DNA of 64,000 nt from Vicinamibacteria bacterium (GCA_964291235.2 OZ219816.1:1952001-2016000); one strand, 5' to 3'. Shown: positions 1 to 64,000, counted from the stretch's first letter. Made by a program: numbers and translations. The notes: a model not told the origin generated them from the sequence alone.

Positions 1-1
1 G

Positions 2-1027
2 TCGCTCGCGGGCGGGGCGGTGGGCTTCGCCGACTACCTCGGCTTCTACTTCCCCGAGCTGACCGGCCTGCCGCACCACCTCGCCGCCGCCGGCGTCTGC
101 GTGCTGGTCCTTTTCCTTCTCTACCGGAACATCGACTCGGTCGAGCGCCTCTCGAAGGCCATGCTGGCGCTTGTCCTCGCCACCACCGGCTGGGTGATCG
201 TTGCCGGGCTCATCGAGAGCCCGGGGCTTCCCTCGTTCATGCCTCCCCAGGGGTTCGACGCCAGCTTCTGGCCGGCACTCGGCGCTGGGGCGGTGATCGC
301 CATGTACAGCTTCGGCGGTTACAACCAGGTCTGCAACATCGCGGGCGAGGTGAAGGATCCCGAGCGCAACGTGCCGCGGTCCATCCTGCTCTCCATCGCA
401 GTGGTGGCGGTGATCTACATCGCCATGACCACCGTGATGCTCGAACTCATCCCCTGGCAAGAGGCCGAAGCGAGCCGCACCCTCGCGTCCATCTTCATCG
501 CGCGGACGGTCGAAGATCCCGGGCTCGCCCAGCTCGCCGGGTCGGTCATCACCGCCCTGATCCTCTTCGTGGCGGTCGCCTCGGTCTTCGCCTTCGCGCT
601 CGGGTATTCGCGGATGCCGTACGCAGCCGCCCGCGACGGCCAGTTCTTCCGGATCTTCGGCAAGGTCCACCCCACCCGGGGGTTCCCCCACGTCTCGCTC
701 ATCTGGCTCATCGCCGTCTCGATCCCCTTCTGCTTCTTCAGCCTGGGAGAACTCATCAACTGGCTCATGCAGGTCCAGATCCTGCTGCGCTTCGCCTGGC
801 AGTGCGTCGCGGTGCTGCTCATCGCCCGCTACCGGCCCGACATCCCCCAGCCCTTCCGGATGTGGCTCTACCCGATCCCGGCACTCCTCTCACTCGCCCT
901 CTGGATCGCGCTCTTCTTCACCGGGCCACCCACCGGGGTCTGGTTCTCGCTCGGCTTCCTCGGGCTCGGCCTCGCCGCCTACTGGGTCTTCCGAAGGCGG
1001 CAGGGACACGGCACGTCCACTACCTGA
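2..1027 (+). CDS. APC-family amino acid permease (5'-truncated by the window edge)
   Basis: Frame open from position 2; many TM helices; APC-type motifs 'YSFGGY...IAGEVKDPERNVPRSI', 'SRMPYAAARDG.FF', 'PQPFRMWLYP'. Confidence 0.85.
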   Translation, partial: SLAGGAVGFADYLGFYFPELTGLPHHLAAAGVCVLVLFLLYRNIDSVERLSKAMLALVLATTGWVIVAGLIESPGLPSFMPPQGFDASFWPALGAGAVIAMYSFGGYNQVCNIAGEVKDPERNVPRSILLSIAVVAVIYIAMTTVMLELIPWQEAEASRTLASIFIARTVEDPGLAQLAGSVITALILFVAVASVFAFALGYSRMPYAAARDGQFFRIFGKVHPTRGFPHVSLIWLIAVSIPFCFFSLGELINWLMQVQILLRFAWQCVAVLLIARYRPDIPQPFRMWLYPIPALLSLALWIALFFTGPPTGVWFSLGFLGLGLAAYWVFRRRQGHGTSTT

Positions 1028-1111
1028 CGAATCCGCTCCGAACCCTCGGGAACCGCACCCAGGTCGACTGCTGACGGTGCCTTATTTCTGATTGGTGGAC
1101 GAAATGTCCGG

Positions 1112-2449
1112 CTACCGCATGCGCCGCAGGATCGGCAGCCCCCAGAAATAGAGCGCCAGGAGGTCCACCGCGCGGGCGAGCAGCGTCGCCCAGGACGCCG
1201 CATAGACCCCGACCATGTTCACCGGCTGGATCAACAGCCACAGAACGAACAGGACCGTAACCGTCTCGATGAGGCCGGCCCAGGTGATGGCGCGAGTCTC
1301 GGTGCTCCACACCAGCAGCGCCCGGTAGAAGGCGAGCAGGACCGAGCAGATCGGCATCGTGACCAGAATCTGGAGCGCAGGCACCGAGAGTTCCACCAGG
1401 CTCGGCGTCAGGCCCGAAACGGCTCCGAACCAGAGCCCGGAAAGTGGCGTGAAGGCCATGACGCCCTGCAGCACGCAGGCGCCCGCTCCGAGTCCCACCG
1501 CGAACCGGATCAGCTTCCGGGTGCGCTGGCGGGTTCCGTCCATGAAGGCGATCGCCACCTCCTGGAAGGAAAGGCCCATGCTGCGGAAGACAAACGACAG
1601 CGCGGCGACCACCGGGTAGGTGGCGAGCGATTCGAGCGCGAGGCGGGAGTGCCCGAGGAACAGGTTCACGAGGGGATGGATCGCGAGCGCAATCACCGAG
1701 CTGACGAGCAGCGGGATGTAGAAGTGGAGGATCTTGGGAAAGGTGAGCGGCTCTCCGTTCCTGGGGGTGGCGAGCACTTCCCGCACGCAGTCCGCGACCA
1801 TGAAACGGGTGGCGATCGCTTCGACGATCACCGCCACCGAGAGCGAAGCCGCCCCGATCAATGCCCCTGAAATGTCCGTTTCGAAGAGCAGCCAGGCGGT
1901 GATTCCCATCCCCGACAGCCGGATCGTCGTGCCGTAGGCGATCCGCCGGGTGTGTCCGTGCCGGATGAGAAGCCCCTGGTAGAAGCGCCGGAAACCGATG
2001 GCCGCCGGCCAGGGCAGGAGCACGAGCAGGGCTTGCCGGCTCAACTCCGCGACCTCGGGATCGAGGCTCATCACGCCCTCCGCGAGGGCCGAATAGAGCG
2101 GCGAGAGGGCCCAGGCCAGCATCAGCAAGGTCAGTCCGAGGTTCAGCGTCGCGCCGAAACGGCGGAGCGAACGGAACGCCTCCCGGTCCTTGCAGAGCGC
2201 CGTCGAGGCGCTCAGGATCATGATGATCGGCGCCTCCAGGATCAGTGCGAAGGCGAACGCGACGCCGTAGGCGGCGAGGTTTACCGTGGCTTCCGGAAGC
2301 CGGGCCACCACGGCGGCCACCAGCAGCCCCTCGACGGACATCATGATCCAGGTGGCGGCCATCGGCAGCCAGACCCAGAAAATGCGGCTGGTGGTGAGGG
2401 GCGCCCGCGGCGGCGCCGCAACCGGGGTCTTGCCGAAGGTCGGGGTCAC
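1112..2449 (-). CDS. MATE/MOP-fold membrane protein, ANKH-like
   Basis: 445 aa, about 12 TM in two similar halves (WLPMAATW..LAAYGVA / YIPLLVSS..LATYPVV); GTG start overlaps the hemW stop (GTGA). Confidence 0.6.
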   Translation of the reverse strand: MTPTFGKTPVAAPPRAPLTTSRIFWVWLPMAATWIMMSVEGLLVAAVVARLPEATVNLAAYGVAFAFALILEAPIIMILSASTALCKDREAFRSLRRFGATLNLGLTLLMLAWALSPLYSALAEGVMSLDPEVAELSRQALLVLLPWPAAIGFRRFYQGLLIRHGHTRRIAYGTTIRLSGMGITAWLLFETDISGALIGAASLSVAVIVEAIATRFMVADCVREVLATPRNGEPLTFPKILHFYIPLLVSSVIALAIHPLVNLFLGHSRLALESLATYPVVAALSFVFRSMGLSFQEVAIAFMDGTRQRTRKLIRFAVGLGAGACVLQGVMAFTPLSGLWFGAVSGLTPSLVELSVPALQILVTMPICSVLLAFYRALLVWSTETRAITWAGLIETVTVLFVLWLLIQPVNMVGVYAASWATLLARAVDLLALYFWGLPILRRMR

Positions 2450-3723
2450 GCGGCGTTTCGATCCGCGCGCAACGACTCGAGGTTCACCTCGCGCGCCAGC
2501 GCGTCGGCCACCGCCAACCCGTCCAGCGTGGGCTTCAGCCAGCGGGATCTCTGGTCTTCCTCGAGTCGGACCAGGCCGCGGGTCTCCCAGTTGCGGAAGA
2601 GCGGCCCGTTCATCCGAACGACGCTCCGCCCGTAGCGCGAAGCGAACATCCCGAGGTCGAGGCCGTCCGTGGTCCGCAGCCGGAGGAAGAGTTCCTCAAG
2701 GGCGCGATCGCCGGGGCTCAGTCGTTCCCGCCCGGCGGTAGGGGTGTCTCCGCGGAGGATTGCCTGCTCCCAGTCTTCGACGGCCCGCAGGTTCCAGAAC
2801 CGTTCCGCCCGCTCCGGCGCGAAGGAATGCGCCGACGGCCCGACACCGAGATACTCCACCCCGGCCCAGTACTTCTGGTTGTGGCGGGACCGAAACGCGG
2901 GGGCCGCGGCGAAATTGCACGCCTCGTAGGCCGCCAGGCCGCGGTCCGCGAGGGTCTCGTGAACCACCCGGAAGAGCGCGCTCGCGTCTTCGGAACGAGG
3001 GGTGAGATCCTCCCCGCGGGCCTGGCGGCGACCGAAGGGCGTTTCCGGATCGATCGTCAACTCGTACGCGGAGAGGTGCCTCACCCCAGGCAGCTCCGCT
3101 GCGACCGTCAGTTCCGTTCGCAGGGAATCCGCCGTCTGTCCGGCGGTTCCGAAGATCAGGTCGATCGAAATCCAGGGGATCCCGGCCTCGGCGAGCCGGG
3201 AGGCCGCGACCGTGACGCCCGACGCGGTGTGCACGCGGCCGAGGAACCGCAGGCGGGAGTCGTCGAGCGCCTGCGCCCCGAGGCTGACGCCCCAAACCTC
3301 GTCGGCCGCCCACCGACGGGCAAGACCCGGGTCGCGGACCAGATCCTCGGGGTTCGCCTCGACGAAAACGAACGGCGACGGAGTGGCGAGGCCTCGCTCG
3401 ACCGCCGCGCCGACCATCTCCCGGAAGAACCCGGCGGGTGCCAGCGACGGAGTGCCGCCTCCGAAATACACGGTGTCCGCTCCGGACGGCCCATCCCCGA
3501 GGTCTGCCCGGAGTTCCAACTCGGTCAGGAGCGCCTGCCGGTAGCGCTCGAGACGCTCGGGTCCCGACCGGCCGAGCGGCGTCACCGCGAAGTCGCAGTA
3601 GGGACAGATCCGCGAACAGAAGGGAACGTGGACATAGAGCCCCGGAGCGGCCGAGAGCTCGGACGGGGGCTCGGGTGGGGGCTCGGGCGGGCGATCGGGC
3701 GTTGGGTCCGGCGGCTCGCTCAC
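2446..3723 (-). CDS. hemW: Radical SAM heme chaperone HemW (HemN-like)
   Basis: 'GLYVHVPFCSRICPYCDF' CxxxCxxC, 'YFGGGTPS', 'HNQKYW', 'YLGVGPSAHS'; start set at the GTG overlapping the lepA stop (GTGA 3720-3723). Confidence 0.88.
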   Translation of the reverse strand: MSEPPDPTPDRPPEPPPEPPSELSAAPGLYVHVPFCSRICPYCDFAVTPLGRSGPERLERYRQALLTELELRADLGDGPSGADTVYFGGGTPSLAPAGFFREMVGAAVERGLATPSPFVFVEANPEDLVRDPGLARRWAADEVWGVSLGAQALDDSRLRFLGRVHTASGVTVAASRLAEAGIPWISIDLIFGTAGQTADSLRTELTVAAELPGVRHLSAYELTIDPETPFGRRQARGEDLTPRSEDASALFRVVHETLADRGLAAYEACNFAAAPAFRSRHNQKYWAGVEYLGVGPSAHSFAPERAERFWNLRAVEDWEQAILRGDTPTAGRERLSPGDRALEELFLRLRTTDGLDLGMFASRYGRSVVRMNGPLFRNWETRGLVRLEEDQRSRWLKPTLDGLAVADALAREVNLESLRADRNAA

Positions 3724-5540
3724 GCCGCCGGGCTCGACTTCAGAACCGCGACGAAGGCCGCCTGCGGAATCTGCACGTTTCCCACCTGCTTCATGCGCTT
3801 CTTGCCTGCCTTCTGGCGTTCGAGCAGCTTCCGCTTCCGGGTGACGTCGCCGCCGTAGCACCTTGCGGTCACGTCCTTCCGAAACGCCCGGATGTTGGTG
3901 CGGGCGATGATCTTGCCCCCGATGGCGCCCTGGATCGCGATCTTGAAGTTGTGCATCGGGATCGCTTCGGCGAGGCGCTCGCAGTAGCCGAGCGCCCGGG
4001 AACGCGCCTTCTCCTCGTGGACGAGCTGACTGAGTGCATCCACGCGCTCGCCGTTCACCAGGATGTCCACCTTGACGAGCTTCGTAGGCCGGTTGTCGAG
4101 CAGTTCGTAGTCGTAGCTGCCGTAGCCGTGGGTCACCGTCTTCAAGCGGTCGTGAAAGTCGAAGAGGATCTCCGCGAGCGGCAGCTCCGCCTGGATCTCT
4201 ACCCGCCGGGCGGAAAGAAAATTCATCCGGCTGGTCGCCAGGCGCCGCTCGGTCAGCAACTCCATGACCGACCCCACCGCGCGCTCCGGAATCAGGATGG
4301 AAGCCCGGATATAGGGCTCTTCGGCGCCGTCGATGATCGCCGGGTCCGGGTAGTACGCCGGGTTTTCGACCTCGTGCAGTTCCCCGTCCCGGGTGGTGAT
4401 CCGGTAACGCACGCTGGGAGCCGAGAGGAGCAGCGACAGCCCGTGTTCCCGCTGCAGCCGCTCCTGCACCACATCCAGGTGCAGGAGTCCCAGGAATCCG
4501 CAGCGGAACCCGAAACCGAGGGCGGTGGAGGATTCGCGCTCGTAGGTCAGGGCCGGATCGTTGAGCGCCAGCTTTCCGAGGGCGTTTTCGAGTTCGCCGT
4601 AGTCGTCGGTTGAAATCGGGTACACCGAACTGAAGACCACGGGCCGAGGCTCGCGGTATCCCGGGAGCGCCGCCTCGGCGGGACGGGCCGCGTCGATGAC
4701 CGTGTCGCCGATCGCGATGTCCCGGATCCGCTTGATCCCGCAGATGGCGTACCCCACCGCCCCCGCGGAGAGAACGTCCACCGGTTCCCGGCGCAGCCGC
4801 AGGAGTCCCACCTCTTCCACCACGTGCTCGCGGTCCCCGCGCATCAGACGCACCCGGTCGCCGGGACGGATCTCGCCGTCCACGACCCGCACCAGCAGCA
4901 CGACTCCCCGGAAGGTGTCGTACTGGGCGTCGAAGATGAGCGCGCGGAGCGGGTTCTCGAAGTTGCCGCCGGGAGGCGGGATTCTCCTCACGATCGCGTC
5001 GAGGATCTCCTCGACGCCCTCTCCCTTCTTGGCCGAGGCGAGGACCACCTCGAACGGATCGAGTCCGAGTTCCTCGTCAATCTCCTCCCGCACCCGCTCC
5101 GGATCCGCGGCCGGCAGGTCGATCTTGTTGATCACGGGCACCACGGACAGGTCGTATTCCATCGCCACGAAGTAGTTGGCTACGGTCTGCGCCTCCACCC
5201 CCTGCGCGGCGTCCACCAGCAGTAGCGCTCCCTCGCAGGACATCAGCGAACGCCGCACTTCGTGGGAGAAATCGACGTGGCCGGGAGTGTCGATCAGGTT
5301 GAGCTGATAGGTGTCCCCGTCCGCCGTCTCGTGAAGGAGCGAGACGCTGTTCGACTTGATAGTGATGCCGCGCTCGCGCTCGAGGTCCATCGAATCCAGC
5401 AACTGGTCGCGGAACTCGCGCTCGCTGACGCCCCCGCAGCGCTGGATCAGCCGGTCGGCGAGGGTGGACTTCCCGTGGTCCACATGGGCGATGATGCAGA
5501 AGTTGCGGACCCGCTCGATCGGCGGCGGAGCGGAGGACAA
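3720..5540 (-). CDS. lepA: Translation elongation factor 4 (LepA)
   Basis: 'RNFCIIAHVDHGKSTLADR', 'DTPGHVDF', 'NKID', 'GFRCGFLGLLH', C-terminal 'RKDVTARCYGGDVTRKRKLLE'. Confidence 0.97.
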   Translation of the reverse strand: MSSAPPPIERVRNFCIIAHVDHGKSTLADRLIQRCGGVSEREFRDQLLDSMDLERERGITIKSNSVSLLHETADGDTYQLNLIDTPGHVDFSHEVRRSLMSCEGALLLVDAAQGVEAQTVANYFVAMEYDLSVVPVINKIDLPAADPERVREEIDEELGLDPFEVVLASAKKGEGVEEILDAIVRRIPPPGGNFENPLRALIFDAQYDTFRGVVLLVRVVDGEIRPGDRVRLMRGDREHVVEEVGLLRLRREPVDVLSAGAVGYAICGIKRIRDIAIGDTVIDAARPAEAALPGYREPRPVVFSSVYPISTDDYGELENALGKLALNDPALTYERESSTALGFGFRCGFLGLLHLDVVQERLQREHGLSLLLSAPSVRYRITTRDGELHEVENPAYYPDPAIIDGAEEPYIRASILIPERAVGSVMELLTERRLATSRMNFLSARRVEIQAELPLAEILFDFHDRLKTVTHGYGSYDYELLDNRPTKLVKVDILVNGERVDALSQLVHEEKARSRALGYCERLAEAIPMHNFKIAIQGAIGGKIIARTNIRAFRKDVTARCYGGDVTRKRKLLERQKAGKKRMKQVGNVQIPQAAFVAVLKSSPAA

Positions 5541-5547
5541 ACGGCGA

Positions 5548-7338
5548 TCAGGGACGCGCGGTGGGCACGAGCGTCACCGTGTGCCGCTCCCCGTCGCGGA
5601 GGAACACCACGGTCAGCGGCTCACCGATGCGGGCGGCCTCCAGCGCGTTCATGTAGTCGTAGATGTTCAGGACCGGAGTCCCCGCGAACTCGACGATGAC
5701 ATCACCCTTCTGAAGACCGGCCTCTTCGGCCGGCCCGCCCGCCATGACCCCGCCCAGCAGCAACCCCTCGATCTCGGTGGCGTACTCGGGAATGGTGCCG
5801 GTATAGGCCCGCATCGAAGCGCGCGAGGTGGAGGTCTCCGTGGAGCGCTCCACCTGGACGAACTCGGGCGCCGGATCGCTCTCGGCGACCCGCCGCGCAA
5901 CGAGCCCGGTGAACCGGGCGATCCGGGCGAGGCCCTCGTAGTTCAGCTTGTCGGCGGTGTCCGACGGCCGGTGGTAATCGCTGTGGGTCCCGGTGAAGAG
6001 ATTGAGCGTCGGGACGTTTTCGCTGTTGAACGCCGAGGAGTCGGTGGGCAGGTACGGGTCGTCGGACAGGGCCAGGTCGAAGCCCCCCGGGACGTTGGCC
6101 CGCTCCACGATCCCCGGCCAGACGCTGGCGGAACCCATCGCCTGAACGGTCAGCCGGTTCTCCTCAAGCCGCCCCACCATGTCCAGGTTGATGTAGGCGA
6201 CCAGGTCAACCGGCCGCACCTCGTTCCGGATGAACGCCCGCGACCCGAGCAACCCGGATTCTTCGCCGGACCAGAACCCGATCAGGACCGGCCGGGCGAG
6301 CGGGGACTCGGACACCGTCCGCGCCAGGGCGAGCACCGCCGCGGTCCCCGAGGCGTTGTCGTCGGCGCCCGGATGGACGGCGGGGGGACCGTGGGGATTC
6401 AGCGAGCCGCTGCCGCCCATCCCGAGGTGGTCGTAGTGCGCCCCCACCGCGACGTACGGCGGCGCGACGCTCCCGTCGGCTGCCGGCAGGACGCCGACGA
6501 CGTTGGCCCCGCTGCCGCGGGTCCGCCGGAGGTCCACCGACAAGGTGGCGAATCCGGTGAGCGGAAAGGACCCGGCGTTCACGTCGCCCCGGTCGAGCGC
6601 CCGCTGAATCTCGGAGAGGGTGTACCCGCTGCCCGCGAAGAGCCGGTCTCCGGCCGCCCCGTCGATGGAAACGGCGAGGATGCCCTGGGTACCGGGGGCC
6701 GAAATGTCGAAGGCGTCCGGCGAAAATTCCCCCGCTCCCTCCGACTCGGGACCGGTGATCACCACTATCCCCGCCGCTCCCCGGTCCCGGGCGGCGGCCG
6801 CCTTGGAGCGGAAGTCGGCGTGGCGATTCAGGATCGCCCGCACCTCGTCGTCCACGTCGTCGGGGAAGTAGCGGAGCACGACCACCACCTGGTCACGCAC
6901 GTCGTGGCCGGCGTAGCTGTCGTACTCGTGGCCCGCGTTCTCGGGAAGGCTGATGCCGTAGCCGGCGAAGAACAGTTCTCCCCGGCCCTCACCGGTCTCC
7001 GAAAACGCGAAAGCTCGAACCTGATCGCTCCCGAACCGCTTGTGCCCCCCGGCGCGCAACGAGGATCCGGCGTCTTCCACGCCCGAGATGAAGTCGAACG
7101 AAACGCCGTAGCCATCCTGTCCCGGCAACGGCTCGGCCCCGGCGGCTTCGAGCTCGGACATCAGGTAGCGGCGGGCAGTGGCCGCCCCGGGCGTCCCCAC
7201 GGCGCGGCCCTCGGTGCCCGGCCCGGTCAGCGCGGCCACGTCGTCGCGAAGCTCCTCGGGAGTTTGGGCCGCGGCGGAAAGCGGAGAAAACGCGAGCAGG
7301 AGCGCCGGACCCGCGAGGAAGAAGCGCCGGTAGGTCAT
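5548..7338 (-). CDS. Secreted M28 family peptidase with PA and C-terminal PDZ domains
   Basis: Signal peptide; 'GAHYDHLG', 'GADDNASG', 'SGEESGLLGS', 'NLDMVGR', 'DYHRPSD'; PDZ 'GGPAEEAGLQKGDVI'. Confidence 0.9.
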   Translation of the reverse strand: MTYRRFFLAGPALLLAFSPLSAAAQTPEELRDDVAALTGPGTEGRAVGTPGAATARRYLMSELEAAGAEPLPGQDGYGVSFDFISGVEDAGSSLRAGGHKRFGSDQVRAFAFSETGEGRGELFFAGYGISLPENAGHEYDSYAGHDVRDQVVVVLRYFPDDVDDEVRAILNRHADFRSKAAAARDRGAAGIVVITGPESEGAGEFSPDAFDISAPGTQGILAVSIDGAAGDRLFAGSGYTLSEIQRALDRGDVNAGSFPLTGFATLSVDLRRTRGSGANVVGVLPAADGSVAPPYVAVGAHYDHLGMGGSGSLNPHGPPAVHPGADDNASGTAAVLALARTVSESPLARPVLIGFWSGEESGLLGSRAFIRNEVRPVDLVAYINLDMVGRLEENRLTVQAMGSASVWPGIVERANVPGGFDLALSDDPYLPTDSSAFNSENVPTLNLFTGTHSDYHRPSDTADKLNYEGLARIARFTGLVARRVAESDPAPEFVQVERSTETSTSRASMRAYTGTIPEYATEIEGLLLGGVMAGGPAEEAGLQKGDVIVEFAGTPVLNIYDYMNALEAARIGEPLTVVFLRDGERHTVTLVPTARP

Positions 7339-8483
7339 TGGGGGGTCTCCGTGTCCGGTGTGCGGGGCGGCGCTTCGCAGAGCGCGGCGAGCGCCTCGTC
7401 GTGGTCCCAGTCGGCCAGATAGATCTGGCCGCCTTCTCCGCCGTGGCGGCTGGACGTCCAGGCAAGGCCCGCCCCGTCCGGAGTCGGGACCGGCAGCCCG
7501 TCGAAGCCGTCGGTGGTGGTGATCCGGACCGGTTCCTTCTCCCCGGCGACGTCCACCATGTACACCTCGAAGTTGCTGAATCCCAGCTTGTTCGACGCAA
7601 ACAGCACGTACTCACCGGAAGGATGGACGTAGGGGGCCCAACTCATGGCCTCGAAACCGGTGAGCCGCCGCTGATCGGTCCCGTCCGGCCGCATGGACCA
7701 GATATCGGCGACCAGCCCGTCCTCCGAGAAACGCCGCCAGATGATCCGGGACCCGTCCGGGAAGAAGAACGGGCCGCCGTCGTAGCCGGGCACCTGGGTC
7801 AGGCGGCGCTGGTCACTACCGTCGGCGCGCATGATCCAGATCTCGCCGAAGTACGACGGATCGATTTCCGTCAGGCGCTCTTCCCGTTCCGAAAGCTCGT
7901 CCTCGTATATCCCTCGCATGGAGGTGAAGACGATCCACTCGCCGTCCGGCGACCAGCTCCCCTCGGCGTCGTATCCCCGGGCCTCGGTGAGTCGGACAAG
8001 TTCGCCGTCCGAGCGCCGTTCCACGAAGATGTCCATGGAGGGGTCGTAGTCCCACTCGTAGCGCCGCTCCTGGCCGCTCTCCCGGAACGCGATCTCTTCG
8101 CGCTGGAGTTCGAGCGACCGGGGATCGAGATGGGTCGAGGCGAACAGAATGTCGCCGCCGTTTCCCGAAATGAAGGCGCAGGTGGTCTTCCCCTGCCCCG
8201 GGGACACCCGGCGGACATCACCGGTCTCCAGCGAGAGCAGGTAGATCTGGAAGAAGGGGTTCCCCGGCTCGCGCTCCGACTGGAAGACCATCTCCTTGCC
8301 ATCCGGGGAGAAGTAGCCCTCCCCCGCACGCCGGCCCTCGACGGTCAGCCGCCGGATCCGGCTCAGAAACCGCGACTCGTCCTCTTCGTGCGGCTGGAGC
8401 GCGTCGGCGGGCGCACCTGCTCCCCACACTGCAAGGAGGGCGAACACAAGGCGACCGGAAACCCGCCGCAACGACTGGAACAT
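7335..8483 (-). CDS. TolB-like (PD40 repeat) beta-propeller protein
   Basis: Signal peptide; repeated 'FSPDGK', 'WSPDGEWIVF', 'FFPDGSRI', 'PTPDG'; ATGA overlap with the M28 gene. Confidence 0.88.
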   Translation of the reverse strand: MFQSLRRVSGRLVFALLAVWGAGAPADALQPHEEDESRFLSRIRRLTVEGRRAGEGYFSPDGKEMVFQSEREPGNPFFQIYLLSLETGDVRRVSPGQGKTTCAFISGNGGDILFASTHLDPRSLELQREEIAFRESGQERRYEWDYDPSMDIFVERRSDGELVRLTEARGYDAEGSWSPDGEWIVFTSMRGIYEDELSEREERLTEIDPSYFGEIWIMRADGSDQRRLTQVPGYDGGPFFFPDGSRIIWRRFSEDGLVADIWSMRPDGTDQRRLTGFEAMSWAPYVHPSGEYVLFASNKLGFSNFEVYMVDVAGEKEPVRITTTDGFDGLPVPTPDGAGLAWTSSRHGGEGGQIYLADWDHDEALAALCEAPPRTPDTETPQ

Positions 8484-8729
8484 GGAAAAACGAGGGCTGC
8501 GTACTCGGAGCGCCGGTCAGTGCTCCCGGTGGGGCGTTCAGACTGGCATCGCCCGCCGCGCACGGCGGGTGCCGCTCTCTGATAGCGAGCCGATCCGCAA
8601 CCGCTTAGTGTACCACGGGAGGGTCGATCAGCCCTCAGGGCCGAGACCGTCGGACCGGCATCGGGGCCGCAGGATCACTCTTCAGAGTGGCGGTAACTCA
8701 TTGATTTATCGCTGTTCTAAGGATAGTCT

Positions 8730-9089
8730 GTGAAGTCGGTGAATCACATTACACGCTGTCCGTCGCTTCAAGACGAGCCACTCAACGCTTCCAACTCCCG
8801 TGGTACACATCCGTGCTCACATCACAAAACCGAACGCGGTCCAGCACGGGAGACGCATCGCTATTCAGCCCGTAGGCGTGGCCGTTGGGCGTCCGTGGCA
8901 ACGGCAGGTCTCCCGTTTGTAGCCGCAAACTGCACCGGGCGACGGTTGGCGGGTTTCCTCAAGGAGGCTGCCGAAAGAGAGGGTGTGACACCGTCAGAAC
9001 CCATGCACCGCGCGGCAAGCGATGCCCTCACCGTTCTGGCGTTGATACGCGCGGTCGTCGCAAAAACAGATCAGCCGGTCCGGCAATGA
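8730..9089 (+). pseudogene. Probable C-terminal remnant of a DEDDh 3'-5' exonuclease
   Basis: C-terminus 'LKEAAEREGVTPSEPMHRAASDALTVLALIRAV' carries the ExoIII HRAxxDA motif; no ExoI DxE motif upstream; lower-GC DNA. Confidence 0.5.
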
Positions 9090-9877
9090 CCCACTCTGCG
9101 CTCGGGTCCCGGCTCGCGGTATTCGCCTGCGCCGGGTGCGTACTCCCGGCCGCCATGTCCGGGTGCGGTGACGTACCCCCGCTGGATGATCCGGACGCGG
9201 GCATATCGGTGGGGGCGCGGCGTTCCCCGATACCCCGGGAATCTGCGATCCTGGAACTGTTGCGGGAGGCCGGAGGCCCAGAACTGGCGCGAACAGAGGC
9301 GTTCCAGGACGCGGCAGCCCGGATGGAACGGGCGGCCCCCGGCGAAACGGCGGCGTTCCTGGCGGCGGTCGGGGCGCTTCAAGTCTCCGCGCCCGATGAA
9401 TTGAGGTGGTTTCTTCAGCTCTTCTTGGTCGCCACAGCGGCCGACGCGGAGCAGGACGCAATGAGGACAGCGTTCGAAGCCCTGATGGCAGAGTCGGAAA
9501 AGGCGCAGGAACGGGCGAAGGAAGCGGCGGACAAGGCGAACGCGGCGACGGCGGCGATAGCGGAGGCATATCCGAGCGAAGCGGGGATGCGGACGGCGCT
9601 CGAGGATGCGGAACAGTGGGGGGAGGCGGCGGAGGCCGCGGCGGAGGAAGCGCTAGCCGCCGGTGTCAAGGCGATGATCGTGGCTCTTGTCCTGGAAGGT
9701 CAGGCAGACGAGGCGCTGGCGACATATGCCCGAAGGATCGCCACCAAGGCCCCATCCGACTATGCGGCGTTCCTAGCGGCGGTAGAGGCGGCGCAGGCCG
9801 CGGCCCCTGACGCGTGGACGGAGTTCTTGAGAGTGGGCGCGCTGTTCGTTTTGGCCCCGACGGGGGCTTGGAGATGA
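9086..9877 (+). CDS. Hypothetical Ala/Glu-rich helical protein, probable lipoprotein
   Basis: ATG at 9086 overlaps the upstream stop (ATGA); 'MTHSALGSRLAVFACAGCVLPAAMSGC' lipobox-like; internal repeat. Confidence 0.6.
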   Translation: MTHSALGSRLAVFACAGCVLPAAMSGCGDVPPLDDPDAGISVGARRSPIPRESAILELLREAGGPELARTEAFQDAAARMERAAPGETAAFLAAVGALQVSAPDELRWFLQLFLVATAADAEQDAMRTAFEALMAESEKAQERAKEAADKANAATAAIAEAYPSEAGMRTALEDAEQWGEAAEAAAEEALAAGVKAMIVALVLEGQADEALATYARRIATKAPSDYAAFLAAVEAAQAAAPDAWTEFLRVGALFVLAPTGAWR

Positions 9878-10119
9878 CGGCCCTGCCCCATCCCGCGCTC
9901 TGGCTCGCGGTGGGCCTGCGCTCCCGGACCGGACGCATCGAGACCTGTGTCGTCTCCGGTTGTCGCCCCGTCATCAGCATCGCGCACCACCCGGGTTTCC
10001 CGGGCGCAATCTGACCAAACTCGTGATCGCCGTCGTCGCTCCCTCACTGCTCCTGGCGTTGTCCAGACGGCTGATCCGGGGGTCGCGCACACGGAGCCAC
10101 AAAACTCCCGGTCGTCTGA

Positions 10120-11526
10120 TCAAGTCGCATCGCTGCGGTCCTCCGACCTGCCCAGACCCGTGGTGATCGCCACCAGGATCACACCCAGGAGCGCCCATGA
10201 GTAGGCGTTCGCCAGCCCGGCTTCAAGGGCGGACACCCTCGGCACGCCGAAAGCCTCACCGGAGGCGGTCGCCGAGGCCGCGAGGATGGTCGGAATGAAG
10301 AAAGGCAGGAGAAACGGGTAGGTGCACACGGTCATGTCCAGGAGGTTCGCGCGTCGGAAACGCCCCACGCCGGCGCGCCTGCCTGAATCCCGGACCAGGT
10401 CGCCGACCGCGAGGATGGCCATCACCGAATGCGTGGTCAGCATCACGGCGGCGCTCGTCACGCCAAAGATGCCGAGCTCCACCCCGCGTGCCGTCGGTGC
10501 GGCCCGCCGGAGCCCGCTCGCCCGGGCCAACCGGTCCACGATTCCTGCCTCCTGGGCTGCCCCCACGATCCCCATGAGGAGGATGGTGAAGATCACGATA
10601 CCGACCGCGCCCTCCATCCCGTCCAGAATGAGCCCGCGGGCCTGAAAGGACTCGGCGTCGATATAGAGCAGGCCGGCGGGGGTGACGAGCCCCAGCGTCA
10701 GAGCCACGGCCACCGCTACGGCCACCCCGGCGAAAAGGCTCTCCACCAGGCCGCGCCCCCGCCACAGCATGAGAAACGCGGCTACGGGCGCCAGCAACAT
10801 GGGGAGCGCGGACGGGTCGCCAGCGAGCACCGCACCCGGAACGGGTGCCGCGGCCGGGGGCGCCTCGGCACCGCCAAGCAGCGTAAGGATGAGAGCGGCG
10901 GCCAAGCCGGCGGGCAGTGCATAGCGGAGACGGCTGCGCACGACCCCGCCCATGGGCGCGTCTTGGCTGATCGCGGACGCGATGGTTGTGTCTGAAACGG
11001 GCGAGACGTTGTCCCCGAAGGTGGCGCCGGCCAGGATCGCCCCGATCAACACGACCGGGTTGGCCCCGAAGACGCCCGCCGCGGGGTAGAGCAGCGGCGC
11101 GCAGATGAGGATCGTCCCGAGGCTGGTGCCGGTCGCGGTTGAGAAGAGAACCGCGATGACCAAGGCCAGCAGGACGAAGCCGCCGCCGCTCACCCCCAGT
11201 TCGGCGCCCGCCCACACCAGGGAGTGGACGAACCCGGATTCGCGCAGCACGGCCGAGAAGATGCCCGCCAGCAGCCAGGCCGCCACCATGAGCATGACGA
11301 TGGGGCGCGACATCCCGCGCAGAGCCGCCGCGCTGTAGTCGGAGGCCCTCTTGGCGAGCAGGAGGCCGGCGCCCAGTGCTACGACCAGGATGGGCCACAG
11401 GCCGCGCTCGTCCGGCGCGCCGGAAAAGCCCAGCCAGGCGGCGCCGGCTGCGAAGACGAGGATCGGGAGCGCTGCTCCCGCCAGGCCCAGCCGGAAGGCG
11501 AGCGGCTGCTTTGGATGGTGGGCCAC
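10120..11526 (-). CDS. NhaC-family (Na+/H+ antiporter-like) transporter
   Basis: 'STATGTSLGT', 'GAILAGATFGDNVSPVSDTTI' NhaC signature; many TM helices. Confidence 0.85.
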   Translation of the reverse strand: MAHHPKQPLAFRLGLAGAALPILVFAAGAAWLGFSGAPDERGLWPILVVALGAGLLLAKRASDYSAAALRGMSRPIVMLMVAAWLLAGIFSAVLRESGFVHSLVWAGAELGVSGGGFVLLALVIAVLFSTATGTSLGTILICAPLLYPAAGVFGANPVVLIGAILAGATFGDNVSPVSDTTIASAISQDAPMGGVVRSRLRYALPAGLAAALILTLLGGAEAPPAAAPVPGAVLAGDPSALPMLLAPVAAFLMLWRGRGLVESLFAGVAVAVAVALTLGLVTPAGLLYIDAESFQARGLILDGMEGAVGIVIFTILLMGIVGAAQEAGIVDRLARASGLRRAAPTARGVELGIFGVTSAAVMLTTHSVMAILAVGDLVRDSGRRAGVGRFRRANLLDMTVCTYPFLLPFFIPTILAASATASGEAFGVPRVSALEAGLANAYSWALLGVILVAITTGLGRSEDRSDAT

Positions 11527-11597
11527 ACGGTATGATCGAGGATCGTCGCCCGAGGGTCCAGCGGCGGCGCCCGGGTCGCTGCGAGGAGGGCAGGCAG

Positions 11598-11942
11598 ATG
11601 CGTCAAGACGACAGGTTCGAGCTCTACGACCTGCGGGTGGAGGTCGTGGCCGGCGAGCGCCAGATGGTCTGCAACCACCGGGAAGGGGACTACTTCGAAC
11701 TCCGGGGCGAGAACCTGTCCTTCCCTGCGGGGCAGAGCTTTCCGCTCTACCCCCTGGCGGCGCTCCTTCCGCTACTTCCGGCCAAGCAGCGCAGGACCCA
11801 TCCCAACGACTGGATGACCTCCGACGCCGAAATCGCCTGTCCGGATCCCCACTGTGGCGCCCGCTTCCGCATCACTCGCACTGGCACTTCGGCCTTCCGC
11901 CACAGCGAGGTCACTCGCGTTCCCCTCACCCAACCCGGATGA
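11598..11942 (+). CDS. TIGR04076-family small Cys-containing protein
   Basis: RBS GAGGAGG then ATG 11598; 'FELYDLRVEV..MVCNHREGDYF..LLPLLPAKQR..DWM...IACPDPHCG'. Confidence 0.75.
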   Translation: MRQDDRFELYDLRVEVVAGERQMVCNHREGDYFELRGENLSFPAGQSFPLYPLAALLPLLPAKQRRTHPNDWMTSDAEIACPDPHCGARFRITRTGTSAFRHSEVTRVPLTQPG

Positions 11943-12955
11943 CCTTGCCGCTGCCGGCCAGCGGGCTGGTGCGTGGCTGTTGGCAGTTGTCGCGAGGGCA
12001 TGGGCCCGGGTGGAGCCGTGAGCGCGCCTTCGCCGCTCTCGACGAGGCCGCCGCTCGGCCGGGGCCACTCTTCCTTGACTGCGCCGACATCTACACGGGC
12101 GCAGAGCAACTCCTCGGCGACTGGTTGGCGGCCCGGCCCGCGTCCGCCGGGCAGGTGGTCGTGTTCACCAAGTTCGTACCGGATCTGGACGCGCTGGCCG
12201 CCATCGACCGGAGCTACGTGCGCGACATCGTCCTCAGGTCCCGTGACCGGCTCGGCGTGGAGGCGCTGGATTTGGTCCAGTTCGCCTGGTGGGACCTCTC
12301 CCACCCGGGGTGGCTGGGCGCGGCGGAGTGGTTGACGGAACTCGGCGAAGAAGGGGTTGTGCGCAAGATCGGGGTGACCAACTTCGACTGCGACGCACTC
12401 ACTGCTCTCCTGGACGCCGGAATTCCAGTGATCTCAAACCAGGTCCAGTTCTCGCTGCTGGACCGGCGGCCGCGCAAGGGCATGACGGACTTGTGTCTCC
12501 AGCGCAACGTGACACTGCTCTGCTACGGGGCGCTCGCGGGCGGCTTGCTCTCAGATTCGGCCGGTGCCCGGGCGCCGTCGCGCTCGCTTGTCAAGTACCG
12601 CCTCATCGCCGACGAGGTGGGGGGCCACGCGGTGCTGGAGCGGGCGTGCGCAGCGCTCGCGGAGGTGGCCGGCCGGCACCGTTCCACCATGGCCGACGTG
12701 GCGGTGGCGTATGTGCTGCGCCAGCCCGCAGTCGGCGCGGTGATCGTCGGGCTGAGCCGCAGGGGCCGGGCGGTGGGCGCGCGGCGCCTGCGCCTCGAAC
12801 CGGACGACGAGCGGCGGCTGGAGGCGGCGGTTCCCGGAGAGGTGCCGGGCGAGGTCTTCGGGGTCGAGCGCGACCGCAACGGCCCGCACGGCCGCATCAT
12901 GCGATACAACCTCAACCGCGAAGGTTCGGGGCAGGTACGGGCAGAGTACGGGTGA
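11939..12955 (+). CDS. Aldo/keto reductase family protein
   Basis: ATGA overlap; 'GCWQLS', 'DCADIYTGAE', 'TKFVP', 'IGVTNFD', 'NQVQFSLLDRRP'. Confidence 0.88.
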   Translation: MTLPLPASGLVRGCWQLSRGHGPGWSRERAFAALDEAAARPGPLFLDCADIYTGAEQLLGDWLAARPASAGQVVVFTKFVPDLDALAAIDRSYVRDIVLRSRDRLGVEALDLVQFAWWDLSHPGWLGAAEWLTELGEEGVVRKIGVTNFDCDALTALLDAGIPVISNQVQFSLLDRRPRKGMTDLCLQRNVTLLCYGALAGGLLSDSAGARAPSRSLVKYRLIADEVGGHAVLERACAALAEVAGRHRSTMADVAVAYVLRQPAVGAVIVGLSRRGRAVGARRLRLEPDDERRLEAAVPGEVPGEVFGVERDRNGPHGRIMRYNLNREGSGQVRAEYG

Positions 12956-12981
12956 GCTGCGGGGAGGATCTGAAACCGGAG

Positions 12982-13004
12982 TTCGACGCGTCGCCTGCGT
13001 CGAA
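12982..13004. terminator. Stem-loop between convergent genes (possible bidirectional terminator)
   Basis: TTCGACGC(G)...(T)GCGTCGAA inverted repeat between the AKR and CoA-ligase stops; no long U tract. Confidence 0.35.
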
Positions 13005-13039
13005 ATCGTCACGTCAGACCGCTGGCTTGAGCCCGTCGC

Positions 13040-14299
13040 CTATTCCTCTCGAGCATCCACCAGCGGGCGTGCTTCGTGAGGGATCGTCCCGGAGGGAACC
13101 ACCTCCACGGCCGGCCGGATCTGCACCGCCTCGCGGATGCGTTCGGCTAGCCCGGCGGGGTCCATTGCGCGGTCGGACGCCGCCTCGACCCGCACGGTGA
13201 GGACGTCCCGCGCGCCTTCGGCGGACACCACCGCCTGGTAGCGCGCCACGTCCGGGTCGGACCCCAGGGCCCCGGCCAGTTCGCGCGGGTGCACGAACAT
13301 TCCCCGCACCTTCACCCCCTCCCCCACCCTGCCCAAAAAGCCCGCCAGACGGGGTTCGGAGCGGCCGCAGGGGCACCGTACGGCGTTCCAGGCGGAGAGG
13401 TCGCCGGTGCCGAAGCGAACCAGCGGATAGACCTCGTTGGGGCTGGTGACCACCACCTGCCCCGTCTCACCCGGCCCGGCCGGGCGGTCGTCGCCGGGCA
13501 GCAGCACCTCGACCACCACGTCCGGGGCGACGTGCCAGCCGTCCTTCTCGGCACACTCGTATCCGAGCAACCCGGTGTCGGCGGCCGCGTAGGCCTGGTA
13601 GACGTCCACCCCGAAGCCGTCCTGGAGGCGGGCGCGCAGCGCGGGCGGGAGCGGCGCGCCCGACACCAGGGCGCGCCGGAATCCGAGAGGCCGGCCCGAC
13701 TCCTCCGCCCGCTCGAGCAGGGTCAGCAGGAACTGGGGGGTGCCGGCATACCCGGTTGCGTCCGTGGCGCGGGCCGCCTCGACCTGGGCGGCGGTCGTGC
13801 TCACTCCCCCCGGAATCACCACGCACCCGGTAGCGCGCAGTCCCCCGTCGAGCATCGGGCCACCCGGCGTCAGGTGGTATGAAAAGCTGTTGAGCACCAC
13901 CTCGCCGGGACCGAAGCCGGCCGCCTTGAGAGCCGGCCCCAGGCGCCAGAAGTCCGGCCCGGTCCCCTGCGGGTCGTTGATCGGCCCCGGGGAGCGGTAG
14001 ATGCGCGCGAGCGACCCGAGCGCCACGGCGAGCATCCCCGCCAAGGGCGGATCGGCAGCCTGAAGCGCGGGCAACTCGTCCTTGGCCAGAACGGGAATCG
14101 CCCGCAGATCCGCGACGCCGCCCACGTCCCCGGGCCGGACGCCGGCCCGCGCGAGCCGCCGTCCGATCTCGGCGCTGTGCCCGGCCCCGTATTGGACCGC
14201 GCGCGCCGCGATCCCGTCCTGAAGCGCGCTCCAGTCCGCGGGCCCCTTCTCGACGGAGCCGTCGCCTGACGATGCTGGCGCTTCCCTCACGACAGCCAC
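13040..14299 (-). CDS. Phenylacetate-CoA ligase (PaaK)-like AMP-binding enzyme
   Basis: 'SPGPINDP', 'FSYHLTPGG', 'YAGTP', 'PLVRFGTGDLS', 'VKVRGMFVHP'. Confidence 0.85.
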   Translation of the reverse strand: MAVVREAPASSGDGSVEKGPADWSALQDGIAARAVQYGAGHSAEIGRRLARAGVRPGDVGGVADLRAIPVLAKDELPALQAADPPLAGMLAVALGSLARIYRSPGPINDPQGTGPDFWRLGPALKAAGFGPGEVVLNSFSYHLTPGGPMLDGGLRATGCVVIPGGVSTTAAQVEAARATDATGYAGTPQFLLTLLERAEESGRPLGFRRALVSGAPLPPALRARLQDGFGVDVYQAYAAADTGLLGYECAEKDGWHVAPDVVVEVLLPGDDRPAGPGETGQVVVTSPNEVYPLVRFGTGDLSAWNAVRCPCGRSEPRLAGFLGRVGEGVKVRGMFVHPRELAGALGSDPDVARYQAVVSAEGARDVLTVRVEAASDRAMDPAGLAERIREAVQIRPAVEVVPSGTIPHEARPLVDAREE

Positions 14300-15135
14300 C
14301 GCTTCCGCCGCCGGTAGTGCTTCACGTCCCGGTACGACCGGCGTCCGCCGTCGCCCAACCCCAGATAGAACTCCTTCACGTCCTCGTTGGCCCTGAGCTC
14401 TTCCGCTCCGCCTTCGAGCACCACCCGTCCTCCCTCCATGACGTATCCGTAGTCAGCTACCGAGAGGGCGACGCGAGCATTCTGCTCGACCAGGAGGATC
14501 GTGGTGCCCTCCTCGCGGTTGATGCGCCGCAAAGTTCCGAAGATGTTCTCGACGAGCATCGGCGCGAGCCCGAGCGACGGCTCGTCGAGCAGCATCATCC
14601 GCGGAGCGGCCATCAGCGCCCGGCCGAGCGCCAGCATCTGCTGCTCGCCGCCGGAGAGATAGCCCGCGAGCTGCCCGCGACGCTCCGCGAGCGCCGGAAA
14701 GTAGTGGTACACCTTGTCCGTTTCCGCCTCCAGGCCGCGCCGGGTCCCGCGCGTATATCCCCCCGCGAGCAGGTTCTCGCGCACGCTCAGATGCTCGAAG
14801 ACCCGCCGGCCTTCCAGGACCTGGAAGATGCCCTTTTCCACGATGCGGTGCGCGTCCATCCCCTGGATCTCCTCACCGTCGAAGACGATGGTCCCGTCAC
14901 TGACCTCGCCATCCTCGACGTAGAGCAGCCCGGAGCTGGCCTTGAGGGTCGTGGTCTTGCCCGCGCCGTTCGAACCGAGAAGAGCCGCGATCTGTCCTTC
15001 GGCGACCTCGAGCGACAACCCCCGGAGCACCAGGATCACGTCGTCGTAGAGGACTTCGATGTTGTTGAGGCTCAGGAGCGGCGCCGCGTTCGCGCCCGCC
15101 CGGCCCTTCGCGGCCGCCGGCACGGCCTGGCTCAC
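14287..15135 (-). CDS. Liv-type ABC transporter ATP-binding protein (LivF-like)
   Basis: Walker A 'GSNGAGKTT', 'LSGGEQQM', 'LLDEPSLGLAP'; start set at GTG 15135. Confidence 0.9.
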   Translation of the reverse strand: MSQAVPAAAKGRAGANAAPLLSLNNIEVLYDDVILVLRGLSLEVAEGQIAALLGSNGAGKTTTLKASSGLLYVEDGEVSDGTIVFDGEEIQGMDAHRIVEKGIFQVLEGRRVFEHLSVRENLLAGGYTRGTRRGLEAETDKVYHYFPALAERRGQLAGYLSGGEQQMLALGRALMAAPRMMLLDEPSLGLAPMLVENIFGTLRRINREEGTTILLVEQNARVALSVADYGYVMEGGRVVLEGGAEELRANEDVKEFYLGLGDGGRRSYRDVKHYRRRKRWLS

Positions 15136-15145
15136 CGCGCCGTCC

Positions 15146-16354
15146 TCACCATGCCGGCGCCGGAACGAAGTCCGTGAGCGGCGCCCACGTCCCTCCCTCC
15201 ACCCGGAAGATACGGAGCCCCTTCGACCCGCGGTGATCCGTGGGAGTGAAGGTGACGGGCGCGGTGACTCCTCCCATGTCGTAGTCGGAAAACGTCTCCA
15301 GGGCCGCCTTGATGTTCGCGCCGGTGAGTTCCCCGCCCGCCGCCAGCACTCTCCGCATGCCCTCCCCAAACGCCGCGAAGGTCCACCATCCCTGGGTGTA
15401 CGCGTTGGTCTTTCCCTCGAGCGACTCGCCCTTCGACTCCAGGAACTCCCGGATGACGCGCGTCCCCGGCACGTCCACGCTGAGGGGCGCGTAGGGCATC
15501 GTCCCCATGAGCCCCTCCGCCGCGTCGCCGGCCAACTGGATCACCTGGGCGTTGGAACACCAGTTCAGACAGAAGAAGGTGGCGTCGACCCGCAGACTGC
15601 GGGCGCCCTGCAGCGCCACCGCCGCCGGCCCCGACGTGTTCTGGAAGACCACGTACTCCGCGCCGCTCTGGCGGATGCGCGAGAACTCCGCGGTGAAGTC
15701 CACGGCTCCGCGAGGCATCTCGTAGAGGGTCAGCTCGATGCCCAGCGCTTCCGCGAACGCCTCCCCGCCCTGCCGCGCCGGCGACAGCCCGAAGGGACTC
15801 GCGTTGTGCATCAGCGCGACGACGGGCATCCCCTCGCCATGGTTGTCGGCGATCCACTGGAGGGCGATGCGGAACTGGTCGCTGTAGGTCGTGGCCAGCA
15901 GGAAGTTGTAGGGAGCCTCCGCCGGGTCGCCCAGGCGATGCGAGAGGGACGCGGAGCTGAACGGGATCTCGTCCTCGGCGATGCGCAGGCGCAGGGCCTC
16001 GGTGTCACCCGTGCCCCATCCCATGAAGATCACCGCCCCCTCGCCGACGAACTGGGTGTAGAGCTGCTCGGCGCGATCGACCTGATAGCCGTAGTCCTGG
16101 TAGATGAGGTCGATCGGGCGCCCCTCGATACCGCCCTGGCTGTTGGTCCAGTCGGCGAAGCCGCGCACGCCGTCGCCGTAGTCGGTCCCGACGTCGGCCG
16201 TGGGGCCGGTGAGGTCGAAGATCGCGCCGACCTTGATGCTGTCCGTATCCGGCTCCGCGCCGCCGCCACAGCCAAGGCACCCGATAGCGGCGCCGAGTGC
16301 GACCGCCACCAGACGATGGCCCAACCCTCTCCGATCACGCATTTCCTTCTTCAT
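15146..16354 (-). CDS. Liv-type ABC transporter substrate-binding lipoprotein
   Basis: Lipobox 'CLGC'; 'IKVGAIFDLTGPTA...GGIEGRPI' type I periplasmic binding fold. Confidence 0.88.
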   Translation of the reverse strand: MKKEMRDRRGLGHRLVAVALGAAIGCLGCGGGAEPDTDSIKVGAIFDLTGPTADVGTDYGDGVRGFADWTNSQGGIEGRPIDLIYQDYGYQVDRAEQLYTQFVGEGAVIFMGWGTGDTEALRLRIAEDEIPFSSASLSHRLGDPAEAPYNFLLATTYSDQFRIALQWIADNHGEGMPVVALMHNASPFGLSPARQGGEAFAEALGIELTLYEMPRGAVDFTAEFSRIRQSGAEYVVFQNTSGPAAVALQGARSLRVDATFFCLNWCSNAQVIQLAGDAAEGLMGTMPYAPLSVDVPGTRVIREFLESKGESLEGKTNAYTQGWWTFAAFGEGMRRVLAAGGELTGANIKAALETFSDYDMGGVTAPVTFTPTDHRGSKGLRIFRVEGGTWAPLTDFVPAPAW

Positions 16355-16391
16355 CCTTCCCTCAGTTTCTCATCTTCCCTCATCGCGCACG

Positions 16392-17465
16392 TCACCCCGA
16401 CCGGTTCTCGCCGCGCCGGTACGCAAACGGCCACACCTGGAAGTAATCCTTGACGTTCTCCCATAGTTTGGACAGCCCCCGCGGCTCGAAGATCAGGAAG
16501 AGGATGATCACGATCCCGAACACGGTTTGCTGGGCGTAGGGGAGGATGGACGCTGCCTGGGGCGCCGTGTCCTGGATGGCCCGGCCCAGGTTGGTGATCA
16601 TCGCCGGGAGCAGCGTGATGAGCGCCGCCCCCAGGAACGATCCCCGGATCGAGCCCAGGCCTCCCACGATGATCATCGCCAGGTAGACGATGCTCGTGTT
16701 CAGTGTGAACCGTTCCCAGGTGATGATGTTGCGGTGGAAGGCGATCATCGCCCCACAGAGCCCCACGAAGAACGAAGAGGTCGCGAATGCCAGCAGCTTG
16801 GTGCGGAAGACATCCACCCCGATGACGCTCGCCGCGACGTCCTGGTCACGTACGGCAGCGAAGGCGCGTCCGATGCGGCTCCGCATGAGGTTGGCCGTGA
16901 ACAGCGCGGTTCCGGCTGCGGTGAGCACCGCGAGCCAGTAGAAGTTGAAGCCCGTGTTCAGGCGCACCCCGAAGAGACTCGGCGCGGACAGCACGATCGC
17001 CTCGGTACCGCCCGTCACCGCGGTCCAGTTGGTCATCCCCCACTCCACGATCTCCTGGGCGGCAAGCGTCGCGATCGCCAGGTAGAGCCCTTTGAGCCGG
17101 AGCGACGGGAGCCCGAAGAAGGTGCCCGCGGCGGCGGTGACGAGGCAGGCGCAGAGGATGCTGGCGCCCCAGGGGACGCCGAAGTTCAGGGTCAGGAGCC
17201 CCGCGGTGTACGCCCCGATCGCCATGAAGGCGCCCTGCCCGAGGGAGATCTGCCCGGTGTAGCCCACCAGGATGTTCAAGCCGATCGCCCCCACCGTGGC
17301 AATGGCCACCTGGTTGGCCAGATCCAGCCAGTAGGGACTGGCCACGAACGGAAACACGAGCACGAAGAGGGCGAAGACTCCCAGCCGGATGCGCTGGGTG
17401 GGCCATGGGCGGAGGCCCATGTCCGACTGGTAGCGCGTGTGGAAGACGCCGCACTCCAGGCTCAT
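16392..17465 (-). CDS. Liv-type ABC transporter permease (LivM-like)
   Basis: 'GLNILVGYTGQISLGQGAF', 'LRLKGLYLAIATLA', 'IGRAFAAVRDQD'. Confidence 0.9.
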   Translation of the reverse strand: MSLECGVFHTRYQSDMGLRPWPTQRIRLGVFALFVLVFPFVASPYWLDLANQVAIATVGAIGLNILVGYTGQISLGQGAFMAIGAYTAGLLTLNFGVPWGASILCACLVTAAAGTFFGLPSLRLKGLYLAIATLAAQEIVEWGMTNWTAVTGGTEAIVLSAPSLFGVRLNTGFNFYWLAVLTAAGTALFTANLMRSRIGRAFAAVRDQDVAASVIGVDVFRTKLLAFATSSFFVGLCGAMIAFHRNIITWERFTLNTSIVYLAMIIVGGLGSIRGSFLGAALITLLPAMITNLGRAIQDTAPQAASILPYAQQTVFGIVIILFLIFEPRGLSKLWENVKDYFQVWPFAYRRGENRSG

Positions 17466-17511
17466 GGGGATCTCCTCGTAGCTCTCCAGCAAGGGGTCCC
17501 CGGCCCCGTCG

Positions 17512-18384
17512 TCATACCCGTTCGATGACCTCTTTCCCGAAAAGGCCGTAGGGCCGGATCATGAGCACCAGGACGAGGACCACGTAGGGGACCACCAGGT
17601 TGAGTCCGTGCCCCACGTAGAAGCCGACGTAGACCTCGAGCAGCCCGATGATCGCCCCTCCGATGACCGCCCCCCCGATCGAGTCCAGCCCGCCGAGGAT
17701 CACCACGGGAAAGACCCGGAGACCGATGGACGCCACGTTGGGGCTCACTCCCACGATGCCCGCGAGCATGATCCCGCCGATTGCGGCCGAAGCGGCCGCC
17801 AGCCCCCAGGCGACTGCAAACACGCGCGGAATGCTGATCCCCATGCTGAGCGCCGCCTGCTGGTCGTCGGCGATGGCCCGCATGGCGATGCCGTCCCGGG
17901 TGTAACGGAAGAAGAGCCCCAGCCCCGCCAGCACCGCGAGGGCGATGGGGATGGAGAGCACCCGCCCGGTCGAGAGCGCCGCGGGGCCCAGCACGATGTC
18001 GCCGGCGGGAAGAAACGATTCGAAGGCGCGCGGGTTCGGACCCCAGGTGGCATTGATGACCCCCCGGAGAACCGACGAGAGCCCGATCGTCACCATGATC
18101 ATGGAGATGATGGGCTCGCCCACCAGGGGGCGCAGCACCAACCGCTCGACCGCCAGGGCGACGGCGACCGCGAGGAGCAGCGTCACAGCCACCCCGAGGC
18201 TCCAGGGGAGGCCGGTCTGGGCCACCGAGAAGAAGATCAGGTAGGTCCCCAGCAGGAGCAGGTCTCCCTGGGCGAAGTTGATGACGTCGCTCGCCTTGTA
18301 GATGACCACGAAGCCGGCCGCCACCAGCGCGTAGATCATTCCGGTACTGAGTCCGGACACGGTGAGCTGGAGGAAGATGTCCAT
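17512..18384 (-). CDS. Liv-type ABC transporter permease (LivH-like)
   Basis: 'GMIYALVAAGFVVIYKASDVINFAQG', 'VILGGLDSIGGA', 'RPYGLFG'. Confidence 0.9.
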   Translation of the reverse strand: MDIFLQLTVSGLSTGMIYALVAAGFVVIYKASDVINFAQGDLLLLGTYLIFFSVAQTGLPWSLGVAVTLLLAVAVALAVERLVLRPLVGEPIISMIMVTIGLSSVLRGVINATWGPNPRAFESFLPAGDIVLGPAALSTGRVLSIPIALAVLAGLGLFFRYTRDGIAMRAIADDQQAALSMGISIPRVFAVAWGLAAASAAIGGIMLAGIVGVSPNVASIGLRVFPVVILGGLDSIGGAVIGGAIIGLLEVYVGFYVGHGLNLVVPYVVLVLVLMIRPYGLFGKEVIERV

Positions 18385-18421
18385 GCTCAGCGGCCTGCGG
18401 CGCTCGTGATGCGGCGATCAC

Positions 18422-20326
18422 TCATGGACCCGATCCGTCCATCGTCTCGATCCGAAGCTCGTGCTCCACCGCCGCGGTGCGGCCGTCCTGGTAGGTGATC
18501 TCGGACGCCACGGCAACCGAGTCGTTGTCTCCCTGGAGAGCGTCGATGATTTCCCGGAAGCGACCGGCGATGTGACGCCGCCGCACCTTGCGCGTGCGGG
18601 TCAGCTCCGCATCGTCCGCGTGAAGTTCCTTGTAGAGCAGCAGGAAGCGGTGGATGCGCGCCGCGGGCGGGAGATCTCCGTTCACCTCGGAAACATGTTG
18701 CCGCAGCAGGTCGTACACCTCGGTGCGGCGGGCCAGGTCGGTGAAGGTCGTGTAGGCAATGCGGCGGCGCTCCGCCCACTGCCCGGCGTTCTCCATGTCG
18801 ATGGCGATCATCGCGGTGACGAACGGAGCTCCCGATCCTCCGAAGACCACCGCCTCGCCGATGTAGGGGCTGAACTTGAGCTTGTTCTCGACGCACTGCG
18901 GGGAGAAGCTGCTCCCGTCCGCGAGCTTCATCACGTCGGCCACCCGATCGATGACGACCAGGTGGCCGTGGTCGTCGAAGTAGCCCGCATCACCCGAGTG
19001 CAGCCAGCCGTCCTCGAGCGCCTCCGCCGTCGCCGCGGGGTTTTGGAAATAGCCCTGAAACACCGCGGGGCTCCGGCAGAGGATCTCGCCCTCCTCCGAG
19101 ATCCGGATCTCGGTCCGGGGCAGCGGCATACCCACCGTCTGGAACCGGATGTCGTCGTCCCGGTGAACCACGGAGATCCCGGACACCTCAGTCTGGCCGT
19201 AGAGCTGCTTCAGGTTCACTCCGATGGCGTGGTAGAAGCGAAAGACATCCGGGCCGAGCGCCGCGCCTCCGGTGTAGGCCCGCCGCACTCTGGCCAGTCC
19301 CAACTGGTCGCGGACCGGACCGAACACCATCCAGTCGGCCAACCGGTGGCCGACTCTCCGGGCAAACCCGACCCTTTGCCCGCGGAAACGGGCCTCGGCG
19401 CGGGCGGCGCCCTGCTTCATCGCCCAGCGGTAGATCCGGCGCTTGAGGGGAGTGGTGTCTTCGGCCATGACCTGCACGTCCGAAACCATGTTTTCCCAGA
19501 TCCGGGGCGGTGACATCAGGAACGCCGGCCCGATCTCGCGCGTGTCCTGGCGCGCGGTCGCGGTCTCCTCCGGGAAGTTCACCGTGAATCCCGCCAGCAG
19601 CCCGCTCGCCACCGCCACCATCTGCTCGCCGATCCAGGCGAGCGGAAGGAACGACACGAATTCGTCGTCCGCGTGCATCGCGTCCACGCTCTCGAGCTGC
19701 GATGCCATGGCGAGCAGGTTCTCGTGCGAGAGCATGGCCAGCTTCGGGACGCTGGTGGTGCCGGAGGTCGTGCAGAGCAGCGCAATGTCCCCGGGCTGGA
19801 CCGCGGCCAGCCGGCGGTCGAACTCCCCGGGCGACCTTTCATGAAGTCCGTCGCCGAGCGCTTCGACCTCCTCGAAGGACATGAGACCCGGCGCCTGGTA
19901 GCCGTACATACCGCGCCGGTCGTAGTAGACGATGCGCTCGAGCCCGGGCAGCCGGTCGCGCACTTCCAACACCTTGTCCACCTGCTCCTGATCCTCGGCC
20001 ACGATGACCCGCGCCCCGGCGGCCTCCAGCATGCGGGCGAGTTCGTCGGCGATGGAATCCTGATAGAGCCCCAGGGGGAGAATGCCGGCGGTCTGCGAGG
20101 CCAACTCTGCGATCACCCACTCCGGCCGGTTGTCTCCGACGATCGCGACCCGGTCGCCTTCCTCCAGACCGAGTTCCGTCAGCCCGAGTGAGAAACGCCG
20201 CACCCGCGCCAGGTAGTCCGCCCAGGTGATCTCCTGCCAGATCCCGAATTCCTTCTCACGCAGCGCGATATCGCCGGGACGCCTCGCGGCGTGGTTCGCG
20301 AGGACGCCAGGCAGGGTTCCGATCAC
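18422..20326 (-). CDS. Long-chain acyl-CoA synthetase (AMP-binding)
   Basis: 'TSGTTSVPK', 'SFLPLAWIGE', 'YGQTE', 'GWLHSGDAG', 'ELTRTRKVRR'. Confidence 0.9.
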   Translation of the reverse strand: MIGTLPGVLANHAARRPGDIALREKEFGIWQEITWADYLARVRRFSLGLTELGLEEGDRVAIVGDNRPEWVIAELASQTAGILPLGLYQDSIADELARMLEAAGARVIVAEDQEQVDKVLEVRDRLPGLERIVYYDRRGMYGYQAPGLMSFEEVEALGDGLHERSPGEFDRRLAAVQPGDIALLCTTSGTTSVPKLAMLSHENLLAMASQLESVDAMHADDEFVSFLPLAWIGEQMVAVASGLLAGFTVNFPEETATARQDTREIGPAFLMSPPRIWENMVSDVQVMAEDTTPLKRRIYRWAMKQGAARAEARFRGQRVGFARRVGHRLADWMVFGPVRDQLGLARVRRAYTGGAALGPDVFRFYHAIGVNLKQLYGQTEVSGISVVHRDDDIRFQTVGMPLPRTEIRISEEGEILCRSPAVFQGYFQNPAATAEALEDGWLHSGDAGYFDDHGHLVVIDRVADVMKLADGSSFSPQCVENKLKFSPYIGEAVVFGGSGAPFVTAMIAIDMENAGQWAERRRIAYTTFTDLARRTEVYDLLRQHVSEVNGDLPPAARIHRFLLLYKELHADDAELTRTRKVRRRHIAGRFREIIDALQGDNDSVAVASEITYQDGRTAAVEHELRIETMDGSGP

Positions 20327-21159
20327 GGCGGGTCCCCGTTGCGGCCGGCATCGTCCGCCGTCCTTCCCAGGTAGGCGTCGATGACCGCAGGGTCGCTGCG
20401 GACCTCGTGCGGACTCCCCTGCGCGATCCGGCGCCCGAAGTCCAGCACCACGACCCGGTCGGCGATGTCCATGATGACGTCGATGTCGTGGTCCACGACC
20501 ACCACGGTGATGCCCTGCTCCTCGTGAACGTCGAGGATGAAGCGCGCCATCGACTCTTTCTCCTCGGCGTTCATCCCGGCCGTCGGCTCGTCCAGGAGGA
20601 GAAGGTTCGGACCGAGCGCCAGGGCGCGCGCCATCTCCACGAGGCGCTGATTTCCGTAAGCCAGATTTCCTACCACGGCGCTCCGCAGCGGCTCCAGGTT
20701 CATGAAGTCGACGATCCGCTCCACGTATTTCCGGTGCTCGATCTCCCGGCGGCGTTGACGACCCAGGTACAGGCCGCCGCCGAGCACGCCTCCCTTCATG
20801 TGCACATGGCGGCCGAGCATGAGGTTCTCGAGCACCGTCATGTGCTTGAACAGCTCGATGTTCTGGAAGGTACGCGCAACGCCCAGCTCCGCAATGCGGT
20901 GCGGCGCGAGCCGTTGGAGCGCGTGCCGGGCCCCATCGCGGCCGGTCAGGGTGATGCTCCCGTCCTGCGGGCGGTAGAGGCCGGAGACGCAGTTCAAAAC
21001 GCTGGTCTTCCCGGCCCCGTTGGGCCCGATGAGGGCCAGCAGCTCGCCGTCCCGGACCTCCATCGTGAGACCCGAGAGCGAGGTCACCCCCCCGAAGCGG
21101 AGGGTCAGGTCCGAGAGTTCAAGGATGGAGCGCCCTCCGGCGGCTGGGTTCCTTCCCAC
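20323..21159 (-). CDS. Liv-type ABC transporter ATP-binding protein (LivG-like)
   Basis: 'GPNGAGKTS', 'ARTFQNIELF', 'LLDEPTAG', 'VIDAYLG'. Confidence 0.9.
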   Translation of the reverse strand: MGRNPAAGGRSILELSDLTLRFGGVTSLSGLTMEVRDGELLALIGPNGAGKTSVLNCVSGLYRPQDGSITLTGRDGARHALQRLAPHRIAELGVARTFQNIELFKHMTVLENLMLGRHVHMKGGVLGGGLYLGRQRRREIEHRKYVERIVDFMNLEPLRSAVVGNLAYGNQRLVEMARALALGPNLLLLDEPTAGMNAEEKESMARFILDVHEEQGITVVVVDHDIDVIMDIADRVVVLDFGRRIAQGSPHEVRSDPAVIDAYLGRTADDAGRNGDPP

Positions 21160-21258
21160 GGGATCGATGACGGTTGGATGAGGGTACGGCGGTGTTCCCC
21201 GGAGGACAAACGGGCCAGTGCGACGGAAGCGTTCCGGCGAGCGGCGGTTCCCTGGCGG

Positions 21259-22470
21259 TCAGCGGCTGCGGCCGCCTTCCGCCCACGCGAGGGCGGCAAA
21301 TGTCCCCGCCCCGAAGACGGTGAAGGCGCCGACCTGGGCGTACATGGTGCCGTCGAAGCTCTGGCCCACGAATCCGCCGAACGGCACCGCGATGAGCATG
21401 GTGAGCGAGGCGACCACCGCCGCTCCCACGCCCGCGATGTGGCCCAACGGCTGCATCGCCAGGGCATTGAGGTTCCCGAAGAGGAGGCCGACGCTGAAGA
21501 AGACGGCGAACAGGTAGCCGGCGAAGAACCAGAAGGGAGGAAGTCCGTCGAAGCTCAGCGTCACCACCCACGCCGCGACCGAAACCAGCGTCACGGACAC
21601 CGCCGCCGCCTTCGAGAGCCGGCGCATCCCGTGCTTCATCACGAGGCGGCCGTTCACGAGCGCGGCGCCGCCGACCGAGAGCGAGAGCACTCCGAACCAG
21701 AATGGGAACCACGCCCCGGTGCGGTAGGCCTCCTGGAAGATCTGCTGGGCCGAGCTCAGGTAGGCGACGAACGGGGCGAAGACCAGGCCGCTCGCCAAGG
21801 TGTAGCCGAGGGCGGCCCGGATGCCCAGGACCTCGAGGACACCCCTGCCGATGGCCCGCGGAGAGAACCGCCGCTGGTGGGCGGCGGGGAGAGTTTCCGG
21901 CTGGCGGATAGCGAACCACAGGAAGGTGATCGCGGCGATGGCGAAGAAGGTGCTGAAGATCGAGCGCCAGCCGCCGAGCCAGAGAATCCCCTGGCCGATG
22001 GCCGGGGCGACGGTGGGAATGAAGATGAAGACCGCCAGGATGAAGGACATGAGCCGCGCCATGCGGCGGCCTTCGTACTGGTCGCGCACGAGCGCCAGGG
22101 TCACGATGCGCGGCGCCGCGACTCCGACGCCCTGCAGGACGCGGCCGGCGATCATCACCTCGAAGGTGGAAGCAAAGACGCTCAGCAGGCACCCCGCCAT
22201 GAACAGGAAGATGCCGGCATGGATCGCGGGTTTCCGCCCAATGGCGTCGGAGAGGGGGCCGAAGAGCAGCTGGCCGAAGCCGAGTCCGACAAACAGGGCG
22301 GTGACCACGAACTGAACGTCGTTCGGGCGCTCGACGCCGAGGTCGCGGCCGATGGCCGGCAGGGCGGGCAGCATGGTGTCGATCGCAAGCGCGACCAGCG
22401 ACATCAGGAGCGCCGCAAGCGGAATGAACTCGCCGGGCCGCAGGGCCGGCCCGGCCGCCGTCCGGCTCAT
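21259..22470 (-). CDS. Bcr/CflA-family MFS efflux transporter
   Basis: 'AIDTMLPALP', 'GQLLFGPLSDAIGRKP', 'GWRSIF', 'PETLP'; 12 TM. Confidence 0.88.
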   Translation of the reverse strand: MSRTAAGPALRPGEFIPLAALLMSLVALAIDTMLPALPAIGRDLGVERPNDVQFVVTALFVGLGFGQLLFGPLSDAIGRKPAIHAGIFLFMAGCLLSVFASTFEVMIAGRVLQGVGVAAPRIVTLALVRDQYEGRRMARLMSFILAVFIFIPTVAPAIGQGILWLGGWRSIFSTFFAIAAITFLWFAIRQPETLPAAHQRRFSPRAIGRGVLEVLGIRAALGYTLASGLVFAPFVAYLSSAQQIFQEAYRTGAWFPFWFGVLSLSVGGAALVNGRLVMKHGMRRLSKAAAVSVTLVSVAAWVVTLSFDGLPPFWFFAGYLFAVFFSVGLLFGNLNALAMQPLGHIAGVGAAVVASLTMLIAVPFGGFVGQSFDGTMYAQVGAFTVFGAGTFAALAWAEGGRSR

Positions 22471-22547
22471 GGTCCGCCCCGGCCCCTCACCGCGTACACG
22501 GTGCCGCCGTCGTCAACCAGACGGGCACGGCGACGCGAAGACTCTCG

Positions 22548-23870
22548 CTACTGCGGGGGTTTCGGACGCGACCGGTACTTCTCGTAGAGCATCTGGTGCC
22601 GGTTGTCGAGCGAAACCGGAACCCCGTTCACGAAGACGTGTTCGACTTCGGTGCGGATTTCCAGCGGGTCGCCGTTCACGACGATCAGGTTCGCGACCTT
22701 TCCCTCCTCGAGGGTCCCGAAATCCTCCGCCAGCCCGAAGAGCTGCGCGGGAATGGTGGTAATCGCTCGGATCGCGGCGTCCTGCGGCAGTCCGTAGCCG
22801 ACCGCGTGCCCCGCCTCGTAGGGCAGGAGGCGCGAGTTCGACGAACCGAACGTGGCGAAGGCCACCGTCACCCCGGCGTCGTGGAGTTCTCCCGGGGTCG
22901 TGAAGGGCTTGTCGTACGGGGAATCCTCCTCGCTCGGCAACCGCTGCGTCGGCCCCAGGATCACCGGGATCCCGTTTTCGACGAGCACTTCCTTCACCTT
23001 CCAGGCCTCGTTTCCGCCGAGGAGGATCATCTTGACCCCCTGCTCCTTCGTGAACTCGACGGCCTCGCGAATCTCCCGCTCGCCCTGGGCCAGGATCAGC
23101 AACGGCATCTCCCCGCCGACGACGGGACCCAGTGCAGCCAGCCGGACGTCTCTTTCGCGAGCCCCGGCGTCGCCGGCCTCCGCGTAGCGGCGCGCCGCAT
23201 CGAGCACCTCGCCCAACTCGGTGACCTGGCGGTCGTATTCCTCCTGGGCCTCACGGAACGAGCGCCGCTCCGGGCGGAAGGTCGCGGGATTGAACGAGCG
23301 GGTCGAATAGGTCGGCCAGGTCAGCACCATTCCCGCGGACGCCTCGATATCCATCTCCTCGACGGTCCAGCCGTCGAGGTGGACGATGGAGGCCTGACCG
23401 CTGATCCCGGTACCGCCGCCGCCGAAGCCGCCGAGACGACCGGGCGCCACCACCGCGTGGGTGATGCCGTTGGCGCGCGCCACCGGCAGGTGTTCACTCG
23501 AGGGATGGATCGCGGTGGCCGCCCGCAGGTGCGGGTTCATCTCCCCGAGCTCCACGGTATCCACCGTGGCGCTGATGGAGCTGATCTCCGTCAGACCGAG
23601 CTGGCTCACCGAGTCCATCATCCCCGGATAGACATCCAGCCCCGCCGCGTCGATCACGGCCGCTCCCGCCGGAGCGGAAACATCGTCTCCAATCTCCACA
23701 ATCCGGCCGTCCCGGATGAGGATGGAGCCCGACTCGATGGGCGCCGCTCCCTCGACGAGCGTGTGGATCCGGGCATTCGTGATGAGCCACGACTCTTCTT
23801 CCTGGGCGCCCGCAAACGCGGAAACACCGAGTAGCGCCAGCCCGAAGGCGTTCCTGCCAAGCCGGGTCAT
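22548..23870 (-). CDS. Secreted amidohydrolase-family protein lacking the HxH motif
   Basis: Signal peptide; 'IRDGRI', 'YPGMMDSVSQLGL', 'GTLEEGKVANL'; ATGA overlap. Confidence 0.8.
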   Translation of the reverse strand: MTRLGRNAFGLALLGVSAFAGAQEEESWLITNARIHTLVEGAAPIESGSILIRDGRIVEIGDDVSAPAGAAVIDAAGLDVYPGMMDSVSQLGLTEISSISATVDTVELGEMNPHLRAATAIHPSSEHLPVARANGITHAVVAPGRLGGFGGGGTGISGQASIVHLDGWTVEEMDIEASAGMVLTWPTYSTRSFNPATFRPERRSFREAQEEYDRQVTELGEVLDAARRYAEAGDAGARERDVRLAALGPVVGGEMPLLILAQGEREIREAVEFTKEQGVKMILLGGNEAWKVKEVLVENGIPVILGPTQRLPSEEDSPYDKPFTTPGELHDAGVTVAFATFGSSNSRLLPYEAGHAVGYGLPQDAAIRAITTIPAQLFGLAEDFGTLEEGKVANLIVVNGDPLEIRTEVEHVFVNGVPVSLDNRHQMLYEKYRSRPKPPQ

Positions 23871-25276
23871 CGCCGTTCTCCTTCCCCAGGTCCCCGCCGG
23901 GGGCCGCGCCGGCCGGGGCTCCGTTCCGCGTCGTCGTCCCCGGAGAGTTTCTCCTCGAGTTCGGCACGCTCCGCGGCCGCACTCTCCCGCATCGCCAGGT
24001 CCTTCTCGCGGCTGAAGAGCATCTCCCCGTCCACGAAGGTCATCTGGTTCACCGCGTAGGTGCTCAGCGGGTGGCGGTCGAAGATCGCCAGGTCGGCGTC
24101 CTTCCCGACCTCGATGGAGCCGACCCGGTCGTCGATCCGGAGCTGCATCGCCGGGTTGATGGTGATCATCTTGAGCGCCGCCGCTTCGGTCATCCCGCCC
24201 CACTTCACCGTCTTGGCCGCCTCCTGGTTCAGGTGCCGCGCTTCCTCGGAGCTGTCCGAGTTGATGGAGACGAGGATGCCCCGCTCGGTCATGAGCGCCG
24301 CGTTGTGCGGGATGGCGTCATAGGCCTCGACCTTGTAGGCCCACCAGTCGGAGAAGGTGGAGGCTCCCGCGCCGTGGGCGGCGATCTCGTTCGCCACCTT
24401 GTAACCCTCGAGTACGTGCTGGAGCGTGGCGATCCGGAATCCGAACTCCTCGGCGACCCGCAGGAGTTGCAGGATCTCGTCCTGCCGGTAGCAGTGAGCG
24501 TGGACGAGCCGTTTCCCTTCCAGGATCTCGACCAGCGGCTCGAGCTTCATGTCCCGCCGGGGTGGCAGCACCCGTTCGCCGCGCGCCTTCGCCGCCTCGT
24601 AGTCGGCGAACTCCTGACGGTAGGCCTCCGCCTCCACGAACGCCTGCCGGATCACGTCCTGGACTCCCATCCGGGTCGCCGGATAGCGACGCTCGACGCC
24701 CGCCGGCATCCCGCGCGACCGCTTCGGATTCTCCCCGAGCGCGAACTTGATGCCCGGCGGCGCGCCCTCCAGCACGAGCCCGGCGGCATCGGCCCCCCAG
24801 CGGTGCTTGATGACCACGTTCAGGCCGCCGATCGGGTTGGCGCTCCCGTGGAGGATGTTCGAGGTGGTGACCCCGCCCGCCAGCTCGCGGTAGATGTTGA
24901 CGTCATAGGGATCCACCACGTCGCCCGTCCCCGTCATCGAGGACACCGCGACGCTGCCCTCGTTGATGGATTCGGCGGCGATGTGCGAATGGGCGTCGAT
25001 GATGCCGGGCATCACGAACATCCCCGTGGCGTCGATCACTTCGGCTCCCTCGGGAACCGTGACGCTCGCGCCGACCTCGGCGATCTTCCCGTCGCGAATC
25101 AGGATCTCCCCCGGAGAGAGAGTGTCCCCGGTCACCGTGAGGACAGTGCCGCCTCGAATGGCGGTGTCCTGAGCGATCGCCAGGGGGGCGGCCAGGAAGG
25201 CCACCAGCAGGGCCGCGATGAGCAGCGTCTTTGGGTGTCGCATCGTTTTCATTGTTCCCGTCTTCCTTGGCGTCAT
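23867..25276 (-). CDS. Secreted amidohydrolase with intact metal motifs
   Basis: 'PGIIDAHSH', 'KFALGENPK', 'HAHCYR', 'QHVLEG', 'NSDS', 'GSIEVGKDAD'. Confidence 0.88.
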   Translation of the reverse strand: MTPRKTGTMKTMRHPKTLLIAALLVAFLAAPLAIAQDTAIRGGTVLTVTGDTLSPGEILIRDGKIAEVGASVTVPEGAEVIDATGMFVMPGIIDAHSHIAAESINEGSVAVSSMTGTGDVVDPYDVNIYRELAGGVTTSNILHGSANPIGGLNVVIKHRWGADAAGLVLEGAPPGIKFALGENPKRSRGMPAGVERRYPATRMGVQDVIRQAFVEAEAYRQEFADYEAAKARGERVLPPRRDMKLEPLVEILEGKRLVHAHCYRQDEILQLLRVAEEFGFRIATLQHVLEGYKVANEIAAHGAGASTFSDWWAYKVEAYDAIPHNAALMTERGILVSINSDSSEEARHLNQEAAKTVKWGGMTEAAALKMITINPAMQLRIDDRVGSIEVGKDADLAIFDRHPLSTYAVNQMTFVDGEMLFSREKDLAMRESAAAERAELEEKLSGDDDAERSPGRRGPRRGPGEGERR

Positions 25277-26721
25277 CGGTGACGTCCGGGGGTTTCCTCC
25301 CTGTCCGTTTCCTCTTCGTCGTCCGCGTCGGAGCGGTGGATCACCCCGTCCACGAAGATCGTCTCGACCTTCGCGCCATCCTCGAAAATGTCCTGGTCGG
25401 CAATCACCAGGTTGGCGATCCGTCCGGCCTGCAGCGTTCCCACGCGGTCGGCGACCCCGAAGATTTCGGCCGGGGCCATGGTGAGCGCGGTGAGAGCGGC
25501 CTCCCGGTCGAGTCCCCGTTCCACCGCCTTGCGCACCGCCGCCAGGTCATCCCCTGAGCCTCCGCGGCCTCCGGCGGAACCACCGCGGCGACCCGGAGGG
25601 CCGGGTCCGGCCCCCGCAGACTCGCCCCGGTAGAAGGCGAAACGCACCCCCGCGGCGGCGAGCGCCGCCGGACCGGCCGGCGCCCGGTCCCGGAGGCGCA
25701 GGGTGCGGAGCGAGACCTCCGCTTCCGGATCCGCCTGGGGATCGGCAGCCGGCCAGTTCAGGTCCACCAGGATCGGCACGCCGTGCTCCGCCAGGAATTC
25801 GGCGGATTCCACACCTTCATGGCCCCCGTAGAGCACCGGCCGGATGCCGAACTCCGCCGCGAGACCCACCATCCGGCGAACCTCCTTGTCGAGCGTCGCC
25901 GGCAGCAACACCGGCTGTTCGCCGGACGCGGCAGCGACGAGCGGAGCGAGCGCCCGGTCGTAGCGGGGCCGGGAGAGGCCCGTCGGGTCCTCCTCGTACA
26001 TCCGCCAGATCTCGGCGTAGTGCGAAGCGTCGAGGAAGAGCTGCCGCAGATACGCGACGACCCCCATCATCGAACCGGGGAACGAACGGAAGCCGCGGGT
26101 CTCGAGCCGGACCATCACCGCGACGTCCGGGTCGAGCACCAGATCCCGCGGGTCGTCACCGGCAAGATTCACAAACGCGGCCCGTCCTCCCACGATTCCG
26201 TCGCGGGGAGCGGTGACCGCCGAGGTGAAGCCGGCGCTCCGGCGCGCGGCCAGCCGATCGTCACTCGTCGAGAGATCGTCGGCGGCCAGCCTCCAGGAGA
26301 AGGTGTCGGGCCGGTCCTCCGGCCCCCGGGAGGGCGGCGGCTGGTTCGGGCGCCCGCCCGGGCCCGCCGCCTGTCTTCCTGGCGGCGCGGCCGTTCCCAG
26401 ACCCAGATCGCTGAGCGCGGTGACCAATCCCGGATAGACGTGCTTCCCGGCAGCGTCGAGCCGCGCCGTTCCGGCGGGAGCCTCATCCCCGGCTTCCACG
26501 GCGACGATCAGCCCGTCCCGGATCACCACGGTCGCCTGGTCGAGGACGGTCCCGTTCCCGACGTGGACCATCCCACCGGTGATCGCCCAGTCGCGCGGGC
26601 CGGCGTCGGCCACCGCCCGGGAGGAGAGCTGGGCGGCCGCGGGCGTCGCTGCCGCGACCAGCAGCACCGCCAGTGCTGCGAGGAGGCGGCCGTCACGCCG
26701 CGGGGCTATTCGTCTCGACAT
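25273..26721 (-). CDS. Secreted amidohydrolase-family protein lacking the HxH motif
   Basis: Signal peptide; 'VIRDGLI', 'YPGLVTALSDLGL', 'FPGSMMG', 'GTLQAGRIANL'. Confidence 0.8.
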   Translation of the reverse strand: MSRRIAPRRDGRLLAALAVLLVAAATPAAAQLSSRAVADAGPRDWAITGGMVHVGNGTVLDQATVVIRDGLIVAVEAGDEAPAGTARLDAAGKHVYPGLVTALSDLGLGTAAPPGRQAAGPGGRPNQPPPSRGPEDRPDTFSWRLAADDLSTSDDRLAARRSAGFTSAVTAPRDGIVGGRAAFVNLAGDDPRDLVLDPDVAVMVRLETRGFRSFPGSMMGVVAYLRQLFLDASHYAEIWRMYEEDPTGLSRPRYDRALAPLVAAASGEQPVLLPATLDKEVRRMVGLAAEFGIRPVLYGGHEGVESAEFLAEHGVPILVDLNWPAADPQADPEAEVSLRTLRLRDRAPAGPAALAAAGVRFAFYRGESAGAGPGPPGRRGGSAGGRGGSGDDLAAVRKAVERGLDREAALTALTMAPAEIFGVADRVGTLQAGRIANLVIADQDIFEDGAKVETIFVDGVIHRSDADDEEETDREETPGRHR

Positions 26722-26825
26722 GGCGCGCGAGTCTGTCCGAGCGGTAGTCGCGGGTCAACCGGCTCGGGTGGGCGCTCGGACCGACGCTCCGGATCGTGCC
26801 CCCCGCGTAAGATTCCGGCCGCCCC

Positions 26826-28355
26826 GTGCCCCGCTTCTACCTGACCACCGCCATCGATTACGTGAACTCGCCGCCGCACCTGGGGACGGCCTACGAAAAG
26901 ATCACCGCGGACGTCATCGCGCGGTACCGGCGGAGCGCCGGATACGACACCCACTTCCTGATGGGCGCCGACGAGCACTCCCTGAACGTCCGGCGGAAAG
27001 CCGAGGAACAGGGGCTCGATCCGCTCGACTACTGCCAGAAAATGGAGGACACCTTCCGCGCCGTGTGGGCGAAGCTCGACGTCTCCTACGACGAGTTCAT
27101 CCGCACCACCGAGAAGCGGCACCACCAGGGGGTCCAGAAGCTGCTCGAGGCGATCCGGACCAACGGCGGCATCTACGAGGGCAGCTACGAGGGCTGGTAC
27201 TGCGTTTCCTGCGAGGCCTTCAAGCAGGAAAAGGACCTCGTGGACGGGCTCTGCCCGCTGCACCGCGCGAAGCCGGACTGGATCACCGAGAAGAACCACT
27301 TCTTCCGGCTCTCGGACTACCGCGACCGCCTGCTCGAGCTCTACCGCGAGCAGCCGAGTTTCATCGAGCCCGAGACCCGGAGGAACGAACTGACAAACGT
27401 CCTCGAAGCGGGACTCCTCGATCTTTCGGTGAGCCGGCCCGGAACCGGCTGGGGTATCCCGGTTCCCTTCGACGAGCGGAGCGTGGTGTACGTCTGGTTT
27501 GACGCCCTCATGAACTACCTCTCGGCAACCGGGTACGGAACCGGGGAGGAGGGCTGGGACGAGCGCTGGCCCGCCGACCTGCACATCGTGGGCAAGGACA
27601 TCACCCGCTTCCACGCGGTGATCTGGCCGGCCATGCTGATGGCCGCCGGGGTCCCCATCCCCGGCCAGGTGTTCGGACACGGCTTCGTGAACTTCCAGGG
27701 CGAACGGATGAGCAAGTCGCTCGGGACCGCGGTGGACCCGCTGGAAGCCGCCGACCACTTCGGGGCGGATCCGCTTCGCCTCTTCCTGGTGCGGGAGATC
27801 CAGTACGGGCAGGACGGGGACTTTTCCTGGGACCGATTCGAGGCCCGCTACGACGCCGACCTCGCCAACTCGCTCGGCAACCTGGTCAGCCGGATCACCT
27901 CGATGGCGGGGCGTTACCGCGAGGGCCGCCTGGTTCCCTCCGCGCGCTCGGCCCTGCCGGGAATCGCGTCGCAGGCGGTCGCCGACTACCACGACGCAAT
28001 GCTGTCCCTACGCCTGCACGACGGCGCGGCCGCCGCTTTCCGGATCGTGAGCGCGGTGAACGAGTTCCTGACCGAACGGGCGCCCTGGAAGCTGGCGAAG
28101 GACCCGAACGCCGGGGCGGCGCTCGACGAGGCGCTCTACGAGGCCGCGGAGGCGACGCGGATCGCCGCGGTGCTGCTCCACCCGATCATGCCGAAGTCCA
28201 TTGCGCGAATTCTCGAGCGTCTGGGCGGGACGGACGGAGACGGCATCCGCTTCGACGAGCAGGCGGCGTTCGAGGGCGGGCGCGCCCTGGCCACCCGAGC
28301 GGGCGAACCGCTCTGGCCGCGGCTCACCGGCGGCCGATCCGGAAGCGGGGGGTAA
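26826..28355 (+). CDS. metG: Methionyl-tRNA synthetase (short form without C-terminal OB domain)
   Basis: 'FYLTTAIDYVN..PHLG', 'GADEH', Zn knuckle 'CVSC...CPLH', 'YVWFDAL', 'GKDI', 'RMSKS'. Confidence 0.95.
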   Translation: MPRFYLTTAIDYVNSPPHLGTAYEKITADVIARYRRSAGYDTHFLMGADEHSLNVRRKAEEQGLDPLDYCQKMEDTFRAVWAKLDVSYDEFIRTTEKRHHQGVQKLLEAIRTNGGIYEGSYEGWYCVSCEAFKQEKDLVDGLCPLHRAKPDWITEKNHFFRLSDYRDRLLELYREQPSFIEPETRRNELTNVLEAGLLDLSVSRPGTGWGIPVPFDERSVVYVWFDALMNYLSATGYGTGEEGWDERWPADLHIVGKDITRFHAVIWPAMLMAAGVPIPGQVFGHGFVNFQGERMSKSLGTAVDPLEAADHFGADPLRLFLVREIQYGQDGDFSWDRFEARYDADLANSLGNLVSRITSMAGRYREGRLVPSARSALPGIASQAVADYHDAMLSLRLHDGAAAAFRIVSAVNEFLTERAPWKLAKDPNAGAALDEALYEAAEATRIAAVLLHPIMPKSIARILERLGGTDGDGIRFDEQAAFEGGRALATRAGEPLWPRLTGGRSGSGG

Positions 28356-28388
28356 GGACCGGCGCTGATCGCGCCGGGAGGAGGAGGC

Positions 28389-29654
28389 TTGACCGAGAGC
28401 GCCAGCGGGGCCTTCTCGCGGAACTGGCTCATGGGGATCCGCGCCGACCTGGTCTGGATCATCCTCTCCGCGGGCATCGGCTGGGCCTACCTGGGGCTGA
28501 TCCTGGGAGCCGGTTCCGGACTGGAGAATCCGCTCACCGACTCCTTCGCCACCCTGCAGATCGGCGACTTCGCGCTACCGCTGAGCCTGGGGCTGGTGGT
28601 GGTCGCCAGTTGGGCGGTGGTCCTCGACGCCCCGCACCTCTTCGCCACCCTCGCGCGCACCGTGCTGGACCCGGAGGAGTGGCGGGTCCGCGGCGGGGTG
28701 CTGGTCGCTTCGTTCGGGTTCTTTCTGCTGGGACCGGCGCTGATCCTCACCCCGCGCTGGCTCTCGTCGGCCGGGTTCCTGCCGCCGGAGGCGATGGCGC
28801 TCGGCAGCGTCGTCTTCCTGGTGTTCTTCCGCCTGTGGGCCTACTACCACGTGGTGCGCCAGCACTGGGGGTTCCTGAGGCTCTACGCCCGGCGGAACCC
28901 GGCGGCCGAGGACGAACTGGAGTCACGGGTGGACCGCATCGCCTTCCCGGTTCTCTTCTACCTGCCGATCGGGTGGTTCCTGACCGCGCCCTGGTACGCG
29001 GCGAGCGGGATGCCCGAGCTTGGATTCGCAACCGAAATGGGTGGCCGGACACTCGGCGCCTGGCTGCACGTTCCGCTGGGATCCGCGTGGCTCCTGACGG
29101 CGCTCGCCTACGCCGCCTTCCAGATCCGGCGCACCCGCCAGGGCGTCCCGCGGAACCTCCCCAAACTCCTGCTCCTCGCGGCGACCGTGCCGCTCCACGC
29201 CGCGGCCTTCTCCGGGCCGCTGCTCGTGCTCTTCGTGGTGCCGCTCGTAACCGCGGGACACAACCTCCAGTACCAGCGATTCGTCTGGGACTACGGGCAG
29301 CGCCGCTATCACGCGGAACGAAGCGCGGCCGCCTTCTCCTTCCGGAATCCGGTTCTGTATTTCGCCCTGGGACTCCTCTTCACCTTCCTCTGCTACCGGG
29401 GGCCGCTGGTTGCCCGGGTGAGTGAGGCGTTTGCGGGGTTCCTGGGCGAATTCCTCCTCCCCTTCGCCGGACTCGTGGCCGGCGCCCCCGGGAGCGGGGG
29501 CGGGAGCCTCGGAGCCGAGGTGGTGGGCGCCTCCCTGCTCGGCTGGGCGATGCAGCACTACTACCTCGACGCGAAGATCTGGCAGGTCTCGAAGGACGAA
29601 CGCCTGCGCCGGGTCCTCCGGACCCCGCTGCCTACTGTCCGAGAGACTTCCTGA
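28389..29654 (+). CDS. Uncharacterised integral membrane protein with four His motifs
   Basis: Strong RBS GGAGGAGG before TTG; about 9-10 TM; 'DAPHLFAT', 'YYHVVRQHWGF', 'GHNLQY', 'HYYLDAKIW'. Confidence 0.75.
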   Translation: MTESASGAFSRNWLMGIRADLVWIILSAGIGWAYLGLILGAGSGLENPLTDSFATLQIGDFALPLSLGLVVVASWAVVLDAPHLFATLARTVLDPEEWRVRGGVLVASFGFFLLGPALILTPRWLSSAGFLPPEAMALGSVVFLVFFRLWAYYHVVRQHWGFLRLYARRNPAAEDELESRVDRIAFPVLFYLPIGWFLTAPWYAASGMPELGFATEMGGRTLGAWLHVPLGSAWLLTALAYAAFQIRRTRQGVPRNLPKLLLLAATVPLHAAAFSGPLLVLFVVPLVTAGHNLQYQRFVWDYGQRRYHAERSAAAFSFRNPVLYFALGLLFTFLCYRGPLVARVSEAFAGFLGEFLLPFAGLVAGAPGSGGGSLGAEVVGASLLGWAMQHYYLDAKIWQVSKDERLRRVLRTPLPTVRETS

Positions 29655-30501
29655 AGGCTTCGATCGTAATTTCCGCGCGGCGGGCGACCATCGCCTGTCC
29701 GTTCGCGATCGTCTGATCCAGCGGGTCGAGCGAGACGCCGTTGATCTCGAACAGCCCCGCGTCGCGGCGCTCGCGCGCCCGGATGGAACCCGGGTCCACC
29801 GTCGCCATGATGGCGTCGTAGTGGTAGTCGTCGTGGATTCCGGCGCGGGAAGCGGACTGCACGTCGGGCTCCTGATGCACGCCCAGCTCCTTGAGCTGTT
29901 CGAAACTCCAGATGTCCTCCGTGTAGTACTCGGGGATGTGGTGGAGGCGGACGCCCGGGTGCGGCGGCTCGGCATTCCAGCGCTCCGCGACTGCCGCCAT
30001 CCCGCGCTGGTTCCCGCCGCTGTCGCCGATCATCAGGATGTCGGTGAACCCGCTGGTCGCGAGGCTCCGCGCCACGTCGGTGAGCACCATCTCGAAGGTC
30101 TCCCGCGTGAGGCTGAAGGTCCCCGGGAAACGCATGTGTCCGGTCGGCGGGTCGTGGTCGCCCTCGGGCACCAGCTTGATGATGGGAGCCACGAGCGCGT
30201 CCCCGAGCCGCCGGGCGATGGCTTCGGTGGTGGCCCGGAGCACCACGTTGTGCTTCCCGGTGACCACGTAAGGCCCGTTCTGTTCGATTCCGCCGGTGGC
30301 CACGATCGCGGTGGTGGCGCCCCCGGCGATCCGGTCACGGACCTCCATCCAGGTGAGTTCCTCGATGAAGACGCTGTCGAAGGCCGCAATGGGCCGCTCC
30401 GCGTCGAGCGCGTTCCAGGGGTGATCCTGGGGGCCCCCGCAGCCGAGGGCCGCCAGGCAGATTGGAAGGACAAGAAAACGGCGGAAAGACATCGCGCCCA
30501 T
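29632..30501 (-). CDS. Creatininase-family lipoprotein
   Basis: Lipobox 'LAALGC'; 'IEELTWMEV', 'GGIEQNGP', 'FPGTFSL', 'DSGGN'. Confidence 0.8.
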   Translation of the reverse strand: MGAMSFRRFLVLPICLAALGCGGPQDHPWNALDAERPIAAFDSVFIEELTWMEVRDRIAGGATTAIVATGGIEQNGPYVVTGKHNVVLRATTEAIARRLGDALVAPIIKLVPEGDHDPPTGHMRFPGTFSLTRETFEMVLTDVARSLATSGFTDILMIGDSGGNQRGMAAVAERWNAEPPHPGVRLHHIPEYYTEDIWSFEQLKELGVHQEPDVQSASRAGIHDDYHYDAIMATVDPGSIRARERRDAGLFEINGVSLDPLDQTIANGQAMVARRAEITIEAFRKSLGQ

Positions 30502-30567
30502 TGTTGGCAGGGCGGGTCCACGGCGCAACCGCATGGCCGGTCGGGAACGGGGGCCGGCGTTCCCGGG

Positions 30568-31680
30568 CTAGGCGGGGAATACCGGGACCGGACCCGCCGG
30601 GCGGAGGCCGACCCGCTGCCCCGGCCGCAGCAGTCCCTGCCAGATCTCCCGCGCCGGCGACCGCGCGGAAATGCACTTGCCCGAAGGGAGACGCGCCTCG
30701 ATGAGCTGGAAGGCGCCGTGGAAGGACGCCCGCGTCAGCACCGCCGACGCGACTCCCGGGTGCCGCTCGTCCACGAACGGCTCGACATGGAGTCCGTCGA
30801 GCGGCAGGAGAACTTCGACCGGACCCGCCAGCGACGCGCCGCCTGCCGCCGGAGCCAGGATCTCGACGCGGCCGATCTCGCAGACCGCGGTCTTCCCGTC
30901 GCTCTCACCCGGGAGAAAGTTGGTTTCGCCCAGGAACTCGGCGCCGGCGCGGCTTCCGGGATCCCGGGCGAGGTCTTCGGGCCGTCCCGACCGCACCACC
31001 CTGCCGTCGAGCAGGAGAACGACCTGGTCCGCGAGCAGGAACGCCTCCTCGCGGTCGTGGGTGACGAGGACCGCGGTCGTCCCCAGGCGCCGGAGGAGCT
31101 GCGCCACCTCCTCCCGCACCCCGGCCCGGCGGGGCGCGTCCAGGTTGGAAAACGGCTCGTCCAGCAGCACCACCGCCGGTTCGGGCGCCAGGGCCCGCGC
31201 GAGCGCCACCCGCTGCTGCTCGCCGCCGGAGAGTTCGTGCGGCCGCTGCTCCGCCATTTCCGACAGGCCGACCATCTGGAGGGCGCCCCAAGCCTTGGTC
31301 AGGCCGGCCGGCCCCGGCACGCCGAAGGCCACGTTCCGAAGAGCCGAGAGGTGCGGAAAGAGCGCGTATTCCTGAAACACGAGTCCCACCCGGCGGGATT
31401 CGGGGGGGACGAACACGCCTTCTCCGCTCACCGTCTGCCCGAGGAGCCGCACCTCGCCCGCGTCCGCCACCTCCAGCCCGGCCACGATGCGGAGCAGCGT
31501 CGTCTTCCCGCCGCCGCTGGGCCCCAAGACGGCGGTCAGGCTTCCCGGCGGGACGTCGAGGTCCACCCCGGCGAGTACCGGACGATCCGCCTCCAAGCCC
31601 TCGTTGCCGCGGAAGCGCTTCTCGATCGCCCGGCAGCGAAGCGCCAGCTCGGCGGCCCTGCCGCCCAGGCTGCTCATCAC
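30568..31680 (-). CDS. Fe3+ ABC transporter ATP-binding protein (FbpC-like)
   Basis: 'GPSGGGKTT', 'VFQEYALFPHL', 'LSGGEQQRVALARAL', 'LLDEPFSNLD'. Confidence 0.9.
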   Translation of the reverse strand: MMSSLGGRAAELALRCRAIEKRFRGNEGLEADRPVLAGVDLDVPPGSLTAVLGPSGGGKTTLLRIVAGLEVADAGEVRLLGQTVSGEGVFVPPESRRVGLVFQEYALFPHLSALRNVAFGVPGPAGLTKAWGALQMVGLSEMAEQRPHELSGGEQQRVALARALAPEPAVVLLDEPFSNLDAPRRAGVREEVAQLLRRLGTTAVLVTHDREEAFLLADQVVLLLDGRVVRSGRPEDLARDPGSRAGAEFLGETNFLPGESDGKTAVCEIGRVEILAPAAGGASLAGPVEVLLPLDGLHVEPFVDERHPGVASAVLTRASFHGAFQLIEARLPSGKCISARSPAREIWQGLLRPGQRVGLRPAGPVPVFPA

Positions 31681-33266
31681 CGCACCGCCGGGCGAAGCGG
31701 ACGTCCCGGACGCAGCACCACGAGCAAGGTGGCGGCGCAGAAAACCAGGAGGACCAGGGAGGCGGCCGCCGCCCGGCCGAGTTCCACGTTCTCCGCCGCG
31801 CTCCAGACGGTGGTCGCGAGGGTGGTGTAGCCGGTCGGCGCCAGCATCAGGGTGGCGGGCAACTCCTTGACGCTGGTCAGGAACACGAGCGCGAGGCCCG
31901 ACGCAAGACCGGGGGCGAGGAGCGGCAGCGTGATCCGCAGGTGCCGGCGCATCCAGCGGGCGCCGAGCGACCGCGCCGCGTCATCGAGCCGCGGGCTGAG
32001 CGGCCCCAGCGTGGCCTCGAGCGGCGCGATCGCCTGCGGCAGCATGTGGACGGCGTAGGCGAAGACCAGGAGCGCCAGCGTCTGGTAGAGGAAGGGAGCC
32101 ACGTTGACCGCGAAGAAGACGAGCGACAGGCCCACGACCAGTCCGGGCAGCCCGAAGCCGATGTGCGAAATGGCGCGCAGGGCGGAACTCCGCCGGGACG
32201 GGAAGCGCACGGTCAGGAAAGCCACCGGAATCGCGAGTGCGGTCGTCGCGACCGCGGCGAGGAGGGATACGAGCCCCGTCCGGCCAAGTGCGGGAACCAG
32301 TCCCGCCAGCGCTCCGTCAGGCGCCTGGATGAGCCAGTAGAGACACACCCCGACCGGCAGAACGAGCGCGGGGAGCAGCACGAGCAGGCAAAAGCCCAGA
32401 CCGGCCCAGGTCCAGCGGCCGAGCGCGTGGATGCGGGGCGGGCGGGACTGGGTGGCGCCGGGCGACGGACCGGAAGCCTTGTCGAAGCGACTGGCGGCGG
32501 CAAGCACCAGGAGGGTCGCGAGCACGAGCAGGAGCGCGAGTCCCGCCGCGGTGTGCCGGTCGAGGGATCCGCGCACCTGGTTGTAGATGGCCCAGGTGAA
32601 CGTCTCGTAGCGCAGCAGGGAGACGGCGCCGAAGTCGCTTAGCGTGTAGAGCGCGGCGAGCAATCCGCCGGAAAGAAGCGCGGTGGACAACAGCGGCAGG
32701 GTCACCCGCCGGAAGCGCCGCCAGCGGCCGGCGCCAAGCACTCGCGCGGCGTCGTCCAGCGAGGAATCGAGGACCGCGAACCGGGCGCGGGCCGCCAGGT
32801 ACACGTAGGGGTAGTTGAGAAGTACGAGCACCAGAAAGGCGCCGGGGAAGCCGTAGATCTCGGGAAGCCGCTCCCAGCCGGTGAAGGGCTCGAGCGCGCG
32901 TTGGAGGAGTCCGCGCGGGCCGAGGGCGGTAGCCACGGTGAATGCCGCCACGTAGGACGGCACCGCGAGCGGCAGGGCGAGAAGACCGGTCAGGATGCGC
33001 CGGCCCGGAAGATCGGTCCGCGCGGTGAGCCACGCGAGCGGCAGCCCCAGCGCTGCGGCTCCCACTGCCACCGCTCCCGTCAGGAGGAGCGTCCTTCCCG
33101 CGATCCCGATGCTGCGTTCGCGCAGCAGTACGTCGAACAGCCCCCCGCCGGCGATCGCCCGTCCGGCCAGATAGAGAAGCGGCAGCAGGCACATCGCCGC
33201 GACGACGATGCCGGCAGCACGAAGCCGCCGCGACGGCCAGCGGGTTCGGCGCGCCGGAATGCTCAT
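31677..33266 (-). CDS. Fe3+ ABC transporter permease (FbpB-like)
   Basis: Two EAA loops ('LDDAARVLG', 'LDDAARSLG'), 'LSDFGAVSLL', 'KELPATLML'. Confidence 0.9.
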   Translation of the reverse strand: MSIPARRTRWPSRRLRAAGIVVAAMCLLPLLYLAGRAIAGGGLFDVLLRERSIGIAGRTLLLTGAVAVGAAALGLPLAWLTARTDLPGRRILTGLLALPLAVPSYVAAFTVATALGPRGLLQRALEPFTGWERLPEIYGFPGAFLVLVLLNYPYVYLAARARFAVLDSSLDDAARVLGAGRWRRFRRVTLPLLSTALLSGGLLAALYTLSDFGAVSLLRYETFTWAIYNQVRGSLDRHTAAGLALLLVLATLLVLAAASRFDKASGPSPGATQSRPPRIHALGRWTWAGLGFCLLVLLPALVLPVGVCLYWLIQAPDGALAGLVPALGRTGLVSLLAAVATTALAIPVAFLTVRFPSRRSSALRAISHIGFGLPGLVVGLSLVFFAVNVAPFLYQTLALLVFAYAVHMLPQAIAPLEATLGPLSPRLDDAARSLGARWMRRHLRITLPLLAPGLASGLALVFLTSVKELPATLMLAPTGYTTLATTVWSAAENVELGRAAAASLVLLVFCAATLLVVLRPGRPLRPAVR

Positions 33267-33362
33267 CGCTTCCGGTGAAGGCTGTTCATGATTTCGCCAC
33301 CTGCCACCGGTGGCGCGGACGGTGCTCCGGGCGGGGGACGCGCCCCGGACCCGGAGAACCGG

Positions 33363-34403
33363 CTATATCGCTCCTACCTCACGGAGGAGATCCAGCGTCC
33401 CCCGCAGGTCGTCGAGGTCCCCGAGCGCCAGATCCGGAGGGTTGATTTCGGCAAGCGGCGTAACCGCGGGATCCGTGGCGATCCCCGGGACCAGCGGGTA
33501 CTCGAAGGTTTCCCGGGCGAAGCGCTCCTGCGCGGACTCGGTGAGCAGGTACGCCAGAAAACGCTCGGCTCCCTCGGGGTTGGCCGCGGTGTTCACCACG
33601 CCTCCCCCCGAGATGTTGATGAGCCCGCCGGCGCCGCCTCCCCTGGGGCTCACCGTACGGGCCGCGAACTCTGGTCCATGCTGGACGAGGAAGCGGAACA
33701 GGTAGTAGTGGTTGGAGAGCGCGAGTTCCACCTCGCCGTCCGCAACCGCCTGGTAGATGGCCGAGTTGTTCGGATACGCCACCGGTTCGTTCGCCAGGAC
33801 GCCCTCGAGCCATGCCCGGGCAGCGTCCTCTCCCTCGAGCAGCCGGACCGCCGTCACGAACGCCTGGAACGATCCGTTCGTCGGCGCCCAGCCGATCCGG
33901 CCCTTCCAGCGAGGATCGGTCAGGCCCTCGATCGTGTCCGGCAGGTCCTCGGGGGCAAGAAGCTCGGTGTTATACACGAACACCCGGGCGCGGCCGGTGG
34001 TACCCACCCAGCGCCCATCCGGATCCCGGAAACGATCGGACACCCGGTCGAGGATCGACTCGGGAAGCGGGCTCAGGCGGCCTTCGCTGGCGAGTTGGCC
34101 GAGCGCCCCCGCGTCCTGGCCGTAGTACACGTCCGCCGGACTCTGGTCACCCTCTTCGAGGATCTGCGCAGCAAGGTCCGCGGTACCGCCGTAGCGGATC
34201 TCCACCTGAATCCCGGTCTCCGCCTGGAAGGCCTCCACCACCGGCCCGACGAGCGATTCGCCGCGGCCGCAGTAGATTGTGAGGGTCTCGGGTTCCGGCG
34301 CACCGGTGCAGCCGGCCGCCGCGGTGAGCACAATTGCGACGGCTGCCAGCGCGCCGGAACCCGGCGCCGACGGCCTCTTTTCGATATTGAAAGTGGGTTT
34401 CAT
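33363..34403 (-). CDS. Fe3+ ABC transporter substrate-binding lipoprotein (FbpA/FutA-like)
   Basis: Lipobox 'AAGC'; 'SPADVY', 'GRARV', 'WAPTNGSFQ', 'NHYY' Tyr-Tyr iron ligands. Confidence 0.9.
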   Translation of the reverse strand: MKPTFNIEKRPSAPGSGALAAVAIVLTAAAGCTGAPEPETLTIYCGRGESLVGPVVEAFQAETGIQVEIRYGGTADLAAQILEEGDQSPADVYYGQDAGALGQLASEGRLSPLPESILDRVSDRFRDPDGRWVGTTGRARVFVYNTELLAPEDLPDTIEGLTDPRWKGRIGWAPTNGSFQAFVTAVRLLEGEDAARAWLEGVLANEPVAYPNNSAIYQAVADGEVELALSNHYYLFRFLVQHGPEFAARTVSPRGGGAGGLINISGGGVVNTAANPEGAERFLAYLLTESAQERFARETFEYPLVPGIATDPAVTPLAEINPPDLALGDLDDLRGTLDLLREVGAI

Positions 34404-34420
34404 AGTTGATAACTCTAGCA
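34386..34420 (-). promoter_or_regulatory. Extended -10 promoter plus Fur-box-like palindrome over the fbpA-like start codon
   Basis: Minus strand TGC-TAGAGT-N8-ATG; plus strand TGAAAGTGGGTTTCA (34388-34402), an imperfect 7-1-7 palindrome in an AT-rich patch. Confidence 0.5.
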
Positions 34421-34467
34421 AACGCCGGACTTCGGTGCGGGGATTGCAGGCTCGGAGTTCCCATCCC

Positions 34468-35583
34468 ATGCGCGTTCCAGTAATCCCCTTCCCGGCTGTC
34501 CTGGCGGTCCTGAGCCTTGCGGGCAGCGCTTTGGCGGCGCCCGGGGCCCAGATCGAACTGGAACGACGGGTCTCCGCGGTGTACCGCTCCGCAAGTCCGG
34601 CGGTCGTGAACATCACCGCGGAGATCCAGAGCTACGACTGGTTCCGCGGCCAGGTCACGCAGGAAGGCTCCGGCTCGGGATTCGTCTATGACCGGGACGG
34701 CCGCATCGTCACGAACTACCACGTCGTGGAGGGAGCCGATCAGCTCCAGGTCACCTTCGCCGACGGCGAAGTGCGCGACGCCCGGCTCGTGGGGGCCGAC
34801 CCTTCGAACGACCTGGCCGTTCTCGAGGTGGGAGCCGGCGCCAACGATCCGGAACCCCTCACCCTCGGTGACTCCGAGGCTCTTGAAGTCGGGCGGTTCG
34901 TGGTGGCCATCGGGCACCCGTTTGGCCTCGACCAGACCCTTACCACCGGGGTGGTGAGCGGCCTCGGCCGCGTCATCGAGAGTCCGGATCAGGGATTCAT
35001 CGGCGAGATCATTCAGACGGACGCGGCGATCAACCAGGGGAACTCCGGGGGGCCGCTCCTCGACCTCGACGGCCGCCTGGTCGGGGTGAACAGCGCCATC
35101 GTGAGCCCCACCGGGACCTCGGCGGGAATCGGATATGCGATTCCCGCCGCGACCCTGGTGCGCGTGGTGCCCGAACTCATTCGAAACGGCAGGTATCCCC
35201 ATCCCCACCTGGCGATCTCCGTTCAGGAAGTGCAACCCCGGTTCGCCGCCTACTTTCGCCGGGTCGGAATCCCCGCCCCTCCCGAGGGAGGGCTCATGAT
35301 CCGGGCGGTCGCCCGGGGCGGGCCGGCCGACAGCGCCGGACTGCGCGGAGCCGGCCAGGTGGGCCGGATCGGCAACCTGCGGGTGCGTTACGGCGGGGAC
35401 TACCTGCTGGCGGTGGACGGGCAGACGGTGACCGCCGAACGGGATCTCCTGCTCCTGCTGGAAACGAACTACCGGGTCGGGGACGAGGTCGAGCTTCGGA
35501 TCTGGCGGGATGATCTCGAACTCGACGTGCAGGTGCGGCTCATCGACCGCGACACCGTGGTGAGACGGCGGCGACGGCGCTGA
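34468..35583 (+). CDS. HtrA/DegP-like serine protease with PDZ domain
   Basis: 'GSGSGF', 'TNYHVV', 'DLAVL', 'QTDAAINQGNSGGPL'; signal peptide. Confidence 0.92.
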   Translation: MRVPVIPFPAVLAVLSLAGSALAAPGAQIELERRVSAVYRSASPAVVNITAEIQSYDWFRGQVTQEGSGSGFVYDRDGRIVTNYHVVEGADQLQVTFADGEVRDARLVGADPSNDLAVLEVGAGANDPEPLTLGDSEALEVGRFVVAIGHPFGLDQTLTTGVVSGLGRVIESPDQGFIGEIIQTDAAINQGNSGGPLLDLDGRLVGVNSAIVSPTGTSAGIGYAIPAATLVRVVPELIRNGRYPHPHLAISVQEVQPRFAAYFRRVGIPAPPEGGLMIRAVARGGPADSAGLRGAGQVGRIGNLRVRYGGDYLLAVDGQTVTAERDLLLLLETNYRVGDEVELRIWRDDLELDVQVRLIDRDTVVRRRRRR

Positions 35584-35587
35584 GACC

Positions 35588-37321
35588 TCAATGTCTCTTC
35601 AGTAACCGGAACAATAAAAAGGCTGAGGCCACCCCGAGGACCGCCCAGCCTACGAGGGCTGCGGTCCCGTGCGCGAAGAGCAGCGCCCCCACCCCGAACA
35701 GCACCGAATAGACCATCACGCAGGCCACCGGCCACGCGAGGAACGCGCGGGCCGCCGGCTCGGGGCGCGTCCCGGTGCGCGCGTACGCGGCGCCCCAGCC
35801 GGCCTGCGGCGGCCGGGTGCGCTCGACGAACGCGTCAAGCGTCGCTTTCGATTCCGGCCGCGTCATCAGCGTGGCGCCCAGCCAGACCACCGTGGTCGCG
35901 GCGAGGCCGATCACGAGACCGCGGATCGAGCCCGGTTCGATCCCGAGGAGCGGGAGGGACACCGCTACTGCCAGGGATCCCGCCATCGCGGCGATCTCGC
36001 TCCAGGCGTTGATGCGCCACCACAACCACCGGGCGATGAAGAGGGGGCCGGTGCCGGCGCCGATCTGGAGCAGCAGGCCGAAACCTCCCCGGGCGGTATC
36101 GATGAAGAGGGTGAGCAACCCTGCCGCCGCCATCAGCACGACGGTCGCGACGCGCGCGACCACCACGGATTCCCGGGCGCCGGCGCCCGACCGGAAGAAC
36201 CGCCGGTAAACATCCTCCACCACATAGGAGGCGCCCCAGTTGAGGTGGGTGTCCACGGTGGACATGTAGGCGCCGGCGAGCGAGGCGGCGGCCAGTCCCA
36301 ATAGTCCGGGCGGCAGCAGCCGGAGCATGAGCGGATACGCGAGGTCGTCACCGACCAGCGCCGGGTCGAGCCCGGGCAGCGCGTCGCGGAGCGCCGCGAC
36401 ATCCGGATACACGGCCAGGGAGGCCAGGGCGACGAGAATCCAGGGCCAGGGCCGCAGGGTGTAGTGCGCGATGTTGAACCAGAGCGTTCCCCGGAGAGCG
36501 TCCTTCTCGCTGCGGGCCGCCAGCATCCGCTGGGCGATGTAACCGCCGCCTCCGGGCTCCGCTCCGGGGTACCAGACGCTCCACCACTGGAGCGCGACCG
36601 GCACCACAAAGAGGACCGCGAACGCTTCGGTCCCGGTAGGCGGAACGACGGCGAGGCGATCCCCGAACTGCTCGACGAGTCCCGAAAGACCGCCCACCGC
36701 CGGATGGTCCAGCGCCCAGACGGCGGCCACCACCGCCCCCACCATGGACAGGACGAATTGCAGGAGGTCGGTAACCACCACGCCCCAAAAACCCGCCACC
36801 ACCGCGTACGCGGCCGCGAGACTGCCGGCGATCAGCACCGCGGTGGACTTTTCGAGGCCGAAGAGGACCCCTCCGATCTTGGCGCCCGCCAGGGTGACGG
36901 TGGCAATAACCACGCAGTTGAAGAAGACCCCGAGATAGACCGCGCGAAAACCTCGCAGGAAAGCGGCCGGCTTTCCCGAATAGCGGATCTCGTAGAACCC
37001 GAGATCGGTGGTCAGGCGGCTCCGCCGCCAGAGCGGCGCGAAGACGAACACCGTGAGCATGCCCGTGATGCAGAAAGCCCACCAGGCCCAATTGGCGGCC
37101 ACGCCGTTTTGGCGAACGAGCTCGGCGACGAGGTTCGGGGTGTCGGTGGAAAACGTCGTCGCCACCATGGAGGTGCCGAGCAGCCACCAGGGAAGCCGCC
37201 GGCCGGCGAGGAAGAAGGAGTCGCTGTCCTTGGCCGCGAAACGGACCGCCCAGAGGCCGATGGCGAGCACGGCGCCGAGGTAGAGCCCGAAGACGATCCA
37301 GTCGAGCCCGCCAAAAGCCAC
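35588..37321 (-). CDS. Sodium:solute symporter (SSS) family protein
   Basis: 'FFLAGRRLPWW..GTSMVATTF', 'YIAQRMLAAR', 'MSTVDTHLNWG'; GTG start at 37321 preferred. Confidence 0.9.
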   Translation of the reverse strand: MAFGGLDWIVFGLYLGAVLAIGLWAVRFAAKDSDSFFLAGRRLPWWLLGTSMVATTFSTDTPNLVAELVRQNGVAANWAWWAFCITGMLTVFVFAPLWRRSRLTTDLGFYEIRYSGKPAAFLRGFRAVYLGVFFNCVVIATVTLAGAKIGGVLFGLEKSTAVLIAGSLAAAYAVVAGFWGVVVTDLLQFVLSMVGAVVAAVWALDHPAVGGLSGLVEQFGDRLAVVPPTGTEAFAVLFVVPVALQWWSVWYPGAEPGGGGYIAQRMLAARSEKDALRGTLWFNIAHYTLRPWPWILVALASLAVYPDVAALRDALPGLDPALVGDDLAYPLMLRLLPPGLLGLAAASLAGAYMSTVDTHLNWGASYVVEDVYRRFFRSGAGARESVVVARVATVVLMAAAGLLTLFIDTARGGFGLLLQIGAGTGPLFIARWLWWRINAWSEIAAMAGSLAVAVSLPLLGIEPGSIRGLVIGLAATTVVWLGATLMTRPESKATLDAFVERTRPPQAGWGAAYARTGTRPEPAARAFLAWPVACVMVYSVLFGVGALLFAHGTAALVGWAVLGVASAFLLFRLLKRH

Positions 37322-37449
37322 GCGCGAACCGTAACCCGTCGAGCGGATCCCGGATCGGGCCACCGGCCAAATCGATGCGTTTCCTTCGCCGCCATCCAGG
37401 TTGCGTTCCCCGCTGCCCGGTCGGGGCGCGCCCTAAACTCCCGTCCCCT

Positions 37450-38316
37450 ATGCGGGTGGCGGCGGTCCTCGGGATCTTCCTGGCGTCGGCTACTGCGGCG
37501 GCGGCCCAGGGGGTGCAGATCGGGGACAACCAGGCCGCGGTGGCGCTGCTCGAGCGGGTGCTGGAGCGCCGTCAGGAGGTCCGCCCCCTCGAGGGACACC
37601 TCACGTTCCGCCAGTTGATCACCACCGAGCGGCTCAACGAAGAGCGGAACGTCGTTTCCAGCGCCAACGCGCTGTACGAATACCGGCCGGAGCACGGCCG
37701 CCACCTCTGGAAGCTGCTGGAACTCGACGGGGATCCGATCGCGGGGCGGCGTCTTCGGCGGGAAGACCGGCGCTACCGGCGGGCCATCGAAGCGGCGAAG
37801 GAAGAGGCCGAAGAGGATCGCCTGGCTCGGGAGCGTCAGGATCCGGACTACGAAATGCGCCCCAAGAACGGGATGGACCTCTTCTACAAGATCGTGAAGG
37901 ACGCAATCGAAATGGAGATGTTCGAGGGCGAGTTGTTCGAAGGCCCGCACTGGCGCGGCCGGCCCATGCAGGTCATCCGTTTCCGGCCCCGCCCGGGGTT
38001 CGACGACGCTCCCAACCGGATGATGTCCGTCGTTTCCAAGTGCGAAGGGGAATTGTGGGTGGATACCGACAATCTCCAGATCGCCCGGGTGCGCACCGTT
38101 CTCCAGGAGGAGGAGAACTTCGTCGCCGGCCTCTTCGGGCGCCTCCACCGGGGGACGAGCGCCGACGTGGAGAGCGAGTTCGACGGGAACCTCTGGCTGC
38201 CGCAACGCGTGACCATGACCGTGGACGCCCGGATGTTCTTCTTCCGCCGAATTCGCAGGCGGGTTCTTTATGACTTTCTCGGCTTTCGTTCGCTCGCGGC
38301 GACAGCGGACCGATAG
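37450..38316 (+). CDS. Hypothetical exported protein (LolA-like/outer-membrane-sorting-like fold possible)
   Basis: Signal peptide 'MRVAAVLGIFLASATAAAAQ'; 'FRPRPGF...GELWVD...IAR', 'WLPQRV'; codon usage typical of the window. Confidence 0.65.
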   Translation: MRVAAVLGIFLASATAAAAQGVQIGDNQAAVALLERVLERRQEVRPLEGHLTFRQLITTERLNEERNVVSSANALYEYRPEHGRHLWKLLELDGDPIAGRRLRREDRRYRRAIEAAKEEAEEDRLARERQDPDYEMRPKNGMDLFYKIVKDAIEMEMFEGELFEGPHWRGRPMQVIRFRPRPGFDDAPNRMMSVVSKCEGELWVDTDNLQIARVRTVLQEEENFVAGLFGRLHRGTSADVESEFDGNLWLPQRVTMTVDARMFFFRRIRRRVLYDFLGFRSLAATADR

Positions 38317-38335
38317 GCTTACGGATTCGCGCGTC

Positions 38336-39085
38336 ATGATGACCCTGGTCCCGCTGGAAGGACTCCCGGAAGTCCAACCGGGAGACGATCTGTCCCGTTT
38401 GCTGCTCGACGGGATGCTGCACGCGCACGTCGAGCCGGCCGACGGCGATGTTCTCGTCGTGTGCCACAAGGTGGTGTCCAAGGCCGAGGGCCGGCTGGTT
38501 TCCCTGGAACGCATGCAGCCGTCCAAGATCGCTCGTGCCTGGGCGCGCGCGAACGGGCGCGACGAGCGGGAGATCCAGGCGGTAATGGGCGAAGCGAAAG
38601 ACGTCGTCCGGGTCCAGCGCGGAGTTCTCATTACCCAGACCCGTCACGGTTTCGTCTGCGCCAACTCGGGGGTGGACCGTTCGAACGTGCCCGAGGGCCA
38701 CGTCTGCCTGCTGCCCGAGGACCCCGACCGGTCGGCGCACGAGCTCTGCGAGCGCCTCTCCTCGGCGACCGAAGCGGCTCTCGGAGTCGTCATTACCGAT
38801 ACCTGGGGCCGTCCCTTCCGTCTGGGAGCGATCAACGTCGCCATCGGGATCTCGGGCGCCTGTTCGCTCCTCGACTACCGCGGCCAGCAGGATCCGACCG
38901 GTCGCGCGCTGCAGTCGGCGACAACCGCGGTGGGGGACGAACTGGCCGCCGCCGCGGGCATTCTGATGGGCAAGCTGCGGCGGATTCCCGCGGTGCTGGT
39001 ACGGGGTGTGCCATCGGACCCGGCGGGGCAGCCGGGAACGGGGGCCTCCCTGCTCCGCGACCGCGGGAAAGACATCTTCCTGTGA
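38336..39085 (+). CDS. cofE: Coenzyme F420-0:L-glutamate ligase
   Basis: 'GLPEVQPGDDL', 'KVVSKAEGR', 'GFVCANSGVDRSN', 'LLPEDPD.SA', 'TDTWGRPFRLG', 'DELAAAAG'. Confidence 0.9.
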   Translation: MMTLVPLEGLPEVQPGDDLSRLLLDGMLHAHVEPADGDVLVVCHKVVSKAEGRLVSLERMQPSKIARAWARANGRDEREIQAVMGEAKDVVRVQRGVLITQTRHGFVCANSGVDRSNVPEGHVCLLPEDPDRSAHELCERLSSATEAALGVVITDTWGRPFRLGAINVAIGISGACSLLDYRGQQDPTGRALQSATTAVGDELAAAAGILMGKLRRIPAVLVRGVPSDPAGQPGTGASLLRDRGKDIFL

Positions 39086-39780
39086 GCGGCCCCCGCTTTG
39101 CGGTGCTGGGCGGGAGCGGACAATTCGGGCTCGGGCTTGCCTGGAGACTCGCGCTCGGCGGAGCGGAGGTGGTGATCGGATCGCGCGATGCGCAGCGGGC
39201 CTCGGAGGCCGCGATCCGGGTACGGAGCGGTCTCGCGCCGGCGGAGGCGATGCCGGCGAGGAAACTCGCGGTGTCCGGCGCGACGAACCGGGCGGCCGCC
39301 GCAACCGGACAGGTGGTGTTCGTCTCGGTTCCTTTCGCCGGCCAAGCGGCCCTCCTCGAGGAACTTGGCTCCGAACTCGACGGGAAGCTGGTGATCTGCT
39401 GCGGCGTCATCTGGCCGCCGGGATCCCACCCCGAGACCTCCGCCGCGGAGGAAGCGGAACGCGTTCTCCGACAAGCGGGCGCCGCCAGGGCCCGCGTCGC
39501 CGCCGCTTTCCAGACGATCGCCGCCGGCCTCCTGCGACGCGCGCCCGAGCCGGCGGCGGAGAGTTCGGCGCCTGACGTCCTGGTCTTCGCCGACGAAGTT
39601 GCCGAGCGCGAGGCGGCATCCCGGGCCGCGGCACTCACCGGGCTCCGCGCGGTACCGGTCGGACCGCTCCGGAAATCCCGGGCGGCCGAAGCCGCTCTCG
39701 GAATCCTCCTCGACCTCAACCGGGGTGCCGCGCGACACGCCGGTCTGATGGTCACCGGACTGAAAACGCCTGCCGCGTGA
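39082..39780 (+). CDS. npdG: NADPH-dependent F420 reductase-like protein
   Basis: GTGA overlap with cofE; 'VLGGSGQFGLGLA..GSRDAQRA', 'VPF', 'SAAEE', 'AAF'. Confidence 0.75.
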   Translation: MSGPRFAVLGGSGQFGLGLAWRLALGGAEVVIGSRDAQRASEAAIRVRSGLAPAEAMPARKLAVSGATNRAAAATGQVVFVSVPFAGQAALLEELGSELDGKLVICCGVIWPPGSHPETSAAEEAERVLRQAGAARARVAAAFQTIAAGLLRRAPEPAAESSAPDVLVFADEVAEREAASRAAALTGLRAVPVGPLRKSRAAEAALGILLDLNRGAARHAGLMVTGLKTPAA

Positions 39781-40832
39781 ACTCCCGTTTCGCACCGAAA
39801 CGGCTCCTGCTGGGGGTCCTGCCCTTCGGCGGAGCGGCGCTCATCCTGGCGCTGCTGTTTCGCCGCATCCCGCCGGAGCGGATGCTCGAGGCGCTCGCCG
39901 GAGCCGACCTGGTCCTGTTCTTCGCGGCGCTCGTCCCGGTCTCCGTGCTGTACGTCCTCCTGGACGGCGCGCTCCTGAGCGCGGTGCTCCGCTGGTTCCA
40001 CCCCCCCGGAATCGGCTTCCGCGAATCCCTCGCGGTCCGCGCGGTGGACTACCTCGTCTCGCTCTGGAACGGGCGCGCCTCGCAGGCCGCCATGGTGGGC
40101 ACCCTCGGGCGGCGCTTCGGAGGAGCGGGCGGCGGGAGCCGGCCGCACGCGGATTCGGGCTACTGGGAATGCGCCGGGACGATCCTCTTCCTGGATCTCT
40201 GCCAAAGGGGCCATCTCCTCCTCTGGGCGGCGGTTGGCGCGATCGTCCTTGGCGGCGCCGCGCCGGAGCACGTTCCGGCGGCCGCCGCGATCGGTTTCGC
40301 CGGCCTCTGCCTGCTCGTCGCCTTCCTGCGGGGCCGGCTCAAGGGCGCCGGGCTCGGGCCGCCCCGCTGGAGGCTGCTCCACTCGCTGCGGAGGGCGGCC
40401 CCCAGGCACTACGCCGCGGTGCTGGCCCTGAAGGCCCCCCTGATCGTGGCCGCCGCCGTCGGGCACCACTTCGCGCTTGGCGCCTTCGGTATCCAGATTC
40501 CGGTGGGAGCCCTCGTCGCCACCCTCCCGATCATCTTTCTGGCGGGGGCCCTCCCGATCGCGGTGGCGCGCGTTGGAACGAGCCAGGCCGCCTGGATCTA
40601 TTTCCACGCGGGAGCCGCGGCCGTCTCACCGGGAGGGGAAGCCGCTCTTCTCGCCTACAGCCTGTCGGCCCACCTCACCTTCCTGCTCCTGAACGCGGCG
40701 CTCAGCGCACCATTCCTCCCGGCCGCCTGGCGCACGATTCGCGGCGCGCCCCAGGCCGGCTCCCGGCCGTTCAGTCGAGCCGCCGGTACACGCTCCGGAG
40801 CAACAGCGGATCCCCTCTCCGCGGCATCTTGA
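39777..40832 (+). CDS. Lysylphosphatidylglycerol synthase TM / flippase-like membrane protein
   Basis: GTGA overlap; about 8 TM; 'ALPIAVARVGTSQAAW' resembles the LPG_synthase_TM P..GG.G..E segment. Confidence 0.65.
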   Translation: MNSRFAPKRLLLGVLPFGGAALILALLFRRIPPERMLEALAGADLVLFFAALVPVSVLYVLLDGALLSAVLRWFHPPGIGFRESLAVRAVDYLVSLWNGRASQAAMVGTLGRRFGGAGGGSRPHADSGYWECAGTILFLDLCQRGHLLLWAAVGAIVLGGAAPEHVPAAAAIGFAGLCLLVAFLRGRLKGAGLGPPRWRLLHSLRRAAPRHYAAVLALKAPLIVAAAVGHHFALGAFGIQIPVGALVATLPIIFLAGALPIAVARVGTSQAAWIYFHAGAAAVSPGGEAALLAYSLSAHLTFLLLNAALSAPFLPAAWRTIRGAPQAGSRPFSRAAGTRSGATADPLSAAS

Positions 40833-41436
40833 GTTCGGTCCGGACGACCAGCACGTCATCCGAGACCTGGAAGGTGCGGAACAGTTCGAGTTTGCCGAAG
40901 GCCAGTTCCCGTTCCTCGCGGACTCGCGCGATACCCCCGCGGAATTCGGCCACGCTGGTAATCCGCCCTCCGCGCCCGTCCTCGCGGGCGTGCTCTTCGC
41001 CGTCGAGGTAGAGGATCTGCACCCGCTCCTCGAGAACCAGGCGCAGTTCCGCCGCATCGGCTTCGATCTCCAGCAGATCCGGCAGACTCAGGACAGGGGC
41101 TCCGCCGCCGCCGGGGCCGCCTCCGCCCACGCCGCCTCTTCCCATACCGCCCCTTCCCATGCCACCCCTGCCGCCGGGCGGCCCGAAACCGCGCCCTCCG
41201 CGCGCGCCTCGCCGGTCCTCGGCTTCCGCCATGGCCTGCTGCATGACCTCGGCCGGGTCATCGCTTTGCTCGGGGTCGAGTTCCCAGAGCCCGGCAAGAT
41301 CCGCGGCATTCTGAGCGACCCCGGCTGCCGCCGGAGCCGTACCCCAGACGAAGAGGAGGACGCCCGTCAGAACGCCCGAAAAAACTCCGGCGAGGGCACT
41401 CGGGGAAGACCCGCGGGGGGGTGTCGCGATCGTCAT
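40771..41436 (-). CDS. Hypothetical exported protein with Gly/Arg-rich linker
   Basis: Signal peptide; 'DLAGLWELDPEQSD', 'GRGGMGRGGMGRGG', C-terminal 'RSVYRR'. Confidence 0.7.
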   Translation of the reverse strand: MTIATPPRGSSPSALAGVFSGVLTGVLLFVWGTAPAAAGVAQNAADLAGLWELDPEQSDDPAEVMQQAMAEAEDRRGARGGRGFGPPGGRGGMGRGGMGRGGVGGGGPGGGGAPVLSLPDLLEIEADAAELRLVLEERVQILYLDGEEHAREDGRGGRITSVAEFRGGIARVREERELAFGKLELFRTFQVSDDVLVVRTELKMPRRGDPLLLRSVYRRLD

Positions 41437-41515
41437 CGGGGTCAGTCTATCGAGAGGTTTCCGCATGATGCACCGCATTCTGCAAGACCCGCGCCACCGC
41501 ATTTTCGGAGGCCGT

Positions 41516-41544
41516 TTGCCCATCCCCCGGAGCCTCCATAGAAT
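41516..41544 (+). promoter_or_regulatory. Sigma70-type promoter of the DUF1553-DUF1501 operon
   Basis: TTGCCC-N17-TAGAAT, followed by RBS GGAG and ATG 41571. Confidence 0.6.
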
Positions 41545-41570
41545 GGCCTATTCGGAGACGTAACACGCGT

Positions 41571-43511
41571 ATGCCCAGCCCGTTTCGCGTGACCCTGTCG
41601 GCACTCTTGGCCGCCGGAGTCAGTATCGCCGCATTCGGCCAGCCGCCCCCGGCGCAGCCTGCGCCAGATCCGCAGGAAAGCCAGCAGGAGATACAGGACC
41701 GGCTGGCGGATCGGGCGCACCGGATTGCCGCCGAGGGCGAGACCGCGGGGGAGAAGGCGCGGCGGGCCATCGCCGCCGCCGATCGGCTGCCACGGGACGC
41801 CGGCACTACCGACGCGGTCGGCAGGCTCCCCCGCCGCACTCTGGTGGACGAGGTCCTCGGTGCGCAGCAGGAGGCGCTCGGGATTCCCCACGCCCCGCCG
41901 TCTTCCGACACCGCATTCCTGCGGCGAGCAACGCTCGACGCCACCGGCCTGATCCCCTCCCCCGAGCAGGTTCGCGCCTTCCTCGCCGACGACTCCCCCG
42001 ACAAGCGGACTCGGCTGGTGGACGAGCTGGTCGGCAGCCAGGAGTTCGCCGAGCAGTGGGCCTGGTTCTTCGGCGACCTGTTCCGCCTCGCCCACCAGGT
42101 AGGCGCCGTCCGCAACCCCTTCCAGAGCTGGATCAAGGAGTGGCTGACGACCGACCGGCCCTACGACGAAGTGGTGCGCGACCTGCTCACCGGAGTCGCC
42201 AAGGCCCACGGCAGCGTCCCCTCCCTCGCCTTCATGGCTCGCTCGCATCAGGCCAAGAGCCGGATCGTGATGAGTCCGGACGACTATTCCATCCACAACC
42301 GGTTGGACGCGATCGACCAGTTCAACGTGGACGTTTCGCGGATCTTTCTGGGAATCAACACCTCCTGTATCTCGTGCCACGACGGCGCCGCCCATCTCGA
42401 GCCGCTGAACGAATGGCTCTCGAAGCGGACGCGCGAGGAGTTCTACCGGCACTCGGCGTTTCTGGGCCATGCACGGCAGATCACCACCTGGGACGACCGG
42501 TCGAAGAACGTGGTGGTGGACCTGCTGGTAGATGACCTCGCCAAGGGTTATGACACCGGCGACGACGCCCCGTACCACACGCTCTCCGAGGGCCGCTTCC
42601 CGCGTTTTGAAGGACTGGCCTACGAGCCGGCCTTCATGCTGACCGGGGAAACGCCCGATCCCGGAGAAAACCCGCGCGACGCGCTGGCGCGGATGCTGAC
42701 CGATCACCCGCAGTTCGCGCGCGCCACCGTGAACCTGGTCTGGGGCAAACTCATGACGGTCGCCTTCGTGGAGCCGTACAACGCTTTCGACCTCGATCGC
42801 ATGGGTCGGCTCGCGGCCGGGGAAGAGGATCCCCTGCCCTCACGTCCCTTGAATCCCGAGCTCATGAACGCGCTGGCCGAGGACTTCCGAAGCAGCGGTT
42901 TCAGCTTCTGGCACCTCGTCAGGACCATCATGAAGTCCGAGACCTACGGGCTCTCCCCGCACTTCGACAAAGACTGGGACGACGCCTGGACCGGCTACTA
43001 CCCGCGCCGCTACGTCCGGGTGCTGACTGGGCCGGAACTCGTGGATTCGCTGGCGCGCGCCACCGACGTCCCCACCGAGTTCGCGTTCGCGGGCACGACC
43101 GTCGAGCGGGTCAAGGAACTCACCAGTCCCTCCGACCTCGGAGGGCGACGCGGACGGGGTGAGGGCGCCGAAGTGGACGCTCTCATGCAGAGCTTCTTCC
43201 AGAGCAACCGCATGACGCCCGCTCCGGTGGGGAACCGGGGCTCCATCCTGCAGGCGCTCCTGATGATGCAGTCCGGGGTCGTGAACCGCCGCGTCTCCAG
43301 TGAATCCGGAGGACGGGTAGCCGACCTCCTCGCCTCCGACAAGGGTGACAGCGACGTGGTCAACGAGCTGTTTCTGGGAACACTCGGACGCCTGCCCACG
43401 GCGTCCGAGGCGGAACTCGGCGCCGAGCGGATCGCCGCGGATCGCCAGCAGGGCACTCAGGACCTGCAGTGGGCGCTTCTCAACTCTCCGGAGTTCCTCC
43501 TGAACCACTGA
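41571..43511 (+). CDS. DUF1549/DUF1553 (PSCyt2/PSD1) c-type heme protein
   Basis: Signal peptide; 'FLRRATLDATGLIP', 'DRPYDEVVRDLLTG', CxxCH 'CISCHD', 'FARATVN.VW', 'PELMNALAEDF', 'DLQWALLNSPEFLLNH'. Confidence 0.9.
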   Translation: MPSPFRVTLSALLAAGVSIAAFGQPPPAQPAPDPQESQQEIQDRLADRAHRIAAEGETAGEKARRAIAAADRLPRDAGTTDAVGRLPRRTLVDEVLGAQQEALGIPHAPPSSDTAFLRRATLDATGLIPSPEQVRAFLADDSPDKRTRLVDELVGSQEFAEQWAWFFGDLFRLAHQVGAVRNPFQSWIKEWLTTDRPYDEVVRDLLTGVAKAHGSVPSLAFMARSHQAKSRIVMSPDDYSIHNRLDAIDQFNVDVSRIFLGINTSCISCHDGAAHLEPLNEWLSKRTREEFYRHSAFLGHARQITTWDDRSKNVVVDLLVDDLAKGYDTGDDAPYHTLSEGRFPRFEGLAYEPAFMLTGETPDPGENPRDALARMLTDHPQFARATVNLVWGKLMTVAFVEPYNAFDLDRMGRLAAGEEDPLPSRPLNPELMNALAEDFRSSGFSFWHLVRTIMKSETYGLSPHFDKDWDDAWTGYYPRRYVRVLTGPELVDSLARATDVPTEFAFAGTTVERVKELTSPSDLGGRRGRGEGAEVDALMQSFFQSNRMTPAPVGNRGSILQALLMMQSGVVNRRVSSESGGRVADLLASDKGDSDVVNELFLGTLGRLPTASEAELGAERIAADRQQGTQDLQWALLNSPEFLLNH

Positions 43512-43521
43512 GGGGTTGAAT

Positions 43522-44934
43522 ATGTGCACCTGCGAGCCCCGCGTCGCCGATCTCCTCCCGGCCCGCCGGGAAGTCCTCAAGATGGGCGGGCTGGCGCTCG
43601 CCGGATCCTTCGTCAACCAGGTCGTCTGGCCACTCAAGGCGCACGCGAACGGGAAGACGAATCCGCGGCGCACCGCCCGCTACTGCATCTTCATCGAGAT
43701 GGGCGGCGCGATCAGCCCCATGGATACCTGGGACTTCAAGCAGACCCGCTGGACCCCCAAGGATCTGGACATGGTCCAGATCAACGATGAGGTCTCACTG
43801 TCCCGGGCCCTCTTCCCGACGCTCGTGGACCGGGTGGACGAGGTCGCCTTCGTGCGCTCGATGCGGGCTCCGGAGCTGATTCACTTCAACGGGCAGTACC
43901 ACACCCAGACCGGCCGGGTGCTGAACGTGGCGCTCGCCCGTGAGGTCCCCGCTTTCGGGAGCATCATCGCCGCCGAACTCGACAAGGAGCGGCGCGAAAC
44001 GGACAGCTTCCCGACCTATGTCAGCACCTATCTCACCCGGGCGCGCGCCGGATCCATCGGGGCAGGCTTCCTGCCCACGCGGTTCTCCGGCCTCGACCTC
44101 GACCCGACCACGGTCTTCGACTCGTTTGGGGGCAACGTGGAGGGCAGCCGGCGGGTGCTCGAAGAGCGCTTCCGCCTGCTGAACCGGCTCGCCGAGGTCT
44201 CCATCCCGGAGCGGGCCTCGCTCGGGGACAAGGAAAACGACTATCGGGACTACTACAAGTCCGCCTACGGGCTGCTCACCGACGAACGTTGGCCGAAGCT
44301 CTTCGTCGCGAGCGATCAGGACAAGGCGCGCTACGGTGAGGACGAGTTCGGTCTCGGCTGCATCCTCGCGCGCAACCTGCTCGAAGCCGACGCCGGCACC
44401 CGCTTCATCTACATCTACGACGGGGACAAGTGGGACCACCACGCCGGCATCTTCGACCGCTCGCGCACCTGGAACCATTACACGACCTGCCCGCGGCTGG
44501 ACAAGGGGTTCACTTCGCTGCTCACCGACCTCGGCGCCCGCCCGGGCAGCGAACCCGGTACGACTCTCCTCGACGAGACGCTCATCGTGGTCACCAGCGA
44601 GTTCGGCCGTACCCCGGAGATGAACCCGGTGGCCGGCCGCGACCACTACCGCTTCGCCTACACCAGCATGTTTGCGGGGGGAGGGGTCCAGGGTGGCCGG
44701 GTGGTCGGCAAGACCAACGAAGACGGTTCGGAAGTCATCGATCCCGGCTGGAAGCATGACGGGCAGCCGTTCATGGACAACACGGTGGCGACCATCTACT
44801 CGGCGCTGGGCATCGACTGGAAGAAGGTGGTCCACAACACCCCGTCGGGCCGCGAGTACGTGTACGTGGATTCGGTCTCGCTCGGCGGGTCGGAGATGAT
44901 GTTCGCCGACGAGATCGCCGAGATCTTCGCCTGA
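43522..44934 (+). CDS. DUF1501 Tat-exported protein
   Basis: Twin-Arg 'RREVLK'; 'MGGAISPMDTWD', 'WDHH', 'SEFGRTP', 'GRDH', 'AGGGVQGG'. Confidence 0.9.
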   Translation: MCTCEPRVADLLPARREVLKMGGLALAGSFVNQVVWPLKAHANGKTNPRRTARYCIFIEMGGAISPMDTWDFKQTRWTPKDLDMVQINDEVSLSRALFPTLVDRVDEVAFVRSMRAPELIHFNGQYHTQTGRVLNVALAREVPAFGSIIAAELDKERRETDSFPTYVSTYLTRARAGSIGAGFLPTRFSGLDLDPTTVFDSFGGNVEGSRRVLEERFRLLNRLAEVSIPERASLGDKENDYRDYYKSAYGLLTDERWPKLFVASDQDKARYGEDEFGLGCILARNLLEADAGTRFIYIYDGDKWDHHAGIFDRSRTWNHYTTCPRLDKGFTSLLTDLGARPGSEPGTTLLDETLIVVTSEFGRTPEMNPVAGRDHYRFAYTSMFAGGGVQGGRVVGKTNEDGSEVIDPGWKHDGQPFMDNTVATIYSALGIDWKKVVHNTPSGREYVYVDSVSLGGSEMMFADEIAEIFA

Positions 44935-44990
44935 TCCGGACTTCGCGGTACCGCCCGAAAGATCCCCAAAAGCGTTCCGGACCGGCGGCG

Positions 44991-45878
44991 ATGGGCACAC
45001 GGCGCCGGCTCCCCGCTCTCGCGGGGCTCGTGACCGGCGTACTCTTGATCTGGCCCGTCATCGGGACGGAGGCGGCGGGAAACGACCCTCCCGAGCCGCA
45101 TTGCAGCGACGACCGCGCGGAGAACATCTGCTGGGTTCCGCCCGGCGACTTCTGGATGGGGAGAACCCGACTCTGGCTGATTGACGAGATCCACTGGCAG
45201 ACCCGGGACCGCGTGGACGCCCGCCCGGTGCACCTGGTGACGCTCCCGGGCTTCTGGATCGACCAGAAGGAGGTCACCCACGAGGCCTATCGGAAGTACA
45301 CCCTTTCGACCGGACTGCCCGAGCCGTTCCACTGGCGACAGGAATTCCCGGAGGAGAAGGCACAGTTCCCGGTGTACAACGTGAATTGGAGCGAAGCGGG
45401 CGAGTACTGCGCATTCCGGGGAAAGCGGCTGCCGACGGAGGCCGAGTGGGAAAAGGCGGCACGGGGCGGGCTCGTGGGAGCGCCCTGGCCGTGGGGCGAC
45501 CAGTACCGGCCCGATCCGGAAGAGGGGGCCCCCGAGGGAACGCGGGTGCCGCCACCGGCCCGCGTAGCCCACCCCGCGTCGCCGACGGACGTGGGATCGT
45601 TTCCTCCGAACGGCTACGGCCTTTACGACATGGTCGGGAACATCGCCGAGTGGGTGGCGGACGGCTACGACCTCGGGTACTACGCAGTGAGCCCGCCGGT
45701 GGACCCGCGCGGGCCCGAGAACGCACCCTACCGGATCTTCCGGGGCGGGAGCTGGGCGGATGCCGACGAGCGGATCGCCAGCGTCCATTACCGGAACTTC
45801 ACGAGACCCGACACCAGAATTCACAGCATCGGCTTCCGGTGCGTACTCGACCACTCCCAGGAAGGGGATACCGAATGA
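44991..45878 (+). CDS. FGE-sulfatase/SUMF1-domain protein
   Basis: 'FWMG', 'EVT', 'PVYNVNW', 'RLPTEAEWEKAARGG', 'GLYDMVGNIAEW', 'RGGSW', 'GFRC'. Confidence 0.9.
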   Translation: MGTRRRLPALAGLVTGVLLIWPVIGTEAAGNDPPEPHCSDDRAENICWVPPGDFWMGRTRLWLIDEIHWQTRDRVDARPVHLVTLPGFWIDQKEVTHEAYRKYTLSTGLPEPFHWRQEFPEEKAQFPVYNVNWSEAGEYCAFRGKRLPTEAEWEKAARGGLVGAPWPWGDQYRPDPEEGAPEGTRVPPPARVAHPASPTDVGSFPPNGYGLYDMVGNIAEWVADGYDLGYYAVSPPVDPRGPENAPYRIFRGGSWADADERIASVHYRNFTRPDTRIHSIGFRCVLDHSQEGDTE

Positions 45879-46897
45879 CCAACACACCAACCAACGGAAT
45901 GAGACGCCGCGAAGCGCTTCGGCGCATCTCGGCCGGCACCGGCGGAGCGGCGCTCGGCGCCGCCGGAGGGGCGGCCTTCGGGAGCGGAGCGGCGGGCGCC
46001 GCCTGCGCTCCGGCGGGTTCTCAGGCCCCTTCGGATCCCGGCCACCGCTTCCGTTCGATGCTTGCCGGCGGGGACCCGGTGATCTGCCCCGGCGCCTTCG
46101 ACATCATTTCGGCGCGACTGATCGTCGAAATGGGCTTCAAGACGCTGCTCCTCGGGGGTAGCGCCGGTTCGGCCGCGAACTTCGGGGTTCCGGACTACGG
46201 GCTCGCCTCGATCACCGAGCTGATCGAAATGGCCGCCCGGATCGCCGACAGCGTTCCGGTTCCGGTCTTTGCCGACGCCGATGATGGGGGCGGCAGTCCG
46301 CTGGCGGTAGGCCGGGCAGTCCGGGGCTACGAACGGGCGGGGCTCGCCGCCGTGATGATCGAGGACCACGTGCAGGCGAAACACCTCGGCGAAGGGGGTG
46401 TCCTGGTCGAGACGGCCTACATGCAGGACAAGTTGCGGGCGGCCGTGGACGCCCGGAAGGGAGGAATGATGATCGTCGCGCGCTGCGACTCCGTTTCGAT
46501 CGGACAGAGCGAGGCGGAAGCAACGGAACGGGGCGCCGCCTACGTGGAGGCCGGCGCGGACCTGCTCTTTTTCGCCGGACTCCCTCCAGAGAGCATGGGC
46601 CGGGTATCGGAGGCTTGCGGCCGGCCGGCGATCGCGAGCGTCCACGACACCCCGATGGCGACGCTCAGGGAAAACAACGTGCCTCTCGTCCTCTATGCGG
46701 GACAGATGCTCCGACTCGCCCTCGGCGCGATGCGGCAGGGGCTTCAGGACATCCACGACGGCGCGACCTGGCCCGGCTATGCCGACCGCGCCCTGCCGGG
46801 CGATGTTTACCAGAACCTCATCCGGTCGCCGCAGTGGCGGGAGGATGCCCGCCGCTACAACCTGGTGGACGAAAGCGGCCGCCAGGTCCGGGGCTAG
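45875..46897 (+). CDS. Isocitrate lyase/PEP mutase superfamily enzyme with Tat signal peptide
   Basis: ATGA overlap; 'MRRREALRR' Tat signal; 'PGAFD..SAR', 'PDYGL', 'ADADDG', 'IED', 'ARCD', 'EAGAD'. Confidence 0.85.
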   Translation: MTNTPTNGMRRREALRRISAGTGGAALGAAGGAAFGSGAAGAACAPAGSQAPSDPGHRFRSMLAGGDPVICPGAFDIISARLIVEMGFKTLLLGGSAGSAANFGVPDYGLASITELIEMAARIADSVPVPVFADADDGGGSPLAVGRAVRGYERAGLAAVMIEDHVQAKHLGEGGVLVETAYMQDKLRAAVDARKGGMMIVARCDSVSIGQSEAEATERGAAYVEAGADLLFFAGLPPESMGRVSEACGRPAIASVHDTPMATLRENNVPLVLYAGQMLRLALGAMRQGLQDIHDGATWPGYADRALPGDVYQNLIRSPQWREDARRYNLVDESGRQVRG

Positions 46898-47134
46898 CAG
46901 CCTGTGGCAAAACCCCCGCGGCGTTCGAGTGGCGATGCATCCCGCCTGATCCGCCCCCCCACCGGGAGAACTGGCGCGTTGCGGCGCTCTGCGTTGCGTT
47001 TCGGTCGAAATACACTCGGTATTCCTCCCTCACGCGCCTTGTCAGCCGGGCCCCCACCGGGAGAACTGGCCCCACCGGGAGAACTGGGCCTCGCCCCTCT
47101 CGGCGCTCACGGGGGTTTCACCACAGGTTGCTAG
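46894..47134. mobile_element. MITE-like non-autonomous element (241 bp)
   Basis: Terminal inverted repeats CTAGCAGCCTGTGGCAAAACCCCC / GGGGGTTTCACCACAGGTTGCTAG (21/24 match including CTAG at both ends); no transposase. Confidence 0.7.
46957..47086 (+). repeat. 17-mer CCCCACCGGGAGAACTG, three copies (also at 49322-49338 and, with one mismatch, on the minus strand at 8518-8534)
   Basis: Exact copies at 46957-46973, 47052-47068, 47070-47086. Confidence 0.85.
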
Positions 47135-47274
47135 GAACGCCGGCACCCGCTGGCCGCAGGCCGGTGGAACGGTGCGTCCCCGATCGCTGCCGGTCGGCAA
47201 ACGGGTCGACCGGCTCCCCGTGACCCCCGATCACGGGAACGCCGCCTAGCCCCCGCCAACCGGACCACTCCGCG

Positions 47275-47868
47275 ATGACCCATCCTGCCCTCCCCGGCCG
47301 CCATCTCACTCCCCGGAACCGGCACGCCTGGCGCCGCTGGCTCGACGCGAACCACGCGGCCGTTGCCGAGGTCTGGGTCGTCTTCTACAAGAAGCCCGCG
47401 CAGCGTCCTGGCCGTCCTAACCTCACCTACGGACAGGCCGTCGAGCACGCCATCTGTTTCGGCTGGATCGACGGCCTCAAGCGGCGTATCGACAACGACC
47501 GCTACGCCCACCGGTTCAGCCCGCGCAAGACGGACAGCCGCTGGTCGGAGAGCAATCGCGAGCGGCTGGCGCGAATGCGGGAGCGGAACCTTATGACCCC
47601 CGCCGGCGAAGAAGCGGTCGCGGCCTCGATCCGAACGGGAGCATGGGACCAACCCGCGTTCTCGGCGCCCGCCGAAGCACCACCGGAGCTGCTCGCGGCT
47701 CTTGACGACGATCACGAGGCCCGCGCGGGATGGGAGGGGCTTTCCCCTTCCGCCCAGCGTCGCTACAAGGTCTGGATCGGGATGGCCAAACGGGACGAAA
47801 CCCGGGCCCGCCGGCTGGCGGAGAGCCTTCGGCTGCTCCGCCGGGGCGAGAAACTGGGAATGCGGTAG
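47275..47868 (+). CDS. YdeI/OmpD-associated family protein
   Basis: 'WRRWLDANH', 'AICFGWIDG', 'FSPRKTDSRWSESN', 'AKRDETRARR'. Confidence 0.9.
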   Translation: MTHPALPGRHLTPRNRHAWRRWLDANHAAVAEVWVVFYKKPAQRPGRPNLTYGQAVEHAICFGWIDGLKRRIDNDRYAHRFSPRKTDSRWSESNRERLARMRERNLMTPAGEEAVAASIRTGAWDQPAFSAPAEAPPELLAALDDDHEARAGWEGLSPSAQRRYKVWIGMAKRDETRARRLAESLRLLRRGEKLGMR

Positions 47869-47957
47869 CCCGTGCCCGCGCACTTTGAGCTCCTTCCGGC
47901 CGGCCCGGGCGCGGCGACTCCGGAGTAGCGAAAACGAGCGGTTCACCAGCCGGAGGC

Positions 47958-49204
47958 ATGCCGCGGTTCGGGTTTTGGGCGCGGGTCTTCGGCCCGTTCG
48001 CTTTCGGGTACTTCATCTCGTACCTCCTGCGCTCGGTCACCGCGATCATCGCCCCCGACCTGGTCCGGGATCTCGGGCTGTCCGCTTTCGGGGTCGGCCT
48101 CCTGGGAAGCACCTACCTGCTCGCCTTCGCGGTGGCCCAGATACCGATCGGCGGGGCGCTGGACCATTTCGGACCACGGCGGACCAACGGAGTCCTCCTG
48201 GTGGCCGGCGCGGTGGGCTGTTTCCTCTTCGGGGTCGCCGAGTCGTTCCCGATTCTGATCGTGGGACGCTTCCTCGCCGGCCTCGGGGTCGCCGCATGCC
48301 TGATGGCTTCGTTCAAGGCATTCGTGCTCTGGGCGCCCCCGGCCCGGCTCCCGTTCCTGAACGGGTTCGTCATGGCGGTCGGGTCCACCGGAGCGCTGGT
48401 GGCCACCACCCCGACCGAATGGCTGCTCGGTCTGGTGAGTTGGCGCGAGCTGTTCGTCCTGCTCGCCGTGTCCCTGGTTGCCGGCTCCGCGGTCTTGTTC
48501 GCCCTGGTTCCTCGGGACCCGAAACCCGCTGGCCGGGACGCGCCCTCCGGCCTCCTCGCGGCCACCGTGGGCATCCGCGAGGTGGTGCGGCGGCGGCTGT
48601 TCTGGAGCATCGCTCCGCTGGGAGTGGTCCACCAGGCCACCTTCCTGGGGATTCAGAGCCTTTGGGCGGGCCCGTGGCTCTCCGGCATCGCGGCAATGGA
48701 TCGGGACGCAGTCGCAATCCACCTCCTGATCCTCGCCGTCGCCATGGTGCTCGGCTACCTGATCACCGGAGCGGTCGCGGGAACGCTCGCGAAGCGGGGG
48801 TTCTCGTCGCTCACCCTGCTGGGCGCCACCAACCTGGCGTTCACCGCTACGCTCGTGGTGCTGGCGTCCGGGTGGACGGGAGCGCCAGCCGCGCTGTGGG
48901 CGGCGTCGGGGCGGCGTTCGGTTTCTTCGGCTCGTCCGGGATGCTGAGCTTCGCGATTCTCGTGGCCCGCTATCCCTCGGGACTCGCGGGAAGGGTGACC
49001 TCCGCGCTCAACCTGCTCATCTTCGCGGCGGCCTTTTCGGTGCAGACCGGATTTGGCGCGGTGATCGACGGGTTCCGGGACGACGGCCTCGAGCTCCCCT
49101 TCGCGGGTGCCGGGTTTGCCGTCGCGTTCCTGATCGCCGCCGCCCTCCAGGGCCTCGCGCTGGCCTGGTTACGGCTCACCCGCTCCTGGCGGACCGAGAG
49201 CTAG
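47958..49204 (+). pseudogene. MFS transporter interrupted by a frameshift (11-bp insertion at about 48900-48910)
   Basis: N-terminal TMs in ORF 47958-48947 and C-terminal TMs ('GFFGSSGMLSFA..AGRVTSALN') in a shifted frame ending at 49204. Confidence 0.8.
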
Positions 49205-49562
49205 CCCGCATTTCTTATGCTCGTATCCCCAGCGCAGATCACGCCAACCTCTTGATGATTTCGGGAGACACGCGTCAGGGGCGGCCCCAACTGCGCGGAC
49301 AGCGTGAAGGGGCGGACGAGCCCCCACCGGGAGAACTGTGCCGGCCTCCATCCAGGCCGGCACAGCGAGCCGCAGGCCCGCGTTGGCATGGGCCCCGCCC
49401 GTCGGCATGGTTCCCGTCTCGGCCCGTACCCCATTCGGCTAGGTGGCCCGACCTTGTCTGTCGCCAACGTGGCCCAGTTCTGGATGTCGATTGACACGCA
49501 CGGAACCAGGAACGGTGTAACGCCCCCTGCCGCTGCGACCTCAGGGCTGGTTGGGCTCCCCG

Positions 49563-49650
49563 TCGGGAGCGGGACCATCCTGACACTGGGGGGCCCGTCC
49601 CGCCGCCCGCCTACGGCGGGCTGTGCCGGTCTGGAGACCGGCGCTCCCGA
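49563..49650. repeat. REP-like composite palindrome
   Basis: Outer TCGGGAGCG/CGCTCCCGA inverted repeat enclosing GCCCGCC-TAC-GGCGGGC and GCCGGTCT-GG-AGACCGGC hairpins. Confidence 0.5.
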
Positions 49651-49652
49651 TC

Positions 49653-50600
49653 CTACCGGGACGACAGGCTGCGGTGGACCAGGCGCACAAAGCGTTCGGC
49701 GTTCACGAACCCGGCGGCATCGGGGGACCAGCCGATGTCCGTGCCGATCCCGGTGACCAGCGCGACGTAGTCGGCAGCGGCGTCATCCTCACTCTGGCCG
49801 GCGGCGACGCGCTCGCTGATCCGCTCGCGGGCCATCTTGAGGGCCTCCGCGTACTTCATCAGGTTGGCGCGGTCGGTGACCGGGCCGTGGCCGGGAATGA
49901 TCTTCGTCTGGCCGTCGGTTGCCCCGGCGACCTTTTCCGCGGCCGCGATCAGGCCGTCAACATGCCCCCCGGAATCCACATCGATGAACGGGAAGGCGCC
50001 GTTGAAAAACAGATCTCCCATGTGGACGACGTTGGCGCCCCGGAAAAAGATGATGGAGTCACCGTCGGTATGGGCGGTGGGAGCGTGGACCGCCTCGATG
50101 GCGAGACCGTTCCAGTGCAGGGTGACGCCGTGCTCAAAGGTCACCACCGGCAGCGCTTCCGGAGCCGCCTGGTCACTGCGGCCAACCAGGTCGGCGAATT
50201 CCGCCGGGTTCATCCGCCGCCGCACGTTTTCGTGGGCGACGATCAGGCTGCCCGCCTTCCCGAGATTCTCGTTCCCCCCGGTGTGGTCGCCGTGCCAGTG
50301 CGTGTTCACCACGAAGCGCACGGGATCGGTAGTAATCGCGCGCACCGCGGCGAGGATCTTGTCGGTGAGAGGCGCGTACTGGTCGTCCACCAGCAGAGCG
50401 CCGTCGGCGCCGGTGGAGAGACCGATGTTGCCCCCGCGCCCGAAAAGAACGTGGACGCCGCCGCCCAGGTCCTCACTGGTGATCGCGACCGCGTCCCAGT
50501 CCTGGTCCTGGGCCGCCACCGGCACTGCGGCAAGCAATAGGCAGATGGCGAAGAGGGCAAACCGCCACGGGCGGCGATGGGATGGATCAGTCAGGAACAT
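49653..50600 (-). CDS. Exported MBL-fold metallo-hydrolase (cyclase-like)
   Basis: Signal peptide; 'GGNIG', 'NTHWHGDHTGGN', 'AHTDGD', 'HMGD', 'IPGHG'. Confidence 0.9.
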   Translation of the reverse strand: MFLTDPSHRRPWRFALFAICLLLAAVPVAAQDQDWDAVAITSEDLGGGVHVLFGRGGNIGLSTGADGALLVDDQYAPLTDKILAAVRAITTDPVRFVVNTHWHGDHTGGNENLGKAGSLIVAHENVRRRMNPAEFADLVGRSDQAAPEALPVVTFEHGVTLHWNGLAIEAVHAPTAHTDGDSIIFFRGANVVHMGDLFFNGAFPFIDVDSGGHVDGLIAAAEKVAGATDGQTKIIPGHGPVTDRANLMKYAEALKMARERISERVAAGQSEDDAAADYVALVTGIGTDIGWSPDAAGFVNAERFVRLVHRSLSSR

Positions 50601-50678
50601 GGCGAAACAAACTCCGGAAGAGGGACACGCGTGGCCACCGGGGTCCCGGCGGCCTGACGAAGGACCCGGCGAGGGAAA

Positions 50679-52487
50679 TCAGCAGCCGACGCAGGCGTTG
50701 TTGTTCTGGGCGCCGTAGCTGGCGAGGAGCGCGATCGTCTCCGGGAATGGATTGATGCGCTGAACGGGGCCGTTGGCGAGGTCGATGGTCGTCTGCCCCG
50801 TGCGGGCCACCGCGAGCGGATCCGCACCGTGGTCGATCAGGTACTGCACCATCTCGGTGTGGCCGCGGGAGGCCGCGTGGTGGATGGTGGTGTAGCCGTT
50901 GTGGTCGCGCACGGCTGCATCGGCGCCCACTTCCTCCACGAGGTACTGGACCGCCGGGAGCCAGGCCTCCGGCGCGTGCCGGTGGGAGTTCGCCGCGAGT
51001 CCGAGGCCATAGCCCACCCCGGCCGCGGCATGGATCGGATACACCGCCGGATCGCCGTACTCGGCCGGCGGCAGGCCGGACGGATCCGGATCTCCCTCCT
51101 CGATGAGCATCGGCAGACGCCGCCGCTCCGCCACCTTGACGGTCGGGATGTGGGGGTCGGCGCCGTTCGCCACCAGCAACTTCATCGCCGGGATGTCCAG
51201 CGCGTAGGCAGCGCGCCAGAAGGCGGTCGCTCCGCTGCGGTCCACCCCGAGCTGGTCCACGTTGTAAACGGTGTACCAGAGCGAGCTGTCGATGCGGGCA
51301 TTCACGTCGGCCCCCGCGTCGATCAGCGCCTGAATGAGCTCAAGGTGGGACGTCTCCTGCTGGAGATAGTCGGCGGGCTGCGGGTGACGGGCCTTCGGAA
51401 TCCACTGGGTGTTGACCGCCCCGTAGAGCGGGGTGGCGTTTTGCGAATCCGCGAGGGTCGGGTCGCCGCCGCGCTCGAGCAGTTTCATGGCCAGGTCGAA
51501 ATGGCCGTTCACGGTCGCCATCAGCAACGGGGTGGTGCGGCTCCCCTCGGCGCGCTGGTTCACGTCGGCGCCCGCGTCGATCAGCGCCGTCGCGGTCTCG
51601 ATCCGGCCCTCGCGAGCCGCAAAGAGCAGCGCGGTCAATCCACCGTGGGTGCCGACGCGGTCCTCATAGGTGAGCGGCCGCGGCTCGTCGGGATCCCGCC
51701 GGTCGTACTCGTCCGGGTTCAGGGGATCCGGCGGAAGGCCCGCGGCCCCCGTACCTCCCGTTCCGGAAGGCCGGCGGTCCGTCCCGTTGGCGGGGAGCGG
51801 GCGCTCGGCCTGCAGGATGCCGCTTCCGCCGCGCTGCTCGGCAAGGCGCGCCTGCCGTTCGCGACGTTCTTCCATGTCCAGCCGCGCGCGCTCGACCACG
51901 TCCAGCACTCCGGCGGTCACCGAGGCGTCGGCACCGGCGTCCATCAGGGTCTTGACCGCCGCGACCCGGCCCCGGACCGCCGCGAACATCAGCGGAGTGA
52001 GCCCCCATTCCTCCTCCCGCGCGTCCACGGAAGCCCCGTGGGCGAGCAGGGAAGACACCACCTCCGGCACCCCTGCGGTCGCCGCCAGGTGGAGCGGTTG
52101 GGCTCCGGTCGAAGTGAAGGGGTCCGCCGGAGCCCCCGCCAACAGCAGGGCCTCGGCAACGCCCGCCTTCCCGGCCGCCGCAGCCACATGGAGCGGCATA
52201 TGGCTTCCCAGCCGCGTCGTCGCCTCAAGATCCGCACCGGCCGCGATCAACACCTCGGCAACCTCGCGGTTCCCCGTCTTCGCCGCCCAGTGGAGCGCCG
52301 TAAAGCCGTCGCCCTGCGCCGCGTTCACGTCCGCTCCCGAACGGAGCTCCACCTTCAGGGTCTCGACGTCACCGCGCTTCGCCGCATCCAGAACGGGGGA
52401 CATCAGCGCCGCGTACCCCACTCCGACCAGCACGCCCACCACCGTGAGCAGCGCCGCCAGGCCAATCCATCGCTTTCCGATCTTCAT
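50679..52487 (-). CDS. Exported ankyrin-repeat protein (copy 2)
   Basis: Signal 'MKIGKRWIGLAALL'; many 'G.TALH.AA..G...A..L...GADVN' repeats; C-terminal 'NNNACVGC'. Confidence 0.9.
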   Translation of the reverse strand: MKIGKRWIGLAALLTVVGVLVGVGYAALMSPVLDAAKRGDVETLKVELRSGADVNAAQGDGFTALHWAAKTGNREVAEVLIAAGADLEATTRLGSHMPLHVAAAAGKAGVAEALLLAGAPADPFTSTGAQPLHLAATAGVPEVVSSLLAHGASVDAREEEWGLTPLMFAAVRGRVAAVKTLMDAGADASVTAGVLDVVERARLDMEERRERQARLAEQRGGSGILQAERPLPANGTDRRPSGTGGTGAAGLPPDPLNPDEYDRRDPDEPRPLTYEDRVGTHGGLTALLFAAREGRIETATALIDAGADVNQRAEGSRTTPLLMATVNGHFDLAMKLLERGGDPTLADSQNATPLYGAVNTQWIPKARHPQPADYLQQETSHLELIQALIDAGADVNARIDSSLWYTVYNVDQLGVDRSGATAFWRAAYALDIPAMKLLVANGADPHIPTVKVAERRRLPMLIEEGDPDPSGLPPAEYGDPAVYPIHAAAGVGYGLGLAANSHRHAPEAWLPAVQYLVEEVGADAAVRDHNGYTTIHHAASRGHTEMVQYLIDHGADPLAVARTGQTTIDLANGPVQRINPFPETIALLASYGAQNNNACVGC

Positions 52488-52563
52488 GCCCTTACCTCTC
52501 TTGCTGGTCAGTCTGTTCCGGTGGGTTCGTTTCCTGTGGGTTTGGGCTGTGGATCTCTCCCGG

Positions 52564-53952
52564 CTACACCGCCTGCGACAGGGAGAACGCTCCGGTGCTG
52601 TTCCCGAAGGTCTCCACATCATCCAGCCCCAGCTTGTGCAGCAACGTCAGCATCACGTTCGCCAGCGGGGTTCCCGGCTTGGCCCGCAGGTGCAGATTGT
52701 GCTCGAGCGCGCCGTTGGCGCCGCCCGCCACGAAGAACGGAACCCGCTTGTGGTTGTGGATGTTCGGGTCGCCCATCGGAGACCCGTAGAGGATCATCGT
52801 CTTGTCCAGCATCGTCCGATCGTCTTCCTCAATGCTCCGCAGCTTCTCCATGAAGTAGGGAACCAGGCTCACGTGATACCGGTTGATGCGGCCGAGGACC
52901 TCGACGCGCTCGGGATCGTTCCCGTGGTGCGAAGCCGGGTGGAACGCGGTGGCTTCGCCGCTCTCGGGGTACACGCGGCTCGACGCGTCCCGTCCCAGCT
53001 TGAGGCTGAACACCCGGGTCATATCCGACTGGAAGGCGAGCGCCTGCAGGTCGAACATGATCTTCACGTGCTCGTCGAACGAATCCGGCACCCCTGACGG
53101 GGCGTCGGGAAGCTCGCGAAGCTCGCCGCTCGTGTTCCGCTCGACAATCCGCTGGATCCGCCGCTCCATCTCCCGGATGTCGGTCATGTAGCGGTCCATC
53201 CGGCGCAGATCCTGGGGGTCCAGCGCGGTCTTCAACCGGCTCACCTCGGAGCCGATGAAATCGAGCACGCTCTGGCGCGCCTGCTGCCGGGCCACACGAC
53301 CTTCGGGGGTGCCCCCCGCCCCGAACAACTGGTCGAAGACGATCCGCGGATCCCGGGTCATCGGGAGCGGCTCCGTCGGCGACGCCCAACTGATGGTGTC
53401 CGTGTACACGCAGGCATACCCGTAGGCGCAGCCGCCCGCCTGGTCCACCGTCTCGATGCAGAGCTGCATCGAGGGAATCGGCGTGTCCTGGCCGAAACGC
53501 TGCGCGTACATCTGGTCCAGCGAGGTTCCCGCGAACACATCCGAACTCTCGGTCTGCTTGGGATACGACTGGGTCAGGAACGCCGCGCTGGAACGGAAGT
53601 GGTCGCCGCCGATCTCGCGCGCGGTGCGCGCCTCCGCGGGCTCCACGTCGCAATCGCTCACGATCGTGACGTAATCCCGAACCGGTTCCAGGGAACTGAG
53701 GGCGCCCTTCGAAAGATCGAAGTCCGCGCCTTCCTGCTCCGGCGTCCACAGATGCTGCGAGCGTCCGTACTTGTTGCTGCCGGCTGCGCCGTGCACGATC
53801 TCGATCGCCACGAGCCGCGTCGGGTCGTCGGCGGTCGGTTTCGCCATCACGCTCGCCGGAACCATCGCGTCCAAGAACGGGAGCGCCACCGTTGCTCCCG
53901 CTCCGCGAAGGAACGTACGCCGGGGAAGGCTCTTGCCGGTCAGGTAGTTCAT
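52564..53952 (-). CDS. DUF1552 (HXXSHH) Tat-exported protein (copy 2)
   Basis: 'PRRTFLRGAGATVALPFLDAM' Tat signal; 'GCAYGYACVY..TISW', 'FHPASHH'. Confidence 0.9.
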   Translation of the reverse strand: MNYLTGKSLPRRTFLRGAGATVALPFLDAMVPASVMAKPTADDPTRLVAIEIVHGAAGSNKYGRSQHLWTPEQEGADFDLSKGALSSLEPVRDYVTIVSDCDVEPAEARTAREIGGDHFRSSAAFLTQSYPKQTESSDVFAGTSLDQMYAQRFGQDTPIPSMQLCIETVDQAGGCAYGYACVYTDTISWASPTEPLPMTRDPRIVFDQLFGAGGTPEGRVARQQARQSVLDFIGSEVSRLKTALDPQDLRRMDRYMTDIREMERRIQRIVERNTSGELRELPDAPSGVPDSFDEHVKIMFDLQALAFQSDMTRVFSLKLGRDASSRVYPESGEATAFHPASHHGNDPERVEVLGRINRYHVSLVPYFMEKLRSIEEDDRTMLDKTMILYGSPMGDPNIHNHKRVPFFVAGGANGALEHNLHLRAKPGTPLANVMLTLLHKLGLDDVETFGNSTGAFSLSQAV

Positions 53953-54069
53953 GGTGTTCTCCTGTCAGGGCGTCCCGGCCGTCGTGTCCGCGGACGGCGG
54001 GACTGGAGTCTGCGCGCGGGGATGGGCTCCCCACAAAGTACGGGATCGTTGAGCTCCCATAGCCGGACT

Positions 54070-54098
54070 AGGATAGGAAATCAACCGGCCCGGCGCAA
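54070..54098 (-). promoter_or_regulatory. Internal sigma70-type promoter upstream of DUF1552 copy 2
   Basis: Minus strand TTGCGC-N17-TATCCT; palindrome CAATCGATTG just upstream (54103-54112). Confidence 0.6.
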
Positions 54099-54216
54099 GC
54101 GGCAATCGATTGGTCGGAAGCGCTCGGAGAAAGACCGCGGGACACCGCCCGGGCCCACGGGAACCGGGCGGGCTCGACGCGTGGCGCGGCGCCGCGTCCC
54201 CTGGAAGGGCAGAAGC

Positions 54217-56736
54217 TCAGGGCTCGTCCGCGACGGTGGTTTCGATCTCTTCGAGCACCTCGCCCTTCATCTGGAAGGCAGGGCTCTCGACGACCCCCAG
54301 GATGAACGCGGACATCCGGTAATCGGAGTCTTCCGCCTCCCGAACGATCTCCCGAATCCGCGGCTGGTCGAAGTACTCCACCCGCCGGCCGAGCGCATAC
54401 GCCATCAGGTTCTCGGTGAACGTTCGCAGCAGCGGGGTCGGACGCTTCAGGAGCGCCTCCCGCAGATCGCCGATGTCCTGGATCGGAGTTCCGTCATAGA
54501 ACTCACCCGACGCATCGATCGGCTGGCCGGCGTCCTTCACCCGCACGCGCCCCGTCACGTCGAACTGCTCGAGCGCCAGCCCGATCGGATCCATCATCCG
54601 GTGGCACGAGCGGCACGCCGGGTTGTCGCGGTGGATCTCCAGCCGCTCCCGGGCGGTCAGTTCGCGACCGCCGTCCGCGGCCGCCGTCGCGTCCAGGTCC
54701 GGAACGTCCGGCGGCGGAGGCGGCGGCGGACTCCCGAGCAGGACCTCCATCACCCACTTCCCACGAAGCACCGCGGACGTCCGGTAGGGATGCGACGTCA
54801 GCGTCAGCATGCTCCCGTGGGCGAAGATCCCGCGCCGGTTCGGATCCTGATACTCCACCATCCGGTGCTCCGGACCGGTGACCCCCACCATCCCGTAGTG
54901 TTTGGCGAGACGCTCGTTCACGAACGTGTAGTCCGCAGTGAACAGGTCAAAGACGCTCTTGTCCTCAGACACCAGGTGGTGGAAGAAGCGCTCGGTCTCC
55001 TCGACCATCGCGGTCTTCAACTGCTGGTGGAAGTCCGGGTAGAGCCGCACGTTCGGGTTGATCTTCTTGAGATCCTGCAGCCGGAACCACTGATAGGCGA
55101 AGCGCTTCGCGAGCGCCTCCGAGCGGGGGTCCGCCAGCATCCGGCGAACCTGGGTCTCGAACCCGGCGGGTTCCGACAACTGGCCCGACTCGGCCGCATC
55201 CAGGAGTGCATCGTCGGGGATCGTTCCCCAGAGGAAGAACGAAAGCCGTGACGCCAGGTCGAAGTCCGTCAGCCGATAGCCGAACTCGGCCTCCCGCGGG
55301 TCCAGCGGTTCCTCGATCCGGAACACGAAGTTGGGGCTCGCGAGGATTCCCTCGACCCCCATGCGGATCCCTTCCTCGAAGCCAACCGTCTCGGCCCCCG
55401 CGTCGTAGAGCGACATCAGCGCCGCCAGACCTTCTTCATCCATCGTCCGGCGATAGGCCAGCCGGCCCAGCCGCGACAGGATCTGCTCGGCGCAGGGGCG
55501 CGCCTCGTCCGGTGACAGCGGACGACAGTTGAAGATCGCCTGCCGGCTCGGCGTTTCCGAAACCCCGGTCGTGTCGAACGGACCGCGAATCAGGACGTCC
55601 CGGAGGTGCGGAAGGCTGTGGATGCCATAGGTGAGCGCGATGTTGGTGCTCGCGAGCGACCACTCGTGCGGCGAGATGAGATCCAGCGTCGTGCCGTCGA
55701 ACTGGCGCAAGAAGGCCGCCGCCACCGTCCGGGGACCGGCCTTGACGAAGATCGGCTCGGTGATCATCGTCGCGCCATCAGGATCGGAGGTGTGCATCCA
55801 CGGATCGATCGAGAGGAGCGCGACCCGCTCCCCGTCAATGGAGATCTCGAGCTGCTCGGGATTCTCCTCCGAATTCAGCGCCCCTACCGCGGTGCCGACC
55901 ACGGGGCCGCACACTTCATGATGGAGGGAAACCCGGAACACGTAGTTCCCGTCCGCGGCGAAGGTGTGATCCGCCGCGATCCCGCCCCGCGTGCCGTAGG
56001 GCGCGCCTTCGACCTGGCGCCGCTGGGAGGCCCAGCGGGAGACGAAATAGCTGGTTTCGGCCGGTGCGGCGTCCGGATCCCCTACCGCCAGCCGGCTGAT
56101 TTCGCTGGCCGCGCGCAGATAGGAGTCCATGAGCGTCGCCGACAGCAACTGGACGTCCGCGATGTTGTCGAAGTTCGCGCTGATGGTGTCTTGCGGCAGG
56201 TACTCGGCCGCGTCCAGATCGAGCGCCAGCAGATCCCGGATGGCCGCCGTGTACTCGGCTCGGTTCAGCCGCTGGAAGGAACGGCGGCCCGGGTTCGGCG
56301 CTTCCTCCGCGCTGGTGTCGAGCTGGTCCTCGAGCGATTCGGCGACTTCTGCCAGTGTTTCCTCGGCGGGCCGCCGGGCGCCGGGTGGAGGCATCATCCC
56401 AAGCCGCAGCTTCGAGACCATTTTCTCGGCCAGCGCCGCGCTCTCGGGTGCGTTGCCGGCGTCGAAGCCGGAGAGCGTCATGTTCCCGGTCTGCATCCGG
56501 TCGTTGTGGCAGACCATGCAGTAGGTCCGCAGCATCCGGTTGTGGGCCGCCGCGTTCTCCGGGGAAACGGCTGGAGCGGTTTCCCCCGAAGAAGCGGGTT
56601 CCCAGGATCTGGCAGCCTCGAGCGTCGGCGCCTCGAGCGACGAAGCGGCCGGCGCCGCCAGCAGACCGGCGAAGAGGAACGGAATCAGGGAAAGCCGGCT
56701 GGCTTTTCCTGCCGCATCAATCCGGGAACTCCCCAT
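54217..56736 (-). CDS. DUF1587/1592/1595/1588/1585 diheme c-type cytochrome-domain protein (copy 2)
   Basis: Signal peptide; CxxCH 'CMVCH' and 'CRSCH'; 'MMPPPG', 'RLNRAEY..AIRDLL', 'LASRLSFFLW..IPD', 'TSAVLRGKWV', 'YALGR'. Confidence 0.9.
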   Translation of the reverse strand: MGSSRIDAAGKASRLSLIPFLFAGLLAAPAASSLEAPTLEAARSWEPASSGETAPAVSPENAAAHNRMLRTYCMVCHNDRMQTGNMTLSGFDAGNAPESAALAEKMVSKLRLGMMPPPGARRPAEETLAEVAESLEDQLDTSAEEAPNPGRRSFQRLNRAEYTAAIRDLLALDLDAAEYLPQDTISANFDNIADVQLLSATLMDSYLRAASEISRLAVGDPDAAPAETSYFVSRWASQRRQVEGAPYGTRGGIAADHTFAADGNYVFRVSLHHEVCGPVVGTAVGALNSEENPEQLEISIDGERVALLSIDPWMHTSDPDGATMITEPIFVKAGPRTVAAAFLRQFDGTTLDLISPHEWSLASTNIALTYGIHSLPHLRDVLIRGPFDTTGVSETPSRQAIFNCRPLSPDEARPCAEQILSRLGRLAYRRTMDEEGLAALMSLYDAGAETVGFEEGIRMGVEGILASPNFVFRIEEPLDPREAEFGYRLTDFDLASRLSFFLWGTIPDDALLDAAESGQLSEPAGFETQVRRMLADPRSEALAKRFAYQWFRLQDLKKINPNVRLYPDFHQQLKTAMVEETERFFHHLVSEDKSVFDLFTADYTFVNERLAKHYGMVGVTGPEHRMVEYQDPNRRGIFAHGSMLTLTSHPYRTSAVLRGKWVMEVLLGSPPPPPPPDVPDLDATAAADGGRELTARERLEIHRDNPACRSCHRMMDPIGLALEQFDVTGRVRVKDAGQPIDASGEFYDGTPIQDIGDLREALLKRPTPLLRTFTENLMAYALGRRVEYFDQPRIREIVREAEDSDYRMSAFILGVVESPAFQMKGEVLEEIETTVADEP

Positions 56737-56745
56737 GGTGGCGCC

Positions 56746-58728
56746 TCAGCAACCCACGCAGCGGTTGTTGTTCTTGGCCCCGTAACCCTCGAGGAGCGCG
56801 ATGGTTTCCGGGAAGGGGTTGATCCGCTGCGCCGGGCCGTTCGCCAGATCCACGGTGGTCTGCCCGGTCCGGGCGACCGCCAGCGGATCGGCGCCCTTGG
56901 AGATGAGGTAGAGGATCATCTCGTTGTCGCCCCGGGAGGCCGCGTGGTGGATCACGTTGTAGCCGTTGTGGTCGCGGGCATCCGGATCGGCGCCCAGTTC
57001 CTCCACGAGGTACTTGACCGCCGGCAGCCACGCGTCCGGCGCGTGCCGATGCGAGTTCGCCGCCAGTCCAAGCCCGTAGCCCACCCCGGCAGCGGCGTGG
57101 ATCGGATGGACCCCCGGGCCCCCGTAGGGAACCTCGGGGAGGCCCGAAGGATCCTCCTCGGGTTCTTCCGCCGTCAGATCGGTCAGCCGGCGAAGGACCC
57201 GCTCCGGCACCTTCTGCGTCGGGATGTGCGGGTCCGCCCCGCGCGCGACCAGCATCTTCATCACTGGAATGTCGAGCGCATAGGCCGCGCGCCAGAACGC
57301 TGTCGCACCGGCCCGGTTCACGCCGAGCTGGTCCGTGTTGTAGGTGGTGTACCACTGCTTCCGTTCCAGCCGGGCATCGATTTCCGCACCGGCGTCGAGG
57401 AGAGCTTCCATGAACTCGATGTGCGAGGTCTCCTGCCGGAGGTGATCCGCGGGCTGCGGATGGAACGGCTGGGCGATCCAGCGAGAGTTGATCGCGCCGT
57501 AGAGCGGCGCCCCGCCGGAGACGTTCGTCAGGTTCGGATCCGCGCCGCGCTCCAGCAGCTCCATTCCGATGTCGTAGTGGCCGTTGATGGCCGCCATCAG
57601 GAGCGGCGTGGTGCGGTGCCCCTCGGCCCGCTGGTTGACGTCGGCCCCGCCGTCCACGAGGGCGACGGCGGTTTCCAGATGCCCGTCACGAGCGGCAAGC
57701 AGTAGCGCGGTGAGGCCCCCGTGCGTACCCACGAGTTCCGCATAACGAAGTGGCTGCAGGCGGTCGCGATTCCGCGCCCGCGCCGCTCTCCGCTTCTTCG
57801 CTTCTTCGATGGCCTTGGCCCGGGCCAGTTCATCCTCGGGGTGGCCGTGGGCCGCGGCGTGCTCGTCCTCCTCCGCGGCGACTTCTTCCGCCGTCGGCTT
57901 CTTCAGGTCGGCGAGGTCGGCGGAACCGCCGGTGGACGCAGTCAACGGCGCTTCCTCAGTGCGGCCCTTCTCCTTCGCCGCCTTGGCAGCTGCCGCGCGC
58001 GCCCGGCGCTGAGCCGCCTTCGCCCGCTTGTCCCGTTCCCGCTCGTCGTAGATCACGTCCGCGCCGCCGCCCCGCTCACGGGCGATCCGCTGCTGCCGGG
58101 CGCGGCGGGCAATCAGATCCTGTTCGGCGCGGGCGGCGACATCGAGCACCGCGGCGGTGACCGCGGGATTCGCTCCGACTTCGAGGAGCGTCTCGACCGC
58201 GGCGGTGCGGCCAATGCCGGCCGCGAACATGAGCGGCGTCTGGCCCCACTGGGGCTCCACGGCGTCCACGTCCGCCCCGTGGCCAGCAAGCACGGTAACC
58301 GTCGCCGGGTCACCGGACGCCGCGGCGAAATGGATCGCGCGAGCACCGGTTTCGGTCGCTACCGCCACTGGGGCTCCGGCCGTCAGGAGGATTTCGGCGA
58401 CCTCCGCCTGTCCTGCCGCCGCCGCCACGTGAAGCGGCATGTGGCTTCCCAGGCGCGTCGTGGCGCGAATGTCCGCACCAGCGAAAATCAGGAGTTCGGC
58501 AACCTCGCGGTTTCCGTTCTTGGCCGCCCAGTGGAGGGCGGTGAACCCGTCACCCTGGGCCGCGTTCACGTCGGCGCCCGAGCGCAGCTCCGCTTTCAGA
58601 GCTTCCACGTCACCGCGCTTCGCGGCATCCAGCACCGGCGCCAGCCGGGCCGCATACCCGGCGCTCACCAGGATGCCGAGTGCGCAGCAAAGCGCAACCA
58701 AGCCAACCCATCGCTTTCCGATTTTCAT
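56746..58728 (-). CDS. Exported ankyrin-repeat protein (copy 1)
   Basis: Signal 'MKIGKRWVGLVALCC'; ankyrin repeats; C-terminal 'NNNRCVGC'. Confidence 0.9.
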   Translation of the reverse strand: MKIGKRWVGLVALCCALGILVSAGYAARLAPVLDAAKRGDVEALKAELRSGADVNAAQGDGFTALHWAAKNGNREVAELLIFAGADIRATTRLGSHMPLHVAAAAGQAEVAEILLTAGAPVAVATETGARAIHFAAASGDPATVTVLAGHGADVDAVEPQWGQTPLMFAAGIGRTAAVETLLEVGANPAVTAAVLDVAARAEQDLIARRARQQRIARERGGGADVIYDERERDKRAKAAQRRARAAAAKAAKEKGRTEEAPLTASTGGSADLADLKKPTAEEVAAEEDEHAAAHGHPEDELARAKAIEEAKKRRAARARNRDRLQPLRYAELVGTHGGLTALLLAARDGHLETAVALVDGGADVNQRAEGHRTTPLLMAAINGHYDIGMELLERGADPNLTNVSGGAPLYGAINSRWIAQPFHPQPADHLRQETSHIEFMEALLDAGAEIDARLERKQWYTTYNTDQLGVNRAGATAFWRAAYALDIPVMKMLVARGADPHIPTQKVPERVLRRLTDLTAEEPEEDPSGLPEVPYGGPGVHPIHAAAGVGYGLGLAANSHRHAPDAWLPAVKYLVEELGADPDARDHNGYNVIHHAASRGDNEMILYLISKGADPLAVARTGQTTVDLANGPAQRINPFPETIALLEGYGAKNNNRCVGC

Positions 58729-58779
58729 GGCCGTCCCTCTCCGTTTGTTGAAAGTCTTCGCCTCGGGATACCCCACCAC

Positions 58780-60168
58780 CTAGACCGCCTGCGACAGCGA
58801 GAAGGCGCCCGTGCTGTTCCCGAAGGTCTCCAGGTCATCCATCCCCAGCTTGTGCAGCAATGTGAGCATCACGTTCGCGAGTGGGGTCCCGGGCTGGGCC
58901 CGCAAGTGCAGGTTGTTCTCGAGCGCGCCGTTCGCACCGCCCGCCACGAAGAACGGAACCCGCTTGTGGTTGTGGATGTTCGGGTCCCCCATCGGAGACC
59001 CGTAGAGGATCATCGTCTTGTCGAGGAGTGTCCGATCCTCTTCCTGAATGCTCCGTAGCTTCTCCATGAAGTACGGAATCAGGCTCACGTGATACCGGTT
59101 GATCCGGCTCAGGATCTCGACGCGCTCCTCATCGTTCCCATGGTGCGACGCGGGGTGGAACGCCGTGGGCTCGCCGCTGTCCGGAAACACCCGGCTCGAC
59201 GCGTCCCGGCCCAGCTTGAAGCTGAACACCCGGGTCATGTCCGACTGGAAGGCCAGCGCCTGCAGGTCGAACATGATCTTCACGTGCTCGTCGAACGAAT
59301 CCGGCACCCCTGAAGGCGCGTCCGGAAGCTCCCGCATCGCCCCGCTGGTGTTCCGTTCCACGATCCGCTCGATCCGCCGCTCCATCTCCCGGATGTCCGT
59401 CAGGTAGCGGTCCATCCGGCGCACGTCCTGCGGGTCCAGCGCGGCCTGCAGGTCGCGAACCTCTTCGCCGATGAAATCCAGGACGCTCTGCCGCGCCGTC
59501 TGCCGGGCGATCCGGCCCTCCGGGGTACCTCCCGCGCCGAACAACTGGTCGAAAACGATCCGCGGATCCCGGGTCATCGGGAGCGGCTCCGTCGGCGATG
59601 CCCAACTGATGGTGTCGGTGTACACGCACGCGTATCCGTAAGCGCAGCCACCCGCCTGATCGACGGTTTCGATGCAGAGCTGCATCGAGGGGATCGGGGT
59701 GTTCTGGCCGAAGCGCCGCGCATACATCTGATCGAGCGAGGTTCCGGCGAAGACGTCGGATCCCTCCGTCTGCCGCGGATGGGAGGCGGTCAGGAACGTC
59801 GAACTCGAACGGAAATGGTCCCCGCCGATCTCCCGTGCGGTCTCGGCCTCCGCCGGCTCGTTGTCGCAGTCGCTCACGATCGTGACGTAGTCCCGGACCG
59901 ACTCGAGGGGACTGAGCGAACCCTTCGACAGGTCGAAGTCCGCGCCTTCCTTCTCCGGCGACCACAGATGCTGATCGCGGCCGTACTTGTTGCTGCCCGC
60001 CGCGCCGTGCACGATTTCCACCGCCACGAGCCGGGTCGGATCCTCGGCCGTCGGTTTGGCGATCACGCTCGCCGGAATCATCGCGTCCAGGAACGGCAAC
60101 GCGACCGTCGCCCCCGCTCCCCGCAGGAACGTGCGGCGTGGAAGGCTCTTACCGGTCAGGTAGTTCAT
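58780..60168 (-). CDS. DUF1552 (HXXSHH) Tat-exported protein (copy 1)
   Basis: RBS AAGGAG; Tat 'PRRTFLR'; 'FHPASHH'; near-identical to copy 2. Confidence 0.9.
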   Translation of the reverse strand: MNYLTGKSLPRRTFLRGAGATVALPFLDAMIPASVIAKPTAEDPTRLVAVEIVHGAAGSNKYGRDQHLWSPEKEGADFDLSKGSLSPLESVRDYVTIVSDCDNEPAEAETAREIGGDHFRSSSTFLTASHPRQTEGSDVFAGTSLDQMYARRFGQNTPIPSMQLCIETVDQAGGCAYGYACVYTDTISWASPTEPLPMTRDPRIVFDQLFGAGGTPEGRIARQTARQSVLDFIGEEVRDLQAALDPQDVRRMDRYLTDIREMERRIERIVERNTSGAMRELPDAPSGVPDSFDEHVKIMFDLQALAFQSDMTRVFSFKLGRDASSRVFPDSGEPTAFHPASHHGNDEERVEILSRINRYHVSLIPYFMEKLRSIQEEDRTLLDKTMILYGSPMGDPNIHNHKRVPFFVAGGANGALENNLHLRAQPGTPLANVMLTLLHKLGMDDLETFGNSTGAFSLSQAV

Positions 60169-60233
60169 TGCGGTCTCCTTGTGGTCAGTCTGACGTTGTC
60201 GGTTGGCTTCCCGTCGGTTTCGCTTCAGGACTC

Positions 60234-62771
60234 CTAGTGCTCCGCGGCGGCCGTCGTTTCGGTCTCGGCTTCGACCCGGCCCTTCATCTGGAAGGCCGGG
60301 CTCTTCGCCACCCCGAGAATGAACGCCGACATCCGGTAGTCGGATTCCTCCGCCTCCCGAACGATCTCCCGGATCCGCGGCTGGTCGTAGTACTCCACCC
60401 GCCGTCCTAGCGCGTACGCCATCAGGTTCTCGGTGAACGTCCGCAGCAACGGCGCCGGACGCTTCAGGAGCGCCTCCCGCAGGTCTCCGATGTCCCGGAT
60501 CGGGGTTCCGTCGTAGAACTCGCCCGACGCGTCGATCGGCTGGCCGGCATCCTTCACCCGGACCCGGCCGGTGACGTCGAACTGCTCGAGCGCCAGCCCG
60601 ATCGGGTCCATCATCCGGTGGCACGAGCGGCACGCCGGGTTGTCCCGGTGAATCTCCAGGGCCTGGCGCGCGGTGAGTTTCTTGACCGTCTCACCTGATT
60701 CCCCGGAATCGAGGTCCGGAACGTTGGGCGGCGGGGGCGGCGGCGGGCTCCCGAGCAGCACCTCCATCACCCACTTCCCGCGAAGCACCGCCGAGGTCCG
60801 GTAGGGATGCGACGTCAGCGTCAGCATGCTCCCGTGGGCGAAGATCCCGCGCCGGTTCGGATCCTGATACGCCACCATCCGGTGCTCCGGACCGGCGACC
60901 CCCTTCATCCCGTAGTGGTGCGCGAGCCGCTGGTTCACGAACGTGTAGTCGGCGGTGAAGAGATCGAAGACGCTTTTGTCCTCCGCCACCAGGTGGTGGA
61001 AGAAGCGCTCGGTCTCCTCGACCATCGCGGTCTTCAACTGCTGGTGGAAGTCCGGGTAGAGCCGCACGTTCGGGTTGATCTTCTTGAGATCCTGCAGCCG
61101 GAACCACTGGTAGGCGAAGCGTTTCGCCAGCGCTTCCGAGCGGGGGTCCGCCAGCATCCGGCGAACCTGCGTCTCGAACCCGGCGGGTTCCGACAACCGG
61201 CCGGCCTCGGCCGCATCCAGCAGCTCATCGTCGGGGATCGTCCCCCAGAGGAAGAACGAAAGCCGCGACGCCAGATCGATGTCCGTCAGCCGATAGCCGA
61301 ACTCGGCCTCCCGCGGATCCAGCGGTTCCTCGATCCGGAACACGAAGTTGGGACTCGCGAGGATTCCCTCGATCCCCATCCGGATCCCTTCCTCGAAGCC
61401 GACCCGCGAGACCCCCGCGTCATAGAGCGACATCAGCGAGTCGAGGTTGCGCTCGGTGAGACTGCGCCGATACGCAAGGCGCCCGATACGCGAAAGGATC
61501 TGCTCGGCGCAGGGACGCGCTTCGTCCGGCGAGAGCGGGCGGCAGGTGAAGATGGCCCGGCGGCTCGGCGTCTCGGACACCCCGGTCGCATCGAAAGGAC
61601 CGGTCATGAACAGATCCCGCAGGTGGGGCACGTTGTGGATGCCGTAGGTCCGGGAGGTCGCGGTGCTGGCAAGGGACCATTCGTGCGGAGAAATCAGGTC
61701 GAGGACCGGCCCCTCGTAGTGCTTCAGGAAGACCGCTGCCACCTTCCGCGGCCCGCCGCGCACGAAGACCGGTTCGGTCCGCAGGTTGACGCCGTCCGGG
61801 TCGGAAACGTGCATCCAGCGTCCCACGTCCACCAGCGCCACCCGTTCACCGTCAACGGAGATCTCGACCTGCTCCGGTTTGTCGAAGGTGTGGAGCGAAC
61901 TCGATCCCGAACCCACGATGGCGCCGGTGGTCTCGTGGTGGAAGGCAACCCGGAACCGGTACTCCCCATCCGCCGGAAAAACGTGGTCCACCACGATCCC
62001 GCCGCGCGTTCCGTAAGGGGCCCCTTCGACCTGATCCAGTTGTTCGGCCCAGCGGGACACGTGATAGCCGGATTCAGCCGCCACCGCGTCCGCGTCTCCG
62101 ACGGCGAGGTAGCTGATTTCACTCGCGGCGCGCAGGTAGGAATCCATGAGCGTCGCGGAGAGCAACTGGACGTCGGCGATGTTGTCGAAGTTGGCGCTGA
62201 TGGTGTCCTGCGGCAGGTACTGCGCGGCATCCAGCGGGAGATCGAGCAAGTCGCGGATCGCCGCGCTGTACTCGGAACGGTTCAGCCGCTGGAACGAACG
62301 GCGTCCGGGATTCGGGTTCTCGGCGGCGCTGAGGTCAAGCTGCGTCTCGAGGGACTCGGCAACTTCGGTGAGCATCTCCTCGCCCGGACGCCGCGCGCCC
62401 GGCGGCGGCATCATCCCGAGCCGGAGCTTCGAAACCATCTTCTCCGCGAGCGCCGGATTGGCCGGAGCGTCTCCGGCGTCGAAGCCGGCGAGCGACATGT
62501 TGCCCGTCTTCATCCGGTCGTTGTGGCAGACCATGCAGTAGGTCCGGAGCATCCCGTTGTGCGCCGCGGCGGTTTCCGCGTTCAAAGAGCCGGCTTCGGA
62601 GGCGGAAGCCGGACCCGAACTTTCCGGGGTCCAGGTGCGGGCGGAGGCGACCGTGGGAAGACCCGATCCGGCGGGCCCGGAGCCCGGCCGTTCTCCGGCG
62701 TTCGCCAACGGCGACAACACGAAGACGCCCGCGCTGAGGGACCACGCGGCGACGAAAGTGAGTAGGCGCAT
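60234..62771 (-). CDS. DUF1587/1592/1595/1588/1585 diheme c-type cytochrome-domain protein (copy 1)
   Basis: Start 'MRLLTFVAAW' signal; 'CMVCH', 'CRSCH'; same motifs as copy 2. Confidence 0.9.
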   Translation of the reverse strand: MRLLTFVAAWSLSAGVFVLSPLANAGERPGSGPAGSGLPTVASARTWTPESSGPASASEAGSLNAETAAAHNGMLRTYCMVCHNDRMKTGNMSLAGFDAGDAPANPALAEKMVSKLRLGMMPPPGARRPGEEMLTEVAESLETQLDLSAAENPNPGRRSFQRLNRSEYSAAIRDLLDLPLDAAQYLPQDTISANFDNIADVQLLSATLMDSYLRAASEISYLAVGDADAVAAESGYHVSRWAEQLDQVEGAPYGTRGGIVVDHVFPADGEYRFRVAFHHETTGAIVGSGSSSLHTFDKPEQVEISVDGERVALVDVGRWMHVSDPDGVNLRTEPVFVRGGPRKVAAVFLKHYEGPVLDLISPHEWSLASTATSRTYGIHNVPHLRDLFMTGPFDATGVSETPSRRAIFTCRPLSPDEARPCAEQILSRIGRLAYRRSLTERNLDSLMSLYDAGVSRVGFEEGIRMGIEGILASPNFVFRIEEPLDPREAEFGYRLTDIDLASRLSFFLWGTIPDDELLDAAEAGRLSEPAGFETQVRRMLADPRSEALAKRFAYQWFRLQDLKKINPNVRLYPDFHQQLKTAMVEETERFFHHLVAEDKSVFDLFTADYTFVNQRLAHHYGMKGVAGPEHRMVAYQDPNRRGIFAHGSMLTLTSHPYRTSAVLRGKWVMEVLLGSPPPPPPPNVPDLDSGESGETVKKLTARQALEIHRDNPACRSCHRMMDPIGLALEQFDVTGRVRVKDAGQPIDASGEFYDGTPIRDIGDLREALLKRPAPLLRTFTENLMAYALGRRVEYYDQPRIREIVREAEESDYRMSAFILGVAKSPAFQMKGRVEAETETTAAAEH

Positions 62772-62838
62772 GGGACGTTTTGCCGGACGTCGCAGGGCAG
62801 CTTTTCCGCCCCCCAAGACGCTCCAGTGCAATTGGAAA

Positions 62839-62867
62839 AGGATAGTCCCGAGCGCGCCTGCTTGCAA
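62839..62867 (-). promoter_or_regulatory. Sigma70-type promoter of the duplicated operon
   Basis: Minus strand TTGCAA-N17-TATCCT, 68 bp upstream of ATG 62771. Confidence 0.6.
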
Positions 62868-63075
62868 GGAGTCGGAGTCCGTGTCCGAGGAGCGCTGCGT
62901 TGAGGTGTCACAGGTCCCCGAACACGAGCAGGATCCGGCCCCTTGCAGCCCGCGCGGCCGTCCCGCGGTCCACGCTGCGGGGTTGCCTCCGGAGGACTCT
63001 CGGAGGTTCCCGGACGCCGGACGCCCGGCCCGGCCCCGGCCGGCCGGCCGATGGCACCGCGGCCGCGCTCGCCGA

Positions 63076-63891
63076 TCAGGCGTCGAGATCGCAGAGGACC
63101 GGCGCGTGGTCCGAGGGAACGTCGTCTCCCTTCTTCTGACGCCGCTCATCCCGGTCCACCCGCACTCCGCCGATCCGCCCGATCAGCGGGGCCGTCAGGT
63201 AGATGTGGTCGATGCGGGCGCCCACGTTCCGGGCGAACGCCAGGCGGGTGTAGTCCCACCACGTGTAGAGGCCCTTCTCGGGCTCCTCCCCTTCGGCATA
63301 GACCCGCCGATACGCGTCCGCGAGCCCCCAGGCGACAAGGTCGGCGAGAGCGGCGCGGGCGTCCGGATGACAGAGCACCCCACCCGGGTCCGCGGTCGCG
63401 GAATCGCGGTCGGTAGGCGCCACGTTGAAGTCCCCGCAGAGCACGAGCGGCTCCGAGGGATCGGCGTTCGTTGCGAGGTGGTCGCGGAGGGCTCGCAGCC
63501 ACTCCAGCTTGTACTTCCAGTCCTCGACCCGGGTCACCGCCTTTCCGTTCGGAACATACGCGGTGATGACCCGAGCGCCTGCGATCCGGACATCCAGCAG
63601 CCGGGCCTCACCCCGCGACCGGCAGGGGGGCAGGCCGCGCGCCAGCACCTCGGGCGACTCGCGCGCCAGCACCGCCACCCCGTTTCGCGCGGCCTGGGCG
63701 TGGACCACCGCACGGTAGCCGGCCGCCTCGACGTCCAGCCAGGGAAAGGTCTCCGCGGGGGCGCGAAGCTCCTGCAGGCACAGGACGTCGGGTTCGTGCC
63801 GCTCCAGGAGCCGCAGCAGGCGAGCCCGGCGGGTGCGGATCGAATTCAGGTTCCAGGTGATAACGCGCAAGGACGAAGCGGGCCGGATCAT
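63076..63891 (-). CDS. xth: Exodeoxyribonuclease III / AP endonuclease
   Basis: 'ITWNLNSIR', 'LCLQE', 'NGVAVL', 'YVPNG', 'GDFNVAP', 'YTWWDY', 'RIDH', 'PSDHAPV'; true start may be TTG 63870. Confidence 0.93.
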   Translation of the reverse strand: MIRPASSLRVITWNLNSIRTRRARLLRLLERHEPDVLCLQELRAPAETFPWLDVEAAGYRAVVHAQAARNGVAVLARESPEVLARGLPPCRSRGEARLLDVRIAGARVITAYVPNGKAVTRVEDWKYKLEWLRALRDHLATNADPSEPLVLCGDFNVAPTDRDSATADPGGVLCHPDARAALADLVAWGLADAYRRVYAEGEEPEKGLYTWWDYTRLAFARNVGARIDHIYLTAPLIGRIGGVRVDRDERRQKKGDDVPSDHAPVLCDLDA

Positions 63892-63930
63892 ATGCGGGCG
63901 AAGCCCCTACACTTCGTCCCCTTCCCCGGC

Positions 63931-64000
63931 ATGAATTCGTTCTTCCCGATGCGGCGTCCGGAACGCATCGCACTCTTCGTCCTGATTCTCTTTTCGACGA
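63931..64000 (+). CDS. Possible start of a signal-peptide-bearing gene running off the window
   Basis: 'MNSFFPMRRPERIALFVLILFST' open to the edge; TACACT -10-like hexamer upstream. Confidence 0.35.
   Translation, partial: MNSFFPMRRPERIALFVLILFST

Follow-up and report, generated by a model that had tools for sequence, protein, structure and literature searches.

On the minus strand of the 64,000-nucleotide stretch of Vicinamibacteria DNA analyzed here (hereafter the window), six genes form two consecutive sets of three, read in the order A1-B1-C1-A2-B2-C2, and are followed by a gene for an MBL-fold hydrolase; all seven open reading frames are free of internal stops (Table 1). Each set consists of a cytochrome-like protein of the PSCyt3/PSD type (A), a DUF1552/HXXSHH protein with a putative twin-arginine leader (B) and an ankyrin-repeat protein (C). 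An initial annotation of this DNA had proposed such a tandem DUF1592-DUF1552-ankyrin order on one strand, and ORF and Pfam checks bore this out. The motifs that it listed, two CxxCH in A, HPASHH, GDH and HNH in B and a terminal CVGC in C, are all present in the translations, from which the Sec signals of A, C and the MBL-fold protein were judged by eye.

Table 1. Genes of the tandem array (window positions 49653-62771) and a related gene pair elsewhere in the window
Feature	Coordinates	Strand	Length	Description
A1, predicted exported two-CxxCH protein	60234..62771	-	845 aa	Pfam domains above cut-off; order: cytochrome c-like N-terminus, PSD3, variable middle (about aa 225-415, type alpha), PSD5, PSD4/DUF1592, PSCyt3/DUF1588, PSD2
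B1, DUF1552/HXXSHH protein	58780..60168	-	462 aa	Putative twin-arginine leader; predicted alkaline-phosphatase-superfamily fold
C1, predicted exported ankyrin-repeat protein	56746..58731	-	661 aa	Pfam Ank families; N-terminal ANK block, low-complexity linker, C-terminal ANK block (type 1), terminal NNRCVGC; alternative start at in-frame GTG, 58779
A2, paralogue of A1	54217..56736	-	839 aa	81% identical to A1; middle region type beta
B2, paralogue of B1	52564..53952	-	462 aa	90% identical to B1
C2, paralogue of C1	50679..52490	-	603 aa	61% identical to C1; C-terminal ANK block type 2, terminal NNACVGC
MBL-fold hydrolase	49653..50600	-	315 aa	HWHGDH motif, hydrophobic N-terminus; 78 nt after C2
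DUF1501-type pair	41469-44934			No ankyrin gene after the pair

Composition of the encoded proteins

In A1, Pfam places PSD3, PSD5, PSD4, PSCyt3 and PSD2, in that order, at 70, 65, 166, 115 and 77 bits against cut-offs of 23-34, and A2 gives a similar picture. The second CxxCH motif (CRSCH) falls inside the PSCyt3 stretch, and exactly two such motifs at fixed places are found in 93 of 94 A orthologues; the paralogues A3 and A4 show weak matches to Cytochrome_CBB3. The middle region of A has no Pfam match. Against this region, Atlas clusters with a CBM60 domain lying between PSD3 and PSD5 reach 0.86-0.87, which we take as a lead only; searched with the whole of A1, the Atlas yielded only leads below 0.9, to clusters of CBM60 and PSCyt1/2. 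Comparison of the A1 sequence with the PDB gave nothing meaningful (best E about 1), and NCBIfam offered no model for A or B.

Both B proteins match the Pfam family HXXSHH/DUF1552 (PF07586) far above its gathering score of 30 (271 bits for B1, 266 bits for B2). The HxxSHH motif, which reads HPASHH in B1 and B2, is present in 111 of 113 clade members, its serine (S341) being at least 90% conserved, and nine residues (H118, H295, H338, H342, H399, H401, H421, C175 and C181) are invariant in all 113. B had been annotated with four conserved cysteines; this holds for the invariant C175 and C181 and largely for C165 (102 of 113), but the cysteine of the SDCD motif, C101, is shared by only 10 of 113. 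The leader contains the sequence RRTFLRG, whose arginines R11 and R12 show at least 90% conservation across 92 diverse homologues, and the Pfam TAT_signal model reaches 16.6 bits on B against a cut-off of 22.7.

C1 and C2 score above the gathering thresholds of Ank_2 (172 and 178 bits) and Ank (160 and 169 bits). All 83 orthologues compared keep the two terminal cysteines of C; CxxC forms the exact C-terminus in 68 of 87 orthologues, and an NNH before the cysteine pair is frequent among the tails listed. C is also the fastest-evolving member of the trio.

The MBL-fold gene was identified by Pfam Lactamase_B (61 bits against a cut-off of 22.7), and its HWHGDH agrees with the HxHxDH motif. The best NCBIfam model, SoxH_rel_PQQ_2, reached 92 bits against a cut-off of 280, and the models for bla subclasses B1-B3 reached 28-42 bits against cut-offs of 200-240. 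We considered this gene as a fourth member of the unit and rejected it: 85%-identical orthologues follow C only in two related genomes (L044 and L048), and a match of any kind was found at 7 of 151 loci. The hydrolase gene annotated after the triads is located where it was reported, as a lineage-specific neighbour rather than a general part of the unit.

Conservation of the three-gene unit

The source genome contains four B, four A (PSD4) and four full-length C genes, every one of them in an A-B-C triad, and in related genomes this order is kept in all but two of 20 regions. Linkage was then scored in a sample of 113 full-length B genes at 99 loci from Gemmatimonadota and Acidobacteriota. Among the B genes with enough flanking sequence, C lies directly downstream in 104 of 111, a proportion that applies to the subfamily sampled and not to DUF1552 as a whole, since the homologue search with a 16-sequence B alignment yielded only B genes that were at least 55% identical. 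A lies directly upstream in 97 of 107. There are also B-C pairs without a nearby A (L044 and L048) and solitary B genes (L053, L054 and L135). The only recurrent neighbours are A, B and C themselves (94, 86 and 80 of 103 sources); a cluster from 22 loci ranks behind them and looks like an antisense shadow of B, and the remaining clusters cover at most eight loci each. Of 251 genomes sampled from the phylum, 52 carry B and 30 carry C (E ≤ 1e-60); every one of the 30 C-bearing genomes also has B, and none of the 199 B-less genomes has C. Among the genomes counted is an unpublished one (G089) in which B is present and C absent.

The ankyrin gene is thus kept with the DUF1592-DUF1552 pair, both in the source genome and in the wider sample, as the initial annotation had supposed, and these observations support A, B and C as a conserved, self-contained three-gene unit with a dedicated ankyrin partner. 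Considering that the linkage of the three genes persists across many bacteria of soil and sea, we conclude that their products very probably work together. Prediction of a complex between B2 (residues 40-462) and C2 (residues 30-603), with separate alignments and without controls, gave an ipSAE of 0.00 in both runs, which is evidence neither way.

The same arrangement extends to a Novosphingobium megaplasmid, where a B that is just 38% identical is found in an A-B-ankyrin order. On a Sphingobium plasmid, the A-B pair is followed by genes annotated as cytochrome c, cytochrome b and an SDR oxidoreductase. When loci were taken from genomes that have B but no strong C, 12 of 20 carried A-B without any ankyrin gene, indicating that C is dispensable for some family members; no conserved substitute for it was found in the plasmid search or at the loci of the genomes lacking the ankyrin gene. 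The ankyrin protein can therefore be called a dedicated partner for part of the DUF1552 family, but not for the family as a whole.

Ankyrin repeats are typical of eukaryote-like host effectors, and relatives of the source genome include sponge-associated bacteria, which raises the question whether the C genes are such effectors, placed beside A-B by chance. What similarity C has to the NCBIfam models of Legionella Dot/Icm Ank effectors is far below threshold (best 84 bits against a cut-off of 600) and generic to the repeats. We regard this explanation as very improbable, given the confinement of all four C genes of the source genome to triads and the absence of C from B-less genomes, and given that full-length C orthologues follow B in Acidobacteriota and Gemmatimonadota of soil, freshwater and sediment. 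C-type ankyrin genes in symbiont genomes are likely counted among the “eukaryote-like” host-interaction genes; as C is linked to the A-B module in free-living bacteria, that interpretation would be wrong for these ankyrin genes.

The PSCyt and PSD domains were reportedly first defined in Rhodopirellula baltica, in the 2004 work of Studholme. The initial annotation had called the system undescribed, which does not stand for the DUF1592-DUF1552 pair: the available part of a study of freshwater Verrucomicrobia already notes this pairing as recurrent, with its function left unexplained (PMC5615132). Ankyrin goes unmentioned in that part, to which the supplementary neighbourhoods (Fig. S7, Text S1) do not belong. 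The described PSCyt3/PSD and DUF1552 pair and the triad have in common the five Pfam domains of A, the B family and the A-then-B order. What the triad adds is a constant, full-length third gene for a predicted exported ankyrin protein, whereas the pairs of Planctomyces, Chondrinema and the Sphingobium plasmid come without ankyrin. In the literature searched, no function was assigned to the DUF1552/DUF1592 or PSCyt3/PSD families and no description of an ankyrin partner of the A-B pair was found; a term search of a paper on Palauibacterales gave no mention of ankyrin, DUF, sulfatase or cytochrome c.

Age and divergence of the tandem copies

The A-B-C-A-B-C array occurs in 11 of 11 same-genus genomes and in four genomes of four other genera. 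Short-read contigs stop within the conserved stretches of A and B, and one could therefore suspect that the duplication is an assembly artefact, or else very recent and functionally meaningless. This suspicion can be practically discounted, since all 16 arrays examined, which span five genera, show the duplication, and each type of A middle region and each type of C is nearer to its orthologues in other genera than to the sister type. Contigs of three runs also span the C1/A2 junction, although they come from one study, possibly of the source sample, and do not count as independent support. The tandem duplication reported in the initial annotation is genuine.

Across these 16 arrays, unit 1 and unit 2 are 90-100% identical in B and 82-100% in the C-terminal half of A, against 65-76% in the A middle region, 70-75% in the C-terminal ANK block of C and 26-41% in the C linker. 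At one locus (L042), the two units share about 2.4 kb of sequence at 100% DNA identity. The A middle region falls into two types that predate the five genera, and so does the C-terminal ANK block. As read from these sequence comparisons, the duplication is old, and gene conversion homogenises B and the C-terminal half of A. That these parts are homogenised while the types of A middle region and of C are kept distinct lends support to the earlier proposal of paralogues with different specificity. Three genera show the swapped pairing of A middle type and C type within a unit, and this speaks against a strict lock-and-key fit of the A middle region with the adjacent C. Promoter and terminator scans gave nothing above shuffles.

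Predicted fold and proposed function

For B1, an AF2 model with a pLDDT of 91.4 was used; single-sequence AlphaFold reached a pLDDT of 32 and was not usable. A Foldseek search with the model, a check suggested at the outset, gave 59 PDB matches at E ≤ 1e-3, those listed being sulfatases and other proteins of the alkaline-phosphatase superfamily; the Foldseek probability was 1.00 and the TM scores were 0.32-0.40. The VIA structure comparison gave Z scores of 14-16 over about 250-285 residues, the best Z being 16.1, with 265-286 residues aligned at an rmsd of about 4.1. The model thus confidently predicts for B the core fold of this superfamily (type I sulfatases, NPPs, PafA and phosphoethanolamine transferases), without the sulfatase motif. 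Identity to its members is about 10%, and there is no match at the sequence level: neither B1 nor a 92-sequence B profile found anything meaningful in the PDB (best E about 1). A [CS]xPxR pattern occurs anywhere in 18 of the 113 B proteins; among the 12 of these 18 matches listed, ten are SLPRR or SVPRR of the leader and two lie at residues 44 and 464, none of them at a conserved position of mature B.

Profile-profile comparison (hhalign) related B to DUF1501 with a probability of 93.9% (E 1.6e-7, 372 columns), while the Pfam DUF1501 model (PF07394) did not match B even at E 10; B is therefore a sister family of DUF1501 rather than a member. DUF1501 proteins themselves form a pair with DUF1549/DUF1553 (PSCyt2/PSD1) proteins, one instance of which lies in the window (Table 1). 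In this pair, too, a protein with a Tat-type leader, homologous to B, is encoded right after a PSCyt-type gene, but the partner cytochrome has other domains than A. No function for DUF1501, DUF1549 or DUF1553 was found in the literature searched.

Our preferred reading, to which we assign a probability of about one half, is that the locus encodes two old tandem copies of an envelope module that combines a metalloenzyme, a cytochrome and a dedicated ankyrin partner. B would be the likely catalytic, metal-binding subunit, as its modelled fold and its invariant, presumably clustered His and Asp residues suggest, and its predicted Tat export means that it probably crosses the membrane folded and loaded with a cofactor or metal. 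A, Sec-exported as judged by eye, has two attachment motifs for haem c and would most likely donate electrons to B or accept them from it. The variable middle of A occupies the site that carbohydrate-binding modules take in relatives, and is thus likely the part that recognizes a substrate or partner. C, likewise Sec-exported by eye and ending in an invariant cysteine pair, may serve as a scaffold or adaptor of a complex, or else work through its Cys tail as an assembly factor in the periplasm. The constant core would consist of B together with the C-terminal half of A, both homogenised by gene conversion, and the differences between the copies in the A middle region and in C suggest one chemistry aimed at two targets.

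Among A-family relatives, some carry carbohydrate-binding modules according to the available part of PMC5615132, and a table of PMC6004670 gives a CBM2 annotation. In Cbp2D of Cellvibrio japonicus, DUF1587 (PSD3) lies beside c-type cytochrome domains, one of which is capable, in vitro, of reducing lytic polysaccharide monooxygenases (PMC8981238); this connects the PSD3 domain set with electron transfer outside the cell, at polysaccharides. Cbp2D differs from A in being a multidomain protein with CBM2, X158, X183 and X132, and the portion of that paper available mentions neither a DUF1552 partner nor ankyrin.

An unlikely yet serious alternative is that B acts as a conventional metal-dependent hydrolase on phospho-, sulfo- or phosphono-esters, with A binding the substrate, anchoring or sensing, its haems being structural or regulatory, and C acting as a scaffold. 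All fold matches of B among those listed are hydrolases or transferases (sulfatases, NPPs, PafA, EptA/MCR-1 and LtaS), S341 of the HxxSHH motif could serve as the nucleophile, and the carbohydrate-binding modules of A relatives would suit an enzyme of this kind. To our knowledge, the characterised members of the alkaline-phosphatase superfamily are all hydrolases, transferases or mutases, none is redox, and neither a cytochrome partner nor Tat export is typical of them; the cytochrome partner is thus unexpected, and B may be a plain hydrolase. Nevertheless, mature B lacks C/SxPxR in the matches listed and has no sequence-level match to solved hydrolases, the near-universal pair of CxxCH motifs in A points to working haems, and the cytochrome c and cytochrome b genes that follow the pair on the Sphingobium plasmid likewise count against this alternative.

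The ankyrin protein AnkB of Pseudomonas aeruginosa, reportedly periplasmic and encoded beside the catalase KatB, is said to have been proposed to support that enzyme. It resembles C as an exported ankyrin protein beside a haem enzyme gene, a likeness by description; KatB belongs to a different family from A and B, and AnkB is far smaller than C. By analogy with the role proposed for AnkB, C might be a transient periplasmic assembly factor whose His/Cys tail delivers metal or reduces or isomerises cysteines (e.g. C175/C181 of B or the haem-binding cysteines of A), a suggestion that we hold tentatively and consider improbable on balance. It would account for the invariant terminal cysteines, the frequent NNH before them, the Sec export judged by eye, the invariant cysteine pair in B and the fast evolution of C. 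A stoichiometric, type-specific partner, however, better fits the presence of one C per A-B pair and of two long-kept C types, and a Tat-exported B should reach the periplasm already folded.

A bolder form of the metalloenzyme-cytochrome reading, which we think decidedly unlikely, would make B the first redox enzyme on an alkaline-phosphatase fold: its His-rich metal centre would connect to the respiratory chain by way of the two haems of A, the cysteine pair of C would be a swinging redox or metal arm at the active site of B, and targets would be set combinatorially by the two types of A middle region and the two types of C.

DUF1552 and its cytochrome partner, found in abundance in bacteria of soil, freshwater and the sea, are a long-standing “planctomycete-specific” puzzle. 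Having a constant third partner offers handles on this puzzle, namely a three-protein set for co-expression, a Cys tail to mutate and a contrast between constant and variable parts by which specificity may be located. In addition, the homology between DUF1552 and DUF1501 merges two unexplained cytochrome-partnered systems into one problem. At E ≤ 1e-3, the DUF1552 family comprises 14,032 representatives at 50% identity.

A tandemly duplicated three-gene unit

Seven intact, closely packed ORFs lie on the minus strand of the window (G+C ~69%; contig 2 of a 3.45 Mb genome) between 62771 and 49653, separated by spacers of 9 to 264 nt (Table). They form two tandem units, each encoding a protein with two CxxCH motifs and PSD/PSCyt domains (A), a DUF1552 (HXXSHH) protein (B) and an exported ankyrin-repeat protein (C), followed by a single MBL-fold gene. 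Between the two units, identity is 81% for A, 90% for B and 61% for C. The closest protein relatives of the window are labelled at source as Gemmatimonadota (Longimicrobiales and Candidatus Palauibacter). The exodeoxyribonuclease III gene upstream of the array is a housekeeping gene unrelated to the trio. ORF and Pfam analysis agreed with the initial annotation in finding two A-B-C sets and the MBL-fold gene, all with intact reading frames, and the motifs it had listed were found in the translations. Its "four conserved Cys" of B held for two residues: among 113 clade members C175 and C181 are invariant, while C165 occurs in 102 and the cysteine of SDCD in only 10. The A2-B2 spacer (53953-54216) measures 264 nt compared with 65 nt for A1-B1, and contains a weak terminator-like hairpin (54100-54088), of a kind no commoner than in shuffled sequences.

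Table. Coordinates of the array and of nearby genes in the window
Feature	Position	Strand	Pfam families or remark
Exodeoxyribonuclease III	63076-63891		upstream of array
A1	60234-62771	-	PSD3, PSD5, PSD4 (DUF1592), PSCyt3 (DUF1588), PSD2
B1	58780-60168	-	HXXSHH/DUF1552
C1	56746-58731	-	ankyrin families
A2	54217-56736	-	PSD3, PSD5, PSD4 (DUF1592), PSCyt3 (DUF1588), PSD2
B2	52564-53952	-	HXXSHH/DUF1552
C2	50679-52490	-	ankyrin families
MBL-fold gene	49653-50600	-	Lactamase_B
DUF1501 protein	43504-44934	+	second gene of "planctomycete-type" pair
DUF1549/DUF1553 (PSCyt2/PSD1) protein	41469-43511	+	first gene of the pair, ~5 kb from array

The genome contains exactly four DUF1552 genes, four PSD4 genes and four full-length matches to the C family (735-887 bits), besides six weak, partial ankyrin matches. 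The twelve strong A, B and C matches make up four A-B-C triads with none elsewhere, which answers the initial annotation's proposal to count triads per genome. Related genomes from the same family and order supplied 20 regions, and all but two of these keep the A-B-C order; one of the two has a lone B (L053) and the other an A fragment and B (L054). The best 80 of 595 confirmed B relatives from species-representative genomes, each at least 55% identical to B, belong to Gemmatimonadota and Acidobacteriota (Vicinamibacterales, Bryobacterales, Pyrinomonadaceae, Terriglobia), together with one Gammaproteobacteria-labelled MAG and one source labelled Bifidobacteriaceae.

Neighbours were then counted with a distance rule across 99 loci containing 113 full-length B genes. 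C lies directly 3' of B in 104 of the 111 B genes with at least 700 nt of downstream flank; two of the seven misses keep a downstream C, just beyond the distance rule (L080) or ~3 kb further on (L042), and the other five comprise three lone B genes (L053, L054 and L135), the leading pair of L072 and, in L079, the B that opens a B-B-C arrangement. A lies directly 5' of B in 97/107, with part of the misses due to the distance rule and a true absence of A upstream of B in two loci (L044, L048). When flanking ORFs were clustered, only A, B and C recurred (in 94, 86 and 80 of 103 sources, respectively); the fourth-largest cluster (22 loci) is antisense over B, judging by its example, and each remaining cluster covers at most 8 loci. 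Because only these three genes recur as neighbours, the A-B-C module moves by itself through changing neighbourhoods. A, B and C are thus a conserved three-gene unit, and the dedicated ankyrin partner suggested earlier is indeed kept with the A-B pair in most loci of this B subfamily. We consider it probable, at roughly 80%, that the three proteins act together.

Protein features and possible chemistry of the trio

A literature search of main texts by DUF and domain names found no paper that assigns these families a function, in line with the initial annotation, and none that mentions the ankyrin partner. By sequence, B matched no solved structure. An AlphaFold2 model built on a 92-sequence alignment of diverse representatives was confident (pLDDT 91.4, pTM 0.92), and Foldseek, also proposed at the outset, matched 59 PDB chains with E ≤ 1e-3, of which those listed all belong to the alkaline phosphatase superfamily, sulfatases among them (TM 0.32-0.40, 8-12% identity). 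A structure search independent of Foldseek gave Z 16.1 over 265-286 aligned residues (rmsd ~4.1). The model shows an alkaline-phosphatase-type fold and, because sulfatases, NPPs, PafA, EptA/MCR-1 and LtaS are practically tied as matches, places B outside every characterised branch. The sulfatase C/SxPxR motif was not found in mature B. The invariant residues H118, D146, D231, D248, H338, S341, H342, H343 and H399 could plausibly provide a metal site; H295, H401 and D310 are invariant too.

Profile-profile comparison showed B to be homologous to DUF1501 over 372 columns (probability 93.9%, E 1.6e-7), with HxxSHH aligned to WDHHS and YGS...DGNxHxH to SEFGRTP...GRDH. The other "planctomycete" cytochromes (DUF1549/DUF1553) have DUF1501 as their Tat-type partner, and one such pair lies near the array (Table), its DUF1501 gene being the only one in the genome. 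In two loci (L141, L142), a DUF1549/DUF1553-DUF1501 pair is found directly upstream of an A-B pair.

Putative haem-attachment motifs are conserved in A: exactly two CxxCH occur in 93 of 94 orthologues, one near the N-terminus and one in PSCyt3, and two A paralogues give weak Cytochrome_CBB3 matches. According to PMC5615132 and PMC6004670, carbohydrate-binding modules are frequent in PSCyt proteins. Other A-family members may have CBM60 modules between PSD3 and PSD5 (Atlas clusters scoring 0.86-0.87, a lead only). C begins with a hydrophobic leader (by eye), followed by two ankyrin blocks with a low-complexity linker between them. Both cysteines of its C-terminal tail are invariant in an 83-sequence alignment; CxxC is the exact C-terminal end of 68 of 87 orthologues and sits one to five residues before the end in most of the others.

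Judged by motif, the trio carries predicted export signals of two kinds. We infer that B would be a metal enzyme loaded prior to Tat export, A its electron partner, with the middle region between PSD3 and PSD5 as a targeting part, and C a stoichiometric adaptor or assembly factor. Redox chemistry of the trio is tentative, at slightly below even odds, and its main rival is that B is a plain hydrolase to which the other proteins are accessory. The clearest contextual hint of an electron route comes from a Sphingobium herbicidovorans plasmid (L139, 5385-10368), where a short DUF1592 protein without the N-terminal third and a DUF1552 protein are followed by genes annotated as cytochrome c, a cytochrome b/b6-domain protein and an SDR oxidoreductase, which may form a membrane electron route for the A-B pair. 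Ten other Sphingobium plasmids (H4-H13) have a near-identical B match.

Mosaic gene conversion within the array

The A-B-C-A-B-C array is present in all 11 same-genus genomes fetched and in four genomes from four other genera of the family, in some cases with insertions; tandem arrays were found in more distant Gemmatimonadota too. Across 16 arrays, identity between units 1 and 2 is 90-100% for B and 82-100% for the C-terminal half of A, 72-96% for the N-terminal part of A and 65-76% for its middle region, and 70-75% for the ANK-C block and 26-41% for the linker of C. In L042, the units are 100% identical in DNA for ~2.4 kb, from mid-A to the end of B, which is gene conversion rather than constraint alone. 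In addition, the two copies of B and of the C-terminal half of A resemble each other more closely than their counterparts in other genera, and comparisons across genera give equal values for same-unit and cross-unit pairs, indicating concerted evolution. The ANK-C block falls into two types at constant positions in the array (82-95% identical within a type across genera, 70-75% between types), and the A middle region likewise into two (77-96% within, 64-76% between), whose order is swapped in three genera. Each genome therefore keeps both A and both C types, with adjacent pairing not fixed. Mosaic gene conversion has thus homogenised a core of B and the C-terminal half of A, and old types persist in the A middle region and C.

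The six tandem genes (50679-62771) lean mildly further towards G over C at third codon positions than most genes do, with a G3-C3 skew of -0.01 to +0.05 against a genome mean of -0.10 (86th-96th percentile of 1138 long ORFs); the skew peaks at +0.1 to +0.26 in the part of A that is homogenised, its C-terminal half, and is ordinary in triads 3 and 4, the other A-B-C sets of the genome. Insertions were seen between A2 and B2 (~6 kb; G018, L173 9100-15400), between B2 and C2 (~3 kb; G019, L042 14974-17918) and between the units at C1/A2 (2-4 kb; G017 and G022, L171 and L172).

Reach of the ankyrin partner

In a phylum sample of 251 genomes, B was found in 52 and a strong C match (E ≤ 1e-60) in 30, all of which lie among the 52; the 199 genomes that lack B lack C as well. 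From the 22 genomes with B and no strong C, of which one unpublished genome (G089) entered the counts only, 20 loci were fetched. In eight, A-B has beside it, in varying place and orientation, an ankyrin gene that is full-length but much more distant (190-227 bits); in the other 12, neither an ankyrin gene nor another conserved third gene was found. In a quick, unrooted tree of 76 B rows, which addresses the phylogenetic distribution raised by the initial annotation, triad-type B genes group together (SH-aLRT 99, 51 rows) and the ankyrin-less ones make up a second clade (SH-aLRT 95, 13 rows, one with a divergent ankyrin gene nearby); gain and loss of C are indistinguishable because the tree is unrooted. 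Beyond Gemmatimonadota and Acidobacteriota, a Novosphingobium megaplasmid encodes A-B (B 38% identical) and then a 456-aa ankyrin protein, and Planctomyces, Chondrinema and Sphingobium plasmids carry A-B without an ankyrin gene.

Beside one ankyrin-less A-B pair, a leucine-rich-repeat protein gene adjoins B on the opposite strand (L140, 8913-9833), a neighbour shared with L143 and L144, three related genomes of one genus only. In G036, a 9.2 Mb genome of the same order, DUF1552 is matched 33 times, ~20 of these with near-identical scores and 520-aa frames; its sole fetched locus (L054) has a C-terminal A fragment before B and no ankyrin gene, and the pattern looks like amplification of the B gene on a repeated element. 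L044 and L048, from one genus of the same family, showed no A gene within ~10 kb upstream of B-C, and none of the long upstream ORFs there matched a Pfam family. In both loci the gene after B-C is an orthologue, 85% identical, of the MBL-fold gene in the window: two copies in L044 (G020, 5891-12188), one locus more in L048 (G024, 5227-10590).
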